Source: a candidate division FCPU426 bacterium (GTDB lineage: Bacteria; Oederibacteriota; Muellerivitia; Muellerivitales; Muellerivitaceae). Taken from it: 64,000 nt of DNA. The position numbers were made by a program, and so were the translations under genes. Every line of letters starts with the position of its first letter. Within the stretch, counting starts at the first letter, position 1. The DNA lies in contig CAVTWJ010000014.1 in NCBI GenBank assembly GCA_963738405.1, positions 128,001 to 192,000 on the forward strand, written 5' to 3'. Of the stretch, positions 1 through 64,000 are shown piece by piece. The notes under the pieces are model-generated. The model saw only the letters and a list, made by a program, of their open reading frames with translations, searched no databases and was not told the origin of the DNA.

Positions 1-28
1 ACGGCAGGCAATCATGGTGCCGGCCCCC

Positions 29-1720
29 TTATTTTTTATAGGCAATGACCCCGAATTTTTCAAAGGCCCTTAATATCGAGCCCTGATAGACCGGAACTTT
101 TTTCACATCCAGGATGCCCCCGATTGAATCGGAGGCGGAGGGATAATGATCCAAGAGGATTTCCCCGTCTTGGGTCGTTACCTGGAAGTAGGTTTGATCG
201 GAGGTTGTCTCCATGCGGTAAACCCCCTTCCATGGCGGAACCGTTCCATCATCGACCCTGGACCAATTTTTTCCCCGATCCAGCACTCCGCCCGCCGATT
301 GGATGCTGTCATTGACGTTTTGGTCGATATCCGCCCCCAGATCCTTGGCGATGGATGCCAATGAATCGCCATAGGATTGGACCGTCGTCACGTTGCCCGC
401 GGCTCCCGCGGCGAAGTCCAACGCCACGTTCTGTCCCGTTTGAACCGCAACACCGCCGATGAGACTCAATTGCCGGTCGCTCAAACTGAGATCCCCATGG
501 GTATAAAAATTCTTGCCCGTAAGCCCCTCCCCGAAGCTGACCACATTGCCCACGACCGGCACACCGCCCACCACGAGATGGGCAAGCGCGTCCTTAATCC
601 GTTTTTCATAATCCTTAGGGATGTAACCGCCCGAAAAGGGGGAATCTTGGTAGACCGGTTCCGACATGAATTGAGGGTCCGCGGCGGGAACCAAACCGGA
701 TTCATCCGCTTCCATTGAAAAATCGGATTTTCGCTTTTGATAAAGCGCGGAGAATCGATTCATCATTTCAACGAATTCCTGGGCGGGCATCGGTTTCGCG
801 GCCGTGAGATAGGGCTGGGCCGCGCCGGCTATCCTCTCGAATTCATCCTCCCCGCCCTCCCCCGTATGGATGGCGGATAAACCCGCCATGGCCGTTTGGA
901 ATTCTTTCTTACCGGCGGTTCCCTTACCCGGCTGATAACCCAAGTCTTTCAGGTATTGCCTCAAATGGGCCGCGCGCTCGTCCAGCGTTTTGTGGGAGGC
1001 GACCAGGGAACCGGCATGGTAGAGGGCATCCGCGTTCACCCTTTGGAGAAGGCGGTCGAACAAATCGCATAAAGCATAGGGGTCATAACCCGCTTTCGCG
1101 GCCAAAACCGCGCCGTACTCGTCCGCGGCCTGTTCCTTGTCCTGTTCCCAGCCCGAGGCCGCTATTTTTCGCTGCACCGCGCTGAGGCTTGAGACCACTT
1201 CGCTTCCCGCCAGGTTCGCGCCGATATTCAAAAGTTTCTGGCCCGTGTTTTCCTCGTACATCTTGGAGCAATGGCCGAGGTCCTGGTGGCCGATTTCATG
1301 GCCGATGAGGCAGGCCAGCTCGGCTTCGTCCGCAGTCATATTGAGCATGCCCCGGGTAAAGTAAATGACCCCGGTATCGCACATCGACAAACCCTGCACA
1401 CGGGCGGTATTGAGGATGACGACGGACAGCCCGTGGGTTTTCGCCAAGGGAAACAGATTTTGTCCCACCGAGCGGACATAACTTTGCAGGGTTTGATCCG
1501 GAAGGGGGATGTAGCTGAAATCATCTGGTTTTTCCGAGGCCGACACAACTTGGCTGGCGGCGGCGGTGACTACGTTGGCTGGGGTAAAAACGGCGCCCGC
1601 GTAGTTGGAAAGGGTTGAACAGGATGTGTTGAATAAAAGAATCGCCGGGGAAAAGAAGAGGACCGTCCTCACTCCCCAACGGGGACAATGATTTCTATCG
1701 TGGATGTTTTTTCCCATCAT
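29..1720 (-). CDS. M48-family zinc metallopeptidase, probable lipoprotein, with C-terminal pre-toxin TG-like region
   Basis: HEIGH zinc motif in ELACLIGHEIGH, EQAADEYG..GYDP and SHKTLDER typical of M48/BepA-like peptidases; hydrophobic N-terminus ending TSC; C-terminal VPVVGNVVSFGEGLTGKNFYTHGDLSLSDR. Confidence 0.8.
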   Translation of the reverse strand: MMGKNIHDRNHCPRWGVRTVLFFSPAILLFNTSCSTLSNYAGAVFTPANVVTAAASQVVSASEKPDDFSYIPLPDQTLQSYVRSVGQNLFPLAKTHGLSVVILNTARVQGLSMCDTGVIYFTRGMLNMTADEAELACLIGHEIGHQDLGHCSKMYEENTGQKLLNIGANLAGSEVVSSLSAVQRKIAASGWEQDKEQAADEYGAVLAAKAGYDPYALCDLFDRLLQRVNADALYHAGSLVASHKTLDERAAHLRQYLKDLGYQPGKGTAGKKEFQTAMAGLSAIHTGEGGEDEFERIAGAAQPYLTAAKPMPAQEFVEMMNRFSALYQKRKSDFSMEADESGLVPAADPQFMSEPVYQDSPFSGGYIPKDYEKRIKDALAHLVVGGVPVVGNVVSFGEGLTGKNFYTHGDLSLSDRQLSLIGGVAVQTGQNVALDFAAGAAGNVTTVQSYGDSLASIAKDLGADIDQNVNDSIQSAGGVLDRGKNWSRVDDGTVPPWKGVYRMETTSDQTYFQVTTQDGEILLDHYPSASDSIGGILDVKKVPVYQGSILRAFEKFGVIAYKK

Positions 1721-1741
1721 ACGTCCCCCGCCTAACCCGGT

Positions 1742-2218
1742 TCATTTGCTAGAAAATGAGTTCCCCAACCCAGGAACGGCGTCTCCATCCTGGGCGATCC
1801 CGAAAAAGGATTGGGCCTGTTTCGAGAGTTGAAATTCCTGTCCCAGGCTTTCCACCAGCGCTTTTTGGATGTCCCCTGGATTCTTGAATTTTTTCGAAAG
1901 GCCCTTCCACTCCCCGCTCAACAAACGGCTGAAACCTTCCTTTCGGCAGGCGAGGGGCAGTTCCCAGGCGCAGTCATCGGAATTTTCAATCAGGCCGTCT
2001 TCGCATAAAAAGTTCATGAAATTGACCGAAACATCCTGCGCATCATCCTCCGATTCTTTGACGACCGCGATTAACGATTGGCGGAAAGTCTCAGCCGCCC
2101 TGTCGAACTTTTTTTGGTTTTCGGGGCCCCGCAAACCATTAAAAAACGAATCAATCTCGGCTTGGTTGCCGATTTCCTTGGCCTTTTCTTTTCCGCCAAA
2201 CAGATCGAAGATTCCCAT
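1742..2218 (-). CDS. hypothetical protein
   Basis: 158-aa ORF, AAGGAG Shine-Dalgarno upstream, tightly packed in a minus-strand operon. Confidence 0.7.
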   Translation of the reverse strand: MGIFDLFGGKEKAKEIGNQAEIDSFFNGLRGPENQKKFDRAAETFRQSLIAVVKESEDDAQDVSVNFMNFLCEDGLIENSDDCAWELPLACRKEGFSRLLSGEWKGLSKKFKNPGDIQKALVESLGQEFQLSKQAQSFFGIAQDGDAVPGLGNSFSSK

Positions 2219-2242
2219 ATTTGACTCCTTTTCTTTTCCCTA

Positions 2243-3025
2243 TTAATTTTTATTTCCGTTGAAATTTCGCGTTTTGATCAAGAGCCGAAGAATTTCGATA
2301 TAAACCCAGACCAAGGTCACCAGAAGGGCATAAGCCCCGTACCATTCCATATATTTGGGCGAATGGGAATTGCAGTACTGGCTGATGAACTCAAAATCCA
2401 TCACCAGGTTCAAGGCCGCGACCGCCACCACCACCAGGCTAAAACCTATGCCGACCGGACCCGAGCCGTTGATGTAGGGAACCTGGATATGAAAAAAGAC
2501 GCCCAGGATGAATTCAACCAAATAGAGAAGGAAGATCGCCAGGGTGGCGCCGCCCACCACCATCAGGAAGGTGTTATTCACCTTGATGATGCCGGACTTA
2601 TATAAGAAGAACATGGCGCACATCACGCCGATGGTAAGCCCGATCGCCTGGATTACGACCCCGTGGTAGAACTGTTCGGTCCAGATGGCCGACCCGCCCA
2701 ATAAGATCCCTTCCGAAATGGCGAAGAGCGGGGCCAGGACCGGCGACCAGCTTGGCTTGAAATAAAGGATAATCCCCGTCAGCAGAATGATGATGAGCGC
2801 CGCGATAAAAACCGGTATCGCCCCCACCAGCAAAAGGGGGTTGTGCAGAACCATCCAGTCAAAGGCCCCGCCAGCCAAGACCAAAAGAATCAGGAGTCCG
2901 ATTTTGTCGATGGTACCCTGCAAGGTCATGGTTTCCATGCCCCTGGCCGCGTCCTGATTGTCGAAAACGCTTTGGTTGATCGTCGGATTGCCGGAGCGAA
3001 ACACCGAAGAAATTCCGTTTGCCAT
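2243..3025 (-). CDS. Bax inhibitor-1/YccA family membrane protein
   Basis: MTLQGTIDK, about 7 TM segments, NLVMDFEFI and EWYGAYALLVTLVWVYIEILRLL typical of the family. Confidence 0.9.
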   Translation of the reverse strand: MANGISSVFRSGNPTINQSVFDNQDAARGMETMTLQGTIDKIGLLILLVLAGGAFDWMVLHNPLLLVGAIPVFIAALIIILLTGIILYFKPSWSPVLAPLFAISEGILLGGSAIWTEQFYHGVVIQAIGLTIGVMCAMFFLYKSGIIKVNNTFLMVVGGATLAIFLLYLVEFILGVFFHIQVPYINGSGPVGIGFSLVVVAVAALNLVMDFEFISQYCNSHSPKYMEWYGAYALLVTLVWVYIEILRLLIKTRNFNGNKN

Positions 3026-3036
3026 GATCGTCCCCT

Positions 3037-3408
3037 TTACTTTTTCTTGGGTTGGGATTTTTTAGCCGACCCCATCAGAAACAAATAAGGCGCGGCCTGA
3101 AGAATCGCGATGGGGGCGAAGAGGCAGACCGCCATGATGACAATGGACTTGGGGGTGTCGCGCATCATGAAAGATTCGTTGAAACCCCTGTAGTTGTAGA
3201 GGAAGTAGTAGCCATAGGCCACCGCCGCGGCCAGCAGGGTCTTGGCGATGTAATAAATGCGAAAACTGTCGTTGCCCGATATGGATTTGAACAGGTTAAT
3301 GAGAGCGCCGAATATCGCGACACAACCTAAAACCGCCGCGGAGGCGCAAAGGATGATGCTTCCCCATTTCATGACGATTTCAATCAGGATTGCGATGGTG
3401 TGGTTCAT
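3037..3408 (-). CDS. hypothetical membrane protein (about 3 TM)
   Basis: Three hydrophobic stretches, basic C-terminus, short gaps to both neighbours. Confidence 0.7.
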   Translation of the reverse strand: MNHTIAILIEIVMKWGSIILCASAAVLGCVAIFGALINLFKSISGNDSFRIYYIAKTLLAAAVAYGYYFLYNYRGFNESFMMRDTPKSIVIMAVCLFAPIAILQAAPYLFLMGSAKKSQPKKK

Positions 3409-3426
3409 AACCCGTTCCTTTAAAAA

Positions 3427-4182
3427 TTATTGATAGGTGAGGACTAACTGCGGATGGTTAGACGCGGTCGAGTCGTTGTAAGGGAAAAAACGAACTAAAG
3501 AGGAAGGGCTCTCATTAAATTCTCCCTCGCTCTTTAAAATGATGCCGTTGTTATTCCCCGCCAGCCAGTTTTGAACCATGGAAGAAGCTATCGTCCAACG
3601 ATAGAAGTTGGACTGCCCATTAGCGGAAGAACTCAGAACAACAGTGCTTACGGTAGTGGGATTGATAAGGCCGAGCTGACCACCCGAAGAATCACCATCA
3701 CAAGAATTCCATCCATTTGAAGCGTTGTAGGTAACCCAATCCGCCCCAGCTGTCCAAACACAAGTAGGCAACAAAGAAGAAGCTAAATCATGAAGTCCTA
3801 CCGTAACAGGGTTTGTTCCAATATTTGTTTGCGTTTCGGATTTCAAAATTAATTCGGCTGAAATAATTTGAGCGTTTACCGGAACAGAAGAAACATCAAA
3901 ACGAATAAGAATTCTTGCGTAATTGGTATAGGAGGTTCCTGTGGTAATTTCCAAGGCAGGAGCTGAATTTTCAGAGGTAGTGGAAGCTCCACCATTTATC
4001 CATGTATCGATTTGTCCCGTATAGGACGAAGTCGGAAAAACCCCATTTTGAAAACTGGCCTGAAAGACAGTCGGTCCCGCAGGGCCGGTAGGGCCTTGGG
4101 ATCCATTGGCTCCATTCGTCCCGTTTTTCCCATCGCATCCCAAAAATAATAAACATACAACACCCAATAAAATAAAACGCAT
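3427..4182 (-). CDS. DNRLRE-domain-like lipoprotein with short collagen-like repeat
   Basis: Lipobox FLGC; G-X-X run GKNGTNGANGSQGPTGPAGP; DTWI, RILIRFD, VQNWLAGNNNGIILK, HPQLVLTY; SD AAGGAGAGG. Confidence 0.75.
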   Translation of the reverse strand: MRFILLGVVCLLFLGCDGKNGTNGANGSQGPTGPAGPTVFQASFQNGVFPTSSYTGQIDTWINGGASTTSENSAPALEITTGTSYTNYARILIRFDVSSVPVNAQIISAELILKSETQTNIGTNPVTVGLHDLASSLLPTCVWTAGADWVTYNASNGWNSCDGDSSGGQLGLINPTTVSTVVLSSSANGQSNFYRWTIASSMVQNWLAGNNNGIILKSEGEFNESPSSLVRFFPYNDSTASNHPQLVLTYQ

Positions 4183-4197
4183 AGACCTCTCCTTTAC

Positions 4198-5322
4198 TTA
4201 ATAGATGGTGACAACAATATTGTTGGACCAGCCTGAAGAAAGACTCAGAGAACAACTGCCACAAGTCCCCTTCGGCCAGCCGCTTTGAATGGTTGTGGGG
4301 ATTCCATTTGGAAGGGTAAGGATCGTCGTGAGGGTGATGGGTTGTTCATAACAGTAAACAACCGCGTTTTGGCCGGCGTTGTTGGCCCAAGATACGGCTT
4401 GGCCGCTGGTTAAAGAAAAGGTTTGGGTGTTGGTTCCGCCGGTACCGATCACCGGCTCGTTGAATTGACCGGTGATCGAATAGTTTGTTCCGCAATCGCT
4501 GGAGGCATTGAGGGAGTAGCCAATTTCCCAACCAGTGTTTCCGACATTATCCGGTCCAATTGAAGCCGTAACCGTCAACGGCACGGTGAAGGAACGGAAT
4601 AAAGTGGTTGGATTAGAAAGAATATTAACCCCCAAATAATCGGCCGCAGAAAAAGTAACCGGAAAATTTACGGGATAGCAGGCGCTTTTCGTGAAAGTGA
4701 CCGGCAAAACACTCACACCGCTTCCCATTACAAATGTGGATGGCGAAGCGACAAAAGCTCCCGGAAGGGACAGGGGGTAGACAGAAACAGGGACGCTCAG
4801 GTTATTCGGTTGGTTATAACCAAGCGTTACTGTGTAGCTGGTTCCCAATGAAACCAGCGGGAATGTACCAGAGAACCCGCTAGCCGAAAGCGACTCGTTC
4901 CCAGCGGTAAAAGTCACCGTATAGGAAGATCCGCCATTGACGGCAAAACTTTGATAACTGTTGTAATACCTGCCTTGAGTCGGCACACAGGCCTTCCAGG
5001 TTCCATTGATTAAATTAGGGGGATTAAAAGCGGCGTAAAAAACATTGGGTTGCGTTGTTACGGGTGAGGAAGTAGTTAAGGTATTCCCAAGAGGATCAAT
5101 GAGCATGACCGTCACGCCTATTTGGGGCGTTATGTCTTTATTTACAAAAACCTCAATGGAACCGCTCACCGGCGTTGGAGTGGGCGTCGGAATATCCACT
5201 CCGTTGGGAGCATAGGCCCCAAAAGGTGAATCCGTCTTTTTACAGCCGACATGCCCCGCCCATAGCAGGGCCAGCATTGTCAGCCCTATCGCGGTGGCGC
5301 CAACCACCCGCCGGTTTTTCAT
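4198..5322 (-). CDS. hypothetical secreted protein/lipoprotein, beta-rich
   Basis: Signal peptide ending HVGC, PTPTPTP linker, Ser/Thr/Val-rich body. Confidence 0.7.
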   Translation of the reverse strand: MKNRRVVGATAIGLTMLALLWAGHVGCKKTDSPFGAYAPNGVDIPTPTPTPVSGSIEVFVNKDITPQIGVTVMLIDPLGNTLTTSSPVTTQPNVFYAAFNPPNLINGTWKACVPTQGRYYNSYQSFAVNGGSSYTVTFTAGNESLSASGFSGTFPLVSLGTSYTVTLGYNQPNNLSVPVSVYPLSLPGAFVASPSTFVMGSGVSVLPVTFTKSACYPVNFPVTFSAADYLGVNILSNPTTLFRSFTVPLTVTASIGPDNVGNTGWEIGYSLNASSDCGTNYSITGQFNEPVIGTGGTNTQTFSLTSGQAVSWANNAGQNAVVYCYEQPITLTTILTLPNGIPTTIQSGWPKGTCGSCSLSLSSGWSNNIVVTIY

Positions 5323-5435
5323 AAACCCGCTCCAAAACGAATAAAAAAATCATTGCAAGAATTTAAAAAAATGTACAATAATTCAGCAATTTTTTAAACA
5401 GAATTTTTACTTCTTTTCGTCATTACAGGTGTCAC

Positions 5436-6647
5436 ATGAAAACAATATTCTTTCTGGTTGCAGCGGTTCTTATTTCGTCCATCCTTCCGGCTCAAGAAAC
5501 GTTTTCCCAGAATTCTTTCATCGAATCCGCCCAGGAAAACAAATGGGCGCCTCCCCCGCCTGTAACCGATAGTGACCGGGAAATTAAATTTTTGCTTCAG
5601 GCGGATTATCAGCAGGACGCCGACCTGCAGGGACAAGCCTTTTCCATGTTCGACCTTTCAGCCAAGCGAACGTTGGACGAAAATTCCGTTTCAGCCGATG
5701 GGCTTGTCCGCGTCCGAAAAAGCCTTTCATCCTCCGACACCGCCTCTGAAATTGATCTTCGTCTCGCCCGGATTTCCTATCTTGATCCCTCATTTCAAGT
5801 TTCGGTGGGGCGTTTTGACCTGTTTCAAACCCTAACTTCCAATTCCTTTTTCGGCGCCTACCCCATCATGGGCATTCACCGTGTGGATGGGATCATGGCC
5901 ACCATCCCCATTTCTTTATTCCTCGGTTTCGGCGATTCCAAAAACAGCCAAACCCAAGGCTCTTCCCCGTTGGCTTTGAGTTTTTTTTACACTCCCAGTC
6001 TTTTTTCGGCCCAACAAGTCCAGGACGACGCCACCCAGGCTTTTGGACTCGGCCAATTGAGATGCCGTATTGATACCAGCGACTTCGACATGACCCTGAA
6101 GGCTAATGTATCGGCGTCCTCCAGCGACTTCTTCGATTATTCTTCAATTAACGGCAACCCTGCCGCTTCCCTTTCCGCGGATATGGATTTACATCAAAAC
6201 TTGGACTTGACGGCGGAATATGGGGTGCAGAACACATCACGTTTGAGCGACACAAGCGCTTTGGCTTTGGGTTTACAGGCCGCCCAACTTGGGACCTGGG
6301 GGTCTTTATCGATCGATCAATTTGTTTTGGAAACCCAAATTCCCCTGGGCAATTCATTAAGCAATCCCTTCACAGGCGGAAATGGTTTTGTTCCTTCCCT
6401 AGCCCAGTCCCCCCAAGCCTCCTGGTATGTAAAATTGAGAACACGATTAAAAGTTCTTTTTATAGAAATTCATGTCACCAATAACCAAAACGACTTCACG
6501 TTGGATCGTCTTGTTCCCTCCGCCATCGGAATACCCTTTCAAAACGGCTTCGGTCCCGGCAACGAAACCAATGGCCCGGGAACCGGATTACGTTCCGCTT
6601 CCTATGGCCAAGTCGCATTCTTGGTGCGAACAGGGGTAGAGTTTTGA
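5436..6647 (+). CDS. putative outer-membrane beta-barrel protein
   Basis: Signal peptide, alternating amphipathic strands, terminal FLVRTGVEF with C-terminal Phe. Confidence 0.6.
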   Translation: MKTIFFLVAAVLISSILPAQETFSQNSFIESAQENKWAPPPPVTDSDREIKFLLQADYQQDADLQGQAFSMFDLSAKRTLDENSVSADGLVRVRKSLSSSDTASEIDLRLARISYLDPSFQVSVGRFDLFQTLTSNSFFGAYPIMGIHRVDGIMATIPISLFLGFGDSKNSQTQGSSPLALSFFYTPSLFSAQQVQDDATQAFGLGQLRCRIDTSDFDMTLKANVSASSSDFFDYSSINGNPAASLSADMDLHQNLDLTAEYGVQNTSRLSDTSALALGLQAAQLGTWGSLSIDQFVLETQIPLGNSLSNPFTGGNGFVPSLAQSPQASWYVKLRTRLKVLFIEIHVTNNQNDFTLDRLVPSAIGIPFQNGFGPGNETNGPGTGLRSASYGQVAFLVRTGVEF

Positions 6648-7828
6648 GCCCATGGTATCTTCCGGTAATATTTTTTCTCCTCACCCACACGGTTCCAAGC
6701 GAATGTGATGAAATTTCGCCCACTCCCTCGGCCTCGCCCCTTGTCATTCAAAATCTAACCACAACCTATAAATTTCATCAGGACGCGGTTTGGGCCCACT
6801 TAGAGGCTACGGTGCGGGACCATCAAGACGGTTTTAATTTAATTGTCAATAGCGACACGGCCATGACCGGATGGATCTTGCGCAAAGCAACAATGAATGA
6901 AGTCGTTCAAAAAGCGGGTCTGGCGGGACAAAAAGCCTTCACAGCGGAAATACCAAAGCCCTTCCAGGATGGGTATCGCCTGACGGTTTATGTGAAAGCG
7001 GATCAAGACCAGGTTCCCGTGATACTCAATCTGGTTCCCCAGGAGGAAAACAAAGAAAGAAACGGCATTTCCGAAAGTTCCATTCCAGATTTTGAGGAAA
7101 ACCCCGACCATTCCTACAACGGGATGGTGAAAAGCCTTTATAAACAGGCAATCCAAGCCTATTCGGCGGGGGATAAATCCGCAGCTTTGAACTATCTCAA
7201 TCAGGCGGTGGACCTGGACCCTACCCAGACCCAGGTTCAATCTTTCCGCCAGTTGATACTCGCGGGCGCGGATGAAATCCCCGCAGGAGGGCCCGCCACA
7301 CCGGGAGCAACCGCTTCCAAGGAACCATCGGATCATAAATTATCAACCGCGGAAAGCGCTGACGATTTGGCCGTCCGGGCTAAAAAAGCCGAATCCAGCG
7401 GCGACTTGTTGAAAGCCCGTATTTTTTATGGGAAAGCCCTGCATTTGAAACCAGGTCAGGCTGATTGGACTTCCGAGATGGACAAACTGAACCGCAAACT
7501 GGCTCAGGAAAAATTTGAGGCGGCCATTAAAGAAAAAAATCCGGCTGAAGCACGTTCCACCTTTGAAAAACTTAAGACTCTGGACCCTAACAATCCCCAA
7601 TTGGCCGACTGGAAGAAACAACTGGATGGTCTTCGAACTCCCGTCTCCGGGGACGATGCACAAGCTCAGGCCGACCAGTTCTACAACATGGGTCTGCAAA
7701 GATACCGCGATAATGATTGGGCGGGGGCAAAAAAAGCCTGGGAAGAAGCCCTCAAGATTCAGCCTAACCACCAGAAGGCAGCCGACAATCTCCAACGTCT
7801 CATCGACGCGCACCCAGAATTGAAATAG
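6644..7828 (+). CDS. tetratricopeptide repeat protein, secreted or membrane-anchored
   Basis: TPR signatures ALNYLNQAVDLDP, FYGKALHLKP, AWEEALKIQPNHQKA; 4-bp overlap with the upstream gene. Confidence 0.8.
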   Translation: MSPWYLPVIFFLLTHTVPSECDEISPTPSASPLVIQNLTTTYKFHQDAVWAHLEATVRDHQDGFNLIVNSDTAMTGWILRKATMNEVVQKAGLAGQKAFTAEIPKPFQDGYRLTVYVKADQDQVPVILNLVPQEENKERNGISESSIPDFEENPDHSYNGMVKSLYKQAIQAYSAGDKSAALNYLNQAVDLDPTQTQVQSFRQLILAGADEIPAGGPATPGATASKEPSDHKLSTAESADDLAVRAKKAESSGDLLKARIFYGKALHLKPGQADWTSEMDKLNRKLAQEKFEAAIKEKNPAEARSTFEKLKTLDPNNPQLADWKKQLDGLRTPVSGDDAQAQADQFYNMGLQRYRDNDWAGAKKAWEEALKIQPNHQKAADNLQRLIDAHPELK

Positions 7829-8001
7829 GTTTCAAGCCCCCCAGCCCCTCTGTTTGAAATGTGGCTTCTTCAGGGTCCTTTCCCGTTAGATTCCGAACTT
7901 TGGGAACATAGCCCTGGCTTGGTTTCCATCCCGCCTAAAACCAAACCACCAAAACATAGTTAGTTAACCATTAAACCTAGATTCAATTCCGATTTCAAAA
8001 G

Positions 8002-8017
8002 GGGCATAGAAAATGCA
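8002..8017 (+). promoter_or_regulatory. possible sigma-54 (-24/-12) promoter
   Basis: GGGCATAGAAAATGCA has GG-N10-GC spacing, about 95 bp upstream of the 8112 ORF; imperfect consensus. Confidence 0.4.
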
Positions 8018-8111
8018 CCCCTTTCGGTACATCAGTAATTGCTATTCGAGCCGTTAGGTTTTTCAAGGGAACAGACTGCCGTATGAAGAAAAATCGCCAA
8101 AGAGGTTTATT

Positions 8112-9227
8112 ATGAAAAATCGTTTGATGTTACTTTTTTATCTTCCCCTTTTTCTGGCCGCCCTCCTTCCCGTGGCCTGCGTGACCAAGACGGGTTTACC
8201 CGCCGCACCCGCCGTCTACACCCCTACCTGGCAAGCCGTTGGAAATCTCGATATTTCGCCGGGCCAGTCCGATTACACCCAACTTTTCATTTCCAACAAC
8301 GGCACGCCTTACGTGGCCTATTCGGACAATACCAACAACGAAATGCTGTCGGTGGTTTACCTGAACGGCTCGACCTGGACGCCCGTGGGAGGGGCGGATT
8401 TCACCGGCCCCGCCTACAACGAATCGCTTTATGTTTACAACAATACGCCTTACGTTGCCTACCAAACCGGGGTGAACCTTTCCGGAAGCATGATCATCGC
8501 GACCTACAACGGCAGCGCCTGGGTGACCCTGGGCGGCCTGCCCATTGCCAACGGGCAAGAACCGGCCCTATCGGGCTACAACGGCACGCCCTACCTAGCC
8601 TTTATGGACCCCAACAACAGCTACAACATCATCGTGGCGGACTATACGGGGGGAACCTGGAATACGGTGGGAAGCGCCGACTTCGCGACCAGCAACGCGA
8701 ATTACCTTTCCCTGGATGCTCGAAGCGGCACGCCCTATGTGGCATTTTGCGACAGCGCTTACAGCTACATGGCTTCGGTCATGAAATTCAACGGGACTTC
8801 GTGGGGCTATGTGGGGTCTCCGGGCTTTTCGGCGGGAATGATCGGCTACACGAGCCTTTATGTGGACAATGGTACGCCCTATTTGGATTACCAGGATTAC
8901 GTCAACGCGGACGGATCCACCGTGAAAAAATTCAACGGAACTTCCTGGGTGGCGGTGGGACAGCCCAACATCAGCGGCTTCACTAATAACCTCATCTCGC
9001 TATCCGTGGGCGCGGGCACCCCCTACATCGGCGCTCAGGCGCCCTATTTGGGTGACAATCTGGTGTTGGGTTACACCAATAACGCCTGGGTGACCACCGG
9101 AACCCAGAATTTTATGCAGGGGGATTATAAAGATTCTTCCGTGGCCACGAACGCGGCGGGAAACCCCTATATCGCCTATGAGGATGGCGCCAAGAACGGC
9201 AACCTATGCGTGTACGAATACCACTGA
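8112..9227 (+). CDS. beta-propeller-like repeat lipoprotein
   Basis: Lipobox PVAC; about 7 repeats of GTPYVAY/F..(F/Y)NGxxW..VG. Confidence 0.75.
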   Translation: MKNRLMLLFYLPLFLAALLPVACVTKTGLPAAPAVYTPTWQAVGNLDISPGQSDYTQLFISNNGTPYVAYSDNTNNEMLSVVYLNGSTWTPVGGADFTGPAYNESLYVYNNTPYVAYQTGVNLSGSMIIATYNGSAWVTLGGLPIANGQEPALSGYNGTPYLAFMDPNNSYNIIVADYTGGTWNTVGSADFATSNANYLSLDARSGTPYVAFCDSAYSYMASVMKFNGTSWGYVGSPGFSAGMIGYTSLYVDNGTPYLDYQDYVNADGSTVKKFNGTSWVAVGQPNISGFTNNLISLSVGAGTPYIGAQAPYLGDNLVLGYTNNAWVTTGTQNFMQGDYKDSSVATNAAGNPYIAYEDGAKNGNLCVYEYH

Positions 9228-9245
9228 TGGGTTGCCTTAATTCTT

Positions 9246-9644
9246 TTACCGCGTAAGGGTTTCGTAACCGATCAGGCCCGTCCCACCCACACCAGCCCAT
9301 GTCCCCTTGAGCGTGCGGCCATCGGGGGAAATTTGGTAAGCGACAACGCCCGTTTGCCCCGCCGAATACCATGCCACAGAGAGAATATTTCCGTTGCGAA
9401 GTCCCACGCCCGTATAAGAAGTTCCGCTGATGGTCCACCCCATTAAAAAGGTATTGCCGACTTTTGAGATGGTGGTGATTCCCCGGTAACCCGGGCCGCT
9501 GGTCGTTCCGGGGTTGGTGCCCTGGCAGGTATAGTTGCCCGAAATATCCGGCATGGTGCCCGCCGCCTTCGCGCTGGTGAAGATTCCCGCCGCGACCGCC
9601 AGCATTGTCAAAACGACTACCCGAAACCCTTTAGCTCGAAACAT
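9246..9644 (-). CDS. small secreted beta-barrel-like protein (avidin-like/LIC10280-like)
   Basis: Signal peptide AKA; GNYTCQGTNP..YRG..GVG..LKGTW..ETLTR pattern. Confidence 0.6.
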   Translation of the reverse strand: MFRAKGFRVVVLTMLAVAAGIFTSAKAAGTMPDISGNYTCQGTNPGTTSGPGYRGITTISKVGNTFLMGWTISGTSYTGVGLRNGNILSVAWYSAGQTGVVAYQISPDGRTLKGTWAGVGGTGLIGYETLTR

Positions 9645-9706
9645 AACAACCTCCCCGTTCTTAAATGAACCGCATCGCCATTATCTTTGAAACTCTCGAC
9701 CGTGAT

Positions 9707-10141
9707 TTATCTTTTCGTCTTCCTCTTTCCCTTCTTTTCACCCCCCTTTTCTTGATCTCCCATTAACCAATGAAGGGCCTCCTTCATTTCCGTAAAAGCC
9801 CTCACGTTAAGCCCCCGGTTGACGGCAGCATTTTCGGTTAATCGTTCGGAATCGGTCACCGACTTGGAGCTCACCGTGGCAAACCGGCAACGGAGGATTT
9901 TACCCGTCATCTTCGCCTTCAAATATTTGGCCGCGCCCAGAAGGCCGAGGTTGAACCGTTCGAGGGTGGATAGGTCGCCCTTCACCTTTCGCGTATCGAT
10001 CAACATCTTGGTGGCCTGGTGGGTTTGGCAGGTTTCCATGATTTGGCTGGTGAAGGCGTCAATGGCGTGGCGGTCAAAATAGCCCTGATAGACCATTAAA
10101 ACGCAACCAGGCTTCAATTTGACTTTAAAGACAAGGGCCAT
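9707..10141 (-). CDS. STAS/SEC14 (SpoIIAA)-like protein
   Basis: KMLIDTR, ENAAVNRGLNVRAFTEMKEALHWL; paralog of 10647..11045. Confidence 0.7.
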   Translation of the reverse strand: MALVFKVKLKPGCVLMVYQGYFDRHAIDAFTSQIMETCQTHQATKMLIDTRKVKGDLSTLERFNLGLLGAAKYLKAKMTGKILRCRFATVSSKSVTDSERLTENAAVNRGLNVRAFTEMKEALHWLMGDQEKGGEKKGKRKTKR

Positions 10142-10246
10142 GGTTTGCGGCTCTCCAAAGTTTAAAGCGGAATTAAACGCCGGATACTTATCATTCGAGG
10201 TTGAAGGAACAACAAGACGTTTTACCCAATCCTCTTGCGAGAAACG

Positions 10247-10618
10247 CTACCGGCTCGAAACGGCTTTCTTTAAATAGGCCTTTAAGACCTTCATGTCCAT
10301 TTCCTTCATCTCCAAAAATCGCAGGCCGCCTTCCGCTTCGTTCGCCCAGATGACTTCAGCGAAGGCCGATAAAGTTTCATTGAGGCCTGGGACTAAGATT
10401 TCAAAACGAAGGATATCCCCTTCTTTCACCATCGGTTCCGAGGAAATATGCAAGCCCCCCAAACTGCTGTCCATAGCCTTAGCGTTTCGGTCTTTTTTTC
10501 TCTGTTCGCGGATGGCCGAAATTTCCGCTTTATCTTCAACCAAGCGGTACTTGATGGGAATGTTGACCCGAATCCGGGGGGAAACACGTTTTTCCATGAA
10601 TAGGTTCGCGTCTAACAA
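10247..10618 (-). CDS. single-domain PilZ protein (c-di-GMP receptor-like)
   Basis: EKRVSPR (RxxxR) and DSSLGG (DxSxxG) motifs, AEVIW, GLRF; start may be the internal ATG of MEKR. Confidence 0.85.
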   Translation of the reverse strand: MLDANLFMEKRVSPRIRVNIPIKYRLVEDKAEISAIREQRKKDRNAKAMDSSLGGLHISSEPMVKEGDILRFEILVPGLNETLSAFAEVIWANEAEGGLRFLEMKEMDMKVLKAYLKKAVSSR

Positions 10619-10646
10619 CTTCGACTCCTTACCAAGGGAAAGATAA

Positions 10647-11045
10647 TCAGCTACTTTTTTCCACCGTTAACCAGCGCAGGGCCTCTTCCAATTCCGTGAA
10701 CGCCTTGACGTTGACCCCCCGGTTGACGGCCACGGTTTCCCCGAACCGGTTGGGGTCCACCAAAGGGGTTTGGCCCAGAAAGGCAAACCGGCAATTGGTG
10801 ATTTTTCCGGTCATTTTCGCCTTCAAATATTTGGCCGCGGCTTTAAAACCCAAGTTAAACCGGTCCATGGTGGACATACTGCCTTTCACTTCCCGGAAGT
10901 CGACGAGCATTTTTGCGCATTGGTGGGTTGTGCAGGTTTCAATCACCCGAGTGAGGAAATCCTCGATGTCCGAGGACTCAAAAGCGCCTTCGAAAAGCAT
11001 CAAGAGATAATCGGGTTTTACTTCGACTTTAAAGGTGAAAGCCAT
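10647..11045 (-). CDS. STAS/SEC14 (SpoIIAA)-like protein
   Basis: KMLVDFR, FGETVAVNRGVNVKAFTELEEALRWL; paralog of 9707..10141. Confidence 0.7.
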   Translation of the reverse strand: MAFTFKVEVKPDYLLMLFEGAFESSDIEDFLTRVIETCTTHQCAKMLVDFREVKGSMSTMDRFNLGFKAAAKYLKAKMTGKITNCRFAFLGQTPLVDPNRFGETVAVNRGVNVKAFTELEEALRWLTVEKSS

Positions 11046-11281
11046 GGTCGCGTCTCTCCGGGTTCAAAGCGGAACCCATCCTCGAAACACTCTAGGTTCC
11101 AAAAAATCCATGTCAAGCAAAGACCCATTTGACATAGGCAAGGGTGTAAAAACACTTACATCAGCAAAATTTCTACAAATCCGTAAGGCGAAACGACTCA
11201 TTTCGTACATCTTCTATTTTTCGCTTACGGCTCAATTAAAGGAAAATCAAATAATGAATGTTCGGAATCATTCCCAAGCTT

Positions 11282-11297
11282 TGGCACAGCAGTTGCA
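11282..11297 (+). promoter_or_regulatory. sigma-54 (-24/-12) promoter
   Basis: TGGCACAGCAGTTGCA matches TGGCAC-N5-TTGCA, about 60 bp upstream of ATG 11360. Confidence 0.75.
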
Positions 11298-11359
11298 TTA
11301 ACAATACTTAGCTTTTGAATTTACTTGGTTGTGATGGCGCAAAGAAGTTGAGGCGGCCC

Positions 11360-11785
11360 ATGAAAAACCTTTGGGAGGATGAAAACCAAGTGTCCGGACC
11401 GGGAACACCGTTTCCCGGCGATAAGGCCGCCTTCGATAAGGTTTGGCTGAAGATTGAAACCCGCTTGGAGAAGCGCAAAAAAACTTTCTGGGAGTCGCTG
11501 ACCTGGAAGCCCCTTTCCCACCCAGTGGGCTGGGTGGCCCTGGCCGCCTGTCTTTGCGTCACCCTATCGGGGGCGATTTATCAAAGCCGGCAGGCGGACA
11601 ACAACGACTTGGTTTCTTACGTGCTGAGTCTTTCCGAACCCACGGTCGATGAGGGCCGCGATTCGAGCGGGATGGTAGAGCCGGTTCTTTTAACCGAACC
11701 TTCCACCGCCGGGGCCGATATCCTTTTAACCGACGAGAACCATTCGGATCTTCTGCCGGAGGACGAGACCCCCTCCGCCCTTTGA
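11360..11785 (+). CDS. hypothetical single-TM protein, anti-sigma-factor-like
   Basis: FDKVWLKIETRL helix followed by WVALAACL TM segment and acidic tail; ATG with GAGG upstream. Confidence 0.55.
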   Translation: MKNLWEDENQVSGPGTPFPGDKAAFDKVWLKIETRLEKRKKTFWESLTWKPLSHPVGWVALAACLCVTLSGAIYQSRQADNNDLVSYVLSLSEPTVDEGRDSSGMVEPVLLTEPSTAGADILLTDENHSDLLPEDETPSAL

Positions 11786-11797
11786 CGTGATTTGGGC

Positions 11798-11829
11798 AAA
11801 AAAAAGGGGGCCCAATCGGGCCCCCTTTT
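11798..11829. terminator. bidirectional intrinsic terminator
   Basis: A-tract, GGGGGCCC-aatc-GGGCCCCC stem, T-tract, between convergent genes. Confidence 0.85.
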
Positions 11830-11845
11830 CACAAAAACTTCTTTT

Positions 11846-12133
11846 TTACTTTTTCTTGGCGCCCAAAACCTCATCCTTCAAGGCTTTCAAAACGCGGATC
11901 TTGACGACCTTCTTGGCCGGAACATTGACCATCTCGCCGGTGCGGGGGTTGCGGGCGACGCGGGCCTTGCGGTCCTTGAGTTGGAACACTCCCAAACCAT
12001 CCAGCTTGATCTGGCCTTCTTTTTTCAAAGTCGCGTAAATCAGTTCGCGCTGGGCATCCACCACAGCGACGACCTCTTTCTTCTTTAAAGTTGTTGCTTC
12101 CACCAACGCCGACAGAAATTCACTCTTGGTCAA
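11846..12133 (-). CDS. hup: HU family DNA-binding protein
   Basis: MTKSEFL, GLGVFQLKDRKARVARNPRTGE; TTG start with GGAGGTGA SD. Confidence 0.93.
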   Translation of the reverse strand: MTKSEFLSALVEATTLKKKEVVAVVDAQRELIYATLKKEGQIKLDGLGVFQLKDRKARVARNPRTGEMVNVPAKKVVKIRVLKALKDEVLGAKKK

Positions 12134-12347
12134 GACCTCACCTCCTGGGGATAGAAACTCACTTGCATGTATTTATCCAAAGTTACCTGTGTTTTACAAG
12201 GAATTTATGCGATTTTCGGCCCCTAAATGCCTAAACTTGAGCCAAAGGGACTTCCCATCGGCTTTCTACTATAAGGAAGGAGGGTTTGAGGGTTCCCATC
12301 AGCCCATTCGGATGCCCGAACGATTCTGCCCGTGTAAAATACCGCTC

Positions 12348-13760
12348 ATGAAAAAAAACCTTTCCTGGCTGATCCTTTTTCCTTTTTTGATTCTCCTGAG
12401 CTTGGGCTGCGCCACGGGCCCGCACCTAAGGGTTCCGGTGCGCCCCTCACCCCAGCACACCTTGAACCCTCCCCCGCCCGCCAGGCTTCGCATCCCGGTG
12501 GTCATCAATCTGCCCAATCTTTCAGAGGTCGAAAAGCACCTGGCGGATTTTGCGAAAGAGGATTTCAAGAAAACGGAAAAATCCCTGACCAAGAGCCTGG
12601 GAACCACCGTCTGGTGGGACCCCCTGGATTGGGAATTCAACGGCAATACCCTGACCGCCCATATGCACATTCACTACAAGAAAAAACAAGGTTCCCTGAA
12701 CGCGGATGTGAAAGAAGCCGAAAAGATCGCGGAAGAAGTGGAACAGGACGCCAAGGTGGACCTGGCCTCGACCCTTCAATGGAACAAAGACTGGCACCTG
12801 GAGGCCCCCAATTTTGACGAGGCTCCCGAAGCCGGGGGAAACACCCTGGAGCCGGAAGAATCGGATTCGAAAAAGAGCGAGCGCCTGCTTCGCAAAGGAA
12901 CGGCCGGGTTCCACGAAAGTTTGAAGCGAAGCACCAACATCAAGGACCAGGCGGCAGAAATTTGGAAGCAGCTTCAGGAACCCATCCGCATGGCCTCGGA
13001 TATCTGGCTCCAGATCAAGACCGATAAGGTCAGTGTGGGGTCTTACCGCCTGATCCCCGACCCCAAGACGCCGAGGCTGGAAACGGTCTTTGAGGTTTAC
13101 GCCCAGCCCAGTGTGATCATCGGGCAGGAGCCGAGCGTTATTAAATCGGAACTGCCGCCCCTATCGGACTACCAGCCGGGGCCGGAGGGTTTCCATATCG
13201 AGACGAACCTGAAAATCAGCTTCCACGAGGTCAACAAGCTGTTGATTGATCCCAAGACGGGCATCTTGAACAAGGCCCTGCCCGGAAGCGGAAACCACCA
13301 TTTGAAAATCACTAACATTTCCGTTTACGGGTCCGGGGGGCAGATTGTGGTGGAGGCCCAGGTGGATTACGACCCGCTTCTGGACCTGTCGGGCCATCAG
13401 GCCCAGTTGACCATTTACCTGGTGGGCACGCCCAAGTACCACGAGGACACGCAATTGATCGACTTTCCCGACATCGATTTCGACATTCAAACCAGCGACT
13501 TCCTGGTGCAGATGGCGGAATTTATCGCGGGCTCTGGAATTAGGGACGCCCTGCGCAAACAGGCCGTGGTGCCGGTGGGGAAAAACCTGGACGAATTAAA
13601 AGATCAACTCACCAAACTGCTCAACCGGCCCTTAGGTCCTTTCGCCAGGCTTCACACCACCATTACCTCGCTGAAGATGGAAGAGGCCTTCGTGAGCGAC
13701 TACGGCTTGGAAGGCCGGGTGGCCTTGGACGGCGACGCGGCGGTGGATTTGAATTTATAG
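12348..13760 (+). CDS. DUF4403-like lipoprotein
   Basis: Start reassigned to MKKNLSW (lipobox SLGC); WKQLQEPI..WLQI and IYLVGTPKY..DFDIQT resemble DUF4403. Confidence 0.65.
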   Translation: MKKNLSWLILFPFLILLSLGCATGPHLRVPVRPSPQHTLNPPPPARLRIPVVINLPNLSEVEKHLADFAKEDFKKTEKSLTKSLGTTVWWDPLDWEFNGNTLTAHMHIHYKKKQGSLNADVKEAEKIAEEVEQDAKVDLASTLQWNKDWHLEAPNFDEAPEAGGNTLEPEESDSKKSERLLRKGTAGFHESLKRSTNIKDQAAEIWKQLQEPIRMASDIWLQIKTDKVSVGSYRLIPDPKTPRLETVFEVYAQPSVIIGQEPSVIKSELPPLSDYQPGPEGFHIETNLKISFHEVNKLLIDPKTGILNKALPGSGNHHLKITNISVYGSGGQIVVEAQVDYDPLLDLSGHQAQLTIYLVGTPKYHEDTQLIDFPDIDFDIQTSDFLVQMAEFIAGSGIRDALRKQAVVPVGKNLDELKDQLTKLLNRPLGPFARLHTTITSLKMEEAFVSDYGLEGRVALDGDAAVDLNL

Positions 13761-13790
13761 GTAAGAGCTCCATGCACAAACAGGAAGGTC

Positions 13791-16700
13791 TTAAATCGCC
13801 CTGGGCCTTCTCAAATCCAATGTGTGAGGAAAGTCATTACCCAGTTCCTCCGGGGGAGCGGCCATGCGCCCGCTGGCCCTTCCATGGGTCTCGAAACGGG
13901 ATTTCCAACGGGACTCGGCCTCTTCCGCGTTAACGGGTGTCAGGTCAAAACTGCGACCTCCGGGATGGAAGGTATGCAGAGCGCAGCCCCCGAGTGAAAT
14001 TTCAAGCTGGGGATCGATCAAATCCAATTCCAAAAAGGGCACGGCGGGCAGGTCCCCGTAGAGGGATAGCGGCTGATCCCAGGCCTTGTACCGGATTCCC
14101 GCCACCTGAACCCCCGGCGTGGTGGTCGGCATCAAGGGCACCCGGCGGCCGTTGCAGGCGAGCAACAAGCCGGGCCTAGCGTCTTTCAAAGTCACCTCCA
14201 CCCTTTCGGTGGAGGCATCCACCGCGCGGCTTACCGTGGAAGTCACAGCTTCCTCGCCCAATACCGGCCAGGGTTCCAGCGCGGGCCGAATTTCCAGATC
14301 CGCCCCTTCAATCACCACCTTGCCGCAGAGGGGAAAGCGGAAATTGAAATGGGCGCGGAACCATTCCAGTTCAAAATTAAAACCGTCCCGGCGCAGGTCC
14401 TCCAACACGTGGGACAAATCTTCCCAAAGGTACCAGGGCATCAGGTACTGGTCATGAAGGCGGGTGCCCCAGCGCACGAGTCGAGTCTGGAGCGGAACCC
14501 TATAAAGGTGCGCCACTAAGGCTCGAACTAAAAGCTGCTGCAAAAGCGCCATACGGGGATTGGGGGCCATCTCGAAGGCACGCAATTCAAGCAGCCCCTG
14601 GCGACCCCTTACCGAACCGGGGTCGTATAGCTTGTCGATGCAGAATTCGGCGCGGTGGGTGTTGCCCGAAACATCCACCAGCAGGTGGCGGAAAAGCCGG
14701 TCGAGGCGCCAAAAGGGCAGTTCCCCCTCGGCGGGAACGCGGCGCATGGCATTTTCGAGCTCGTAAAGCGAATCATGCCGGGCCTCATCGGGCCGGGGGG
14801 CCTGGCTGGTAGGCCCGACAAAGAGCGAGGTGAAAAAATAGGATAGGCTTGGGTGCCTCTGCCAGTAGGCGATCATGGCGGGCAAAAGACGGGGCTGTCG
14901 GAAAAAGGGGCTTTGTTCCGGCCGGGCGGCCCCCAAAACCAAGTGGCTCCCTCCGCCCGTGCCCACGGGCCGGCCGTTGACCGTAAACTTCACGGCGGTC
15001 AGGCCGATCTGCCGGGCTTCCTCGTATAGTACTTCGGTGTTGTCCCTCAAATCGGACCAGCCCGCGGCGGGTTGAATATTGACTTCCAGCACGCCCGGGT
15101 CCGGGGTGATGCGGAAAGCCATCAGCCGGCTGTCCGTGGGTGGTTCGTAACCTTCCAAAACCACGCTCAAGTGGAGGGCCCCTGCCGCCGCCTCAATTTT
15201 GGCAACCAATTCAAGATAATGTTCCAGCAATGCCAGGGGCGGTAAAAATACGTGGAGCTTCCCCTCTCGGCATTGGACGCAAAGCGCGGTCCGCACCGCC
15301 CCTTTGGCAGCGAGGCCCGGTTTGGAAGGAATGCTCCCAAGTTTTTTATAAGTCGGCAGGGGAGGCAGGTTCTCGAAAGTATCCCGGGGAAAGGGCACGG
15401 TTTCCAGGGGCTTTCCTTGGGGGAGGTCGTTCAAGGGAAGCCGATAGCCCATGGGGGAATCCCCTTCAAACAAGAGGATTCTTCCCATGGAAGGGTCCTT
15501 TTCAAATTTCCATGCCTCGCTAACCCATCCTTCCTGTTCGAGGCTCCAGGTGACGGGCAAAACCCATCCAATGATTTGGGGAACTTCTTCCTTCGGCGAT
15601 TTCTTAGTGCGTTTTTTCCGTCCCCGTACCGGAATCGGCTGGATTTCCGGCTCTTGGAGGACAGGGGAAGGAACGGCCGGGGAAAGGGGAAACCCCACGT
15701 TGCTCTCGTAGGCTGGAAGAATTCGCGACGGGGATAGCCCCAGCTCCTGGCCTAATTTTTCCAGCAACGCTTTAGCGGCATGGGGGGGCGTTTGGCCGGA
15801 CTCGGTGGGGTTTGCCAAGAGGTTCTCATGTGCCCAGACCGGCTCCCCGTCGGGGCGCCAAAAACTGTTGAGGGACCAGCGCGGAAGGGGCTCCCCCCCA
15901 TACCATTTTCCCTGGCCCGCCTGGGCGATGGAGCCCGGGGAAAAACACTTGCGAAGACGCGTCAAAAGTTCCCAGCCTTTTTTTAGTTTTTCCTCCCCCA
16001 GAGCTTCGGTCACCCATTGGGGATCGTCGCGGTTGTCCACCGAAACAAAGGTCGGCTCCCCGCCCATGGTAAGCCCGACGTTGAGTTGGTTGAACCGGTC
16101 ATCGACCGTTTCTCCCATCCGGTCCACGGCTTCCCATTGCGTTTGGGATAGGGGGAGAGTGGGGCGTGGGGGGTCCAGCACCCGCTTCAGGGTCATCGCA
16201 TGTTCCAGCCGAGTTTCACAGGGCTCGACACTTCCGCTGATGGGGGCCGCGCTGGAAGGATGGGGGGTACAACTTAAGGGGATATGGCCCTCCCCCGCGA
16301 AAAGGCCCGAGGTGGGGTCCAGTCCCACCCAGCCAGCGCCCGGCAGATAAACTTCCACCCAGGCGTGCAGGTCGGTGAAATCCTTTTCCGGGCCTTTGGG
16401 CCCGGTGACGGGCTCCTCGTCCGCCACCAACTGGATGAGATATCCGGAAGCGAAACGAGCGGCGATTCCCTGGTGCCGGAAAACTTGGCATGCCAGCCAA
16501 GCCAGGTCCCGACAGGACCCGCTTTTTAAAGACAGCGTTTCCTCGCACTTTTGAACACCCGGTTCCAGCCGAACCAGGTAGCGGCTTTGCCGGTTGATCT
16601 TCTGGTTAACCTCGGAGAGCAGCTCCACCACATGTCGTTTTTTTCTCCCCATGCCACGGACAAATTTTTTGAGAAGCGGCCCCTTTTCATCCAGCACGAG

Positions 16701-17051
16701 GTATGGGCGCAGGTCGCCGGCCAGGTTCTTTTCATACTTGAAGGGATAGTGGAGGTAGTCCTCCTCCACGAAAAAATCGAAGGGGTTGATCCGGACCATT
16801 TGGGCCCTCAAGCCCACCCGGACTTCCAGTTCAAGGCAGGGTTCGGGCAGGACGATGCGGGCCGCGTAATTGCCGAAGGGATCCTGCTGCCAGTTCAAAA
16901 AATGTTTTTTGGGCTGGACCGAAAGAGCGTAGGAAAGGATGGGCGTGCGACAGTGGGGAGCGGGCTTGAGGCGGATCGTGTGGGGCCCCAGAGTCACGGG
17001 ACGGTCGAACCGGTAGAGCGTGAGATGTTCGAGATAGACCTGTGTCGACAT
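13791..17051 (-). CDS. transglutaminase-like domain fused to DUF2126 (COOH-NH2 ligase type)
   Basis: GSCRD / DLHAWVEVY / LDPT triad; TMGGEPTFVS, TPDPGVLEVN, GTGGGSH, GNTHRAEFCIDK, LLELRAFEM; start reassigned to MSTQVY. Confidence 0.92.
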   Translation of the reverse strand: MSTQVYLEHLTLYRFDRPVTLGPHTIRLKPAPHCRTPILSYALSVQPKKHFLNWQQDPFGNYAARIVLPEPCLELEVRVGLRAQMVRINPFDFFVEEDYLHYPFKYEKNLAGDLRPYLVLDEKGPLLKKFVRGMGRKKRHVVELLSEVNQKINRQSRYLVRLEPGVQKCEETLSLKSGSCRDLAWLACQVFRHQGIAARFASGYLIQLVADEEPVTGPKGPEKDFTDLHAWVEVYLPGAGWVGLDPTSGLFAGEGHIPLSCTPHPSSAAPISGSVEPCETRLEHAMTLKRVLDPPRPTLPLSQTQWEAVDRMGETVDDRFNQLNVGLTMGGEPTFVSVDNRDDPQWVTEALGEEKLKKGWELLTRLRKCFSPGSIAQAGQGKWYGGEPLPRWSLNSFWRPDGEPVWAHENLLANPTESGQTPPHAAKALLEKLGQELGLSPSRILPAYESNVGFPLSPAVPSPVLQEPEIQPIPVRGRKKRTKKSPKEEVPQIIGWVLPVTWSLEQEGWVSEAWKFEKDPSMGRILLFEGDSPMGYRLPLNDLPQGKPLETVPFPRDTFENLPPLPTYKKLGSIPSKPGLAAKGAVRTALCVQCREGKLHVFLPPLALLEHYLELVAKIEAAAGALHLSVVLEGYEPPTDSRLMAFRITPDPGVLEVNIQPAAGWSDLRDNTEVLYEEARQIGLTAVKFTVNGRPVGTGGGSHLVLGAARPEQSPFFRQPRLLPAMIAYWQRHPSLSYFFTSLFVGPTSQAPRPDEARHDSLYELENAMRRVPAEGELPFWRLDRLFRHLLVDVSGNTHRAEFCIDKLYDPGSVRGRQGLLELRAFEMAPNPRMALLQQLLVRALVAHLYRVPLQTRLVRWGTRLHDQYLMPWYLWEDLSHVLEDLRRDGFNFELEWFRAHFNFRFPLCGKVVIEGADLEIRPALEPWPVLGEEAVTSTVSRAVDASTERVEVTLKDARPGLLLACNGRRVPLMPTTTPGVQVAGIRYKAWDQPLSLYGDLPAVPFLELDLIDPQLEISLGGCALHTFHPGGRSFDLTPVNAEEAESRWKSRFETHGRASGRMAAPPEELGNDFPHTLDLRRPRAI

Positions 17052-17279
17052 GATTTCGCGGCTCCAATTGTAAAATAGAGAACGCCCAAGCCCTTCATTG
17101 CAAGTTTCTTGCCCAAGAATCCGGCCCCGGCCCCTGGAGTTCACGGTGATTCGGACAGAATTTTTGTTTACGGAGCCAAAAAAGAATGGCCTCTTGCCAA
17201 AAGTCTCCATTTTTGTCGATCAGACCACAAGCGCCCTTTTGGGCTATATTCAAGGGGTTTACATAGGTAAAATGTTGCC

Positions 17280-19046
17280 ATGTCGAATTTCTTTGCTCTC
17301 TCCTTCGATAACGTTTCGTCTCCCTCTCTGCGCCTAAAGGTTCCGCCTGAAAATGAGACCCCGAATGATTGGGGAATGGTTTGGTTTATGGGCGACGAGG
17401 GTCCAGCGACCTTGGTGCGGGGTTCGGGCGCCGGAGGAGAGGATTTAAAGCTGGTACTCTCCGACTGGAATCGGTTCCGGTCCGCTTCTTTTTTCGCCAT
17501 GGCCGGCGAAAGGCAAGCCGGCAAAAACATTCCCCCCTTCCTGCGCAGTTACGGCGGACGCCAGTTCGTTTTCATTTTCAGCGGAAACCTGAAAGGCGAT
17601 TTCAAAACCATCCTCTCCCTTGGAGGCGACCCCAGCTTCGAGCCGTTGGGCTCTTCGGGCATGGAACACGCCTTTTGCTGGCTCCTGCACCAATTGTTCC
17701 TAAAACAGGCGCGGCGTCTTTCCGACGTTCCCTGGAAAGATTTGCAAAGCTGGTTTAACGAAATCAATTCCATGGGCGAATTCAACTGCGTTCTCAGCGA
17801 CGGCAAGAACCTGGCGGCTTACCGGGACCGGGAAGGCCGGGGCGGCCTCTACAGCTTGCGACGAATTCCCCCGCACCCGCCGGGCCATCTAGAAAATGAA
17901 AATCTCACCATGAATCTGGACGACGAGATGGACACCAACCGTACCATTTATTTATTTTCGAGTGGCCCCTTATCCAACGAAAACTGGCAGCCCCTTTCAC
18001 CCGGGGGACTTTGCGTGATAAGACGCGGCCGCCTTTTATTTGACAGTTCTGCAACGGACCCAGCCCTTGGTACTACCTGGGCCCTCGTTGGCAGCCAGTC
18101 CCAGCAAACGACACTTTTCGTACCCCCACCTGCCGTCGTCAGAAAGGGTATGGATAAATGCGTCATGAACGTTTCTCATGAGACCACCTACCATTACCGC
18201 ATGCCCGTGGAGCGGTCCACCCACCTGCTTCGGTTGCGCCCGGTCCAAGACCGTTTTCAGGAACTCCTGGAGTTTAAACTCGAGGTATCGGTCGAAGGCC
18301 GCCGCCAAGAATTTCAGGACGTTTACGGAAATTCCATCCTTCAATTGGAAGTGGAAAAGCCCTTCACCGAAATGGTCGTGCGTTCTTTTTCCCGGGTCCG
18401 CCTCACCGAGGGCCCGGCCCGCTGGTTCACCCTGGCGCCGAAGCGCGAGGAACTGCCCGTGGTTTGGATGCCCGGACAGCGCCAGACCATGCTTCCCTTC
18501 CTTCTTCCGCCCGAGCTTCCCGAGACCCAGCTGAAGGAACTAACCGAATATGCCATGGGCTTCGCCCAGCGAAACGACATGGTACTTTTGGACACCCTGA
18601 TGGACATGAACCAAACCATCCACGACGACTACGCCTATGTGACTGGATCCACCCACAATAACACCACTCCCTTTGAGGTCTACACCAGCCGCCAGGGCGT
18701 CTGCCAGGATTTCGCCAACCTTTTCATCTGCCTGGCCCGGCTTTTGAATCTGCCCGCCCGCTACCGGGTGGGTTACATCTATACGGGAGGCAACTACGAG
18801 AACAAGATCTGGTCCGAAGCCTCCCACGCATGGGTGGAACTTTACCTTCCCAATTGCGGCTGGTGCGGGTTCGACCCCACCAACGGAAGCATCGTGGACC
18901 TGGACCATGTCCGGGTGGCCTGCGGAAGGAACTACTTGGACGCCACACCCACCTCGGGCACCCTCTATAAAGGCGGCGGCCCCGAAACACTGAATGTTTC
19001 CGTCCGCATCGAGATGGACCCGCCGCAGCAACAACACCAATATTAA
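17280..19046 (+). CDS. degenerate class II glutamine amidotransferase-like domain fused to a transglutaminase
   Basis: N-terminal YafJ-like remnants (PF.R..GR, EHAFCWLL, LSDG); C-terminal GVCQDF, SHAWVELY, FDPTN, GRNY.DATP. Confidence 0.85.
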   Translation: MSNFFALSFDNVSSPSLRLKVPPENETPNDWGMVWFMGDEGPATLVRGSGAGGEDLKLVLSDWNRFRSASFFAMAGERQAGKNIPPFLRSYGGRQFVFIFSGNLKGDFKTILSLGGDPSFEPLGSSGMEHAFCWLLHQLFLKQARRLSDVPWKDLQSWFNEINSMGEFNCVLSDGKNLAAYRDREGRGGLYSLRRIPPHPPGHLENENLTMNLDDEMDTNRTIYLFSSGPLSNENWQPLSPGGLCVIRRGRLLFDSSATDPALGTTWALVGSQSQQTTLFVPPPAVVRKGMDKCVMNVSHETTYHYRMPVERSTHLLRLRPVQDRFQELLEFKLEVSVEGRRQEFQDVYGNSILQLEVEKPFTEMVVRSFSRVRLTEGPARWFTLAPKREELPVVWMPGQRQTMLPFLLPPELPETQLKELTEYAMGFAQRNDMVLLDTLMDMNQTIHDDYAYVTGSTHNNTTPFEVYTSRQGVCQDFANLFICLARLLNLPARYRVGYIYTGGNYENKIWSEASHAWVELYLPNCGWCGFDPTNGSIVDLDHVRVACGRNYLDATPTSGTLYKGGGPETLNVSVRIEMDPPQQQHQY

Positions 19047-19687
19047 ATATTATTTTTTTTGTTAAGAATGGATTGGTCCTTTTTGGGCCGCTGGGCGGTT
19101 TTCGACTTTTTCGGCAAACAACTCAAAACCGCTTCGGTTTCTTTCTCGGTCAGATAGCGCCATTGGCCTGGTTCTAAATCCAATCCGATTGGGCCAATCG
19201 ATACCCGATGAAGATCGATCACCCTGAAAAAGCGATTGAAGGTTGTATCTTTAAAACACCCAAAGATCCGGCGGATCTGCCGGTTTTTCCCCCCGTCTAA
19301 GGTCATTTGCACCAAACAGTTCGGCCCCGTGACCCCGAGAACCCGAATAGCCTTGGCCTTCAGAATCCCCAGCGGGGTTTCGATTCCTTTCAAAACTTGC
19401 TGCAGATGCTCTGCACTCAAATGACCCTTCACCCAAACCTCATAGACCTTGGGGATATTGCCGGGGGTTTGCAAAAGACGGACAAGAGACCCTTCCCGGA
19501 CAAAGAGCAGAAGACCGCTGGAGTCCTTATCCAATCTCCCGACCGGCACCCAACCCTGAGTATGGAGTTCTTCCGGCAGGAGCCCGTAAACGGTTTGGGA
19601 GCCCTTTTGGTTTTCGCCGTCAAATCGAAGAGGGCGGGTGACTTCATAGCCCTTAGGCTTATGGAGGATGAGGAATCTTTCGTTCAC
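19043..19687 (-). CDS. RsuA/RluE-family pseudouridine synthase (no S4 domain)
   Basis: HKPKG, GRLDKDSSGLL, KVYEV, GKNRQIRR. Confidence 0.92.
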   Translation of the reverse strand: MNERFLILHKPKGYEVTRPLRFDGENQKGSQTVYGLLPEELHTQGWVPVGRLDKDSSGLLLFVREGSLVRLLQTPGNIPKVYEVWVKGHLSAEHLQQVLKGIETPLGILKAKAIRVLGVTGPNCLVQMTLDGGKNRQIRRIFGCFKDTTFNRFFRVIDLHRVSIGPIGLDLEPGQWRYLTEKETEAVLSCLPKKSKTAQRPKKDQSILNKKNNI

Positions 19688-19699
19688 CCAGACAGGGTA

Positions 19700-21058
19700 C
19701 TAGAAAAAGATGAAGGTCAGCAGAATGAAGATGGGGATCAAAACAGCCCCGGACCAAAGCATGTAGCCCCCGAAAGAGGGCATACGAACCCGGGATTGCT
19801 CGGCGATGGCGCGCACCATGAAGTTGGGGCCGTTGCCGATATAGCTGTTGGCGCCCATCAGCACCGATCCGCATGAAACGGCGGCCAACAACTGGGGGGC
19901 CTGTTTGGCCAGCTCGCCTAGATGGTCCGTAGAAAGACCATTCTGCCCCGCCGCCAGGGCGGCGTAGCTGAGGTAGGTCGGGGCGTTATCCAGAAAACTG
20001 CTCAAGGCCCCGGACAGCCAGAAATAGGCCCAGGAATGGCTCAGGGCCAGGGCCTTGCCTTTGGCCTCCAGCAAGGTCAGCGCCGGGATCATGGAGCCGA
20101 AGATTCCAAAAAAGAGAACCATCACCTCAATGAAGGGCGCGAAGGAAAACTGGTTTTCCTCGTGGATTTCCTTCGGGGTCTTGTAATAAGAAAGAAGCCC
20201 CAGGGAAAACATGACGATAATCTGGAAGATTTTGGAGGCGTCCACCCCGCGGGCGCCCCAATGGGCCTCCAGCACGGGGTTCAGAAAATAACCCGACACC
20301 AGCACCGTGGATAAGATGCCGAAAAGGCAGGCAACGCTCAAGCGGCCCTTCACCTGGATGGGCTGCTCCGCTTCCTGGATGGCCTGGATCAGGGACCCTC
20401 GGACATGGGTTTCCTCGCCGTCGAAAATTTTGTCGTCAATCAGGTGAAAGACGAACAGCAAAATCAAAAGCGTCAGGGACCAAACGGGAATCAGGCGGAA
20501 GGTCCAAAAAAAGGGCACCCCCCTCAGGAACCCCAGGTAGAGGGGCGGATCGCCCAAAGGCGTTAGCAGCCCCCCGCAGTTGGAGACGATGAAGATAAAA
20601 AAGACCACCACGTGGGTTTTGTGGCGACGCATGAGGTTGGCGCGAAGCAGCGGACGGATCAGGACCATGCTGGCCCCGGTGGTGCCCAAAAGGCTGGCCA
20701 AAATGGCGCCCAACCCCAGAAAGAGGGTGTTGATATAGGGAAGTCCCGCGAAGGCGCCGGAGATATATATGCCCCCGCTGACGGTAAAAAGCGAACCTAC
20801 CAGCGCCAAAAAAGCCAGGTAGTCCAAGTAGGTTTCAAGCACCTTCGTGATGTCGCCCGAGGGCCGAAGATAAAGGAAGACCCCGGCGCCCGCGCAGGCC
20901 CCGGCCAGCAGAAACTTGTTGCCCATGCTTTCCCACCAGCGGGAAATGCCGGGAATAAATGGGAAAGTCGCCGTCGCAAATAAGAGAAACACGAAGGGAA
21001 GAAAGTGCAAAAAGGCGGTGAAACCGTCCATTTGCTGCCAGTAATTCATGGAGTCCAT
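19700..21058 (-). CDS. IT-superfamily sodium:proton antiporter-like permease (CitMHS_2 type)
   Basis: GTTGASM, NCGGLLTPLGDPPL, FLDNAPTY, YIGNGPNFMV; multiple TMs. Confidence 0.85.
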   Translation of the reverse strand: MDSMNYWQQMDGFTAFLHFLPFVFLLFATATFPFIPGISRWWESMGNKFLLAGACAGAGVFLYLRPSGDITKVLETYLDYLAFLALVGSLFTVSGGIYISGAFAGLPYINTLFLGLGAILASLLGTTGASMVLIRPLLRANLMRRHKTHVVVFFIFIVSNCGGLLTPLGDPPLYLGFLRGVPFFWTFRLIPVWSLTLLILLFVFHLIDDKIFDGEETHVRGSLIQAIQEAEQPIQVKGRLSVACLFGILSTVLVSGYFLNPVLEAHWGARGVDASKIFQIIVMFSLGLLSYYKTPKEIHEENQFSFAPFIEVMVLFFGIFGSMIPALTLLEAKGKALALSHSWAYFWLSGALSSFLDNAPTYLSYAALAAGQNGLSTDHLGELAKQAPQLLAAVSCGSVLMGANSYIGNGPNFMVRAIAEQSRVRMPSFGGYMLWSGAVLIPIFILLTFIFF

Positions 21059-21100
21059 TGAAATCCTTCCGATTTACAAACTTCGGTTATCCCCGACCTG

Positions 21101-21442
21101 CTACCTCACCACCGCGTCGCCCTCTTCCCCGCTGCTGATCTTGTAGGCTTGCTCGACGCGGTGGACGAAAATTTTTCCGTCGCCCTTCTTGCCCGTCCGG
21201 GCCGATTGCAGAATGGTCTGAATGATGCGCTCCCCCTCCTCATCCACGGCCACTATCTCCAGTTTCATCTTGGGAAGGGTGTCGACCTTGATGGCCCGGC
21301 CCAGCCAATTTTGGGTAACCCCCATCTGCTTGCCGTGGCCCCTCACCTCGGTGATGGTGATGCCCGGGTAATCGGCCTCTTCCAGGGCTTCCTTCACCCT
21401 CTCGAAAGCCGAGGGTTGGATAATGGCTTCGATTTTTTTCAT
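21101..21442 (-). CDS. P-II family regulator with divergent T-loop
   Basis: MKKIEAII, GHGKQ, LPKMKLEI, TGKKGDGKIF; start reassigned to MKKIE. Confidence 0.9.
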   Translation of the reverse strand: MKKIEAIIQPSAFERVKEALEEADYPGITITEVRGHGKQMGVTQNWLGRAIKVDTLPKMKLEIVAVDEEGERIIQTILQSARTGKKGDGKIFVHRVEQAYKISSGEEGDAVVR

Positions 21443-21491
21443 TCCAAACCCCAGTTGACGGATATCCTTCCCCGTGAAAGGTCCCGGCTTC

Positions 21492-21526
21492 AAAAAAAAA
21501 GGGTTAACCCCGAGCGGTTAACCCCC
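21492..21526 (-). terminator. intrinsic terminator after the first P-II gene
   Basis: GGGTTAACC-gctcgg-GGTTAACCC stem followed by T9 on the minus strand. Confidence 0.8.
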
Positions 21527-21558
21527 GTACTCCCCACGAGGGAACAACAATCCATTGT

Positions 21559-21900
21559 TTAAGAAACGGCTGTGTCGCCCGTTTCCCCGCTGCTGATGCG
21601 ATAGACCTCATCGATGGTGTAGACGAATATCTTCCCATCCCCCACGCTTCCGCTGGAGGCGCTGGTGAGGATGGACTTCACCAGTTTTTCCACCTCAGAG
21701 TCGGGCGCCACGATTTCCAGCTTCAATTTGGGCAGAAACTCAACCTTGTACTTGTAACCTCGAAACTGTTGGGACAGGCCCTTTTGCTTGCCGTGACCTT
21801 CGACTTCGGTAAGGGTGACCCCCGTGTAACCCGCTAACTCCAGGGCTTTCTTCACGCTGTCGAACTTTTCGGGCCGGATAATGGCTTCGATCTTTTTCAC
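21559..21900 (-). CDS. glnK: P-II nitrogen regulator (GlnK-like)
   Basis: KKIEAIIRP, GHGKQKG..FRGYKY (R47, Y51 retained), GDGKIF; directly downstream of amt. Confidence 0.9.
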   Translation of the reverse strand: MKKIEAIIRPEKFDSVKKALELAGYTGVTLTEVEGHGKQKGLSQQFRGYKYKVEFLPKLKLEIVAPDSEVEKLVKSILTSASSGSVGDGKIFVYTIDEVYRISSGETGDTAVS

Positions 21901-22070
21901 AAAAGCTCCTTAAGAACATGTTTCAAAAACAAAACCAGCGCATTTTTTACCACCCAGACGCCAAAACACAACGAATATTACATTCGTTTTAAAGGTTTTT
22001 ACCTTCTTTTTGAGCCTTCGCGACTTAGTGGAAAAATAAGTCTTTTTCTTTTTCGAACCGCCTAAATATG

Positions 22071-22099
22071 AAAAAGTCCCCCTTTTGGGGGGACTTTTT
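22071..22099 (-). terminator. intrinsic terminator after amt
   Basis: AAAAAGTCCCCC-ttttg-GGGGGACTTTTT inverted repeat. Confidence 0.8.
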
Positions 22100-22128
22100 C
22101 GACCTCAATCTCTTTAAAGCTGTACTAA

Positions 22129-23799
22129 TTAATGAGCTGTGACGTTTTCGGAAGCCTTGTCCATCTTGATTCCGCAATATCCCACAGTGCCCATCTCGGG
22201 TATGTCCAACCCCTCGATTTCGGTTTCGGGAGAGACGCGGTTTCCAACGATCTTTTCAACGACCATGAAGACGACCCACGAAATGACCGACAAGGTTATG
22301 AAACAGGTCACCACGCCGATACATTGGGCGATGAACTGGGAAGCGTCCCCGTAGAACAACCCGGTCACGCCCTTCAAGTTGCCAGCCGCCGAGGTGGTGT
22401 TCAAGTAACTGGAAGCTCCCACGCCGTTCCAGCCTTGTCCGTAGGTACCGTCAGCGAAGAGGCCGAGGGAGATACAACCCCAGGCTCCATTGGTTCCATG
22501 GACCGAGATGGCTCCGACTGGATCGTCCACTTTCAGGACGCGTTCCACAAAGAAGCAGCTCTCGATAACCAAGATGCCTGAAACAACGCCGATGATGCAG
22601 GCGCCGGGGGCGTTCACGAAGGCCGAAGGACCGGTGATGGCCACGAGGCCCGCCAGCATACCGTTCACCATCATGCCCGGATCCGGCTTACCTGCACGGA
22701 TCCAAATCCAAATCATGGAGAACAAGGCGCCGGTGGCGGAAGCCAACATGGTGTTGACCGCGACCACCGAGATGCGCAGGTCCGCGCCGGCCAGGGTGGA
22801 ACCGGGGTTGAACCCGAACCAGCCGAAGGCCAGGATGAAGCAACCCGCGATCGCCATGGGCATGTTATGCGCCGGGATGGCGTTGGCCGTGCCGTTCTTA
22901 TTGAACTTGCCGATACGGGGCCCGATGATCAGGGCGCCGATCAAGGCGATCACGCCGCCTTGCATATGCACCACAGTGGAACCGGCGAAGTCGGTATAGC
23001 CGTGGCCCAGGCCGAAGTTGGCGCCCAATTGGGCCAGCCAGCCGCCGCCCCAGACCCAGTTACCGAACACCGGATACATGATGGTTCCGATGGCAACCCC
23101 ATAAAGGCAGAAAGCCGACCATTTCCAGCGTTCCGCCATGGCTCCCGTGGGAATAGTAGCCGTGGTATCCATGAACACCATCTGGAACAGGAAGAGGGTG
23201 AAAACACCGACGTCATAGGCCGGGCCCGTCAAGAAATACCCGACGTTTCCGATCATGCCGAAGGGCTTGCCGAAAAGCGTCCAGGTGATTTCATTACTGA
23301 GGCCGGCGTACCCGCCCAAGGTTCCAAGGGAGCCCAGGCCGCCGAACATGAAGGCGAAACCGCAGACATAGAACCCCAGCATCCCGAAGGGATAGATCAT
23401 GAAGTTCATGGTCATGGTATGGTTCACGTTCTTGGCGCGGGTCATGCCCGTTTCCACCATGGCGAACCCTGCCTGCATGAACATGACCAAATAACCGGTC
23501 ACCAAGGTCCAGACAATGTTGATCGCCACGCGGTTATGGCCGACAGCGGCCGCCAATTCCAGCACGGTCGGATTCTTGATGTCTTTAAAGCTGTTAAAGC
23601 CAGTCAAGTCCGAGATCCCGCCGGTATTCGAACCGTTCGGGTCCGCCGCCTGAGGCGCCGGTGTTGCCGCGGGAGCCGCAGCAGCTGGCGCCGCCGCCGG
23701 AGCCGCCGTCTGAGCGTTCACCACGACCGGTACCGCTAGTACCAGGAGATAGTAAAGCATCAACGAGATGCTCCCTATCTTTCTAATTTTTGCCAACAT
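22129..23799 (-). CDS. amt: ammonium transporter
   Basis: FMQAGFAMVETG, AERW, DFAGSTVVH, FGWFGFNPGS, DDPVGAISVHG; signal peptide and Ala/Pro linker; AAGGAGG SD. Confidence 0.97.
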   Translation of the reverse strand: MLAKIRKIGSISLMLYYLLVLAVPVVVNAQTAAPAAAPAAAAPAATPAPQAADPNGSNTGGISDLTGFNSFKDIKNPTVLELAAAVGHNRVAINIVWTLVTGYLVMFMQAGFAMVETGMTRAKNVNHTMTMNFMIYPFGMLGFYVCGFAFMFGGLGSLGTLGGYAGLSNEITWTLFGKPFGMIGNVGYFLTGPAYDVGVFTLFLFQMVFMDTTATIPTGAMAERWKWSAFCLYGVAIGTIMYPVFGNWVWGGGWLAQLGANFGLGHGYTDFAGSTVVHMQGGVIALIGALIIGPRIGKFNKNGTANAIPAHNMPMAIAGCFILAFGWFGFNPGSTLAGADLRISVVAVNTMLASATGALFSMIWIWIRAGKPDPGMMVNGMLAGLVAITGPSAFVNAPGACIIGVVSGILVIESCFFVERVLKVDDPVGAISVHGTNGAWGCISLGLFADGTYGQGWNGVGASSYLNTTSAAGNLKGVTGLFYGDASQFIAQCIGVVTCFITLSVISWVVFMVVEKIVGNRVSPETEIEGLDIPEMGTVGYCGIKMDKASENVTAH

Positions 23800-23907
23800 A
23801 CTCTACCTCCTTGTGGTTTAGAAACTTTCCTTTCGCCCTCATCGGGCGAAAGGGTCCTTCAACTCGACCCGGGGCCAGGACTGAACCCCTACAGTTCCGA
23901 GTGAAAA

Positions 23908-23923
23908 AGCAAGCCTTGTGCCA
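23908..23923 (-). promoter_or_regulatory. sigma-54 promoter of amt
   Basis: Minus strand TGGCACAAGGCTTGCT matches TGGCAC-N5-TTGC; consistent with nitrogen regulation. Confidence 0.8.
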
Positions 23924-24010
23924 TTTTTTGAAAATGACATTCGAACAAGTAAATAATTCATAAATATTTGATTTTTGCGAGTAAACGAATCGTTTGTATT
24001 AGACCTAAAT

Positions 24011-24027
24011 TGCTACATAATTGTACA
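24011..24027. promoter_or_regulatory. possible NtrC-like enhancer site
   Basis: TGCTACATAATTGTACA partially matches TGCACCA-N3-TGGTGCA, about 90 bp upstream of the amt promoter with an AT-rich spacer. Confidence 0.35.
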
Positions 24028-24260
24028 AGACGACAAATAGGTGTTGTTTAGCTTATTTGAATGTTCCCAGGTTCACGGGCCTTTGAATCCAACAGTTTCA
24101 AAATAATAAATTTGTTTTGTTCCATCTCGAGTTCGGTTTTTTGGTTTAAGGCACATGAAAGAAATATCAACGCATCGAAGAGCCTTGGCTTTAGAATCAT
24201 TCGGCTCGTACGATTCCCCAACAAGGGGAGAAAGTTATTAAAAGTGAGAGGTACTGTTAA

Positions 24261-24842
24261 ATGAAACTCGGAATTACTTTTTACCGCTTCGGCATTCTCG
24301 GTTTTCTTTTTGCCCCGGGGGTTCTGCTGGGAGAGCCGCTCAAGACTTTATTGGCTCAAAACCATTCGATGCTGACCACCTATATCTTGCTCTACGGTTT
24401 TCCTGCCTTAGTGGGCTTTACCATGCTGACCATGACGGAGGAAGGTTTTCGAAACCCGCCGGATCCAGTGGCCCGCCTCCTCAACGGCCTATCAGCCCTA
24501 ACGGTTTTCTGGCTGATCCTTTGGTGTGTCATTTGGGCCGGATTGGACGCTAAAGCCGGCAATCAAGCCGACCTCATCGTCAAATATATGGGCTTCATTA
24601 ATCTTTTGGGACCCTTGGTGGGCGCCGTCATTTATGGGTGGGGTTGGAAAGCGATTGATCTTTCCCAACGGACTTTGCGTTTCCTGATGGCCATCGGCTG
24701 GAACGTAAGTTTCATGAGCATGATGAACCTGCATTTAGACCCGACCATGGGACACTTAAAAGGTCCCGGCATCGGCGGATTGCTGGTGATGTCGGGGGTC
24801 TACCTGATTATGGGCGATTTAAAACGAAGCGCGAAAAAATAA
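24261..24842 (+). CDS. hypothetical integral membrane protein
   Basis: About 6 hydrophobic segments, GAGG SD. Confidence 0.7.
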   Translation: MKLGITFYRFGILGFLFAPGVLLGEPLKTLLAQNHSMLTTYILLYGFPALVGFTMLTMTEEGFRNPPDPVARLLNGLSALTVFWLILWCVIWAGLDAKAGNQADLIVKYMGFINLLGPLVGAVIYGWGWKAIDLSQRTLRFLMAIGWNVSFMSMMNLHLDPTMGHLKGPGIGGLLVMSGVYLIMGDLKRSAKK

Positions 24843-24899
24843 AACTTTCGTCGTTTTTTCATGCTCTTTGGGATTAGTCGGTTCTTTGCGATTGAAGCT

Positions 24900-25970
24900 C
24901 TAAACCGGCACCACTTTCTGGATATATTTCTTCATCGCGTCGAATACTTCCGGTACCGTCAACCCATCCATGGGGTCATGCTTTCGGCAATATCCCACTT
25001 CACAAGCCGAACACTGGGGATTCTTGGGGACCAAGACCGTATTCTCATTGCCCCAGGGTCCCCATCGGACCGGGGTGGATTCCGGGGCGGGCGAAAAGAT
25101 CGCGACCATGGGGGCTCCCACCGCCGCGGCAAGCTGCATCGGCCCCGTGGGGCTTGTCAGTACGCAAACCGCTCCCTGGCATAGAGCTGCCAACTGCTTC
25201 AAGTTCAAATCGTTCGTGATGATCAGAACGGGCTTTTGTTCCATGGGAAGGGAAAAGAGAAAAGCTGTCACTTCTGCAATAAGAGCCGATTCATCAGCCT
25301 CGGCGGTCAAAACCACCCTTAACCCCTTCACTTGGCATAAATAACCCAACAATTGCCCGAACCTCTCGGCCTTCCAGTGCCTTGCCCTTCCCTTGGAACC
25401 GGGATGAACAAGAATATAGGGTTCGGCTAGCCCGATGCCCTTTTGGCTTAAGATCTCCTTAACTTTTGACTTATCACCCTCACCCAGGGGGAATTCTATT
25501 TTTGAGGCAAATTGGGTGATTCCAAGGGGTTTTAACAGCTCAAAATTGTATTCAACCTCGTTGCGGTCGCTGACGGCCCGGTTAATCTTGATGGAATGGG
25601 TAAGAAAGAATCCCTGCCATTTGTAATCCATCCCAATACGAACTGGAATTTTGGCCATCCAGGCCGCCAAGACCAACTTAGCCGTGGGCATTAGGTGGAG
25701 GCAAATATCCGGGGACAAACCCTTAAACCGGCTCGTCAAACCCATCAGGCCTTCCAGTTTAGTAATGGACTCTATGGCATCCACGGCAGGATGTTCCTGA
25801 AGCATGCCTTCGGCCCCCGACGTGACGAAAACGGTGATCTTGGCCTTGGGGAAGGCGGATTTTAAGGTTTGAAAAACCGGCAAAGCCAATAAAAGCTTGG
25901 CCGGTTTATCAGCGCAGGTCACGAGAATATGTTGGGGGTTCAATGCTTCAGCCATGTTTAATTCTCCCAA
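24900..25970 (-). CDS. glycosyltransferase family 9 (heptosyltransferase-like)
   Basis: HPAVD, IPVRIG, HPGS..RHW, TGPMQLAAAVG, RWGPW; start may be the internal MAEAL. Confidence 0.9.
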   Translation of the reverse strand: MGELNMAEALNPQHILVTCADKPAKLLLALPVFQTLKSAFPKAKITVFVTSGAEGMLQEHPAVDAIESITKLEGLMGLTSRFKGLSPDICLHLMPTAKLVLAAWMAKIPVRIGMDYKWQGFFLTHSIKINRAVSDRNEVEYNFELLKPLGITQFASKIEFPLGEGDKSKVKEILSQKGIGLAEPYILVHPGSKGRARHWKAERFGQLLGYLCQVKGLRVVLTAEADESALIAEVTAFLFSLPMEQKPVLIITNDLNLKQLAALCQGAVCVLTSPTGPMQLAAAVGAPMVAIFSPAPESTPVRWGPWGNENTVLVPKNPQCSACEVGYCRKHDPMDGLTVPEVFDAMKKYIQKVVPV

Positions 25971-26058
25971 ATGGATGATCTATCAATGATATGAAAGTCC
26001 GATCACGATACTGAATCGAATCTATGAGGGCAATAGCTGAGAAATCTCAGGTTTCCCC

Positions 26059-26097
26059 AAAATCCTCTCTCCGCTTCCAGTGCGGAGAGAGGATTTT
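26059..26097. terminator. perfect 16-bp inverted repeat (terminator-like)
   Basis: AAAATCCTCTCTCCGC-ttccagt-GCGGAGAGAGGATTTT. Confidence 0.6.
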
Positions 26098-26327
26098 CCG
26101 TCTTTATCGAACCAAAACGGGAAAGGTTTTCCCGTCGAGATGCCAATTTTAACACTTTCTTAATGGCGCCCCCAATGACACCGGAATAATCTCTCCCCAA
26201 GCCCATGGTAAGGGCAGCCAATAGTTTTGCGACGCAAAAGAAATTTCAACTCCATTTTAAGAAACATGAGGCCGCCCCAAACGGGATAGTTCGGTTCATC
26301 CGAACTTAAATCTTTTTGGAGGAAATT

Positions 26328-26426
26328 ATGGATGTCACAACCATCAATTGCGTTATTTTGGTTCTGGGGCTGATCGCTGGAACAATTGTCGCGATTGTCA
26401 AAGCTACTCCGGGACCCAAAAAATAA
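26328..26426 (+). CDS. 32-aa single-TM small protein
   Basis: GGAGG SD, MDVTTINCVILVLGLIAGTIVAIVKATPGPKK, downstream hairpin AACTCAG..CTGAGTT. Confidence 0.6.
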   Translation: MDVTTINCVILVLGLIAGTIVAIVKATPGPKK

Positions 26427-26547
26427 GGTCTAGGAACTCAGGTTTACCTACTGAGTTAAAATTCTCTTTTCCCTCAATCGCTTTGCAGTATTTGGTTTTT
26501 TAAAACCAGATTTTGCAAGCAATGGAAGATTTTGTGTCTTTCAAATT

Positions 26548-27312
26548 TTATTTTTCATAATTTCCAAATTGAGTCGCCACATCTCCCTTGAAGGAAATGG
26601 AGCCTGTGTGGGTGAGCTTGCTTTGAAGGTCAATCCAAATTTCCCCGCCCATGTCCCGCCAGCGGCGGCAAAAACTGTAATCTTCGCTCAAGTAGGTACC
26701 GGTGGCCTTGTCCACCAAACAGTTAAAAAGCGCGCATCGGTAGGGACTTCCCCGCAGGGCATCCTCGGCTTGGTCTTCCCTCGTATATTTTAAGTCGGCG
26801 TAATGTTCGATCATCGATAACAACACTTGGCGCTTGATCATCATGAACCCTGTTCCAGCGTAGAGCGCCTTGGCAAAACCCTTCTTGGCCTCCACCTTCG
26901 CCGGATCTTCCAACCCCATCACATAACCTAAAGAGGAAGATTCCAGGTTTTCTTTCCCCTCCTTGGCTTGAAGGGCTGTCTTGGCCCAATCTACCTTCTT
27001 GGTCGGGTAAACCCCCGCCGCAATATCCCCGTTGAAATCCAAAAGCCGGAAGACTTGATCGGGCGAGAAAGATATATCCGCGTCGATGAAGATCAGGTGG
27101 GTCGCGGCTTGGTTGTGAAGAAACTGCGCTACCAATCCCTGGCGGGCCCGGGGAATCAAGGCGTCCCCCGAAGTCATATAGACCGTCAAATCAATCCCGC
27201 CCCTCTGAAGACAGGCGTTTTGAAGGCGCATGAGGGAGGTGGCGTAAAGGCTGGTCACCAGACCCCCATAACAAGGGGTGGCGACAGTGAGATGAATGCG
27301 ATTTTCCGCCAT
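26548..27312 (-). CDS. GT-A-fold glycosyltransferase-like protein
   Basis: ATPCYGG, THLIFIDADI (DxD), GTGFMMIKR, SEDYSFCRRW, LTHTG. Confidence 0.8.
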   Translation of the reverse strand: MAENRIHLTVATPCYGGLVTSLYATSLMRLQNACLQRGGIDLTVYMTSGDALIPRARQGLVAQFLHNQAATHLIFIDADISFSPDQVFRLLDFNGDIAAGVYPTKKVDWAKTALQAKEGKENLESSSLGYVMGLEDPAKVEAKKGFAKALYAGTGFMMIKRQVLLSMIEHYADLKYTREDQAEDALRGSPYRCALFNCLVDKATGTYLSEDYSFCRRWRDMGGEIWIDLQSKLTHTGSISFKGDVATQFGNYEK

Positions 27313-27483
27313 GAGTTTCTCCTAAAAGATTTTTGGACATTCAAACAGGGAATTGGAACCCTATTGTCGCAGATTCAGCCTGAATTGGCCCCTTTTCGCG
27401 GGGTATTGTAAAAAATTTAAATTTCATTAAGATTTCACCTTCATCGTTTCCCCGCTTTCTCAACGACTTCAACGATGGATTAA

Positions 27484-27636
27484 AGCCGAACCGACCTAAA
27501 AAAAGCCTTAGGGCAAGTTAGGTTGGACGGGGGACCCAGAAACTTTGGGGCTTATCCAGCTTCCTTAAATAAATCCTTTATAAGGAGCCGGACGGCGAGC
27601 CTTTCGCGCCGAGCCCGACAGCTAACCTCGCAGGCC
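27484..27636 (+). ncRNA. c-di-AMP (ydaO/yuaA) riboswitch
   Basis: GCCGAA..GGACGGGGGACCCA..TTTGGGG..ATCC..CCGAGCCCGACAGCTAACCTCGCAGGC matches remembered ydaO consensus blocks; upstream of a KimA-like transporter. Confidence 0.85.
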
Positions 27637-27717
27637 AACGAAGGGTTCGTCCTAATTCCAAGGCGGCCCAAAGAAAAGACAGAGTCCCTTTCGGTTCTGT
27701 CACGGAGGCCGTACACC

Positions 27718-29556
27718 ATGTCCGATTCCAAAACTTCATCCCATAAAGTTCACCAGCTGGGCTGGGCTCTCGTATTCGCGGTGGTGTACGCGGATATCGG
27801 CACATCGGTTTTTTATACCCCCGGCATTCTGTACGGCTCGATCGGCAATTTGGCCACCCTTGCCCAGTTCATCACCACCGGGGTCTTCGTTTCTATCGCC
27901 CTGAAATATGTAGAAATCTGCGAAAGGTGCCCGGATGGAGGCGGGGTGGTTTCCATTACCCGAGAGGCTTTTTCGGCTTGGGAATTTTTGCCCCTCGTCG
28001 GCGGGTCTTTTATCACTGTGGATTACTTCCTCACTTCGGCCATTTCGGGCGTATCGGGCCTCTATTACCTTTCCAGCCTCCTGCCCGGCTCCAAGGATCT
28101 GGTTGTTGTAGCCTCCCTTATTCTCTTCTTGGTTCTTCTTTTGATTAACCTAGTAGGGGTTAAGGAATCAGCCTCGGTGACCTCCTCCTTCGCCACTGTG
28201 GAAATCATCGTCACCTTTTTACTTTTGGGATCAGCCTTCTATTACATCACCGTCCAACCAAACTTAAGCTGGGGCGGACTTTTTAACAGCATCATCCATC
28301 CGGGGGTCCAACTGACCTTCGGTTCCCTGGCGATCGGCTACGCCACCACCTGGCTGGCCTATTCGGGACTTGAATCGGTGGCTCAGATCTCCGGAGCCAT
28401 GGTCACACCCGTCAAGAAAACCGCTAACAAAGCCATGTGGTGGGTCATCGGCACCATCGCAGTCATCACATCTCCCATGACCGCCGTGGTTCTTTATATC
28501 TTGCCCGCCCAGGTAAAAAGCACCCAAGCCGATTCCCTATTATCCGCGCTTGGCTCCCAAGTCGGCGGCCCATTCCTAGGGATCGCCGTCGTCGTTGCGG
28601 CCGCGGCCCTACTTTTCATGGCCTGCAATACGGCGATTGTGGGAAATTATCACGTCAATGTTCGCCTGTCGGACCTGGGCTTTTTGCCCTCTTTTTTACG
28701 TAAGCGCCACCCGGTATTAGGAACGCCCTATCTTTCCATCATCGCCTCGGCGGCAGTTCCGATGGTGATTATCCTCGCCACCAAGGCCAACGTGGACGCC
28801 CTGGGCGACCTTTACAATTTCGGACTTCTAGGCACCCTTTCCCTCTCCTCTATCGCCATCGACAAACTGCGCTGGAGGGACGGCGTGCGGGGTTTCAAGT
28901 TTTGGTCGGGCATCTTCACGACCCTCGCCCTTTTGGCGGCCTGGTTTATCAACATGGTGCATAAACCCAACGCGCTCATGTTCGGCGGCACCATTGCGGC
29001 CCTTCTGGTCGCGGCAGGGGTTTGGCACCGTCTAGGGGCGGCCCGAAAGGCCGTGGAGGTTTTCGCGAAGGCCGAATCGGAAGCGGCGGACCTGCCTGAA
29101 GCTTCTAATATTCTCACCTTAGAGGAAGCCCAGGAGGCCAGCGCCATAGAAGGTTCGCCGATCATGGTGGCCCTGCGCCAGGTCAACAACAAGCTTTTGG
29201 AGGACGCCGCTGTTTACGCCAAAGGATTAAGCCGCAAGAACATTTACCTTATTTTTGTGGATGAAATGCCGGGGCTCTTTTTGCCTCAGGAAGTAAAGCC
29301 CACGACGGATGCGGTAAAGGTGCTGATTGATTCATGCGCTGAATTGCGCAAACACAAGATGAACGGCATTCCCATTTGGCGCATGGCCGAGGATGCGGGC
29401 ATTTCCATCGCCGAGGCCGCCAAGATCCTGGGCATTAAGCAGGTATTCGTGGGAAGCTCCAAGCGCACCTTTTTCTGGCGCATGGTGCGAGGGCGCATGC
29501 TGAAAAACCTGGCCGACCGCCTGCCCGAATCTGCGGATTTGATTATCGTAGGGTAG
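27718..29556 (+). CDS. APC-family permease with C-terminal USP-like domain, KimA/YdaO-like K+ transporter
   Basis: YADIGTSVFY, PDGGG, VDYFLTSAIS, AYSGLES; soluble C-terminal domain; start reassigned to MSDSK with GGAGG SD. Confidence 0.8.
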   Translation: MSDSKTSSHKVHQLGWALVFAVVYADIGTSVFYTPGILYGSIGNLATLAQFITTGVFVSIALKYVEICERCPDGGGVVSITREAFSAWEFLPLVGGSFITVDYFLTSAISGVSGLYYLSSLLPGSKDLVVVASLILFLVLLLINLVGVKESASVTSSFATVEIIVTFLLLGSAFYYITVQPNLSWGGLFNSIIHPGVQLTFGSLAIGYATTWLAYSGLESVAQISGAMVTPVKKTANKAMWWVIGTIAVITSPMTAVVLYILPAQVKSTQADSLLSALGSQVGGPFLGIAVVVAAAALLFMACNTAIVGNYHVNVRLSDLGFLPSFLRKRHPVLGTPYLSIIASAAVPMVIILATKANVDALGDLYNFGLLGTLSLSSIAIDKLRWRDGVRGFKFWSGIFTTLALLAAWFINMVHKPNALMFGGTIAALLVAAGVWHRLGAARKAVEVFAKAESEAADLPEASNILTLEEAQEASAIEGSPIMVALRQVNNKLLEDAAVYAKGLSRKNIYLIFVDEMPGLFLPQEVKPTTDAVKVLIDSCAELRKHKMNGIPIWRMAEDAGISIAEAAKILGIKQVFVGSSKRTFFWRMVRGRMLKNLADRLPESADLIIVG

Positions 29557-29565
29557 AAAAAAGCC

Positions 29566-30129
29566 TCAGCTGATCCGCTTCAATACATTTCTGTCGGTGT
29601 GGTGAAAAATTTCCTTCTGCCCGGCAATCTGAATCTGGGTGTCCTGTTCGTAGCTGATCTCGTCCGGTCCCAAGATCTTAAGGGTATGCTCAAAGGCCAC
29701 GGTTTTGAATTCCTTATCCAAATAGGGGTTCGAGCAGATGCCAAAGATGTGCGAACCGAGCTTGGCCGTGACTGTAAATTGTTTGGCGTCATGTTCGACC
29801 TCTCCCCCCGCCAGCGCGGTCATGCCCCGCGGAATGATGGTGCTTCGAATAATCAGCTTCTTCGCCTCGTCCCAAAGAAGATACCCCGACTCTTCATGAA
29901 AGGGTTTCGTTTCAGTCAAACGCCAAGCGCGCAGGGAATAGTGAAGTCCCATAAGCCTTTGCTCGTGGTTGAAGGTGGCGCCCCGGGGATCAAAGAGGAT
30001 TTCCTCGCGGTACTTGTTGTTTTCTTTCCCCAGATCATCGCCTGGGGCGATGTCGTCACCTTTGTCCCCATGCCATTTGCCGATGAGGGCCCCCAGCGGG
30101 CCGTATTCTTTCAATTCATTCTTGTACAT
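29566..30129 (-). CDS. FABP/nitrobindin-like heme-binding beta-barrel protein
   Basis: GPL..LIGKW.G.KG.D, PFHEESGY.LWD, IPRG, SNPYL, FHHTDRN. Confidence 0.8.
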   Translation of the reverse strand: MYKNELKEYGPLGALIGKWHGDKGDDIAPGDDLGKENNKYREEILFDPRGATFNHEQRLMGLHYSLRAWRLTETKPFHEESGYLLWDEAKKLIIRSTIIPRGMTALAGGEVEHDAKQFTVTAKLGSHIFGICSNPYLDKEFKTVAFEHTLKILGPDEISYEQDTQIQIAGQKEIFHHTDRNVLKRIS

Positions 30130-30182
30130 AATAATATCTCCTTTTGAATTTCCCTTTCACCCGCATCAATAAAGCTATACGG

Positions 30183-31220
30183 CTAGGCTTTATTCTCAAA
30201 TCCGTTTAGTCGATATAAGAAAATGGAAAAGATCCAACCTGCCGTGAATATACCGACGACCACAAAACCAAAGTTCGTGAGGTCGTTGTTAAGGGCCTCC
30301 ACAACCCCAAAGGCACCGCCCCGAATCCCTAATTGTTTGGAGATGAGCCCCAGGGCTTCCACCGACCCAATCAATAGGGCCACCAACACCGAAAGGGATG
30401 TGAGGGTCAAGTTGTACCAAAGCTTTCGCAAGGGATGAATAAAAGCCCAGCCATAGACCCCCGTCATAAGAACACTATCGATCGTGTCCACCAGGGCCAT
30501 TCCGGCAGTGAAAAGCACTGGAAAAACCATCGTCGCTCCAAAGGGCAAGCCTTGGGCCGATTGAAAAGCCGCGATGCCCAGAAGGCTGATCTCTGTGGCC
30601 GTATCGAACCCCAAGCCAAAAAGAAAACCCACCAGATACATATGACGGCTTTCAGAAACACTATTGAGAAAAGGTTTGAAGATACGCGATAAAAAACCCC
30701 GGTCCCAAAGGAGGCCGTCAAGTTCCTCCGAGTCACAGGTTTCACCCCGTTGTTCGCGCCGGAATGCCTTCCAGATGTTTTTTAACACAAAAAGATTGGC
30801 CAGGCCGATACCGACCAAAAAGAAGGCTGAAATTGCTGTGCCAAAAACACCGCCAATAACCCTTAAACCCTCCAGGCGGTCTTGGGACAAACCGACCACG
30901 GCCACCAGGACCGCCGAAGCCAAGACCACCACCGTCGAATGACCCAAAGAAAAGAAAAACCCGGCCGAAATGGGCTTCCGGCCCTCCTGCATGAGCTTTC
31001 GCACCACATTATCGATGGCCGCGATATGGTCGGCATCCACCGCGTGACGAAGTCCAAAGAGATAAGCCAGAAAAGCTGTCCCTAAAAGCATCGGGCTATG
31101 GCCGAAAGCCATCCAAGCCCAGGCCCAGGCCCCCAAATTGAAAACCAGAAGCCAAAAGAAAAGCCCGGCAGTTTTGGTCCGCGCGTCTTGAATCCCGTCG
31201 TCGAATAGATTGAGCCGCAT
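30183..31220 (-). CDS. HoxN/HupN/NixA (NiCoT) nickel/cobalt transporter
   Basis: RHAVDADHIAAIDN, FSLGHSTVV, LFGLGFDTATE. Confidence 0.95.
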   Translation of the reverse strand: MRLNLFDDGIQDARTKTAGLFFWLLVFNLGAWAWAWMAFGHSPMLLGTAFLAYLFGLRHAVDADHIAAIDNVVRKLMQEGRKPISAGFFFSLGHSTVVVLASAVLVAVVGLSQDRLEGLRVIGGVFGTAISAFFLVGIGLANLFVLKNIWKAFRREQRGETCDSEELDGLLWDRGFLSRIFKPFLNSVSESRHMYLVGFLFGLGFDTATEISLLGIAAFQSAQGLPFGATMVFPVLFTAGMALVDTIDSVLMTGVYGWAFIHPLRKLWYNLTLTSLSVLVALLIGSVEALGLISKQLGIRGGAFGVVEALNNDLTNFGFVVVGIFTAGWIFSIFLYRLNGFENKA

Positions 31221-31669
31221 AAAGGGTCTCCTTGGATATTCCGGTTATCATCTTCTTCGAGTTGATCCGTTCGGCTAATGACTTCAATCATATAAATTTT
31301 TCAATGGCAATCCCCTCCAGCAATTGGAACCAGAAGGCGGCAAGGGATGACGATCACCAGACCCAGCAAACAAAATTGAGTTCATAACGGAAAAATTTTT
31401 AAGCTCTGGCAGAAATTTCTGTAAACAAATCCGCTTTACTCAATCTGAATCCCGAAATGCTTGTTCAACCCCATAAAATCAATACTTCTAAACGAAAATT
31501 AGCCTTACCCCAATAAATGGGCCTGGATTTCATCCCACGAGGGGTTTAGGCTGAAGATAGTGAGGAGGTTCACAAAAAACCGCTTCAAATACCATCCGCC
31601 TGTTCCGGCCAGGAAACGCAAAAACCAACCGGGCGTGGATGATCTCGATGTAAGTTAGGGAGATCACCC

Positions 31670-33250
31670 TTGAAAGATTTTCTCGATAAATCCATTCGAA
31701 AAATCGCCGAAGCAAAAAATCGGGCGGTTGAACGCGCCGGGAAACTCCAGGAATTTTCCCACATCACGACAAAATCTTCCCTCTTGGACTTGGTCGGCAA
31801 AAAGCTCAAGGACCGTAAATTAATCCTGGTCTCCAACCGAGAACCCTACGCCCATGTCTATCAGGGCGATCAAATTGCCGTTATCCGCAACGCCGGGGGG
31901 CTGACCATTGCCCTGGATTCCATCGCCAAGGCTTTCCATTCCATATGGGTCTGCCAAGGCAGCGCCAAGGCTGATTTCAAAGTCACCGACCCGGACGGCC
32001 TAGTCGCTGTTCCCCCGAACGAGCCCAGTTACCACTTGAAGCGCCTCAAACTCACCCGAAGGGAGGAACAGGGCTTCTATGAGGGGTTTTCCAACGAAAC
32101 CCTTTGGCCCTTGTGCCACGTATGCTACGTGCGCCCCAAATTTTCCCCCTCCGATTGGCAGACCTATGAAGAGGTCAATCTTAAATTCGCCCTGGCTGTA
32201 GCCGATACGGCGCCCAAGGGAAGCCTGGTTTTTCTTCAGGATTACCACCTCTGCCGTGTGGCCCATCATTTGAAGGCTGTCAGGCCGGATCTCATCACCG
32301 CCCTCTTTTGGCATATCCCCTGGCCCAACCCGGAGATTTTCCGGATCCTTCCCTGGAAAAAAGAAGTGCTGGAAGGTCTTCTGTCAAACGACATTTTGGG
32401 TTTCCACCTGAAGTACCACGCCGAAAACTTCCTGGAAACAGTGGGATTGGAATTGGAATGCCGGATCGATTGGGAAAAATCCAGGGTGGAGCGGGGCGAT
32501 AGAATCACTCAGGTGAACGCCTATCCTATTTCCATCGACTTCGATTCCATATTCCGCCAATCCGAAAGCCCTTGGGTTTCAAAAACCTGCGGGACGCTTA
32601 CGGTCGAACAGCGCCTAGGCGGGTTGAAGCTCATCCTGGGCGTGGATCGCCTGGATTACACCAAGGGAATCCCCGAAAGGCTGGAAGCCTTCGACCGGTT
32701 GCTGGATACTCACCCCGAACACCTGGGGCGGGTCAAATTGATTCAGATCGGGGTTCCCAGCCGCACCGGCCTTGAGGATTACCAACAGGTCGTGGCACAA
32801 ATTGAGGAGAAATGCGCCGCGCTCAACGCCCGTTATTCGAACGAGGACTGGGAACCGGTTCTTTTTCTGAAGGGCCACCAGGACTTCGACACCCTCCTTC
32901 CCTACTACCGTATGGCGGAAGTCTGCGTGGTAAGTTCCCTGCACGACGGAATGAATCTGGTGGCCAAGGAGTTCGTCGCGGCCTCCGGCAATGACCGGGG
33001 AGTTCTGGTCCTTTCCCGTTTCACGGGCGCGGCCCGGGAACTGGAACCGGCCCTCCTCGTGAACCCCTACGATACCGTCTCCTTCGCAGAGGTCCTGCAT
33101 CAGGCCTTGACCATGCCTCCTGAGGAACAAAAAGCCCGTCTGGACCGCATGCGCATGACGGTGGCCGAGAACAACATTTACGCTTGGGCCCAGGCCATCC
33201 TGAGCGACGCCATAAGGCTTGCCGAGCATCAGTCCCTGGAAAGGGGTTGA
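31670..33250 (+). CDS. otsA: trehalose-6-phosphate synthase
   Basis: SNREP, AGGL, LWPLCH, QDYHL, WHIPWP, GVDRLDYTKG, DGMNLVAKE. Confidence 0.95.
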   Translation: MKDFLDKSIRKIAEAKNRAVERAGKLQEFSHITTKSSLLDLVGKKLKDRKLILVSNREPYAHVYQGDQIAVIRNAGGLTIALDSIAKAFHSIWVCQGSAKADFKVTDPDGLVAVPPNEPSYHLKRLKLTRREEQGFYEGFSNETLWPLCHVCYVRPKFSPSDWQTYEEVNLKFALAVADTAPKGSLVFLQDYHLCRVAHHLKAVRPDLITALFWHIPWPNPEIFRILPWKKEVLEGLLSNDILGFHLKYHAENFLETVGLELECRIDWEKSRVERGDRITQVNAYPISIDFDSIFRQSESPWVSKTCGTLTVEQRLGGLKLILGVDRLDYTKGIPERLEAFDRLLDTHPEHLGRVKLIQIGVPSRTGLEDYQQVVAQIEEKCAALNARYSNEDWEPVLFLKGHQDFDTLLPYYRMAEVCVVSSLHDGMNLVAKEFVAASGNDRGVLVLSRFTGAARELEPALLVNPYDTVSFAEVLHQALTMPPEEQKARLDRMRMTVAENNIYAWAQAILSDAIRLAEHQSLERG

Positions 33251-33253
33251 CCC

Positions 33254-34051
33254 ATGAGCGAAATCCTTCCCTTCTTCCCCGTGGGATTTTCCCAAGCCGG
33301 ACCTGATCTTTTTTCCCGGGAGCCCCGGCTCCTTTCGCTGGATTTTGACGGCACCCTAGCGGAAATAGCGTCTACGCCCGAAGCGGCGAGGATGACGGAT
33401 GATTTTCGAATTCTGCTCAAGGGCCTTTCCCTCCTTCCCCGGACCAAGCTCGTTATCCTGAGCGGTCGGTCGGTCCCCGATATCAAGGCCAAGATTCGGG
33501 TTCCGGGAATCGTTTTCGTCGGCAATCACGGGTTGGATTTTTCCCCTCCTTCGGCGGGTTGGGGCATTTCCGCCCTGAGCGAATGGACCCGTAAAACGGT
33601 TGAGGTCCGGGAAAGACTGAGTCTCCTGGTAAAAAAATGGCCGGGGGCTTTCCTAGAAGCCAAGGGCCCCGACCTGAGCCTTCATTACCGCCTATTAAAA
33701 CCCGAACTGGCCCTACAACTCATTCCTGAGGCCCTGGGCGCCATTCAGGATCTTCCAGTCGTGACACGCGAGGGAAAATGCGTGCTGGAATTCAAACCGA
33801 AGGGCGCACCCGGCAAGGGGGAAGCGCTGGAGCGCTTGGCAGACCGCTTTTTTAAAGCCAATGAGGAAGGCCTTTGCCTCCATATGGGGGACGATCAAAC
33901 CGACGAGGAAGCTTTCCAGGCCCTGCGCAACATGGGGAGACGGGGCCTTGGGGTGAAGGTGGGGCCTGGCCCCTCCCGCGCCCACTTCCGGCTATCGGGG
34001 CCCCCGGAAGTTTATCGGTTTTTGAAACTATTTATGTCGGCGGAACTTTAA
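33254..34051 (+). CDS. otsB: trehalose-6-phosphate phosphatase
   Basis: LDFDGTL, SGR, GNHG, LHYR, GDDQTDE. Confidence 0.95.
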   Translation: MSEILPFFPVGFSQAGPDLFSREPRLLSLDFDGTLAEIASTPEAARMTDDFRILLKGLSLLPRTKLVILSGRSVPDIKAKIRVPGIVFVGNHGLDFSPPSAGWGISALSEWTRKTVEVRERLSLLVKKWPGAFLEAKGPDLSLHYRLLKPELALQLIPEALGAIQDLPVVTREGKCVLEFKPKGAPGKGEALERLADRFFKANEEGLCLHMGDDQTDEEAFQALRNMGRRGLGVKVGPGPSRAHFRLSGPPEVYRFLKLFMSAEL

Positions 34052-34071
34052 CCCTACCAAAGGAGAAAATA

Positions 34072-34755
34072 ATGGATACGACCACAAACGGAAATTTCTG
34101 GATGGCTCCTCTGCAGGATTTGGCGAACGACTTTGGAAGTTGGGCTCCCCATCTTTTGGCCGCCCTGCTGGTGCTGGCCGTGGGGTTGGTGGCGGCTTGG
34201 CTTTGCCGTTATCTAGCCACTGCCCTTTTCACACTGCTCAAACTTGAGACAAAGTTTCAAGGCCTATGGTTTTTCAGGCTTTGGACCCGCGGCCTTCACG
34301 GGCGTAAACCCACCGATGCCATGACGGCTTTTATTTTTTACCTTATCCTTTTCATGACCATCCTGGTGGCCATCCGAATGCTGGGGGTGGAGGGAGGCCA
34401 AGCCATCCTTTCCTCGCTCTTGGGGGTTGTTCCACGGGTCTTGAGTTTCATGCTGATCCTTTTTCTGGGAACCCTCCTAGCCATGTTTTTCTCGGTGGTG
34501 GCCCAGCTGGCTCTCGTTGGTTCCGGTGCCCAGCATCCCAGTTTCTGGGGTAAGGTGATCGCCTGGAGCACCTTCGCGGTCACGGTGATGTTTTCCCTGG
34601 AACCCCTGGGGCTGGTCGGCCAATTCTTGACCACCGCCGTCTTTATTGTCTTGGGTGTGATGGGTTTGGCCGTCGCCATCGCCTTCGGTTTGGGCTGTAA
34701 AGACTTGGCCCGTGAATTCGTCATCGAACTTTTGAAGGAAGACAAGCCGGATTAA
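34072..34755 (+). CDS. mechanosensitive-channel-associated TM-helix protein (CmpX/Msc-like)
   Basis: P.LLAALLVL..G, VPRV, ALAFGLG-like AIAFGLGCKDLARE; AAGGAG SD; start reassigned to MDTTT. Confidence 0.7.
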   Translation: MDTTTNGNFWMAPLQDLANDFGSWAPHLLAALLVLAVGLVAAWLCRYLATALFTLLKLETKFQGLWFFRLWTRGLHGRKPTDAMTAFIFYLILFMTILVAIRMLGVEGGQAILSSLLGVVPRVLSFMLILFLGTLLAMFFSVVAQLALVGSGAQHPSFWGKVIAWSTFAVTVMFSLEPLGLVGQFLTTAVFIVLGVMGLAVAIAFGLGCKDLAREFVIELLKEDKPD

Positions 34756-34768
34756 GGGAACCTTTCCC

Positions 34769-35518
34769 ATGAACTCATTCCTTTTCCGGTCCTCGGTCGA
34801 ATCGGTCCAATTGACCGGGCTCAAGGCCGCCAGCCTTTCCGAACTGGAAGAGGGACTTCGCCGGGTGGATGAAACCTCCATTTACCACCATACCCACCGC
34901 TTTTACCGGTCCCATTCCTTCCTCGGACCTTCGGACCGGTCCGATTTCGCCCTGTGGGTGGCTGAGAACCTGAAAGAGGCTATAGTTGCGGAACGAATGG
35001 GGGCCCTAGACTTGCGGGATTACGGTTCCATCCAGGAATTGAGGGAGGCGATCCTCACCACGCTCGACCCGTTAAGGGAAGCACCCGAACGATGGAATCG
35101 CAGCGTCCCCCCGGGACTGGAATTTCACTTCTGCCGGTCCACCAGTCTGGTTCTTCCCGCCCGTTACGAAGCCCGGAATTTGGAAGAATTTCTTTTTGCC
35201 CTGGAACGGGTGGACATTTCCTGCATTTATTTCCACCTGATTGAGGCCCCTTTGCATCTGGCCCCGGCGGAACGGCGTTTCAACAACGATTTTTCCCAAT
35301 GGCTGTCCGAAGGCCTAGGAATGCAAGCCCAGGCCCAGGCCGTCGCCAACCTGGACCCCTACCGGTCCGATCTGGAAACCCTCCGTCGGGACTTGATTTC
35401 GATTTTCCGCAGAGACCGCTTAAAAGCCGCCGTGCGGCGCGTTCTGGAAAGGATCCCCTCCCAGCCAGCGGGTGAGGCGGCGACACTTTGGCTTCGCCGC
35501 TTCCGAAAGGAATCCTAA
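34769..35518 (+). CDS. DUF5752 family protein (OrfY-like)
   Basis: Two internal repeats: SLSEL..SIYHH..SDFALW and NLEEF..CIYFH..NDFSQW; directly upstream of treT. Confidence 0.75.
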   Translation: MNSFLFRSSVESVQLTGLKAASLSELEEGLRRVDETSIYHHTHRFYRSHSFLGPSDRSDFALWVAENLKEAIVAERMGALDLRDYGSIQELREAILTTLDPLREAPERWNRSVPPGLEFHFCRSTSLVLPARYEARNLEEFLFALERVDISCIYFHLIEAPLHLAPAERRFNNDFSQWLSEGLGMQAQAQAVANLDPYRSDLETLRRDLISIFRRDRLKAAVRRVLERIPSQPAGEAATLWLRRFRKES

Positions 35519-36769
35519 ATGTCATCCCCCTATGCGGATTACCGCTCTATCATCGGAAGGTCGGAACATGATTTGATCGCAAGATTGGCTGGGCATTTGC
35601 GGGGTCAAACCGCTGTCATGGTCAACTCCACCCGGGATGGAGGCGGGGTGGCCGAAATTTTAATGAACATGGTTCCCCTCCTGAATGAATTGGGGGTGGA
35701 TATCACCTGGGAAGTCATAGAAGGACGGCCCGATTTCTTCTCCATGACCAAGACCCTGCACAACGCCCTGCACGGGCGTCCCGAACCCCTGACCCCTGCC
35801 ATGGTCAAAGCTTATTGGGAAGTATCCGAGATGAATGCAGACAAACTGAAGGGCCGGTTGGACAAATCTATCATTTTTATCCATGACCCACAGCCCGCCG
35901 GGCTCTTGAGGCATTTAAAGAAGGCTGGACAAAGCTGGATCTACCGCTGCCACGTCGATGTATCCAGCCCCTATCCACCCGCATGGGATTTCCTGGGTCC
36001 GATCATGGAGGAATACCATGCCTCGGTTTTCTCCCATCCCAGTTTCGCCCAGAAAATGGCCATGCCTCAGTTCCTCATCGCCCCCTCAATTGATCCCCTG
36101 GCCGCCAAGAACAAGCCGATCCCCGGGGAATTTATCCTCAAGACCCTGGCGCGGTACCACTTGGATTCAAGCCGCCCTCTCATTACCCAGGTTTCCCGTT
36201 TCGATAAGTTGAAGGACCCCCTAGGAGTGATTGAGGCTTTTAAAAAGGTCAAGAAAACCCATTCCAACGTTCAGCTTCTTCTGGCTGGGGGCGCCGCCTC
36301 CGATGACCCAGAGTCCGTCCATATTCTTCCCGCCATCCAGGAAGCGGCGGGGAAGGACGATTCCATCCATATTCTGGACCTGCCCCCTTTCTCCGATCTG
36401 GAGATCAACGCGCTCCAGAGGGCCAGCGCGGTGGTGCTGCAGAAATCCCTCAAGGAAGGTTTTGCCCTGACCGTGACGGAAGCGCTTTGGAAAGAACGGC
36501 CCGTGGTGGCCATGGCGGTTGGGGGCATTCCATTACAGGTTTTACCCGGCAAGACGGGTTACCTGGTGCATACGGTGGAAGGAACGGCGGCGGCCATCCG
36601 GCATATCCTCAACAACCCACAAGAGGCTGCCCAATTGGCGAAAAACGGGCGGGAGCATGTCCGGCAGAATTTTCTGGTCACCCGCCATATCCGGGATTAC
36701 ATAAGCCTGTTCTTGTGTGTCCTCAATCCGGGAAAACCGGTTTTGAGGCTTGAGGACCATGCGGGTTGA
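35519..36769 (+). CDS. treT: trehalose synthase glycosyltransferase (GT4)
   Basis: VNST..GGGVAEIL, HDPQP, RCHVD, PSIDP, QVSRFD..KD, QKSLKEGFALTVTEA. Confidence 0.9.
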   Translation: MSSPYADYRSIIGRSEHDLIARLAGHLRGQTAVMVNSTRDGGGVAEILMNMVPLLNELGVDITWEVIEGRPDFFSMTKTLHNALHGRPEPLTPAMVKAYWEVSEMNADKLKGRLDKSIIFIHDPQPAGLLRHLKKAGQSWIYRCHVDVSSPYPPAWDFLGPIMEEYHASVFSHPSFAQKMAMPQFLIAPSIDPLAAKNKPIPGEFILKTLARYHLDSSRPLITQVSRFDKLKDPLGVIEAFKKVKKTHSNVQLLLAGGAASDDPESVHILPAIQEAAGKDDSIHILDLPPFSDLEINALQRASAVVLQKSLKEGFALTVTEALWKERPVVAMAVGGIPLQVLPGKTGYLVHTVEGTAAAIRHILNNPQEAAQLAKNGREHVRQNFLVTRHIRDYISLFLCVLNPGKPVLRLEDHAG

Positions 36770-36810
36770 CTCATGCGTTTCACTCGTCTAATGAGAAAGA
36801 GGATAAAGCC

Positions 36811-37080
36811 ATGGATATCCAGGAACACCAGATGGGCGGAAAAGTGAAAAAGAGTTTTGCTTTTTTGGGTTCTTTCATTTTGATGCTGCTGATTACTTAC
36901 GTCGATTACGTGAGCGGCATTGAGGTCCACCTGACCGTCCTGCTTCTCATTCCTGTTTATTTCGCCACTTGGTATTCGAGCTTCACCGGTGGAGCCCTCC
37001 TCTCCCTTCTGGGCGCCTCCAGTCTGATCATGGACCCACTTTTGGAAAGAAAAATCTATCCCCAAAGGAGGCTGGTATGA
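36811..37080 (+). CDS. small membrane protein resembling a truncated membrane sensor domain
   Basis: YVDYVSGIEV..LLLIPVYFATW resembles N-terminal sensor regions of GGDEF proteins/kinases; no output domain. Confidence 0.45.
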   Translation: MDIQEHQMGGKVKKSFAFLGSFILMLLITYVDYVSGIEVHLTVLLLIPVYFATWYSSFTGGALLSLLGASSLIMDPLLERKIYPQRRLV

Positions 37081-37331
37081 AACTCAACATCAAATCTTTC
37101 GGATTAGCTTGTGGCCTGTTTTGGGGTGTGGGCCTTTTCGGCCTGACCTGGTGGGTCATTCTGTTGGAGGGCCCAACCCACGATCTCTTGGTGATCGGGC
37201 ACATTTATAGGGGTTATGACGTGAGCCCCTTGGGCAGCTTAGCAGGCCTTGGCTACGGCCTGGTGGATGGCGGTGTGGGCGGAGCCCTCTTCGCCTGGAC
37301 CTACAACATACTCAACGCAAAGTTAAAATAA
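37077..37331 (+). CDS. small 2-TM membrane protein (putative holin-like family)
   Basis: MKLNIKSFGLACGLFWG, YRGY..S..G, GLVDGG..GALFAW.YN; AAGGAGG SD. Confidence 0.65.
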   Translation: MKLNIKSFGLACGLFWGVGLFGLTWWVILLEGPTHDLLVIGHIYRGYDVSPLGSLAGLGYGLVDGGVGGALFAWTYNILNAKLK

Positions 37332-37355
37332 CGGCTAAGATATCAAGTTGGTACT

Positions 37356-38624
37356 TTACTTAAGACTTTTTCCGACTCCGTAATGTTTGAGGAGTCGGCT
37401 CATGGTAAGCCCCTGGACTAGGACCGAAAACAAAACCACTCCATAAGTCGCAGCCAAAATCATCCCCTTTTCCGGAATAGCCGGCAAAGAAAGCGCCATT
37501 GCGATCGAAAGCCCTCCCCTCAAGCCTCCCCAGGTGAGGATAGGCACGATTCCCTTCCGAGCCTTATGCCAGTGAAGCAAACTGACCGGCAGGAGAACCG
37601 ATAGATATCTTGAAAGGAGGGCGATCAGAATCGCCGCTAAAACGGTTAACATGATGCGCGGCGATAGGACAGTTTCGAAAACTTCCAGGCCGATCAAAAG
37701 AAAAAGAACGGCGTTTAGGATGTCATCAACCATTCCCCAGAAGGTATCTACGTGTTCCACCGTTTTGGGGCTCATGGCCAAGCGCTTTCCCTGGTTACCG
37801 GTCAGAAGACCCGCCACCACTACCGCGATGGGGCCGGAAACACCCAGGCGAAAAGAGAGGGAGTAGGTGAACATGACCAGGGCCAGGGTAATCAGAAGCT
37901 CCAATTGGTGGTAATTGATGCTTTTGAGCATCCGGAAGGCTAGGTAGCCTAAGCCCAGGCCCAATAGCACCCCGCCCGCCACTTCCTGAAAAAACAAAAC
38001 GATCAAAGGAAGGACATGGAAAGATAAAGCGGCCTCGCCCGCCCCGCTTAAGCCCGCCAGCGAAACCAAGGCAAAAAAAACCACGACGGCCACCCCATCA
38101 TTGAAAAGGGATTCACCGGCAATTGTGGCTTCAAAATCCTTTGGGGCGTGGAGTTCCTTCAGCAGACCCAAAACCGCGATGGGATCGGTGGGTGAAATGA
38201 GTGCCCCGAACACAAGACAGATCGGCAGGGATATTTCCATTCCAAGGGCTCTGAATATCCCATAGGCCAAAGCGCCCACCATTGCCATTGAAAGGAGAAC
38301 CCCAAGGGTCGCCAAAGCGACAATCGTCCACTGGTTGGCCTTGAGATCCTCGAACTTGACATGCAAGGCGCCCGCAAAAAGGAGGTAGCACAGCATCCCA
38401 TGCATCAGCGCCTGATTAAAATCGACACCCGATAGAAACACCTTTATAACCGCCATCAGATGGAGGTTCGGAAAAAATCCATTAATAGCGAACAGGGCAA
38501 AGGAAGATAAAAGGGTGATGGTTAAAATTCCGGTGGTGGCAGGCAACCGGAGGAAACGGTAGTTGATGTAACCAAAAGCCCCAGCCAGGGTAATTAAAAC
38601 GGCCGCAATATCAAAAAAACTCAT
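37356..38624 (-). CDS. nhaP: CPA1 Na+/H+ antiporter (NhaP-type)
   Basis: LLFAGAL, SPTDPIAV, GESLFNDG, WGGLRG. Confidence 0.92.
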   Translation of the reverse strand: MSFFDIAAVLITLAGAFGYINYRFLRLPATTGILTITLLSSFALFAINGFFPNLHLMAVIKVFLSGVDFNQALMHGMLCYLLFAGALHVKFEDLKANQWTIVALATLGVLLSMAMVGALAYGIFRALGMEISLPICLVFGALISPTDPIAVLGLLKELHAPKDFEATIAGESLFNDGVAVVVFFALVSLAGLSGAGEAALSFHVLPLIVLFFQEVAGGVLLGLGLGYLAFRMLKSINYHQLELLITLALVMFTYSLSFRLGVSGPIAVVVAGLLTGNQGKRLAMSPKTVEHVDTFWGMVDDILNAVLFLLIGLEVFETVLSPRIMLTVLAAILIALLSRYLSVLLPVSLLHWHKARKGIVPILTWGGLRGGLSIAMALSLPAIPEKGMILAATYGVVLFSVLVQGLTMSRLLKHYGVGKSLK

Positions 38625-38721
38625 TTAGAACTCTTTAAATAATTTATTGAAACAACCCGATCTTTTCTTCTATAGATCATATAATAAATCACCATCAAAA
38701 TAGCCTTGCTAGGGGATCACT

Positions 38722-39129
38722 TTGCCATCACCTATCCACTCTCATGAGGTTATCATCCGCGAACAGCATTTGGACACCTTCGGGCATGTCAACAACGCCG
38801 CCTACATGGTGCTTTTTGAGGAAGCCAGGTGGGAATGGATCACCCTCAATCGGTTCGGCGTGGAACGCGTCAAGGAAGTCCAATACGGCCCGGTGCTGTT
38901 AGAAGCCACGGTGCGTTTTAAGCGCGAGATCAAGTTGCGGGAAAAGATCCGCATCACCACGATGCTGAAAGAGCAAAAGGGCCTGATCAGCTACGTCTAT
39001 CAAGAGATGATTAAAGAAAACGACCAAGTAGGGGCGGACGGCACCTTCGTGATAGGCCTTTTTGATCTTAAAACCCGAAAATTGATGAAACCCACCCCTG
39101 AATGGAAAAAAGCCATCGGGTTGGAATAA
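38722..39129 (+). CDS. acyl-CoA thioesterase (4HBT/YbgC hotdog fold)
   Basis: LDTFGHVNNAAY..FEEAR. Confidence 0.9.
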   Translation: MPSPIHSHEVIIREQHLDTFGHVNNAAYMVLFEEARWEWITLNRFGVERVKEVQYGPVLLEATVRFKREIKLREKIRITTMLKEQKGLISYVYQEMIKENDQVGADGTFVIGLFDLKTRKLMKPTPEWKKAIGLE

Positions 39130-39230
39130 GCCTTTTTCTTCAAATAACCCAACTAACAAAACTTTTAGGGGCTTACAAAGGGCCCCGACTGCGTCAAAAC
39201 CTTAGCAATGAATCTTTGAGGATGGTATTC

Positions 39231-40565
39231 ATGAAACGGTGCGTGGCAGGCTTATCCCTCATTCTATTATTGGCCCTTCCCTGGGCTGCGCTGTCTCAGC
39301 AAGTGGACCGCAACCATGATACAAATAAAGAAAAAGGCGGTCCCACACCCCAGATTCAGCCCGATCAAAAAACCAATCCCAAACCCCAGCCCGTTTCACG
39401 GCCCCTTCCCCCATCCCGCCCCGTCGTAGAATCCCATTTTTCCGTTCCCCGCACGGTAAGGCCCTCAACCCCTATCGACCAATGGAATGAAACCCGGGCG
39501 GTTGAGATCAACGTCAGCCAACCCAGCGGAACCTGGAACGGCTATGAGAACCCGCCCCAGGTGCAGGCCGAATTCATGCCCCGGGACATGGCCCCAGGCG
39601 AAGATAACAGCCTACAGGTCAGCCCCGCTCCACCGGCCGAATCCGTCCCCAATGTCAGAAGCAACGCCCCGCATCAGCATCACCCCTATCAACCCGGGTA
39701 CGTCCGCAAGAAACTGCAAAAGCTCGGGGTGGCCAAGATTCCCTACCCGCTCTCGGACCGTTCCCAATTGCTGGACGATGACAGGTCCCATTCCATCATC
39801 CGCGTGCCCCGCAAGGGATCCAACCACCAAGTCTTGACGGCCAAGGCCCTTTCTCCCCGAAATTTCAACGATGGGTTGGTGCGGGGCCCCATGTCCCTGA
39901 TCGATCAGGACAGCTGGCGCCAAACCATCAACCAACTCAATCTTTCCGAAACCAAGCCAAACCATTACTACTGGCACACCACAAAAAGCTTCAATTACTG
40001 CCATTACCTGGACGCCTCCGGAAACCAGTGGTACGGCTGGTATGCGGGCGACAGTTATTTTTGGACGCGCTGTTATGGGGACCTTTGGTGGTGGTACGAC
40101 CCGGATTTTAACCGCTGGTGCTTCTGGAGCGAGGGTTGGTGGTGGTGGCAGGACCCCTACCATGTGGGAGATTTGTACTTCTATAACGGAGATCAATACA
40201 TTCCCTGCAATTCAGCCAACGACAAGGTGGAAGTAACCACCATCATGACCCCGAATCCGGTTATCACGGTCAGTCCCGACGGCACCCGGCAGGTAAAGGT
40301 TGTGGGCGAAGGACAGGATGCCTTTTTATACGACGCGACCGTTCCTCCCGCCTTCACCCCTATCTACTTGGCTTCGAAAGTGCAAAAAGTTGAATTTGTT
40401 GATCCCGGCGACGGCGGGCCGGATGAAATTAACGTGACCCTTTCCGATGGAACGGTGAATTATTTCGATCTTCAGGGGAGTCCGCAGGAAACTACGGCAA
40501 TGAGCGAAGGAACCTCACCGCCCCCGAATACGGGGGCAGGAGATATACCGTCAGCGAATCCTTAA
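39231..40565 (+). CDS. hypothetical secreted protein with Pro-rich N-terminus and Trp/Tyr-rich domain
   Basis: Signal peptide MKRCVAG..; segment WYGWY..YFW..WWWY..RWCFW..WWWWQ. Confidence 0.7.
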   Translation: MKRCVAGLSLILLLALPWAALSQQVDRNHDTNKEKGGPTPQIQPDQKTNPKPQPVSRPLPPSRPVVESHFSVPRTVRPSTPIDQWNETRAVEINVSQPSGTWNGYENPPQVQAEFMPRDMAPGEDNSLQVSPAPPAESVPNVRSNAPHQHHPYQPGYVRKKLQKLGVAKIPYPLSDRSQLLDDDRSHSIIRVPRKGSNHQVLTAKALSPRNFNDGLVRGPMSLIDQDSWRQTINQLNLSETKPNHYYWHTTKSFNYCHYLDASGNQWYGWYAGDSYFWTRCYGDLWWWYDPDFNRWCFWSEGWWWWQDPYHVGDLYFYNGDQYIPCNSANDKVEVTTIMTPNPVITVSPDGTRQVKVVGEGQDAFLYDATVPPAFTPIYLASKVQKVEFVDPGDGGPDEINVTLSDGTVNYFDLQGSPQETTAMSEGTSPPPNTGAGDIPSANP

Positions 40566-40674
40566 TCGTTGAAAAAGACGTAATAAACTGCCAACTCTAT
40601 CAGCACAAAGACAATCGAAGCCGGAAGCAAAGCCGAACTGATCCATTCCCCAATACGGTAAAGCGTCATCTTTC

Positions 40675-41262
40675 TTATTTAATGGAATCCAAAGCCAAAT
40701 TCAACATCACCACATTAACTCCAGGGTCGCCGATGAAGCCCAGCCAGCGTCCTTGGGTCTTTTGGGCCACCAGGTCCCGAACCTTTTGGGGGGCCAAGCC
40801 CCGGGCTTTGGCCACCCGGGCCACTTGGTAATCCGCCGCCGCGGGACTGATATGCGGGTCCAATCCCGAACCCGAGGCCGTCACTAGGTCCATCGGTACG
40901 GGAGCGTCCGCCATGTCCGGGTCGGCCTTGCGCAGGGCGTCCACCCGCCCCTTGACCGAATTGATGAAATCCGGATTGGTGGGTCCCAGGTTGGACCCGC
41001 TAGAACTGGCGGCGTTATAGCCAAAAGGTCCGGTAGCCGATGGCCTGCTCCAAAAATACTTAGGATCGTCGAAGGGCTGGCCGATCAGTTCCGAGCCCAC
41101 GGTCTTTCCGTTTACGACCATCAAGCTTCCCCCCGCCTGATGGGGAAACAGAGTTTGGCCGATCAGGGTCACCATTCCCGGATAAATAAACCCGCAGAAC
41201 ACCGTGAAAACCAGCAAGAACATGAATGAAAGTCTTAGTTGAGTTCCGAATTGCTTAAGCAT
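40675..41262 (-). CDS. kdpC: K+-transporting ATPase subunit C
   Basis: [34 protein letters not shown]. Confidence 0.97.
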
Positions 41263-41315
41263 ATAACCCTCCGAAATCTAGCCAGAAGCAAACTGCCTCT
41301 GGCTGATAAATGAAT

Positions 41316-43529
41316 TTAAACCAAGCCCAGCGTTACCAAAATCATGTCGATCAACTTGATTCCCACAAATGGAACTATGAGCCCTCCCACGCCATAAACC
41401 AAAAAATTATCCTGAAGGAGTTTGGAAGCCGAAGCGGGCCTATATTTGACGCCCTTCAGGGCCAGGGGCACCAAAAAGACGATGATGACGGCGTTAAAGA
41501 TCACCGCCGATAAAATCGCGCTTTGGGGCGTGGCCAGCCGCATAATATTCAAGGCGTTCAGCTCCGGATAGGTCAGGGCGAAGGCCGCGGGGATGATGGC
41601 GAAATATTTCGCAACGTCGTTGGCGATGGAAAAAGTGGTCAATGAACCCCGAGTCATCAAGAGCTGTTTTCCGATCTTGACCACCTCGATCAGCTTGGTG
41701 GGGTTGGAATCCAGGTCCACCATGTTGCCCGCTTCCTTGGCGGCCTGGGTGCCGGTATTCATGGCCACCGCCACGTCCGCCTGGGCTAGGGCCGGAGCGT
41801 CGTTGGTGCCGTCTCCCGCCATGGCTACCAGCCTGCCACCCGCCTGCGATTCGCGGATCAGCTTAAGCTTGGCTTCCGGCGTGGCCTGAGCCAAAAAGTC
41901 ATCCACGCCCGCTTCCGCCGCGATGGCCGCCGCCGTCAGGGGGTTGTCTCCCGTGATCATGACCGTCTTGATGCCCATACGGCGAAGCTCGGCAAATCTT
42001 TCCTGGATGCCGCCCTTCACGATGTCCTTGAGGTGGATGACCCCCAAGACCCTCTTCCCATCGGCTACCACCAGGGGAGTCCCGCCCAACCGGGCGATGG
42101 AATCCACGCCCTTGCGGACATCTTCGGGGTACTTGCCCCCCTGGTCTTTCACGTAATTTTCGATGGACTCTGCCGCGCCCTTGCGAACCGCGCGCTTGCC
42201 GATATCCACGCCGCTCATGCGGGTCTGGGCCGTAAAGGGCACGAAGGTGGCGTGCAAGTCCTTAATTTCCTGCCCCCGCAAGCCGTACTTTTCTTTGGCC
42301 AAAACCACGATACTGCGGCCCTCAGGCGTCTCATCGGCCAAGGAGGAGAGTTGTGCCGCCTCAGCCAGTTCTTTGATATCCACGTCGGAGGCGGGGATAA
42401 GTTCGGTGGCCTGCCGGTTGCCTAAAGTGATGGTTCCCGTCTTGTCGAGAAGAAGCATATCCACGTCACCAGCGGCCTCCACCGCCCGGCCCGACATGGC
42501 GATCACATTGGCCTGGATCATCCGGTCCATGCCCGCAATGCCGATGGCGGACAGAAGCCCGCCGATGGTGGTCGGCGCCAGACACACGAAGAGGGCCACC
42601 AAGACCGTCACAGTAACCACCTTCCCAGCCCCCGAAACCGCTACGCTGTAGATGGAATAGGGAAGCAATGTGGCGCAAACGATAAGAAATACGATGGTCA
42701 GGGCTGCCAACAATATATTGAGGGCAATCTCATTGGGCGTCTTTTGGCGCTTGGCGCCTTCCACCATGGAAATCATGCGGTCCAAAAAGGATTCCCCTGG
42801 ATTGGAAGACACCTTCACAATCAGCCAGTCAGAAATAACCCGGGTTCCCCCGGTCACCGCGCTGCGGTCGCCGCCCGATTCACGCACCACGGGGGCGGAT
42901 TCGCCTGTAATGGCGCTTTCATCTACCATCGCGATCCCCACCACGGCCTCCCCATCGGCGGGAACGAAATCACCCGCTTCCACCAGCACCAGGTCACCCT
43001 TGCGCAGGTCGCCGGACAAAATTTCGGTTTGTTTGGAATCCTTATCGGCCTTGGATAGTTTCTTGGCTTTCACTTCCTGCCTGCTTTTGCGCAGGGTGTC
43101 GGCCTGAGCCTTGCCCCGTCCTTCCGCCATGGCCTCGGCGAAATTGGCAAAAACCACGGTGAACCAAAGCCAGATCGCCACGGCGAAAATGAATCCTGGC
43201 GCCGATTCCCCCTTGCCACTCAGGGCCTGGAGCCAAAGCCCGGTCGTGAGGATGCTTCCCACGTAAACCGTGAACATGACCGGATTTTTGATCATGTGGG
43301 CAGGCGCCAACTTTTTGAAAGATTCCATGATTGCCCTGCGGGTAATCTCGGGATCGAATAATTTATGGGCCTTCGTATGTTCCGTCATTTTTTGTTCTCC
43401 TTTTTTCGGACTGTCAATAACTTGCGGGACCGTCTGGGTCGCCTTGATTTTGTTCTTCTTTGTGGGTTTCGATCTGGCCCTGGATTTGCGCAAGGCCGTT
43501 TTTCTCTTAGGTTTGCTTTTCGCTTTCAT
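41316..43529 (-). CDS. kdpB: K+-transporting ATPase subunit B (alternative start 43388)
   Basis: [22 protein letters not shown]. Confidence 0.97.
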
Positions 43530-45323
43530 TTACATCGCCATCATTTTCAGCTGTTCCACAATCGGGCCCAGGGCCATGGCCGGAAAAAAGACCAGCGCGC
43601 CCACGATCAATACGGTGGAAATCAGCATGACAATGAAAAGAAAGGTATGCGTCGGAAGGGTTCCCGCGCTTTCCGGCACGATCTTCTTTTTGGCTAAGCT
43701 TCCGGCGATGGCCAAAACGGGTATCTTGATCCAAAAACGGCCGAACCAGATAGCCACCGCTCCCAACAGGTCATAAAAGGTATTGCCCGAAAGTCCGGCG
43801 AAGGCGCTTCCGTTGTTGTTCGACATAGAGGCGAAAGCATAAAGAATCTCAGAAAAGCCATGGGCTCCGGGGTTGTTGGTTCCAGGCCCGCCGATCGCCA
43901 CGGCGATGGCCGTACAGATCAGGACCAAAAGGGCGGGGATCAGGATGGCGATGGAAGCCATCTTGGTCTCGAAAGTTTGCAGCTTCTTGCCCAGGTACTC
44001 GGGCGTGCGGCCCACCATAAGCCCCGACACGAAGACCGCCACGATGACGAAAGCCAGCATGCCGTAAAGCCCGCAGCCCACCCCTCCGAAAATGACTTCC
44101 CCTAATTCGATGAGCCACAAGGGCACCAGCCCCCCCATGGGCGTGTAGGAATCGTGCATGGAATTGACGGAACCGTTGGACGTGGCCGTGCAGGAGGAGG
44201 CCCAAAGGGCCGAATTGACGATACCAAACCGCACTTCCTTTCCTTCCATATTCCCGTCGTGCAAGCTCTCGCCGTGGGCGCCTGCCGTGAGCCTATTGAG
44301 AAGGGGATTGCCAGCCTGCTCGGAGGCAAAACAGAGATAAAACATGGGGGCAAAGATAAGGAACATCGCTAATATCAGCGACCACCCCTGCCGCCGATCC
44401 TTAACCATGACCCCGAAGGTGTAAAACTGGGCTATGGGAACAAGAAGGATGGCCAAAAGCTCCAGGAAATCGGTCAGGGGCGTGGGATTCTCATAGGGGT
44501 GAGCCGAGTTGACGTTCATGAACCCTCCGCCATTGGTGAAGGCTTCTTTTACCGATTCCTGCGATGCCATGGGTCCCAGGGCTATCGATTGTTCGGTCAC
44601 CGTCACGTGTGTCATCTCGGGCTTGCCGTCCTTGCCCGTGACAGGCGCGCCCGCGGATGTGGTCACCGGTTGGTCGTAGCCTGTAGCTTGAACCAGGGAT
44701 GCTGTGGGAAAGGCGCTGAAGGTTTGAGGCGTACCCTGCTGGATCAAAACCAGGGCGAAAACGAAGCTGATAGGAAACACGATATAGAGTGTGCCCCGGG
44801 TCAAATCGACCCAAAAATTGCCCAGCAGGGTGGTTTCCCGGCGGGCGATACCCCGGATGAGTGCGATCATGACCGCCAGCCCGGAGGCCGCGCACACGAA
44901 ATTCTGGACCGCCAGGCCCGCCATCTGGGTCAGGTTGCTCATGGTGGTCTCGCCGCCGTAGAACTGCCAGTTGGTGTTGGTGATGAAGCTGATGGCGGTG
45001 TTCAAGGACAGGTCGGGCGGAACGGCGCTTTGGCCCGCGGGGTTCAGAGGCAGGTATTGCTGAACCCGCATGAGGGTATAGAGAACCACCCCTCCCATAA
45101 TATTAAAGAAGAGCATGGCCAGCGCGTAGCCCTTCCAATCCATCTCCTTTTTGGGGTCCATCCCGCAGATTCGGTAGATCATCCTTTCCAGCCAACCCAG
45201 CCATTTTTCCATAAAGAAGGGCCCGTCCCCGTAAACCTTGGCCATATAAAGCCCAGCGGGTTTTACGAGAACTAAAAGCACCGTAAAGAAAAATATGATT
45301 TGCACCCATTGATTCGTCATCAT
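43530..45323 (-). CDS. kdpA: K+-transporting ATPase subunit A
   Basis: TNTNWQ, TNGGG, SNGSVNSMHDS, GRTPEYLGKK, NNGSAFAG. Confidence 0.97.
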   Translation of the reverse strand: MMTNQWVQIIFFFTVLLVLVKPAGLYMAKVYGDGPFFMEKWLGWLERMIYRICGMDPKKEMDWKGYALAMLFFNIMGGVVLYTLMRVQQYLPLNPAGQSAVPPDLSLNTAISFITNTNWQFYGGETTMSNLTQMAGLAVQNFVCAASGLAVMIALIRGIARRETTLLGNFWVDLTRGTLYIVFPISFVFALVLIQQGTPQTFSAFPTASLVQATGYDQPVTTSAGAPVTGKDGKPEMTHVTVTEQSIALGPMASQESVKEAFTNGGGFMNVNSAHPYENPTPLTDFLELLAILLVPIAQFYTFGVMVKDRRQGWSLILAMFLIFAPMFYLCFASEQAGNPLLNRLTAGAHGESLHDGNMEGKEVRFGIVNSALWASSCTATSNGSVNSMHDSYTPMGGLVPLWLIELGEVIFGGVGCGLYGMLAFVIVAVFVSGLMVGRTPEYLGKKLQTFETKMASIAILIPALLVLICTAIAVAIGGPGTNNPGAHGFSEILYAFASMSNNNGSAFAGLSGNTFYDLLGAVAIWFGRFWIKIPVLAIAGSLAKKKIVPESAGTLPTHTFLFIVMLISTVLIVGALVFFPAMALGPIVEQLKMMAM

Positions 45324-45357
45324 TTTATTTTCTCCATTTTCAAAAAGTTAAATTCTC

Positions 45358-45447
45358 TTAGAACCATTCCGGTTTCATCATGGCTATCACCAAATAGACT
45401 AAAAGCCCCGCCGAAACGATTCCGCTCACGATGTAAACCGCGCTCAT
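45358..45447 (-). CDS. kdpF: K+-transporting ATPase subunit F
   Basis: 29 aa MSAVYIVSGIVSAGLLVYLVIAMMKPEWF with typical YL..A...PE.F end; GGAGG SD. Confidence 0.9.
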   Translation of the reverse strand: MSAVYIVSGIVSAGLLVYLVIAMMKPEWF

Positions 45448-45542
45448 GATTCGCCTCCCATCATTTTGTCCAGGGCGTAAATGAGCCAAATGGACGACCC
45501 CGACAAAGCGATAAAAATTCCAACACAATAAAGTTCGAGCAT
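45444..45542 (-). CDS. 32-aa hydrophobic peptide upstream of kdpF
   Basis: MLELYCVGIFIALSGSSIWLIYALDKMMGGES; AAGGAG SD; ATGA overlap with kdpF. Confidence 0.7.
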   Translation of the reverse strand: MLELYCVGIFIALSGSSIWLIYALDKMMGGES

Positions 45543-45912
45543 TTTTTTCTCCTTAACATTTCAGAAATGGCTTTTTAAACTTTCTCCCCTTGCGTGAAAA
45601 CCGTAAGGGTTTTCGCCTCCTTCCGCATCTCTCTTTTGCGGGTCCAATGGGCGAAATAACCCATGCCCAGCACCAAGGCCCCCCAAAGGAGTGGGCTCAT
45701 TAAAAACAAGACCCTTTCCACGGAACACCTCCACAATGAAAACAAGCCTCAACAACTCATCTGCTGTCGAAGAAACAATACGGCGAAAGGGGATATGGAT
45801 GCTGTTAAGAGGGATGAAGTAATAATTAGGGAAAAATAAATATGGCTGTTTTATGGAGCCTTTTCCTGTCCGCTTCCCCGCCAGAAGCGTAAAATCATCT
45901 TGAACATGAAAG

Positions 45913-48639
45913 GTGGTTCTTGTGCCGATCGAAGTTTTTCCCCATGACGATAAAAGACCCGATCCGGACCAGCTTTTAAAACAGGTCCAGGCAGAGGAAA
46001 AGGCCCAAAAAAGAGGGAAACTTAAGATTTTCTTCGGAGCCGCCCCCGGGGTCGGAAAAACCTACGCCATGCTGGAAGCCGCCCGCGCCAAGAAGGCGGA
46101 GGGACTGGATGTGGTGGTTGGAGTGGTGGAAACCCATGGCCGCTCGGCCACCGCTTCCCTGGCGGAGGGTTTGGAAATCCTGCCCTCCACGGAAGTGGAC
46201 TACAAGGGAACCCGTTTGAAGGAAATGGATATCGACGGGGCCTTGAAGCGGCGCCCCGGCCTCTTATTAGTAGATGAACTGGCCCACACCAACGCCCCGG
46301 GTTCCCGCCACCCCAAACGCTGGCAGGACGTGGAAGAACTCTTGGATAGCGGAGTCAATGTCTATTCCACCCTGAACGTCCAGCACCTGGAAAGCCTTAA
46401 CGACATCGTGGCCCAAATCACCGGCGTCATCGTCAAGGAAACCCTTCCGGACAAGGTCTTGCAGACCGCCGACGAGGTGGAATTGATCGACCTTCCATCG
46501 GACGACCTGTTGAAGCGCCTGATGGAAGGGAAGGTGTACCGGCCCGAACAAGCTCAAAAGGCGGGCAACAATTTTTTCCGCAAAGGAAACCTGACGGCGC
46601 TCCGGGAAATTGCCCTGCGTACCACCGCCGACCGGGTCAACGACCAGGTGCTGGTTTACCGCAAGGACAAGGCCATCACCCAGACCTGGGCCACGGTGGA
46701 GCGCATCCTGGTTTGCGCGGGGCCCAGCCCCTCCTCTGCCAGCTTGGTAAGGGCCGCCCACCGCATGGCCAAATCCCTCAGGGCCGGGTGGATCGCCCTT
46801 TATGTTGAAACTCCGGCCCTAGCCCGACAGGGTGAAGATGTCAGGGGAAAAGCCGTTCAAAACCTGCGCCTAGCCGAGCAGTTGGGGGCGGATACTGCCA
46901 TTGTCAGCGCACCCTCTTTCGCCGAGGAGGTCATCGATTACGCTCGACACCGCAACGTGACTAAGATTTTCGTGGGAAAACCCCCAAAGCACGACTGGCG
47001 TTCCCTCTTTCGGCCATCGCCTGTTGACCAACTGATCCGCATGAGCGGCGACATTGATGTTTACGCCACAAGGGGCGAATCGGCCGATCCCCGGGAAAAA
47101 AAGACAACCGCACCCCGCCTTGCCAAAGAACTCTTCAATATAAAGGGATACCTCTATGCCCTTTTAGCGGTAGCGGCGAGCACCGGCCTCGCCTGGTTTC
47201 TCTATCCCAGCGTGGACCTAGCCAACCTGATCATGGTCTATCTTTTAGGCACCCTAGCCGTTTCGTCGAAACAAGGTTTCGGTCCTTCCACCACGGCTTC
47301 TTTTTTAAGCGTCATCGCCTTCGATTTCTTCTTCGTGCCCCCCCGTTTCTCCTTCGCCGTTTCCGACACCCAGTACATCTTCATGTTCCTGGTAATGCTG
47401 TTGGTGGGCCTTTCCATCAGCAATCTGACGGTAAGGGTGCGCCGCCAGGCACAGGTTTCCCGATTGAGAGAGCGCCGCACAGCGGCCCTCTATGCCCTCT
47501 CGCGCGAACTGGCCTCCACGCGCGGCACGGCCGAACTATTGGAAATCGCGGTCAAGCACATCTCGGAAGTTTTTGAGAGTTCGGTCATTGCCTTTCTTCC
47601 TAATTCGGAAGGGAGGTTAAAAATCCAATGCGGCGACCAGGAGGCCTTTAATCTGTCCCCTAAAGAGATGGGCGTGGCCCATTGGGCCTATGACTTAGGA
47701 CAAATGGCCGGACGGGGAACGGATACCCTGCCCTCGACCGAAGCCCTTTACGTCCCCCTCCTGGCCTCGGGAGCGCCTGTGGGGGCCCTGGGCGTGAAAC
47801 CAAAGGACGCCGAGCGTCTTTTCATCCCTGAGCAATTGCATCTTTTGGAAGCCTTCGCCCACCAGACCGCCCTGGCCGTGGCGGGGGACAAACTCGAGGA
47901 AAAACAACGGGAAACCCAAATGCAGATGGAAGCCGAAAAACTGCGCAGTTCCCTTTTAAGCTCCGTTTCCCACGACCTTCGAACCCCTCTGGCGGCCATT
48001 ACCGGCTCCATCTCGAGCCTATTGGTCAACGGCAAAAAACTGGATGAAACCACCCGCTATGACCTGTTACTCAACGTTCATGATGAGGCCGAACGTTTGG
48101 AAAGGCTGGTGACCAACCTTTTGGAAATGACCAAGCTGGAGGCCAAGGCGGTTCGTCCCAAACTGGAAGCCCAGCATCCCGGGGAAGTGATCGGTTCAGC
48201 CCTAATGCGGGTTGAAAAAAAGCTGGAAGGCCGGCAAATCACGACTCATCTGGCCCCCGACCTTCCGTTGGTGCCCATGGATGCCCTCTTGATCGAGCAG
48301 GTTTTGGTGAACCTTCTGGAAAACGCCGTAAAATATGCTCCCCCTGACAGCCCCATTGAATTATCGGCGCAGGTTGAGAAAAACCATTTAACGGTGGAGG
48401 TAGCGGACCATGGTCCGGGCCTGCCGGAAGAAGATCTGGAAAAGGTATTCGAGAAATTTTACCGGGGACCCCAAAAGGAGAAAAAAGGCGGAGCGGGACT
48501 TGGTCTTGCCATCTGCAAGGGCATCGTTGAAATTCACGGGGGGATCATCGAGGCGAAAAACCGCCCGGGTGGGGGGGCTCAGTTTAAATTCACCATTCCC
48601 CTGGCGCCTCCGGCGCCAGAACCAGCCAATGGAGCGTGA
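45913..48639 (+). CDS. kdpD: osmosensitive K+ sensor histidine kinase
   Basis: GAAPGVGKT, VDELAHTN, USP-like, 4 TM, GAF, SHDLRTPL, GAGLGL. Confidence 0.97.
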   Translation: MVLVPIEVFPHDDKRPDPDQLLKQVQAEEKAQKRGKLKIFFGAAPGVGKTYAMLEAARAKKAEGLDVVVGVVETHGRSATASLAEGLEILPSTEVDYKGTRLKEMDIDGALKRRPGLLLVDELAHTNAPGSRHPKRWQDVEELLDSGVNVYSTLNVQHLESLNDIVAQITGVIVKETLPDKVLQTADEVELIDLPSDDLLKRLMEGKVYRPEQAQKAGNNFFRKGNLTALREIALRTTADRVNDQVLVYRKDKAITQTWATVERILVCAGPSPSSASLVRAAHRMAKSLRAGWIALYVETPALARQGEDVRGKAVQNLRLAEQLGADTAIVSAPSFAEEVIDYARHRNVTKIFVGKPPKHDWRSLFRPSPVDQLIRMSGDIDVYATRGESADPREKKTTAPRLAKELFNIKGYLYALLAVAASTGLAWFLYPSVDLANLIMVYLLGTLAVSSKQGFGPSTTASFLSVIAFDFFFVPPRFSFAVSDTQYIFMFLVMLLVGLSISNLTVRVRRQAQVSRLRERRTAALYALSRELASTRGTAELLEIAVKHISEVFESSVIAFLPNSEGRLKIQCGDQEAFNLSPKEMGVAHWAYDLGQMAGRGTDTLPSTEALYVPLLASGAPVGALGVKPKDAERLFIPEQLHLLEAFAHQTALAVAGDKLEEKQRETQMQMEAEKLRSSLLSSVSHDLRTPLAAITGSISSLLVNGKKLDETTRYDLLLNVHDEAERLERLVTNLLEMTKLEAKAVRPKLEAQHPGEVIGSALMRVEKKLEGRQITTHLAPDLPLVPMDALLIEQVLVNLLENAVKYAPPDSPIELSAQVEKNHLTVEVADHGPGLPEEDLEKVFEKFYRGPQKEKKGGAGLGLAICKGIVEIHGGIIEAKNRPGGGAQFKFTIPLAPPAPEPANGA

Positions 48640-48699
48640 AAGAAATTCAGAGGCCCGTATAGAACTGGGTTTATATTAGTTTCCTGAGGGAGGAGCCCC

Positions 48700-49395
48700 A
48701 TGGTTGATACCGGAACGATCCTATTAATAGAAGATGAATTGCCTATCCGCCGGTTCCTTAAGCCTACCTTGACCAGCCAGGGTTTTAAGGTGCTGGAAAG
48801 TGAAAAGGGAGAAGAGGGCCTGGCTTTAGCTAGTTCCCATAACCCCGACCTGGTACTTTTGGATTTAGGATTGCCCGATATGGACGGGTTGGAAGTCTTG
48901 AGGCGCCTGCGGGAATGGTCCACGGTGCCGGTCATTATCATCACCGCCCGGGGCAAGGAAAAGGACAAGATCGCCGGGCTCGATGCCGGCGCCGACGATT
49001 ACCTGACCAAACCCTTCGGCGTTGGGGAACTGATGGCCCGTTTAAGGGTGGCCTTGAGGCATTCTCAAAGGGTCAAGCAAGGCCGGGAAGAATCGGTTTT
49101 CGAGACCCCCGACTTCAAGGTGGACCTAGCCGCCCGGGTCGTGACCGTGCGGGGCAAAGAAGTGCACCTAACCCCCAACGAATACGACCTATTGGCGGTA
49201 TTAATAAGGTTCGCGGGAAAGGTGGTTACCCAAAAGCAGATTTTGAAGGAAGTTTGGGGGCCTGCCAGCGGGGACCAAATCCAGTACCTGCGCATCTACA
49301 TCTATCAACTGCGCCATAAGCTAGAAGCCGATCCCGACCGGCCGCAGTACATCCTGACCGAATCGGGTGTGGGTTACCGCCTTAAAGCGGAATAG
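48700..49395 (+). CDS. kdpE: response regulator
   Basis: LDLGLPD, GADDYLTKPF, HLTPNEY, YILTESGVGY. Confidence 0.96.
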   Translation: MVDTGTILLIEDELPIRRFLKPTLTSQGFKVLESEKGEEGLALASSHNPDLVLLDLGLPDMDGLEVLRRLREWSTVPVIIITARGKEKDKIAGLDAGADDYLTKPFGVGELMARLRVALRHSQRVKQGREESVFETPDFKVDLAARVVTVRGKEVHLTPNEYDLLAVLIRFAGKVVTQKQILKEVWGPASGDQIQYLRIYIYQLRHKLEADPDRPQYILTESGVGYRLKAE

Positions 49396-49669
49396 GTTCC
49401 TTTTCAGGCCCCAGGCCAAAGGAAGCTGCGTTCATCTTGACCTTCCGGCATCGCGCCAAGAGCCTAGCCGTTTCGTTGACTTGGTAGTTCAGGCTTTTCA
49501 CAACTTCCAATACCCTTTGGCGGGTTTCTTCGGTGATGCGTGGGTCATTGCTCATCACCATCGACACGGTCGCTTTGCAAACCTTGGCCCTTTCAGCGAC
49601 ATCCTCCATGGTCGGCTTGTTCCTGCTTAAAGATCGAATTCCAATCATCGTGGTTCCCTTTTCTTCCAT
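49382..49669 (-). CDS. LacI-family HTH-only protein
   Basis: TMEDVAERAKVCKATVSMVM..ITEETRQRV..LNYQVN..AR.L; stops shortly after the hinge helix. Confidence 0.75.
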   Translation of the reverse strand: MEEKGTTMIGIRSLSRNKPTMEDVAERAKVCKATVSMVMSNDPRITEETRQRVLEVVKSLNYQVNETARLLARCRKVKMNAASFGLGPEKEPIPL

Positions 49670-49680
49670 AGTTTCCCCCG

Positions 49681-50950
49681 TTATTTCAGAATGAGCAATT
49701 TGCCAATTGTTTTGCCGGAGTTGGTGGTCACCACCACGTAATAAACCCCGTTGGCTAGGTAGTTCCATCCCCAGCCCGTCAAACTCACCGTTACCGCCGT
49801 CCCAGACGGAACGTTGTAGAAAGTCTCGTCTTTCACCTTGCGGAAATTCACCGTGAAGATTTCAACCCTCACATTCGAAATACCCAAGTAGGGCGGCGGG
49901 AGGACGTTGACCGTGGGTCCCGAGACCGGGTTGGGATAGATGCCTACTGTTCCCCTGACAACCGACGGCACGGGCGACACCGTGGGCGTATGGGAAGCCG
50001 TAGTGGTCGGGGTAAAGGTCCAAGTCGGAGTCCAGCTGGGTGTAGACGTGAAAGTGGATGTGTAGCTGGCTGTGGAGGTAAAGGTGTTCGTGGGCGTGAA
50101 AGTGCGGGTGGGGGTTGAAGTGGACGATGCCGTGGATGTGGCGGTGAAGGTCACGGTCGACGTATGGGTAGCGGTTGATGTCATTGAAGAGGTAGATGTA
50201 GCCGTGGGAGTGGATGTAAAGGGAGCCGTTGATGTGGAAGAAGCTGTGTTGGTAGAGGTGGCTGTGGAAGTGGCAGTCGAGGTGTGGGTCCAGGTAGCGG
50301 TAAATGAGGGTGTGGCGGTCGGAGTCCTGGTGGAAGTAGCTGTGGGAGTGCGAGTCGGAGTGGCCGTCCCGGTGGATGTCGGAGACAGGGTCACCGTCGG
50401 GCTATTCGTTACCGTATAGGTGAACACCGGTGTCAAAGTCGGGGTTCCCGTCGTGGTTGGACTAAGTGAGGGCGTGGAAGTTCCCGTGGAGGTTTCAGTC
50501 GGCGTGGGTGAAGGCGTGGCGGTACGGGTAAAAGTCGGAGTAGGGGTCGAGGTGTATGTGTTTGTAGGTGTGCTGGAGGGCACGGCCGTATGGGTGTCGG
50601 AAGGAGTCGCGGAAAGGGTCACGGTAGGACTGTTTGTAGCCGTGTAGGTGAATTGGGGTATCTGGGTGGGGGTGCTGGTAAAAACGCTCGTGGAAGTGGG
50701 TGTGGAAGTGCGAGTAGGGGTAGGCGTAAAGGAAGACGTGGGGCTATTGACGAGAGTTGGGGTGCCGGTTGAGGTATTTATCGGCGTGGAAGTCTTTGTG
50801 GCAGTCGAGGTGCCGGTATAACTCCAAGTAGCAGTAGTGGTGGCCGTGGAAGTACTGGTGGAGGTCCGGGTAGAAGTAGAGGTGGCGGTCGGTGTGGCCG
50901 TATTGACCACTGTATTGGTGGTAGTACTAGTCGGTGTGGAACTTCTTGTC
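49681..50950. repeat. stalk + CTD cassette duplicated at about 52311..53540
   Basis: Long near-identical nucleotide blocks, with indels, between the 3' ends of the CE4-like and GH30 genes. Confidence 0.85.
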
Positions 50951-52191
50951 GGGGTCGGCGTCGTAGTGGGCGCAAGGGTTGGGGTCTTCGTAACGGTCGA
51001 GGTAAAGGTATTGGAGGGCGTAGAAGTCTTCGTCGGAGTGGCAGTGGAAGCCGATGTTGCGGTGGGTGTAGGCGTGACCACGGTACAGGTCGTCACCACC
51101 GCGTTATCACGGACAAAGAGGTAATCGCGAACTTCACCGGCGGGAGCGAACCACATGCTCTTGTTGCCCGGCGTCCCGAAATTATTGTTCAGGTAGGTAA
51201 AAAGATCTTGGAGGGTCGCCTGGTTCGTGCTGTAGGTGTCGGCGGCGGCTCCGCTGCCCTGCGAAACGCTGTGGGTGTATTCGATAAGCCAGGTGGAACG
51301 GGTTTGACCCGCCGCGGAGGCAGCCAATGATTTCCAGGCCGTGTCATCGGTTCCGAACATCCCGCCCCTCTGGAACTGGAAAGGCAGGGGAGTCGTATCT
51401 ATATAATTGTAGGAACCTCCCCCGCACTCCGCGGAGAGGAGATAGGAAGGCGGATATCCGGCACAAGTGTTCGCCGAGGAATTCTCGTAGGGAAACACCA
51501 TTTGGGTGACGTTGTAGCCAGGAAAATACTTCAGCAAAAGCGGTTCGTTATTACTCAACTCGGGCCCGATGTCGGTAGCGGTACCGTTGCAGGTCAAGGG
51601 ATTGGGGTGGTCATAGGAATGATCCAACATGTCCCATCCCGCCGCCCTCATGGCCTGCAGGCAGGTCCAGTTCATAAAATAACTTCCGCTCCCGGACGCC
51701 CCACCCCCATTGGCCCAGGAACCCACCACCGCTTCCCCCGCCCTCCAGCCCATGGCATCCAAAAGGGGTTTGCCGTAATCGTATTGGGATAATCGATTGT
51801 CGTCGAATGTGAGGGAATAGGCCCAATGGTAATTGTTGTAAAGGGTCGCCTTCGTGACCGCGCCTGTACCGCCTGCCGTCCAATTCTGGGCGGTTACCAC
51901 AATGGAACTGCCGGTGGTGGTGAAGGTGGCTGTTCCGGCGGAGGAACTATAGGTGGCTGAAACCGCCGCTCCATCGGCCGTGACGGCTACGGAGGCGCAG
52001 GTTCCCACATTTACGATAAGCGTTATTTTTTTGTAATTAATAAGAGAAGGGACTTTTGAGTAATCGACATTCACGCAGTAGTTCTTGTCCGCGGCCATGG
52101 CCATCGAGGCCGCTCCAGCGAAAAAGGCGAGGAAGGAAAGCAAAGTAAATCGCAATAAAGGGTGTTTAGGATTTATGCGGGAGGGTTCCAT
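49681..52191 (-). CDS. secreted polysaccharide deacetylase (CE4-like) + Thr-rich stalk + T9SS-like CTD
   Basis: Signal peptide; SLTFDD, GWDMLDHSYDHP; about 370-aa T/P/S region; GIYPNP..LANGVYY..KLLILK. Confidence 0.8.
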   Translation of the reverse strand: MEPSRINPKHPLLRFTLLSFLAFFAGAASMAMAADKNYCVNVDYSKVPSLINYKKITLIVNVGTCASVAVTADGAAVSATYSSSAGTATFTTTGSSIVVTAQNWTAGGTGAVTKATLYNNYHWAYSLTFDDNRLSQYDYGKPLLDAMGWRAGEAVVGSWANGGGASGSGSYFMNWTCLQAMRAAGWDMLDHSYDHPNPLTCNGTATDIGPELSNNEPLLLKYFPGYNVTQMVFPYENSSANTCAGYPPSYLLSAECGGGSYNYIDTTPLPFQFQRGGMFGTDDTAWKSLAASAAGQTRSTWLIEYTHSVSQGSGAAADTYSTNQATLQDLFTYLNNNFGTPGNKSMWFAPAGEVRDYLFVRDNAVVTTCTVVTPTPTATSASTATPTKTSTPSNTFTSTVTKTPTLAPTTTPTPTRSSTPTSTTTNTVVNTATPTATSTSTRTSTSTSTATTTATWSYTGTSTATKTSTPINTSTGTPTLVNSPTSSFTPTPTRTSTPTSTSVFTSTPTQIPQFTYTATNSPTVTLSATPSDTHTAVPSSTPTNTYTSTPTPTFTRTATPSPTPTETSTGTSTPSLSPTTTGTPTLTPVFTYTVTNSPTVTLSPTSTGTATPTRTPTATSTRTPTATPSFTATWTHTSTATSTATSTNTASSTSTAPFTSTPTATSTSSMTSTATHTSTVTFTATSTASSTSTPTRTFTPTNTFTSTASYTSTFTSTPSWTPTWTFTPTTTASHTPTVSPVPSVVRGTVGIYPNPVSGPTVNVLPPPYLGISNVRVEIFTVNFRKVKDETFYNVPSGTAVTVSLTGWGWNYLANGVYYVVVTTNSGKTIGKLLILK

Positions 52192-52310
52192 CGTCGTTTC
52201 CTAATTCCTTTTGCCCTTGTGAGGCACCCAGACTGTCCAGTTGGACAGCCCCAATTAGGTTGTTCATAAGGCCATCCCGGCCGTCAAGCCGGGATAAACA
52301 GGCCCGCCTT

Positions 52311-55300
52311 TTATCTGAGGATCAGCAATTTGCCAATTGTTTTGCCGGAGTTGGTGGTCACCATCACGTAATAAACCCCGTTCGCCAGGGTGTTCCATCC
52401 CCAGCCCGTCAAACTCACCGTCACCGCCGTCCCAGACGGAACGTTGTAGAAAGTCTCGTCCTTCACCTTGCGGAAATTCACCGTGAAGATTTCCACTCTT
52501 ACGTTGGAAAGGCCCAGGTAGGGCGGAGGCAAGATATTGACCGTGGGTCCCGATACCGGGTTAGGATAGATGCCTACTGTTCCCCTAACAACCGACGGCA
52601 CGGGCGACACCGTGGGTGTTTGGGAAGGGGTCGTCGTCGGGGTAAAGGTCCAAGTCGCTGTCCGGCTCGGGGTGAACGTAAAGGTGGGGGTGAAGCTGGG
52701 CGTTTCGGTAAAGGTATTAGTGGGCGTGAAAGTGCGGGTTGGGGTTGAAGTGGACGATGCCGTGGATGTGGCGGTGGAGGTCACGGTGGGCGTGTGAGTG
52801 GCGGTTGACGTCATGGAATAGGTGGGTGTAGCCGTGGGAGTACGAGTCGGAGTGGGCGTCCCGGTGGATGTCGGGGACAGGGTCACCGTAGGGCTATTCG
52901 TTACCGTATAGGTGAAAACCGGTGTCAAAGTCGGGGTTCCCGTCGTGGTTGGACTAAGTGAGGGCGTAGAAGTTCCTGTGGAGGTTTCAGTCGGCGTGGG
53001 TGAAGGCGTGGCGGTACGGGTAAAAGTCGGGGTGGAGGTTGGGGTTGAGGTGGAAGTGAGGGTATTGGAAGGCACCGCCGTATGGGTGTCGGTAGGAGTC
53101 GCGGAAAGGGTCACGGTGGGGCTGTTCGTAGCCGTGTAGGTGAACTGGGGCGTCTGGGTGGGAGTGCTGGTAAAGACGCTTGTAGAAGTGGGCGTAGAAG
53201 TGCGGGTGGAAGTAGGCGTACCGGTAGAAGTAGTCGTCCAGCTATTCGTCGGGGTAGAGGTTTGAGTCCTGGTATTGGTCGAAGTCCATGTGGAAGTTGG
53301 GGTAGGCGTAAAGGAGGACGTGGGGCTATTAACGGGAGTTGAGGTACTAGTGGGGGTGTTCATCGGGGTGGAAGTCTTTGTGGCAGTCGAGGTTCCGGTG
53401 GAACTCCATGTAGAAGTAGCGGTGGCCGTGGAAGTACTGGTGAAGGTCCGAGTTGAGGTTGAGGTGGCGGTAGGTGTTGCCGTATTGATCACCGTATTGG
53501 TGGAGGTACTAGTCGGTGTGGAACTCCTTGTCGGAGTCGGGGTTCCGGTAAAAGTGGCAGTAGGCGTGGGAGTTCCAGTGGAAGTTCGGGTCGGAGTCAA
53601 ACTAGGAGTGCTGGTTGGCGTGGATGTGGTTGTCGATGTAGAGGTGCGAGTCGGGGTAGGGGTCATCGTAGGCGTCCCGCCAGGACAATAGGCTCCCAAA
53701 ACCTCAACATTGTCGAGTTGAAGATTGTAGGTCCCCCCCGCAACGCTAGCCCATTGAAACACGGTAACTTGACTGGCTGAGAAAGTCTCAGGGGTTCCGA
53801 ACCCCCGCTGGGTGAGCTGGCTGAACAGGACTGTCACCGGCGTCCATGCTGCGGACGCGGTAAAACTCACGCCGAAATTATCCCCATCGGTCACCGCAGG
53901 TATCGCCATCTGGAACCAATAGGTCCCGCTTCCCTTGGCATAAAACACGATTCCGCCGGTATAGGGGCTCAAGTCCACTGTCCCGCCCAAGGGACAGGTA
54001 ATGCCCCCATAGTTACTGACCGAGCCCGAAGCGCTCAAGCTGTGAGCAGTTGATCCCGGCGCGCCGCCGGTTGGAATGGTAATGTTGATGGTCGTGTTCG
54101 CGTCGCCGTAGGTGACCCAGCTTCCTCCCCAGTTGTTAGCGGTGTTTCCGTCCTCAAAATCATCGATCATGCAAAAAGCGCCGGGGATGGGGGTTGGCGT
54201 GCGGGTAGGGGTAGATGTCGGAGGCAGGGTATTCGTGATCGTGGCTGTGGGCCCCACGGACCCAATGATCCCCACGAAAGTCGTGATGCTCTGGGCGGTC
54301 AAGGTGTAGGTGAAGCTGTTCCCCGTAACAGGGATAGCCGTTTGGCGGGTCAGGTTATTACTGGGGTCCGTCACCCACGGGGTCACGGAACTTACGGTGA
54401 TACCGTTGAAGGTGATGGGCTGGGACACGGTCAAGGTGTTGACGTTCATGGCGACGACAACAACCGTGGTCGGAGCTGAGGGATCGTTCTTGAAGGCCGA
54501 GACTGAGACACCCGCCGAGGGCACCTCGGTGGCGCCGATACGGTAATAGCCGGGCCGGACGAACCGGCTCCAGTTTCCCATGCACCAAAGCTTCTTGGTG
54601 GAGGCGTTGTCCGAACCGATAAGGGATTCGTTAGTGCTCCCGCTGGCGGGGTACAGCCACCAAGCGTGATAGGCGTTCATGCTGGCATCCACGATGCATT
54701 GGTGGAGCCATCCCGCCACCTGTAGCCCCGATTTCATCGTGGTGTCGTTGGCGGCCCCGCTCACATCCGACATCTCGGTCTCCCAGCTTTCCTGGTTGGT
54801 TAGGTGCGTAAACCCCGCCCCCGAAAGGCTATAGGGGGTCGCTCCGTTCAACCCATAGAGGTGGTTTCCGATGACGCCGACCATGGGGGCATTCGTGGCG
54901 TCGTCCATGGCAGTAGCCGCCAAAGCTTTGTTGTCGGCAAAACTCTCCGGAATCATGATTTTGGTGGTAAGCGATGCGCCTTTGAGGGCGGTATTCAGCG
55001 CTCCGACGAAAACATCAAACTGGCCCGCGGACCATTCATTGCTCTCGTAGGTGGGGTTCCAATCCGGCTCGTTCTGAGGTGAGACCGCCAGGATGCTTAC
55101 CCCGGTGCTTGAAATTTGTGTGTTGGCGTACTTGATGTAGTTCACCAAGTAACTGGCATAATCGGTGTCATTGCCGTTGGGGGCCCCGCTGGCCGCGCCC
55201 AGAAAGTCGTTGTTGGAACTGCCCCAGGTGGACCCAGAGACACGGTCATTAGCGGGCGGCGCCCATTCGGTGCACCAGACCTGTGTGACGCCCAAGCCGA

Positions 55301-55607
55301 TGGCCTGCTTCATGACCGCGGTTTCCCCCGGATCCGAGATACTCGTGGTGGTGTTGGTATAGGGAATGTGGCAGCGGAGCATAGACAACCCTATTCCGTT
55401 GGGGTTGTTGCCGGTCATACCGGTGGAATCCCAATACCAGGTCGCCAATTGGGTGGAATAGGCGCTCTCGTGCCAGGCACTGCAGGCACCGAAGCCCCTT
55501 ATGTATTGGTCAGTAGTGGTGGCGTCAATGGTGGCCGTTCCGGCCCAAAGGGAAAAGGCAGACGAAAAAAACAGAAAAAAAGTTAATAACGTTTCATTTC
55601 TTTTCAT
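52311..55607 (-). CDS. secreted GH30 xylanase-like + CBM11/CIA30-like module + Thr-rich stalk + T9SS-like CTD
   Basis: IRGFG, SPQNEPD, WETE, AYHAWW, SRFVRPGY; IDDFEDG module; GIYPNP CTD; start reassigned to MKRNE. Confidence 0.88.
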   Translation of the reverse strand: MKRNETLLTFFLFFSSAFSLWAGTATIDATTTDQYIRGFGACSAWHESAYSTQLATWYWDSTGMTGNNPNGIGLSMLRCHIPYTNTTTSISDPGETAVMKQAIGLGVTQVWCTEWAPPANDRVSGSTWGSSNNDFLGAASGAPNGNDTDYASYLVNYIKYANTQISSTGVSILAVSPQNEPDWNPTYESNEWSAGQFDVFVGALNTALKGASLTTKIMIPESFADNKALAATAMDDATNAPMVGVIGNHLYGLNGATPYSLSGAGFTHLTNQESWETEMSDVSGAANDTTMKSGLQVAGWLHQCIVDASMNAYHAWWLYPASGSTNESLIGSDNASTKKLWCMGNWSRFVRPGYYRIGATEVPSAGVSVSAFKNDPSAPTTVVVVAMNVNTLTVSQPITFNGITVSSVTPWVTDPSNNLTRQTAIPVTGNSFTYTLTAQSITTFVGIIGSVGPTATITNTLPPTSTPTRTPTPIPGAFCMIDDFEDGNTANNWGGSWVTYGDANTTINITIPTGGAPGSTAHSLSASGSVSNYGGITCPLGGTVDLSPYTGGIVFYAKGSGTYWFQMAIPAVTDGDNFGVSFTASAAWTPVTVLFSQLTQRGFGTPETFSASQVTVFQWASVAGGTYNLQLDNVEVLGAYCPGGTPTMTPTPTRTSTSTTTSTPTSTPSLTPTRTSTGTPTPTATFTGTPTPTRSSTPTSTSTNTVINTATPTATSTSTRTFTSTSTATATSTWSSTGTSTATKTSTPMNTPTSTSTPVNSPTSSFTPTPTSTWTSTNTRTQTSTPTNSWTTTSTGTPTSTRTSTPTSTSVFTSTPTQTPQFTYTATNSPTVTLSATPTDTHTAVPSNTLTSTSTPTSTPTFTRTATPSPTPTETSTGTSTPSLSPTTTGTPTLTPVFTYTVTNSPTVTLSPTSTGTPTPTRTPTATPTYSMTSTATHTPTVTSTATSTASSTSTPTRTFTPTNTFTETPSFTPTFTFTPSRTATWTFTPTTTPSQTPTVSPVPSVVRGTVGIYPNPVSGPTVNILPPPYLGLSNVRVEIFTVNFRKVKDETFYNVPSGTAVTVSLTGWGWNTLANGVYYVMVTTNSGKTIGKLLILR

Positions 55608-55681
55608 TACTTTATCTTCCCCTGAAGAACCGGAGGCATCCGGGCCTTTTTCCAAAGCTTTTCATGCGTGCCAAGGATTTC

Positions 55682-55713
55682 AAAACGATTTTACGATGGG
55701 TGAAAACGCTTCA
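55682..55713. promoter_or_regulatory. two candidate LacI-type operators upstream of GH30
   Basis: AAAACGATTTT and TGAAAACGCTTCA carry the AANCGNTT core. Confidence 0.4.
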
Positions 55714-55970
55714 AATCATCACCTTCGCTTCAGTGGAAAGATACCGCCGGAAGGGGGGAGGCACAACAGCGGAGACAAATCAATAGGCTCAAAAAAATCA
55801 AACTTATAGACTTTTATTTCAAACAACACAATTTACCGAATTTTCTAAGTTTCTCGGTCAAACCTGCTTCACCTCCGTGAGATTGCCTCACCCCAACCAG
55901 GAAGCCCAATTCGCCAGCGGGACGTTTGCACCTCACAGAGGTTGAAACCAGGAACAACGTTTTCTTTGTT

Positions 55971-56335
55971 CTACTTCAAGATCAGCAGTTTACAAGTCGT
56001 CGTGGTGGACTGGCCCTGGGATTTCACCGTGCAGGTCACGATGTATAGCCCGTTGGCCAGGTAGTTCCCCACGTAGTTTTTCTCGTTCCAATAGACCGTG
56101 TGGTTGCCCGTGGAGTCGAACGAGGCTCCCGACACCGTGGTCGACCAGATCAACCGGCCATCGATGGTATAGGCCTTGAGGGTGATATCGGAGTTCGGGT
56201 CAATTCCCTCTTCGCCCGAGGAACCCACCGTCTTGGCGCTGGCATTGGAGCTTCCCGATCCGGTACCGGACAAATTAACCGCCAGGTTTACCCCGTTCCC
56301 CGTGGAGGGGTTCGGGTAGGCGATCACGCTGGCCG
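55971..56335. repeat. type-B CTD cassette duplicated at 63637..64000
   Basis: Near-identical DNA and protein (IAYPNPSTGNGVNLAV..TTTTCKLLILK). Confidence 0.9.
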
Positions 56336-59300
56336 CCTTCAAGGCCGCAGACGATCCAGACGGCTCCTGGCCCCAAACTAAGGACCCGCCCTCATAGGCC
56401 GTGACATGGGTCCAAGGCGTGTAGCTGGTATAGGCCGCGTAGCTCCAGTCGTTGTCCTGGAGCATGTTGCTCCAGTCGCTCTTGTTGAAGCGGCTCTGGA
56501 TCTGGATAGCCTGCCCAGGCTGAAGTACCAGATTCCCGGTGAACTTGTAGCTGATGTAGTTGGTCTGGCCGCCCAGGCTGGTGGCTACGGTCGTATGCAA
56601 CACATCACTCGTCACCGAAGTCCCGGCAGGCATCAACCCCGCCCAATCCACCCAGCTTTGGACGCTCTGGTTGGTGCAGTCGCAGTTGAACCAGTAGCGA
56701 ACTTCAACATTATTCAGATTCAAAGCCCCGGACCCTGTGTTGACCACCTCAATGAAGGGGTGAGGGCTGTTGGTCGAATCGGTCGTGATCGACGACAACA
56801 GTTCCACGGTCAAGGCCGCCGCCCCGGAGGGAGTAGGCGTGAAGGTGAAGGTCGCCGTCGGAGGAACCGGCGTATTGGTAAAGGTGAATGTCGCCGTCGG
56901 CGGCACAGGTGTGTTGGTGTGGGTAAAGGTGAAGGTGGCCGTTGGGGGCACCGGCGTGTTGGTGTGCGTAAAGGTGAAGGTAAAGGTGGCCGTTGGCGGA
57001 ACCGACGTGAAGGTCGAAGTGGGTGGAATCGCCGTATTCGTCCTCGTCGCCGTCGGTGGAACCGCTGTGTTGGTGGCCGTCCCAGTAAACGTATAGGTAT
57101 TGGTTGGGGTTTGGGAGACCGTTGGACTAGGCGGAGCCGGAGTGTTGGTAGCGGTTGGAGGCAGCGGCGTGTTCGTGACCGTGGGGGGCACGGGACTATT
57201 CGTACTCGTGGCCGTGGGCGGAACAGGTGTGCTGGTGCTGGTAGATGTCGGAGGAGCCGCCGTGTTCGTAGCCGTGGGTGGTGCCGGAGTATTGGTAGCG
57301 GTCGCCGTAGGCGGAACGGCCGTATTGGTGGATGTGGGTGGCACCGAGGTGAAGGTCGAGGTCGCCGGGATTGCCGTATTCGTCGACGTCGGCGGCACGG
57401 CCGTGCTAGTCCTTGTGGCCGTGGGCGGAACAGCGGTCAAGGTCGCCGTCGGGGTGAAGGTAAAAGTGGAGGTTGGCGGTACGGGACTGTTGGTATTAGT
57501 CGCAGTCGGAGGAATAGCCGTATTCGTCCTCGTCACCGTGGGCGTAAAGGTAAAGCTCGCCGTCGAGGTACGCGTGGCCGTGGACGTTGCCGTCGGTGTC
57601 CCCGTGGCTGTCCAAGTCTTCGTGGGAGTGTTCGTAAAGGTCGGCGTGGCGGGTTGGGGGATGACCTGGATGGCTTCCACCATGGCGCTGGTATCGGTGC
57701 TGGTGGTTCCCGTGAAGGTGATGGTAATGACTCCGCCGGTGGGCGACACGTTATTGATCACCTTGTCGTCCTGGGTGTTGGCGCCCACCTGGGCGTAAAC
57801 GTCCAGGTTGGAAACAGCGGTCGAGCCGTTGACGGCCACGTTGAAAACCCTGTCCCCTGCGGCGAAGTCGCCCGAATAGGTCTCGGCGAATTTCAGGGTG
57901 ACCTGGTAGCTCCCGGCGGGCACGTTGAAGGAATAGCTGAAGCTGTTCCCGTAGCGCTGGGTGTCGTAAAGGGTGGAATCGGAGGTGCCGGTCACGGCCG
58001 CTCCCTCAGCCACGGTGGTTCCGCCGCTGAAGTTTTCATCCGCGGCCCAAACGTTGCTCGTGGTGTCCGTATAAGCCGGACCGCCGGCGTTGACCCGCCA
58101 GCTGGAGGACACAATCGGAGTCGGTGTCGAGGTGACGGTGGGGGTGTGGGTAAAGGTGGCCGTGGGCGGGACGGGGGTGTTGGTGGCCGTGGGGGCCGAC
58201 GGCGTGTTCGTCTTCGTCGGGGTGCTGGTCGACCCATTGGACTGGGTGAAACTGTACGACTCAAAATTAAAGAGTGTCCCGGATCCTCCGGTGAACACGA
58301 AATAAACATCATGCAGGCCGGTCGCGCCCGTGATCGCACAGGTGGCATTTTGCCAGGTCTGGGTTCCTCCCGTGTTGGGCACCGGGCATGTGCCGATAAG
58401 CGTGCCGGTCGTGCTGTCAAGGCGGATCTGGATCGAGCCCCCGCTGACGGTTCCCGCGACGCGGGCGCTGAAGGAGGAAGCGCCGGTCCCAAAACTCATG
58501 TTCCGAACCTGGGTCCAGGAGCCGTTAATAGTACCCGTAATATTCATCCCGCCTTCGGAGCAAACCCCAGTTTGGAGCCCCGATTCTTTGGCCATCATCA
58601 CGGCCCGAAGTGTGGAAAAGGGGTTTTGATTCTTCAAGGCCGCAACACCCGCGGTGGTTGGGGTCACGACCGCCAGGGTACCGTCCGAGTTCACGAAAAG
58701 ACGGTCCAGGTTCACGCTGCGCTGATAGACAGCGTTCCCACTGCAGGTCAGTCCGTTCAGAAGAGCCAGCTCTCGGTTGTGATAGGCGATGTAATAGTTG
58801 CTGCCGATATTGACGATCCCGGCATGGTTATTATTACCGCAGTTATTGGGAGGATTAAATAAAGCCGTCCCGCGATGGGTGAACCCGCTCATAGGGCTGC
58901 TACTGGTCATGTAATCGATGCTGGCCGCGGGCGAGGCCGAAAAATCCGTCGAGTAGGAAAAATAGTAGGTTCCGTTGATCTTGTTCATGAAGGGCGCCTC
59001 GAAATAACGAGGGGCGTCGATTGAGACCGCGGAACCGCTCACGCTGATCATGTCAGAGTTCAATTTGATGACCCGGGCATTTCCTGGGCCCCCACCCCCG
59101 AAATAAAGATAGGCCTGGCCGTCATCGTCGATGAAGGCGGCCGGATCGAAAACATAAGTGATATTGGTGCCCGGAGTGCTGTTGCTGACCAGCGAATGGC
59201 CCAAGGGATCGGTAAAAGGTCCGGTCGGGCTAGTGCTGCGGGCGACGCCAATGCTGCCGCCCCCGTTCCCGTAGTAAAGGTAATAGAACCCGTTGCGGAA

Positions 59301-59624
59301 GATTGTATCCGGGGCATAGGTCAGGCCGGCCCAGGAGGTGTTACTGGCGCTGAACGGTATCCCTTCGTCGGTCCAATTCACCAGATCGTCAGAGGACATG
59401 AGGTAGACATTTGTGATTGAATAACCCGTTTGGCCGGTGATGTCGTGGGAACAATAGATGTACATCCGGCTGCTGGCGGTGTCCCAAAAGGCGGTGGGGT
59501 CAGCGGTGTATTGCTGGTAAATGAGCGGGTTTGCGGAGGCGGGCGAGTTGAATAAAGCGAAACACAACAGGGTCAAAATTGGAAATCCAAAATATCGTTT
59601 CAAGCTGAACTGTTGCCCTTGCAT
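55971..59624 (-). CDS. secreted GH43 + CBM6 + malectin + Thr/Pro stalk + CBM3 + T9SS-like CTD
   Basis: TADP, YAPD, FDPAAFIDDDG, YFEAP, NNH (GH43); FSARVA..GLHDVYFVF (CBM6); VNAGG..LKFAE..RVFNV (malectin); EVRYWF..DWSN..NDWS (CBM3); AYPNP CTD. Confidence 0.9.
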   Translation of the reverse strand: MQGQQFSLKRYFGFPILTLLCFALFNSPASANPLIYQQYTADPTAFWDTASSRMYIYCSHDITGQTGYSITNVYLMSSDDLVNWTDEGIPFSASNTSWAGLTYAPDTIFRNGFYYLYYGNGGGSIGVARSTSPTGPFTDPLGHSLVSNSTPGTNITYVFDPAAFIDDDGQAYLYFGGGGPGNARVIKLNSDMISVSGSAVSIDAPRYFEAPFMNKINGTYYFSYSTDFSASPAASIDYMTSSSPMSGFTHRGTALFNPPNNCGNNNHAGIVNIGSNYYIAYHNRELALLNGLTCSGNAVYQRSVNLDRLFVNSDGTLAVVTPTTAGVAALKNQNPFSTLRAVMMAKESGLQTGVCSEGGMNITGTINGSWTQVRNMSFGTGASSFSARVAGTVSGGSIQIRLDSTTGTLIGTCPVPNTGGTQTWQNATCAITGATGLHDVYFVFTGGSGTLFNFESYSFTQSNGSTSTPTKTNTPSAPTATNTPVPPTATFTHTPTVTSTPTPIVSSSWRVNAGGPAYTDTTSNVWAADENFSGGTTVAEGAAVTGTSDSTLYDTQRYGNSFSYSFNVPAGSYQVTLKFAETYSGDFAAGDRVFNVAVNGSTAVSNLDVYAQVGANTQDDKVINNVSPTGGVITITFTGTTSTDTSAMVEAIQVIPQPATPTFTNTPTKTWTATGTPTATSTATRTSTASFTFTPTVTRTNTAIPPTATNTNSPVPPTSTFTFTPTATLTAVPPTATRTSTAVPPTSTNTAIPATSTFTSVPPTSTNTAVPPTATATNTPAPPTATNTAAPPTSTSTSTPVPPTATSTNSPVPPTVTNTPLPPTATNTPAPPSPTVSQTPTNTYTFTGTATNTAVPPTATRTNTAIPPTSTFTSVPPTATFTFTFTHTNTPVPPTATFTFTHTNTPVPPTATFTFTNTPVPPTATFTFTPTPSGAAALTVELLSSITTDSTNSPHPFIEVVNTGSGALNLNNVEVRYWFNCDCTNQSVQSWVDWAGLMPAGTSVTSDVLHTTVATSLGGQTNYISYKFTGNLVLQPGQAIQIQSRFNKSDWSNMLQDNDWSYAAYTSYTPWTHVTAYEGGSLVWGQEPSGSSAALKAASVIAYPNPSTGNGVNLAVNLSGTGSGSSNASAKTVGSSGEEGIDPNSDITLKAYTIDGRLIWSTTVSGASFDSTGNHTVYWNEKNYVGNYLANGLYIVTCTVKSQGQSTTTTCKLLILK

Positions 59625-59674
59625 GGGTCCCCCCGAAATCAAATGTTGGGAATGCCCTCAGGCGCATTCCCAGG

Positions 59675-59688
59675 CGAAACCGCTTCCA
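59675..59688. promoter_or_regulatory. candidate LacI-type operator upstream of GH43
   Basis: CGAAACCGCTTCCA matches GnAAnCGnTTnCA, about 50 bp upstream of the start. Confidence 0.45.
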
Positions 59689-59777
59689 CCTTCAAGTGGA
59701 CCGGTTCACTAGATTTGTGTTTGGAGAAGTGGGTTTTATTCCAAAGGAGGAAAAAGGAGGGGAAAGACTTGTGTCGA

Positions 59778-62700
59778 TTACCTTAGGACCAGCAATTTCC
59801 CTATCGTTTTTCCGCCGTTCGTCGTCACCACCACATAGTAAAGCCCGTTGGCCATCGGCCCTCCCCAACGGCTCACCAACGGGAGATGAAGGGCCGTTCC
59901 TGAAGGCACCGAATCCTCTGTCCAATCGACAACCTTGCGGAAATTGACCGTGAAAACCTCAATTCGAACCTTTGACAGGCCCGGATAGCTCGGCGGGAGG
60001 ATGTTGACGGTTCCGCCCGGAACGGGGTTGGGATAGAGGCCCACATGACCCGCTAGCGGCGTGGAAACCGGGGTTACCGTCAAGGCAGGGCTCGGCGTGG
60101 AGGTGGGGGTGGCCGAAGGGCTAGGGGTAGCGGTAAAGACGGGGGTGCTGGTGGCCGAGGGCGAAAAGGTTGGCGTCGAGGTTCGGGTCAAGGTGATGGT
60201 AAAGCTCGCGGTAGCGGAAGGGGTCGGAGTTGAAGTCGAAGCGGCGGTATTGACCGGTGTCAGGGTGGCGGTGGGCGTCACCGTCCAGGTTGGGGTTGGA
60301 GTCGGGGTCCCCGACGCGGTTTGCGTCAAGGTGGAAGTAGATGTCAGCGTATGGGTAGGGCTGAATTGCGCGGTTAAGGTCGGTGTTTCCGTAAGGGTCG
60401 GAGTCGTCGTCATCGTGAAGGTCGATGTCCTAGTGGCGGTATGGGTGGAAGTCGGGGTGGTCGTAACGGTGGAAGTGGAGGTAAGGGTCGCGGTCAAGGT
60501 TTGGGTGGCAGTGAAAGATGAGGAGGATGTGGGTGTAGAAGTGAAAGAATGGGTGGGGGTAGGGGACAGGGTGTTGGTGGGACTGAATTGCGGCGTGAGG
60601 GTTATCGTTCCCGTGGGGGTGGGCGTGCTGGTGGTCGTATTGGTTGCTGTACGGGTGGCAGTCGCCGGGAGCGTGGCGGTTGATGTAAAAGTTCCCGTGG
60701 AGGTCGAGGACGCCGTCGGGGTAAGGGTCTTAGTCGTGGTGGTCGTCGCGGTAGAGGTTTGAGTCAGGGTGGCCGTGGGTGAGGAAGTCGCAGTCACGGT
60801 CCGGGTACTGGTTAAAGTATTGGCGGTGGTGAAGGTGGAGGAGGCCGTGAGGGTTTGGGTTGGGGTAGAGGTAAGGGTGCTTGTCTTTGTCACCGTGGGG
60901 GTAGAGGTTTGAGTCGCCGTCAATGTGCTGGTGGGGGTGTTGGTGCGGGTGACTGTTGATGTGGAAGTCGAGGTACTCGCCGGAGTGGGTGTGGAAGTCG
61001 GGCTCGGCGTCGGGGTGCGGGTGGGAGTACCCGAAGGCGTCGGAGAACTGGTGCCAGTTGAAGTAATGGTATTGCTGGGTGTGGAAGTTTTGGTCAGGGT
61101 GGCTGAGGGGGTAGGGCTGGGTGTGTTCGTGCGGGTCGCGGTGGGCGTGCTGGTCGGGGTGCCCGCCGGGATATCCCCGTAAAGGATTCCCCTGGCCCCG
61201 GGGGCTATATAACAACGGCCATAGATACTTTCATCCCCCTCGATCCAACCTGGGATGAACGGCTTGCTGGCGTTGCTGATCGAGGTCCAGGTTACGCCCG
61301 CGCCGTCGTCGCACCGGAAAATACCTTGGGTTCCATTAACGGTTCCTGACAGGAAGACCGCCGGGTGGGTCTGGCCGGAGGCGGCCTTGCCGAACCCCAC
61401 CGGACCCTTGGGCTCGTACACGTTCGCGAGGGCCGTCACGCTGGAACCCCCGTTGGTGAATCGGAAGAGGGCGTTGTAGGTGGAGACCCAGAATTCCCCG
61501 GGCTCCCCGAAGACGGAACGGGGCATGACCCACTGCCCGTTGCCGTTGGCGTCGCCCCAATTGACCGCGATGGTGTTCACCTGGGTGAAGCTGGCCCCGG
61601 AGTTGGTGCTCTCGTAGATCGTCACCGAATTGCCGTAAACCCATTCGCTGGGATAGGTGGCGTAGAAGGTGGTTGCGTTCGAACGGTCCGAGGCCACCAT
61701 GGCGCCGCTGGGAAGACCCGAGCAGGCCGTCCAACTCCCGCCGAGGGAGGAAGCATAGGCCGGGGAGCCGTAGCCGCTATAGGGAGAAACCACCACCCGG
61801 GACCCGTCGGCGGCCACCGCCACCGATCCCATCTGGCCCGTTGTGGTATAGCCCGGAGGGGCGCTGCCCCAGGGCGTCCAGGTTTGCCCGTTGTTGGTAG
61901 AATAGGCCACGTCGCTGTTCACGGCTGAGGGGTTGGTGCTATTCCCCGCCCGGACCACCGTATTGGGTTTGGATTCGGCGAAGTCCAGCATGTTGGTGTT
62001 CGTGTATTGGGGATTGCAGTACATCCCTAAGGCGGGCGACTGGGTCACGTTCGTGTGGCGCATGCCCCCCACGTCGCCCATGCAGGAAAAGAGGATGCCT
62101 CCCGTCGCCGCGGGAGGCATGTAAATAGGAACCGTCTCCTCCAGGTTGTTGTCGGTGTAGGTCCAGGAAACGGGGCTCGCCTGGATATTGGCGCTGCTCC
62201 AAACCCCGCCCCCTTCCCCGGAGGGATAATAGGCGTTGTTGGAATTGAACGGATCGATGGCCACGAACCCCGCCCAACCCGCCCCGCCCGGGGCACCGCT
62301 GCATCCATTTTGGTAAATGGCGCTGTTGTTGTTGAAGACCGAGGAACCGGAGCCGGCCTCGGCGATAACCGACCAGGAACCCCCGCCGTTGGCGGTCGAA
62401 AGGACCCTATCGGGACCGCCCCACCAATCGATGGTCGAGACCAGGATATGGCTGGCGTTCTCGTGATCCACGCAGATACCGGCGTAACCGCCGGCGCCGC
62501 TCCCGGGGCCAATGGAAGGGGTTTCGTTGGTCCAGCCCAGGGTTCCGGTATTGAGCTTCCAGACCTGGCCCGTCGAGACGCTGTTGGGGCCGTAGCCGCC
62601 GCTGTCGTAGACGATCCAAAGGTTGCTGTCCGTCCCCAGGCTGGCGTGGGGCGTGACCATGTTGGAAGGCCCGCCGGAAATAAGGGTCCAGCTTCCTCCG

Positions 62701-63410
62701 GAGTTGGTGGAACGGTAGATATTGCTGTTGCCGGAGGACATGGAGAGGACGCCCACATAGATCGTGGCGGAAGCCGAGCCCGAGGTACCGTGGGGGTCGA
62801 AGATCACCCAGGAAAGGCCGTAGCCGGTATCGCCCAGAACCGGGAAGGAACCGACCTGAGTCCAGGAAGCGGCCGAATTGGCGCTCACCCAAAGCCCCTG
62901 CCAACGGGAGGCGAAATAAAGCTTGGAGGTCAGGTTGGGGTCCACCGCCAATCGTTCCCCCGCTTCCCTTCCGTCATTGTTGCCCGCGATGGAGACCGGA
63001 ATGGCATTGGCGGTCCAGGAGTTGCCTTGGTCGGTGGAGCTGAGGATGGTGCCGGCACCCGAGAAGCCCGCGGCGGCGTAGACCACGTTGGCGTTGACGG
63101 GATCGGGCGCGATGCTCTCCCCCCCGAAGTTGTTGCCCCCTCCATACATGTCGGTCAAGGGCACCCATTGGCTTGTGGAATTATTCCAGCGGTAGAAACC
63201 GCCGACATCGGTGCGCGCGTAAAGGAGATTCTGTTGGACAGGGCTGTAGACTAAGCCCGGGACAAAGCCGCCGCCCATAATCGCCACACTCTGCCAGGTA
63301 TAGGCTTGGGCGTAGGACCTTCCAGCACAACCTAAAACAAGACACAGCACCGCCAAAAAGACCGGCCTGCTTAGCACAAATAATTTGATTGGGTTATTCG
63401 AATAGGACAT
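59778..63410 (-). CDS. secreted GH74 xyloglucanase-like + Thr-rich stalk + T9SS-like CTD
   Basis: GGGFVPG, YARTDVGG, GERLAVDP, LEET, GDVGG, BNR repeats S.N.G.SW; GLYPNP..KLLVLR; start reassigned to MSYSN. Confidence 0.92.
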   Translation of the reverse strand: MSYSNNPIKLFVLSRPVFLAVLCLVLGCAGRSYAQAYTWQSVAIMGGGFVPGLVYSPVQQNLLYARTDVGGFYRWNNSTSQWVPLTDMYGGGNNFGGESIAPDPVNANVVYAAAGFSGAGTILSSTDQGNSWTANAIPVSIAGNNDGREAGERLAVDPNLTSKLYFASRWQGLWVSANSAASWTQVGSFPVLGDTGYGLSWVIFDPHGTSGSASATIYVGVLSMSSGNSNIYRSTNSGGSWTLISGGPSNMVTPHASLGTDSNLWIVYDSGGYGPNSVSTGQVWKLNTGTLGWTNETPSIGPGSGAGGYAGICVDHENASHILVSTIDWWGGPDRVLSTANGGGSWSVIAEAGSGSSVFNNNSAIYQNGCSGAPGGAGWAGFVAIDPFNSNNAYYPSGEGGGVWSSANIQASPVSWTYTDNNLEETVPIYMPPAATGGILFSCMGDVGGMRHTNVTQSPALGMYCNPQYTNTNMLDFAESKPNTVVRAGNSTNPSAVNSDVAYSTNNGQTWTPWGSAPPGYTTTGQMGSVAVAADGSRVVVSPYSGYGSPAYASSLGGSWTACSGLPSGAMVASDRSNATTFYATYPSEWVYGNSVTIYESTNSGASFTQVNTIAVNWGDANGNGQWVMPRSVFGEPGEFWVSTYNALFRFTNGGSSVTALANVYEPKGPVGFGKAASGQTHPAVFLSGTVNGTQGIFRCDDGAGVTWTSISNASKPFIPGWIEGDESIYGRCYIAPGARGILYGDIPAGTPTSTPTATRTNTPSPTPSATLTKTSTPSNTITSTGTSSPTPSGTPTRTPTPSPTSTPTPASTSTSTSTVTRTNTPTSTLTATQTSTPTVTKTSTLTSTPTQTLTASSTFTTANTLTSTRTVTATSSPTATLTQTSTATTTTTKTLTPTASSTSTGTFTSTATLPATATRTATNTTTSTPTPTGTITLTPQFSPTNTLSPTPTHSFTSTPTSSSSFTATQTLTATLTSTSTVTTTPTSTHTATRTSTFTMTTTPTLTETPTLTAQFSPTHTLTSTSTLTQTASGTPTPTPTWTVTPTATLTPVNTAASTSTPTPSATASFTITLTRTSTPTFSPSATSTPVFTATPSPSATPTSTPSPALTVTPVSTPLAGHVGLYPNPVPGGTVNILPPSYPGLSKVRIEVFTVNFRKVVDWTEDSVPSGTALHLPLVSRWGGPMANGLYYVVVTTNGGKTIGKLLVLR

Positions 63411-63636
63411 GGTTACTGAAGCTCCCGTTCCATTGTACCTCGATCGCCGCTGGGAGCTATTTGACTTTACCGCCAAACTGACCGTAAAAATATCAGACCA
63501 AAAAAAATAAGCTCGAAAACTTTAAACTTAGAGTGTTAGAAGAAAAAAACCACGCCCTCAACCCAAGATCCACGGAGGGAAGGGGAAGGAAGCCCATTCA
63601 TTCCCCTGCCCGTCCGCAGTTGCCTTGGTACGGCTT

Positions 63637-64000
63637 CTATTTCAAGATCAGCAGTTTACAAGTTGTCGTGGTGGTCTGGCCCTGCGATTTCACCGTGCAG
63701 GTCACGATATATAACCCGTTTGCCAGGTAATTCCCCACGTAGTTTTTCTCGTTCCAATAGACCGAATGGTTGCCGGTGGACCCGATGGAGGCTCCTGAAA
63801 CCATGGTCGACCAGATCAACCGGCCATCGATGGTATAGGCCTTGAGGGTGATCTCGGCGTTCGGGTCGATTCCCTCATCTCCCGAGGAACCCACCGTCTT
63901 GGCGCTGGCATTGGAGCTTCCCGAGCCGGTACCGGATAGATTCACCGCCAGGTTCACCCCGTTCCCTGTGGAGGGGTTCGGGTAGGCGATCACGCTCGCC
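63637..64000 (-). CDS. 3' end (type-B CTD) of another secreted array protein, truncated by the window edge
   Basis: ORF open to the window end, near-identical to the GH43 protein C-terminus. Confidence 0.85.
   Translation of the reverse strand, partial: ASVIAYPNPSTGNGVNLAVNLSGTGSGSSNASAKTVGSSGDEGIDPNAEITLKAYTIDGRLIWSTMVSGASIGSTGNHSVYWNEKNYVGNYLANGLYIVTCTVKSQGQTTTTTCKLLILK

Follow-up and report, generated by a model that had tools for sequence, protein, structure and literature searches.

T9SS-tagged CAZymes are a recognised third strategy of plant-biomass degradation beside PULs and cellulosomes. To our knowledge, this strategy has been studied only where a full T9SS is present. Its role as an alternative to PULs and cellulosomes is in print (PMC5831590; PMC6851124). 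'Candidatus Paraporphyromonas polyenzymogenes' and Cytophaga hutchinsonii, both Bacteroidota for which a full T9SS is described, possess clustered multi-domain plant-polysaccharide enzymes with type-A-like tails and without PULs or a cellulosome (PMC5831590; PMC12860637; PMC11611037). The cellulases of C. hutchinsonii are described as T9SS-secreted and surface-anchored (PMC12860637; PMC11611037). Outside the Bacteroidota, the basic terminal domain (BTD/Fpm-1) of the Fibrobacter succinogenes S85 cellulases has been reinterpreted as a T9SS signal; the CAZymes of this bacterium end in TIGR04183-type domains, surface attachment is proposed, and this is assumed to be covalent, as it is in P. gingivalis (PMC6851124).

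The locus described here belongs to the same kind of system, since T9SS-linked, PUL-free CAZyme sets are already known in Bacteroidota and proposed for Fibrobacter in the accounts available. Its host is an uncultured, diderm soil bacterium. The locus resembles those of 'Ca. P. polyenzymogenes' and C. hutchinsonii in its clustered, tailed enzymes and resembles F. succinogenes S85 in its non-Bacteroidota host and in CAZymes with TIGR04183-type ends. Unlike in the two Bacteroidota as described, GldK, GldL, GldM, GldN and PorU were not found here, the stalks are 350-410 aa in length, and two tail cassettes and an ECF/anti-sigma/PorV-TPR module are present. For F. succinogenes S85, no long Thr-rich stalks, CBM3-linked tail variants or PorV-TPR/ECF modules are noted in the available text of PMC6851124, and no sortase that could form the covalent attachment assumed there was found here. 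The differences are a motor, ring and sortase not found beside SprA and PorV, in searches that mostly lacked a positive control, unusually long stalks, and an embedded ECF/PA14-CBM9/PorV-TPR module.

Architecture of the enzyme array

The window is the whole 64,000-nt stretch of DNA that was analysed. Its last part contains five genes, which an earlier note on this DNA had described as co-oriented; all five lie on the minus strand, as do their parts and the promoter-like motif given below. Their products are CE4, GH30-CBM11, GH43-CBM6-malectin-CBM3, GH74 and GH30-malectin-CBM3 enzymes. Sec-type hydrophobic N-termini, judged by eye, are evident in the translations. The CE4-like deacetylase gene (49681..52191, 836 aa) encodes a signal peptide, an N-domain, a Polysacc_deac_1 domain (residues 126-243), a stalk and a short tail. 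The catalytic domain reaches 29.3 bits in the Pfam profile search (cut-off 23.1), while the head returned no PDB sequence match and its N-domain no Pfam match. The GH30 gene (52311..55655) encodes 1114 aa from a TTG, with an alternative ATG at residue 17 that still precedes the hydrophobic segment. Profile matches define an XynC-like GH30 head (PF14587, 34.8 bits; NF052681, 184 bits) and a CBM11 (35.4 bits), followed by a stalk and a short tail. In the GH43 protein (55971..59642, 1223 aa), Pfam matches place CBM6 and malectin modules behind the catalytic domain, then a Pro/Thr linker, and a CBM3 module (56592..56786; PF00942, 41 bits) just upstream of the long tail. An 818-aa plus-strand ORF at 56406-58862 is rejected as a gene and reflects the low-complexity linker read in antisense.

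The GH74 gene (59778..63476) encodes a xyloglucanase-type head, a stalk and a short tail, with 1232 aa from a TTG, although the ATG at residue 23 is the more likely start. Pfam gave only weak Sortilin/BNR matches for this head. Among solved GH74 xyloglucanases, 17 chains match it, the best being 6p2m (E 2.4e-129, 714/720 residues). The fifth gene (63637-64000) is cut at the window end; the whole gene (C14:191637-194903, 1088 aa) encodes a GH30/59-malectin-CBM3 protein. The heads had been named as CE4-like, GH30, GH43 and GH74, and all four assignments are confirmed; the CBM11 of the GH30 protein had been missed.

The CE4, GH30 and GH74 proteins contain Thr-rich stalks with a Thr content of 42-44%, located by composition scan at residues 377-736 (360 aa; 49984..51063; T 42%, P 12%, S 17%), 665-1014 (350 aa; 52614..53663) and 779-1133 (355 aa; 60078..61142), respectively. 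In each of these proteins the stalk joins the head to the tail and nothing else. The Pro/Thr linker of the GH43 protein (residues 674-929; 56856..57623), recognised by its composition, consists partly of tandem repeats of 27-93 nt, and it is the only one of the window's stalks and linkers with a detectable tandem repeat. The Thr/Pro/Ser-rich parts of this protein amount to 256 + 31 aa and are Pro-richer than the other three stalks. The order of parts claimed for the four complete genes holds, with Thr-rich stalks of 350-360 aa in three of them. The length of the stalks is unusual. A literature search of limited coverage returned no relevant report of Thr-rich stalks combined with a T9SS tail. 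That long stalks characterise the whole phylum is rejected, as only 2 of 16 tailed proteins sampled from other genomes contain at least 100 Thr/Pro/Ser-rich residues within the 300 aa before the tail.

Fold and position of the tail domains

Every one of the five array proteins ends in a C-terminal beta-sandwich akin to the type-A T9SS sorting domains. Two forms are observed, distributed gene by gene as the earlier note had allocated them. The short form is present in CE4 (~89 aa; 49684..49950), GH30 (52314..52580) and GH74 (59781..60050). The GH30 tail exceeds the PF18962 cut-off (30.1 bits vs 27) and the GH74 tail that of TIGR04183 (26.8 vs 23); the CE4 tail falls just under both (26.5 and 20.6 bits). 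The long form, present in GH43 (~120 aa with a Gly/Ser-rich insert; 55974..56339) and in the gene cut by the window end (63637..64000), remains under the curated cut-offs of PF18962 (17.6 bits for GH43, and 17.1), TIGR04183 (17.9) and FlgD_ig (18.0 for GH43). Against the PorU C-terminus model, the GH43 tail reaches 20.6 bits. Both forms align as a single family with invariant P-N-P, N-G-x-Y and K-x-L-x-L motifs and share 25-36% identity. Two inserts set the long form apart from the short one, one of 19 residues, rich in Gly and Ser, and one of 4 residues.

The AF2 model of the short GH74 tail (pLDDT 87.6) comprises seven strands. Its top PDB matches are the PorU CTD (E 2.8e-4), the substrate CTDs within the SprA translocon (8glk, 8gl8, 8gl6), and the CTDs of NucA/RemA, RgpB, mirolase (TMq 0.71) and PorZ. 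The long-tail model, at a low-confidence mean pLDDT of 65.3, likewise has seven strands with a disordered insert, and the PorU CTD is its best fold match. A profile built from the window tails matches 35 ORFs of the genome. Type-A tails are present in 31/31 phylum genomes, at 8-68 per genome.

Several tails lie below the family cut-offs, and the long form matches FlgD_ig as well as Por_Secre_tail. Both observations would fit ordinary Ig-like or FlgD-like adhesion modules on proteins exported by another route, such as a T2SS. We regard this as very improbable. The domain ends no more than 3 residues from the C-terminus in all 35 ORFs, T9SS CTDs are the best fold matches, and genes for SprA and PorV-family proteins are found together throughout the phylum. 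In addition, a tail-bearing gene immediately precedes the gene of a PorV-family barrel in 9 of the 11 loci examined. The identification of the tails as T9SS-type sorting domains is supported both by the HMM matches of the GH74 and GH30 tails and by fold.

The two tail types proposed earlier are real and distinct forms, yet both are subfamilies of the type-A fold and do not represent the established A and B classes. An assignment of the long tail to the established type-B CTDs is rejected, with TIGR04131 matched in 0/7 genomes; no TIGR03519 (PorP/SprF) match exceeded the cut-off (best 35.5 vs 90.55). In F. johnsoniae, type-B CTD cargo genes adjoin the genes of their own PorP/SprF outer-membrane carriers, and the carrier of such a cognate CTD-shuttle pair is described as setting the final location (PMC12618676; PMC9143113). 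The adjoining of cargo and carrier genes is similar here. Unlike in the F. johnsoniae pairs as described, type-A-like tails are combined with PorV/PorQ-family barrels, and no TIGR04131 or PorP/SprF members were found.

Two tail cassettes, probably exchangeable

Neighbouring genes with unrelated heads carry tails that are 86-88% DNA-identical over up to 1.1 kb. The stalk and tail of CE4 match those of GH30 at ~88% DNA identity in three blocks (531, 411 and 249 nt), and the tail halves of the GH43 and GH30-malectin-CBM3 genes are 87% identical over 1113 nt. CBM3 is listed on 34/34 database matches of the long tail, five of them from this genome, vs 0/20 of the short tail. A PL4 head bears a long tail here and a short tail in a same-genus genome (G033), the two heads being 88% identical over 684 aa. 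These patterns suggest one cassette in which a long Thr-rich stalk leads to a short tail, and a second in which a Pro/Thr linker leads to CBM3 and a long tail, both apparently duplicated and swapped among unrelated heads. We conclude that the locus is probably an island of CAZymes with T9SS-type tails, which come in two exchangeable cassettes.

The earlier note had also raised the possibility that the two forms route their cargo differently. Under this reading, each form would be recognised by PorV-family carriers of its own and lead to its own destination. Both forms are conserved and strictly linked to the presence or absence of CBM3, and the PorV-family barrels are expanded. The next gene after PorV-TPR encodes a long-tail enzyme in the island, in the C11 copy of the module, in the related genome G021 and in a second G033 module, and cognate CTD-shuttle pairs are described for the type-B CTDs of F. 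johnsoniae (PMC12618676). However, close relatives differ in the form that the PL4 head bears, which uncouples the form from the enzyme, and the difference between the tails could merely accompany the CBM3 cassette. Separate destinations are accordingly possible but doubtful.

Secretion machinery of the genome and phylum

The survey for porV, porU, sprA and gld genes that the earlier note had suggested recovered SprA and the PorV family, and neither GldK, GldL, GldM and GldN nor PorU. The genome encodes one SprA homologue (TIGR04189, 238.1 bits vs a cut-off of 200; F. johnsoniae SprA 6h3i, E 1e-20), and SprA is present in 58/61 phylum genomes. PorV/PorQ-family (NF033709) matches occur in ~18 ORFs, 11 of them above the cut-off; the best score for the PorV equivalog NF033710 is 63.7 vs a cut-off of 250. 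PorL/GldL and PorM/GldM matched neither this genome nor any of 31 and 41 phylum genomes, respectively, in searches without a positive control, and GldN and peptidase C25 (PF01364) gave no match in this genome in searches likewise without one. No GldK was found in this genome; 12/31 phylum genomes show weak FGE-type matches, none above the cut-off. For the PorU sortase, NF033707 matches tail regions only, at model positions 990-1095. A PorU or PorZ analogue in the 1599-aa neighbour of SprA is unsupported, its only features being a stretch that resembles Fn3 and a weak match to a tail.

A standard Bacteroidota genome with a canonical T9SS, the outcome that would have overturned the earlier interpretation, was not what the survey returned. 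A canonical T9SS might nevertheless exist, with a motor, ring and sortase too divergent for models built on Bacteroidota or encoded in unassembled DNA. The GldL, GldM, GldN and C25 searches matched in no control genome, and the genome is 90.66% complete, both of which leave room for this explanation. On the other hand, models from the same sources do recover SprA, PorV-family members and type-A tails within the phylum, and many of the genomes in which GldL and GldM were not found have a completeness of at least 96%. In three controls the GldK model picks up even distant FGE-fold proteins, a sign of its sensitivity, whereas this genome gave no match. A hidden canonical system is thus rather unlikely. 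A literature search, limited in coverage, returned no relevant report of a motor-less T9SS outside Bacteroidota.

The absence of SusD and dockerin, claimed from the window, extends beyond it. Across the family, SusD (PF07980) is matched in 0/11 genomes, whereas the B. thetaiotaomicron control scored above the cut-off, and Dockerin_1 has no match in this genome, with its controls matched.

Probable export and possible surface display of the enzymes

Each enzyme follows one order of parts, namely a Sec signal peptide, a catalytic head (with CBMs in some of the enzymes), a long spacer rich in Thr, Pro and Ser, and a seven-stranded type-A T9SS beta-sandwich. By homology, the tail most likely carries the protein over the outer membrane via an SprA-type translocon, and the PorV-family barrels would serve as tail carriers. 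T9SS cargo is described as either released or anchored (PMC10202324). Since the stalk joins the head to the tail alone, an arrangement that is sensible mainly with the tail end fixed at the surface, tethered display at the cell surface is somewhat favoured over free release.

Should the enzymes instead be freed into the medium, the tail would act in export only and the stalk would be a glycosylated spacer for solubility or protease resistance. The PorU-type sortase and C25 peptidase not found here fit such release, and CBM3-bearing members could get to their substrate unattached to the cell. The gain from a 350-360 aa stalk that links the head to the tail only is obscure, however, unless the tail is fixed, and the ~18 PorV/PorQ-family barrels could hold tails non-covalently. 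Release is a possible outcome but one we hold to be less probable than tethering.

The wider island and its putative regulatory module

The array extends past position 64000 and is only part of a ~39 kb island on a single strand (C14:177681-216615), the first third of which lies in the window. The island encodes ten tailed proteins, namely nine secreted plant-cell-wall enzymes and one PA14-CBM9 protein. Just beyond the window lies a module of an ECF sigma factor, a single-pass membrane anti-sigma factor with FlgD-Ig, the tailed PA14-CBM9 protein and a PorV-family barrel fused to TPR. This module is present in two copies in the genome and is conserved in the related genomes G021 and G033, where stalked, tailed enzymes follow.

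A promoter-like motif of putative function, GGAATAAAAC-N8-CCAAACAC, is located upstream of the GH43 gene (59717..59742). Of the 16 genes examined, 5 have its 10-mer in the 160 nt upstream, namely both ECF sigma genes and three enzyme genes; genome-wide the 10-mer occurs 61 times vs ~12 expected. Similar motifs are present in two related genomes. The motif is absent upstream of the window's CE4, GH30 and GH74 genes, and the strict two-box version, with 3 genome matches vs 0.8 expected, is suggestive only. A sigma-70 promoter and terminator scan of the array was uninformative, giving fewer sites than in shuffles. Together, the gene order and the motif suggest that the ECF/anti-sigma module probably activates at least part of the island.

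In the cellulosomal clostridia, carbohydrate-binding sensor domains of the RsgI/SigI systems control CAZyme genes via anti-sigma/sigma pairs. In P. gingivalis, the PorA-PorV-PorXY-SigP pathway is described as one in which PorV and a tailed protein of the cell surface signal to an ECF sigma factor (PMC7712824), and the gene content here would allow a similar route. Unlike in PorA-SigP as described and in RsgI/SigI, the sensor candidate here consists of PA14 and CBM9, the barrel is TPR-fused and the putative signal would pass through a single-pass FlgD-Ig anti-sigma factor. When the PorV-TPR barrel is modelled together with the PA14-CBM9 tail, the predicted complex scores 0.82 vs 0.00 for the best of three controls; at least 96% of contacts are shared between runs, with a partner pLDDT of at least 87. 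The mark it passes is reached by 116/157 solved complexes and 2/215 mismatched pairs, counts that hold roughly given the custom alignments used. Because PorV-CTD complexes have already been solved, this pass may mirror likeness to them rather than binding of this particular copy.

These elements can be joined in one tentative scheme, which as a whole we consider rather improbable. A motor-less and sortase-less SprA/PorV apparatus would display the enzymes, with the expanded PorV barrels as cognate holders of the tail subfamilies. The PA14-CBM9 lectin on the PorV-TPR barrel would sense polysaccharide and signal via the FlgD-Ig anti-sigma factor and the ECF sigma factor, switching on enzymes borne on ~350-residue Thr-rich tethers.

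Implications

The island suggests that the strategy of T9SS-tagged CAZymes is used by an uncultured soil lineage that apparently has the outer-membrane core only, namely SprA and many PorV-family barrels. It therefore bears on how an SprA/PorV core can function without the PorLM motor. The exchangeable tail cassettes, one of which is strictly coupled to CBM3, would represent a natural tool-kit for enzyme display, and the tailed lectin together with the PorV-TPR barrel may pass a substrate signal from the cell surface to an ECF sigma factor.

Domain organization of the stalked enzymes

Five minus-strand genes occupy positions 49681-64000 of the window. The first encodes a CE4-type deacetylase (Polysacc_deac_1, 29.3 bits; cut-off 23.1), and the second encodes a GH30 enzyme with an additional CBM11 (35.4 bits), for which the nearest model is XynC glucuronoxylanase (184 bits). 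The third combines GH43, CBM6, malectin and CBM3 modules. The catalytic part (head) of the fourth protein is scarcely detected by Pfam; it has full-length matches to 17 solved GH74 xyloglucanases, the best at E 2.4e-129. The fifth gene is truncated by the window end; the whole gene in the genome encodes a 1088-aa GH30/59-malectin-CBM3 protein. These domain and alignment results confirm the earlier observation of five co-oriented genes for stalked enzymes that end in a C-terminal sorting domain (tail).

The stalks, measured from the last folded module to the tail, span 360, 350 and 355 residues in the CE4, GH30 and GH74 proteins, respectively, and consist of 42-44% Thr, 12-14% Pro and 16-17% Ser. 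They are of low complexity and non-periodic, with all four Thr codons in use; tandem repeats occur only in the Pro-richer linker of the GH43 protein. An 818-aa Arg/Gly-rich plus-strand ORF (56406-58862) that runs antisense to this Pro/Thr linker was rejected as a gene and is almost certainly a low-complexity shadow. Long stalks are a trait of the family Muellerivitaceae and not of the phylum, being present in 2 of 16 tailed proteins sampled elsewhere. In three window proteins the stalk joins the head to the tail alone, an arrangement that is useful mainly if the tail end is fixed, and on this structural argument the stalk may act as a tether.

The remainder of the window contains Kdp, trehalose synthesis, transporter and further unrelated genes. 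A divergent pair at 13791-19046 encodes a 1139-aa protein with transglutaminase-like and DUF2126 amidoligase domains and a 588-aa protein with GATase-4 and transglutaminase-like domains. A trehalose cluster (31670-36769; OtsA-like GT20, trehalose phosphatase and TreT-like synthase), with a mechanosensitive-channel-like gene and DUF5752 set among its genes, is close to kdpABC and kdpDE (40675-49395), and the region looks like an osmotic-stress neighbourhood.

Two tail architectures

In the alignment of all five C-termini, which form one family, the P-N-P, N-G-x-Y and K-x-L-x-L positions are invariant. The short form, on the CE4, GH30 and GH74 proteins, shares 25-36% identity with the long form of the GH43 and truncated genes. 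The long form carries two insertions, a Gly/Ser-rich one of 19 residues following the first strand and one of 4 residues ahead of the last. The earlier note had regarded these tails as T9SS-type sorting signals. HMM comparison bears this out for the short form, two of whose three members exceed the curated thresholds (GH74, TIGR04183, 26.8 bits against 23; GH30, PF18962, 30.1 bits against 27), with the CE4 tail slightly below the type-A thresholds. The long form reaches only 17-18 bits, and FlgD_ig and the PorU C-terminus score alike. AlphaFold predicts seven strands for the short form (pLDDT 87.6), and the best PDB matches of this model are the PorU CTD, the SprA-translocon-bound NucA and RemA CTDs, the RgpB and mirolase CTDs, and PorZ. 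Modelling of the long form gave a weaker result (pLDDT 65.3, with a disordered insert), for which the PorU CTD was likewise the top match. Neither form matched the established type-B domain, a class for which cognate CTD-shuttle pairs have been demonstrated (PMC12618676).

The long form is coupled to CBM3. In searches of 5.8 billion proteins, limited to proteins of similar length having exact words in common with the query, the long tail (residues 1100-1223, CBM3 excluded) matched 34 proteins, five of them from the source genome, and CBM3 was listed on every one, whereas the short tail matched 20 proteins with CBM3 listed on none. The heads of the 34 long-tail proteins include GH43, GH30/59, GH62, PL4, GH39, GH5 and other kinds. 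The two classes that the earlier note had distinguished are thus real and conserved, but the distinction between them is one of tail architecture and not of enzyme set.

Tails are shared as cassettes. Unrelated heads in neighbouring genes carry common tails with 86-88% DNA identity: the CE4 and GH30 genes share three tail blocks (531, 411 and 249 nt), the GH30-malectin and GH43 genes share 1113 nt, and a second GH30 and a second GH74 gene share 1122 nt. The PL4 head is 88% identical over 684 aa between the source genome and a relative of the same genus (G033), whereas its tail is of the short type in the relative and of the long type with CBM3 in the source genome.

A sigma factor-associated module in the island

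The five enzyme genes belong to a single-strand island of ten tailed proteins that extends past the window on the same contig (C14:177681-216615). Just beyond the window end, a four-gene module (C14:195082-199168; L015:3082-7168) encodes an ECF sigma factor, a 225-aa single-pass FlgD-Ig protein that is anti-sigma-like in gene order and topology, a PA14-CBM9 protein that itself ends in a type-A tail (TIGR04183, 30.5 bits), and a barrel of the PorV/PorQ family with fused TPR repeats (NF033709, 107.9 bits; cut-off 90). An AraC regulator is also present. Beyond the regulators on the same strand lie a GH30 enzyme, the second GH74 enzyme, a GH28+GH53 fusion and a PL4-CBM3 lyase, each of which has a tail and a stalk of 264-411 residues. 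The xylan-, xyloglucan-, galactan- and pectin-type heads indicate that the island is aimed at these four polysaccharides.

The module recurs. On contig C11, three long-tail malectin-CBM3 enzymes come after a second copy (L026:2839-7053), and modules followed by stalked, tailed enzymes are present in G033, where two stand in tandem, and in a relative of another genus (G021). Across 11 loci from five families of the phylum (L028-L038), the gene directly upstream of a PorV-family barrel ends in nine cases in a tail resembling that of the PA14-CBM9 protein, which points to pairs of tail-cargo and barrel genes as a conserved theme. When the PorV-TPR barrel was modelled in complex with the PA14-CBM9 tail, the score was 0.82 (best of three controls, 0.00). 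Of solved complexes, 116 of 157 reach this mark, as do 2 of 215 mismatched pairs; the model was built with own alignments, so these counts apply only roughly. Since PorV-CTD complexes are already solved, the score reflects likeness to them and is not proof for the pair. Contacts are at least 96% consistent between runs, and partner pLDDT is at least 87.

The 10-mer GGAATAAA(A/C)C was observed at most 160 nt upstream in 5 of 16 regions examined: it precedes the two ECF genes, the GH43 gene (at window 59733-59742), the gene for GH30-malectin and, on C11, the first enzyme gene; none was found upstream of the CE4, GH30 and GH74 genes of the window. Genome-wide, it has 61 matches against about 12 expected. 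Comparable motifs stand before ECF and enzyme genes in 2 of 8 regions of G021 and 4 of 10 of G033. This GGAATAAAC-type motif is a candidate promoter that may be linked to the ECF sigma factor.

Secretion machinery in the genome and the phylum

The source genome (3.18 Mb, 23 contigs, 90.66% complete) encodes one SprA homologue (L017:5216-11122, contig C20; 238.1 bits, threshold 200), which shows relatedness to that of F. johnsoniae (E 1e-20). It lies in an lptFG-lytS-lytTR-sprA block that ends with a gene for a 1599-aa protein (L017:11124-15923) and is conserved in all five related loci at 39-65% identity. This protein contains an Fn3-like stretch, has a weakly tail-like C-terminus and may be a fixed partner of the SprA translocon. 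About 18 ORFs match the PorV/PorQ family, 11 of them over the cut-off. The tail model derived from the window recovered 35 tailed ORFs, 29 of them with the short and 6 with the long form, which supplies the count of each type called for earlier; 27 of the 35 have at least 100 Thr/Pro/Ser-rich residues. TIGR04183 has 30 matches. Many more Thr-rich ORFs end in more divergent tail-like sequence. Giant ORFs of 3255-4852 aa with several hundred Thr/Pro/Ser-rich residues were also observed (C2:162292-174192, C10:63010-77565, C19:10347-20111 and others); some end in divergent tail-like sequence missed by the window-derived model, so the true tailed count exceeds 35.

Among the porV, porU, sprA and gld homologues whose survey the earlier note had proposed, SprA and PorV-family genes are thus present in the genome, GldK, GldL, GldM and GldN were not found, and PorU gave tail-only matches. 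Peptidase C25 was not found, and no PorP/SprF match exceeded the cut-off. Of the phylum genomes sampled, 58 of 61 encode SprA, all 31 have type-A tails and 39 of 41 have PorV-TPR-like barrels (E 1e-20; at most 12 in one genome). GldM was found in 0 of 41 genomes and GldL in 0 of 31, and for GldK 12 of 31 genomes had only weak FGE-type matches that stayed under the cut-off. The motor, GldN and C25 models matched no control genome, so their negative results mean not found rather than absent. Models from the same sources found other T9SS parts in the phylum. The reported lack of SusD and dockerin holds, with SusD in 0 of 11 family genomes (the control matched) and dockerin not found in the source genome.

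Implications

PUL-free, T9SS-linked multi-modular CAZymes have been described in a rumen Bacteroidota family (PMC5831590) and in Cytophaga hutchinsonii (PMC12860637, PMC11611037), and the basic terminal domain of Fibrobacter succinogenes cellulases has been reinterpreted as a TIGR04183 signal (PMC6851124). TXSScan confined the T9SS to Bacteroidetes (PMC4793230), and later work assigned it to the FCB superphylum (PMC12421860). No description of a motor-less T9SS, or of a Thr-rich stalk joined to a T9SS tail, was found in the limited literature searched.

The earlier reading of the array is, overall, partly supported. We infer that the tail guides export through SprA and that PorV-family barrels carry or hold the tailed proteins. 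The ECF pair would exert control and the PA14-CBM9/PorV-TPR pair would sense at the surface, making the module a candidate surface polysaccharide sensor. The main interest of the system lies in its apparently reduced machinery, its CBM3-coupled tail class and this candidate sensor.
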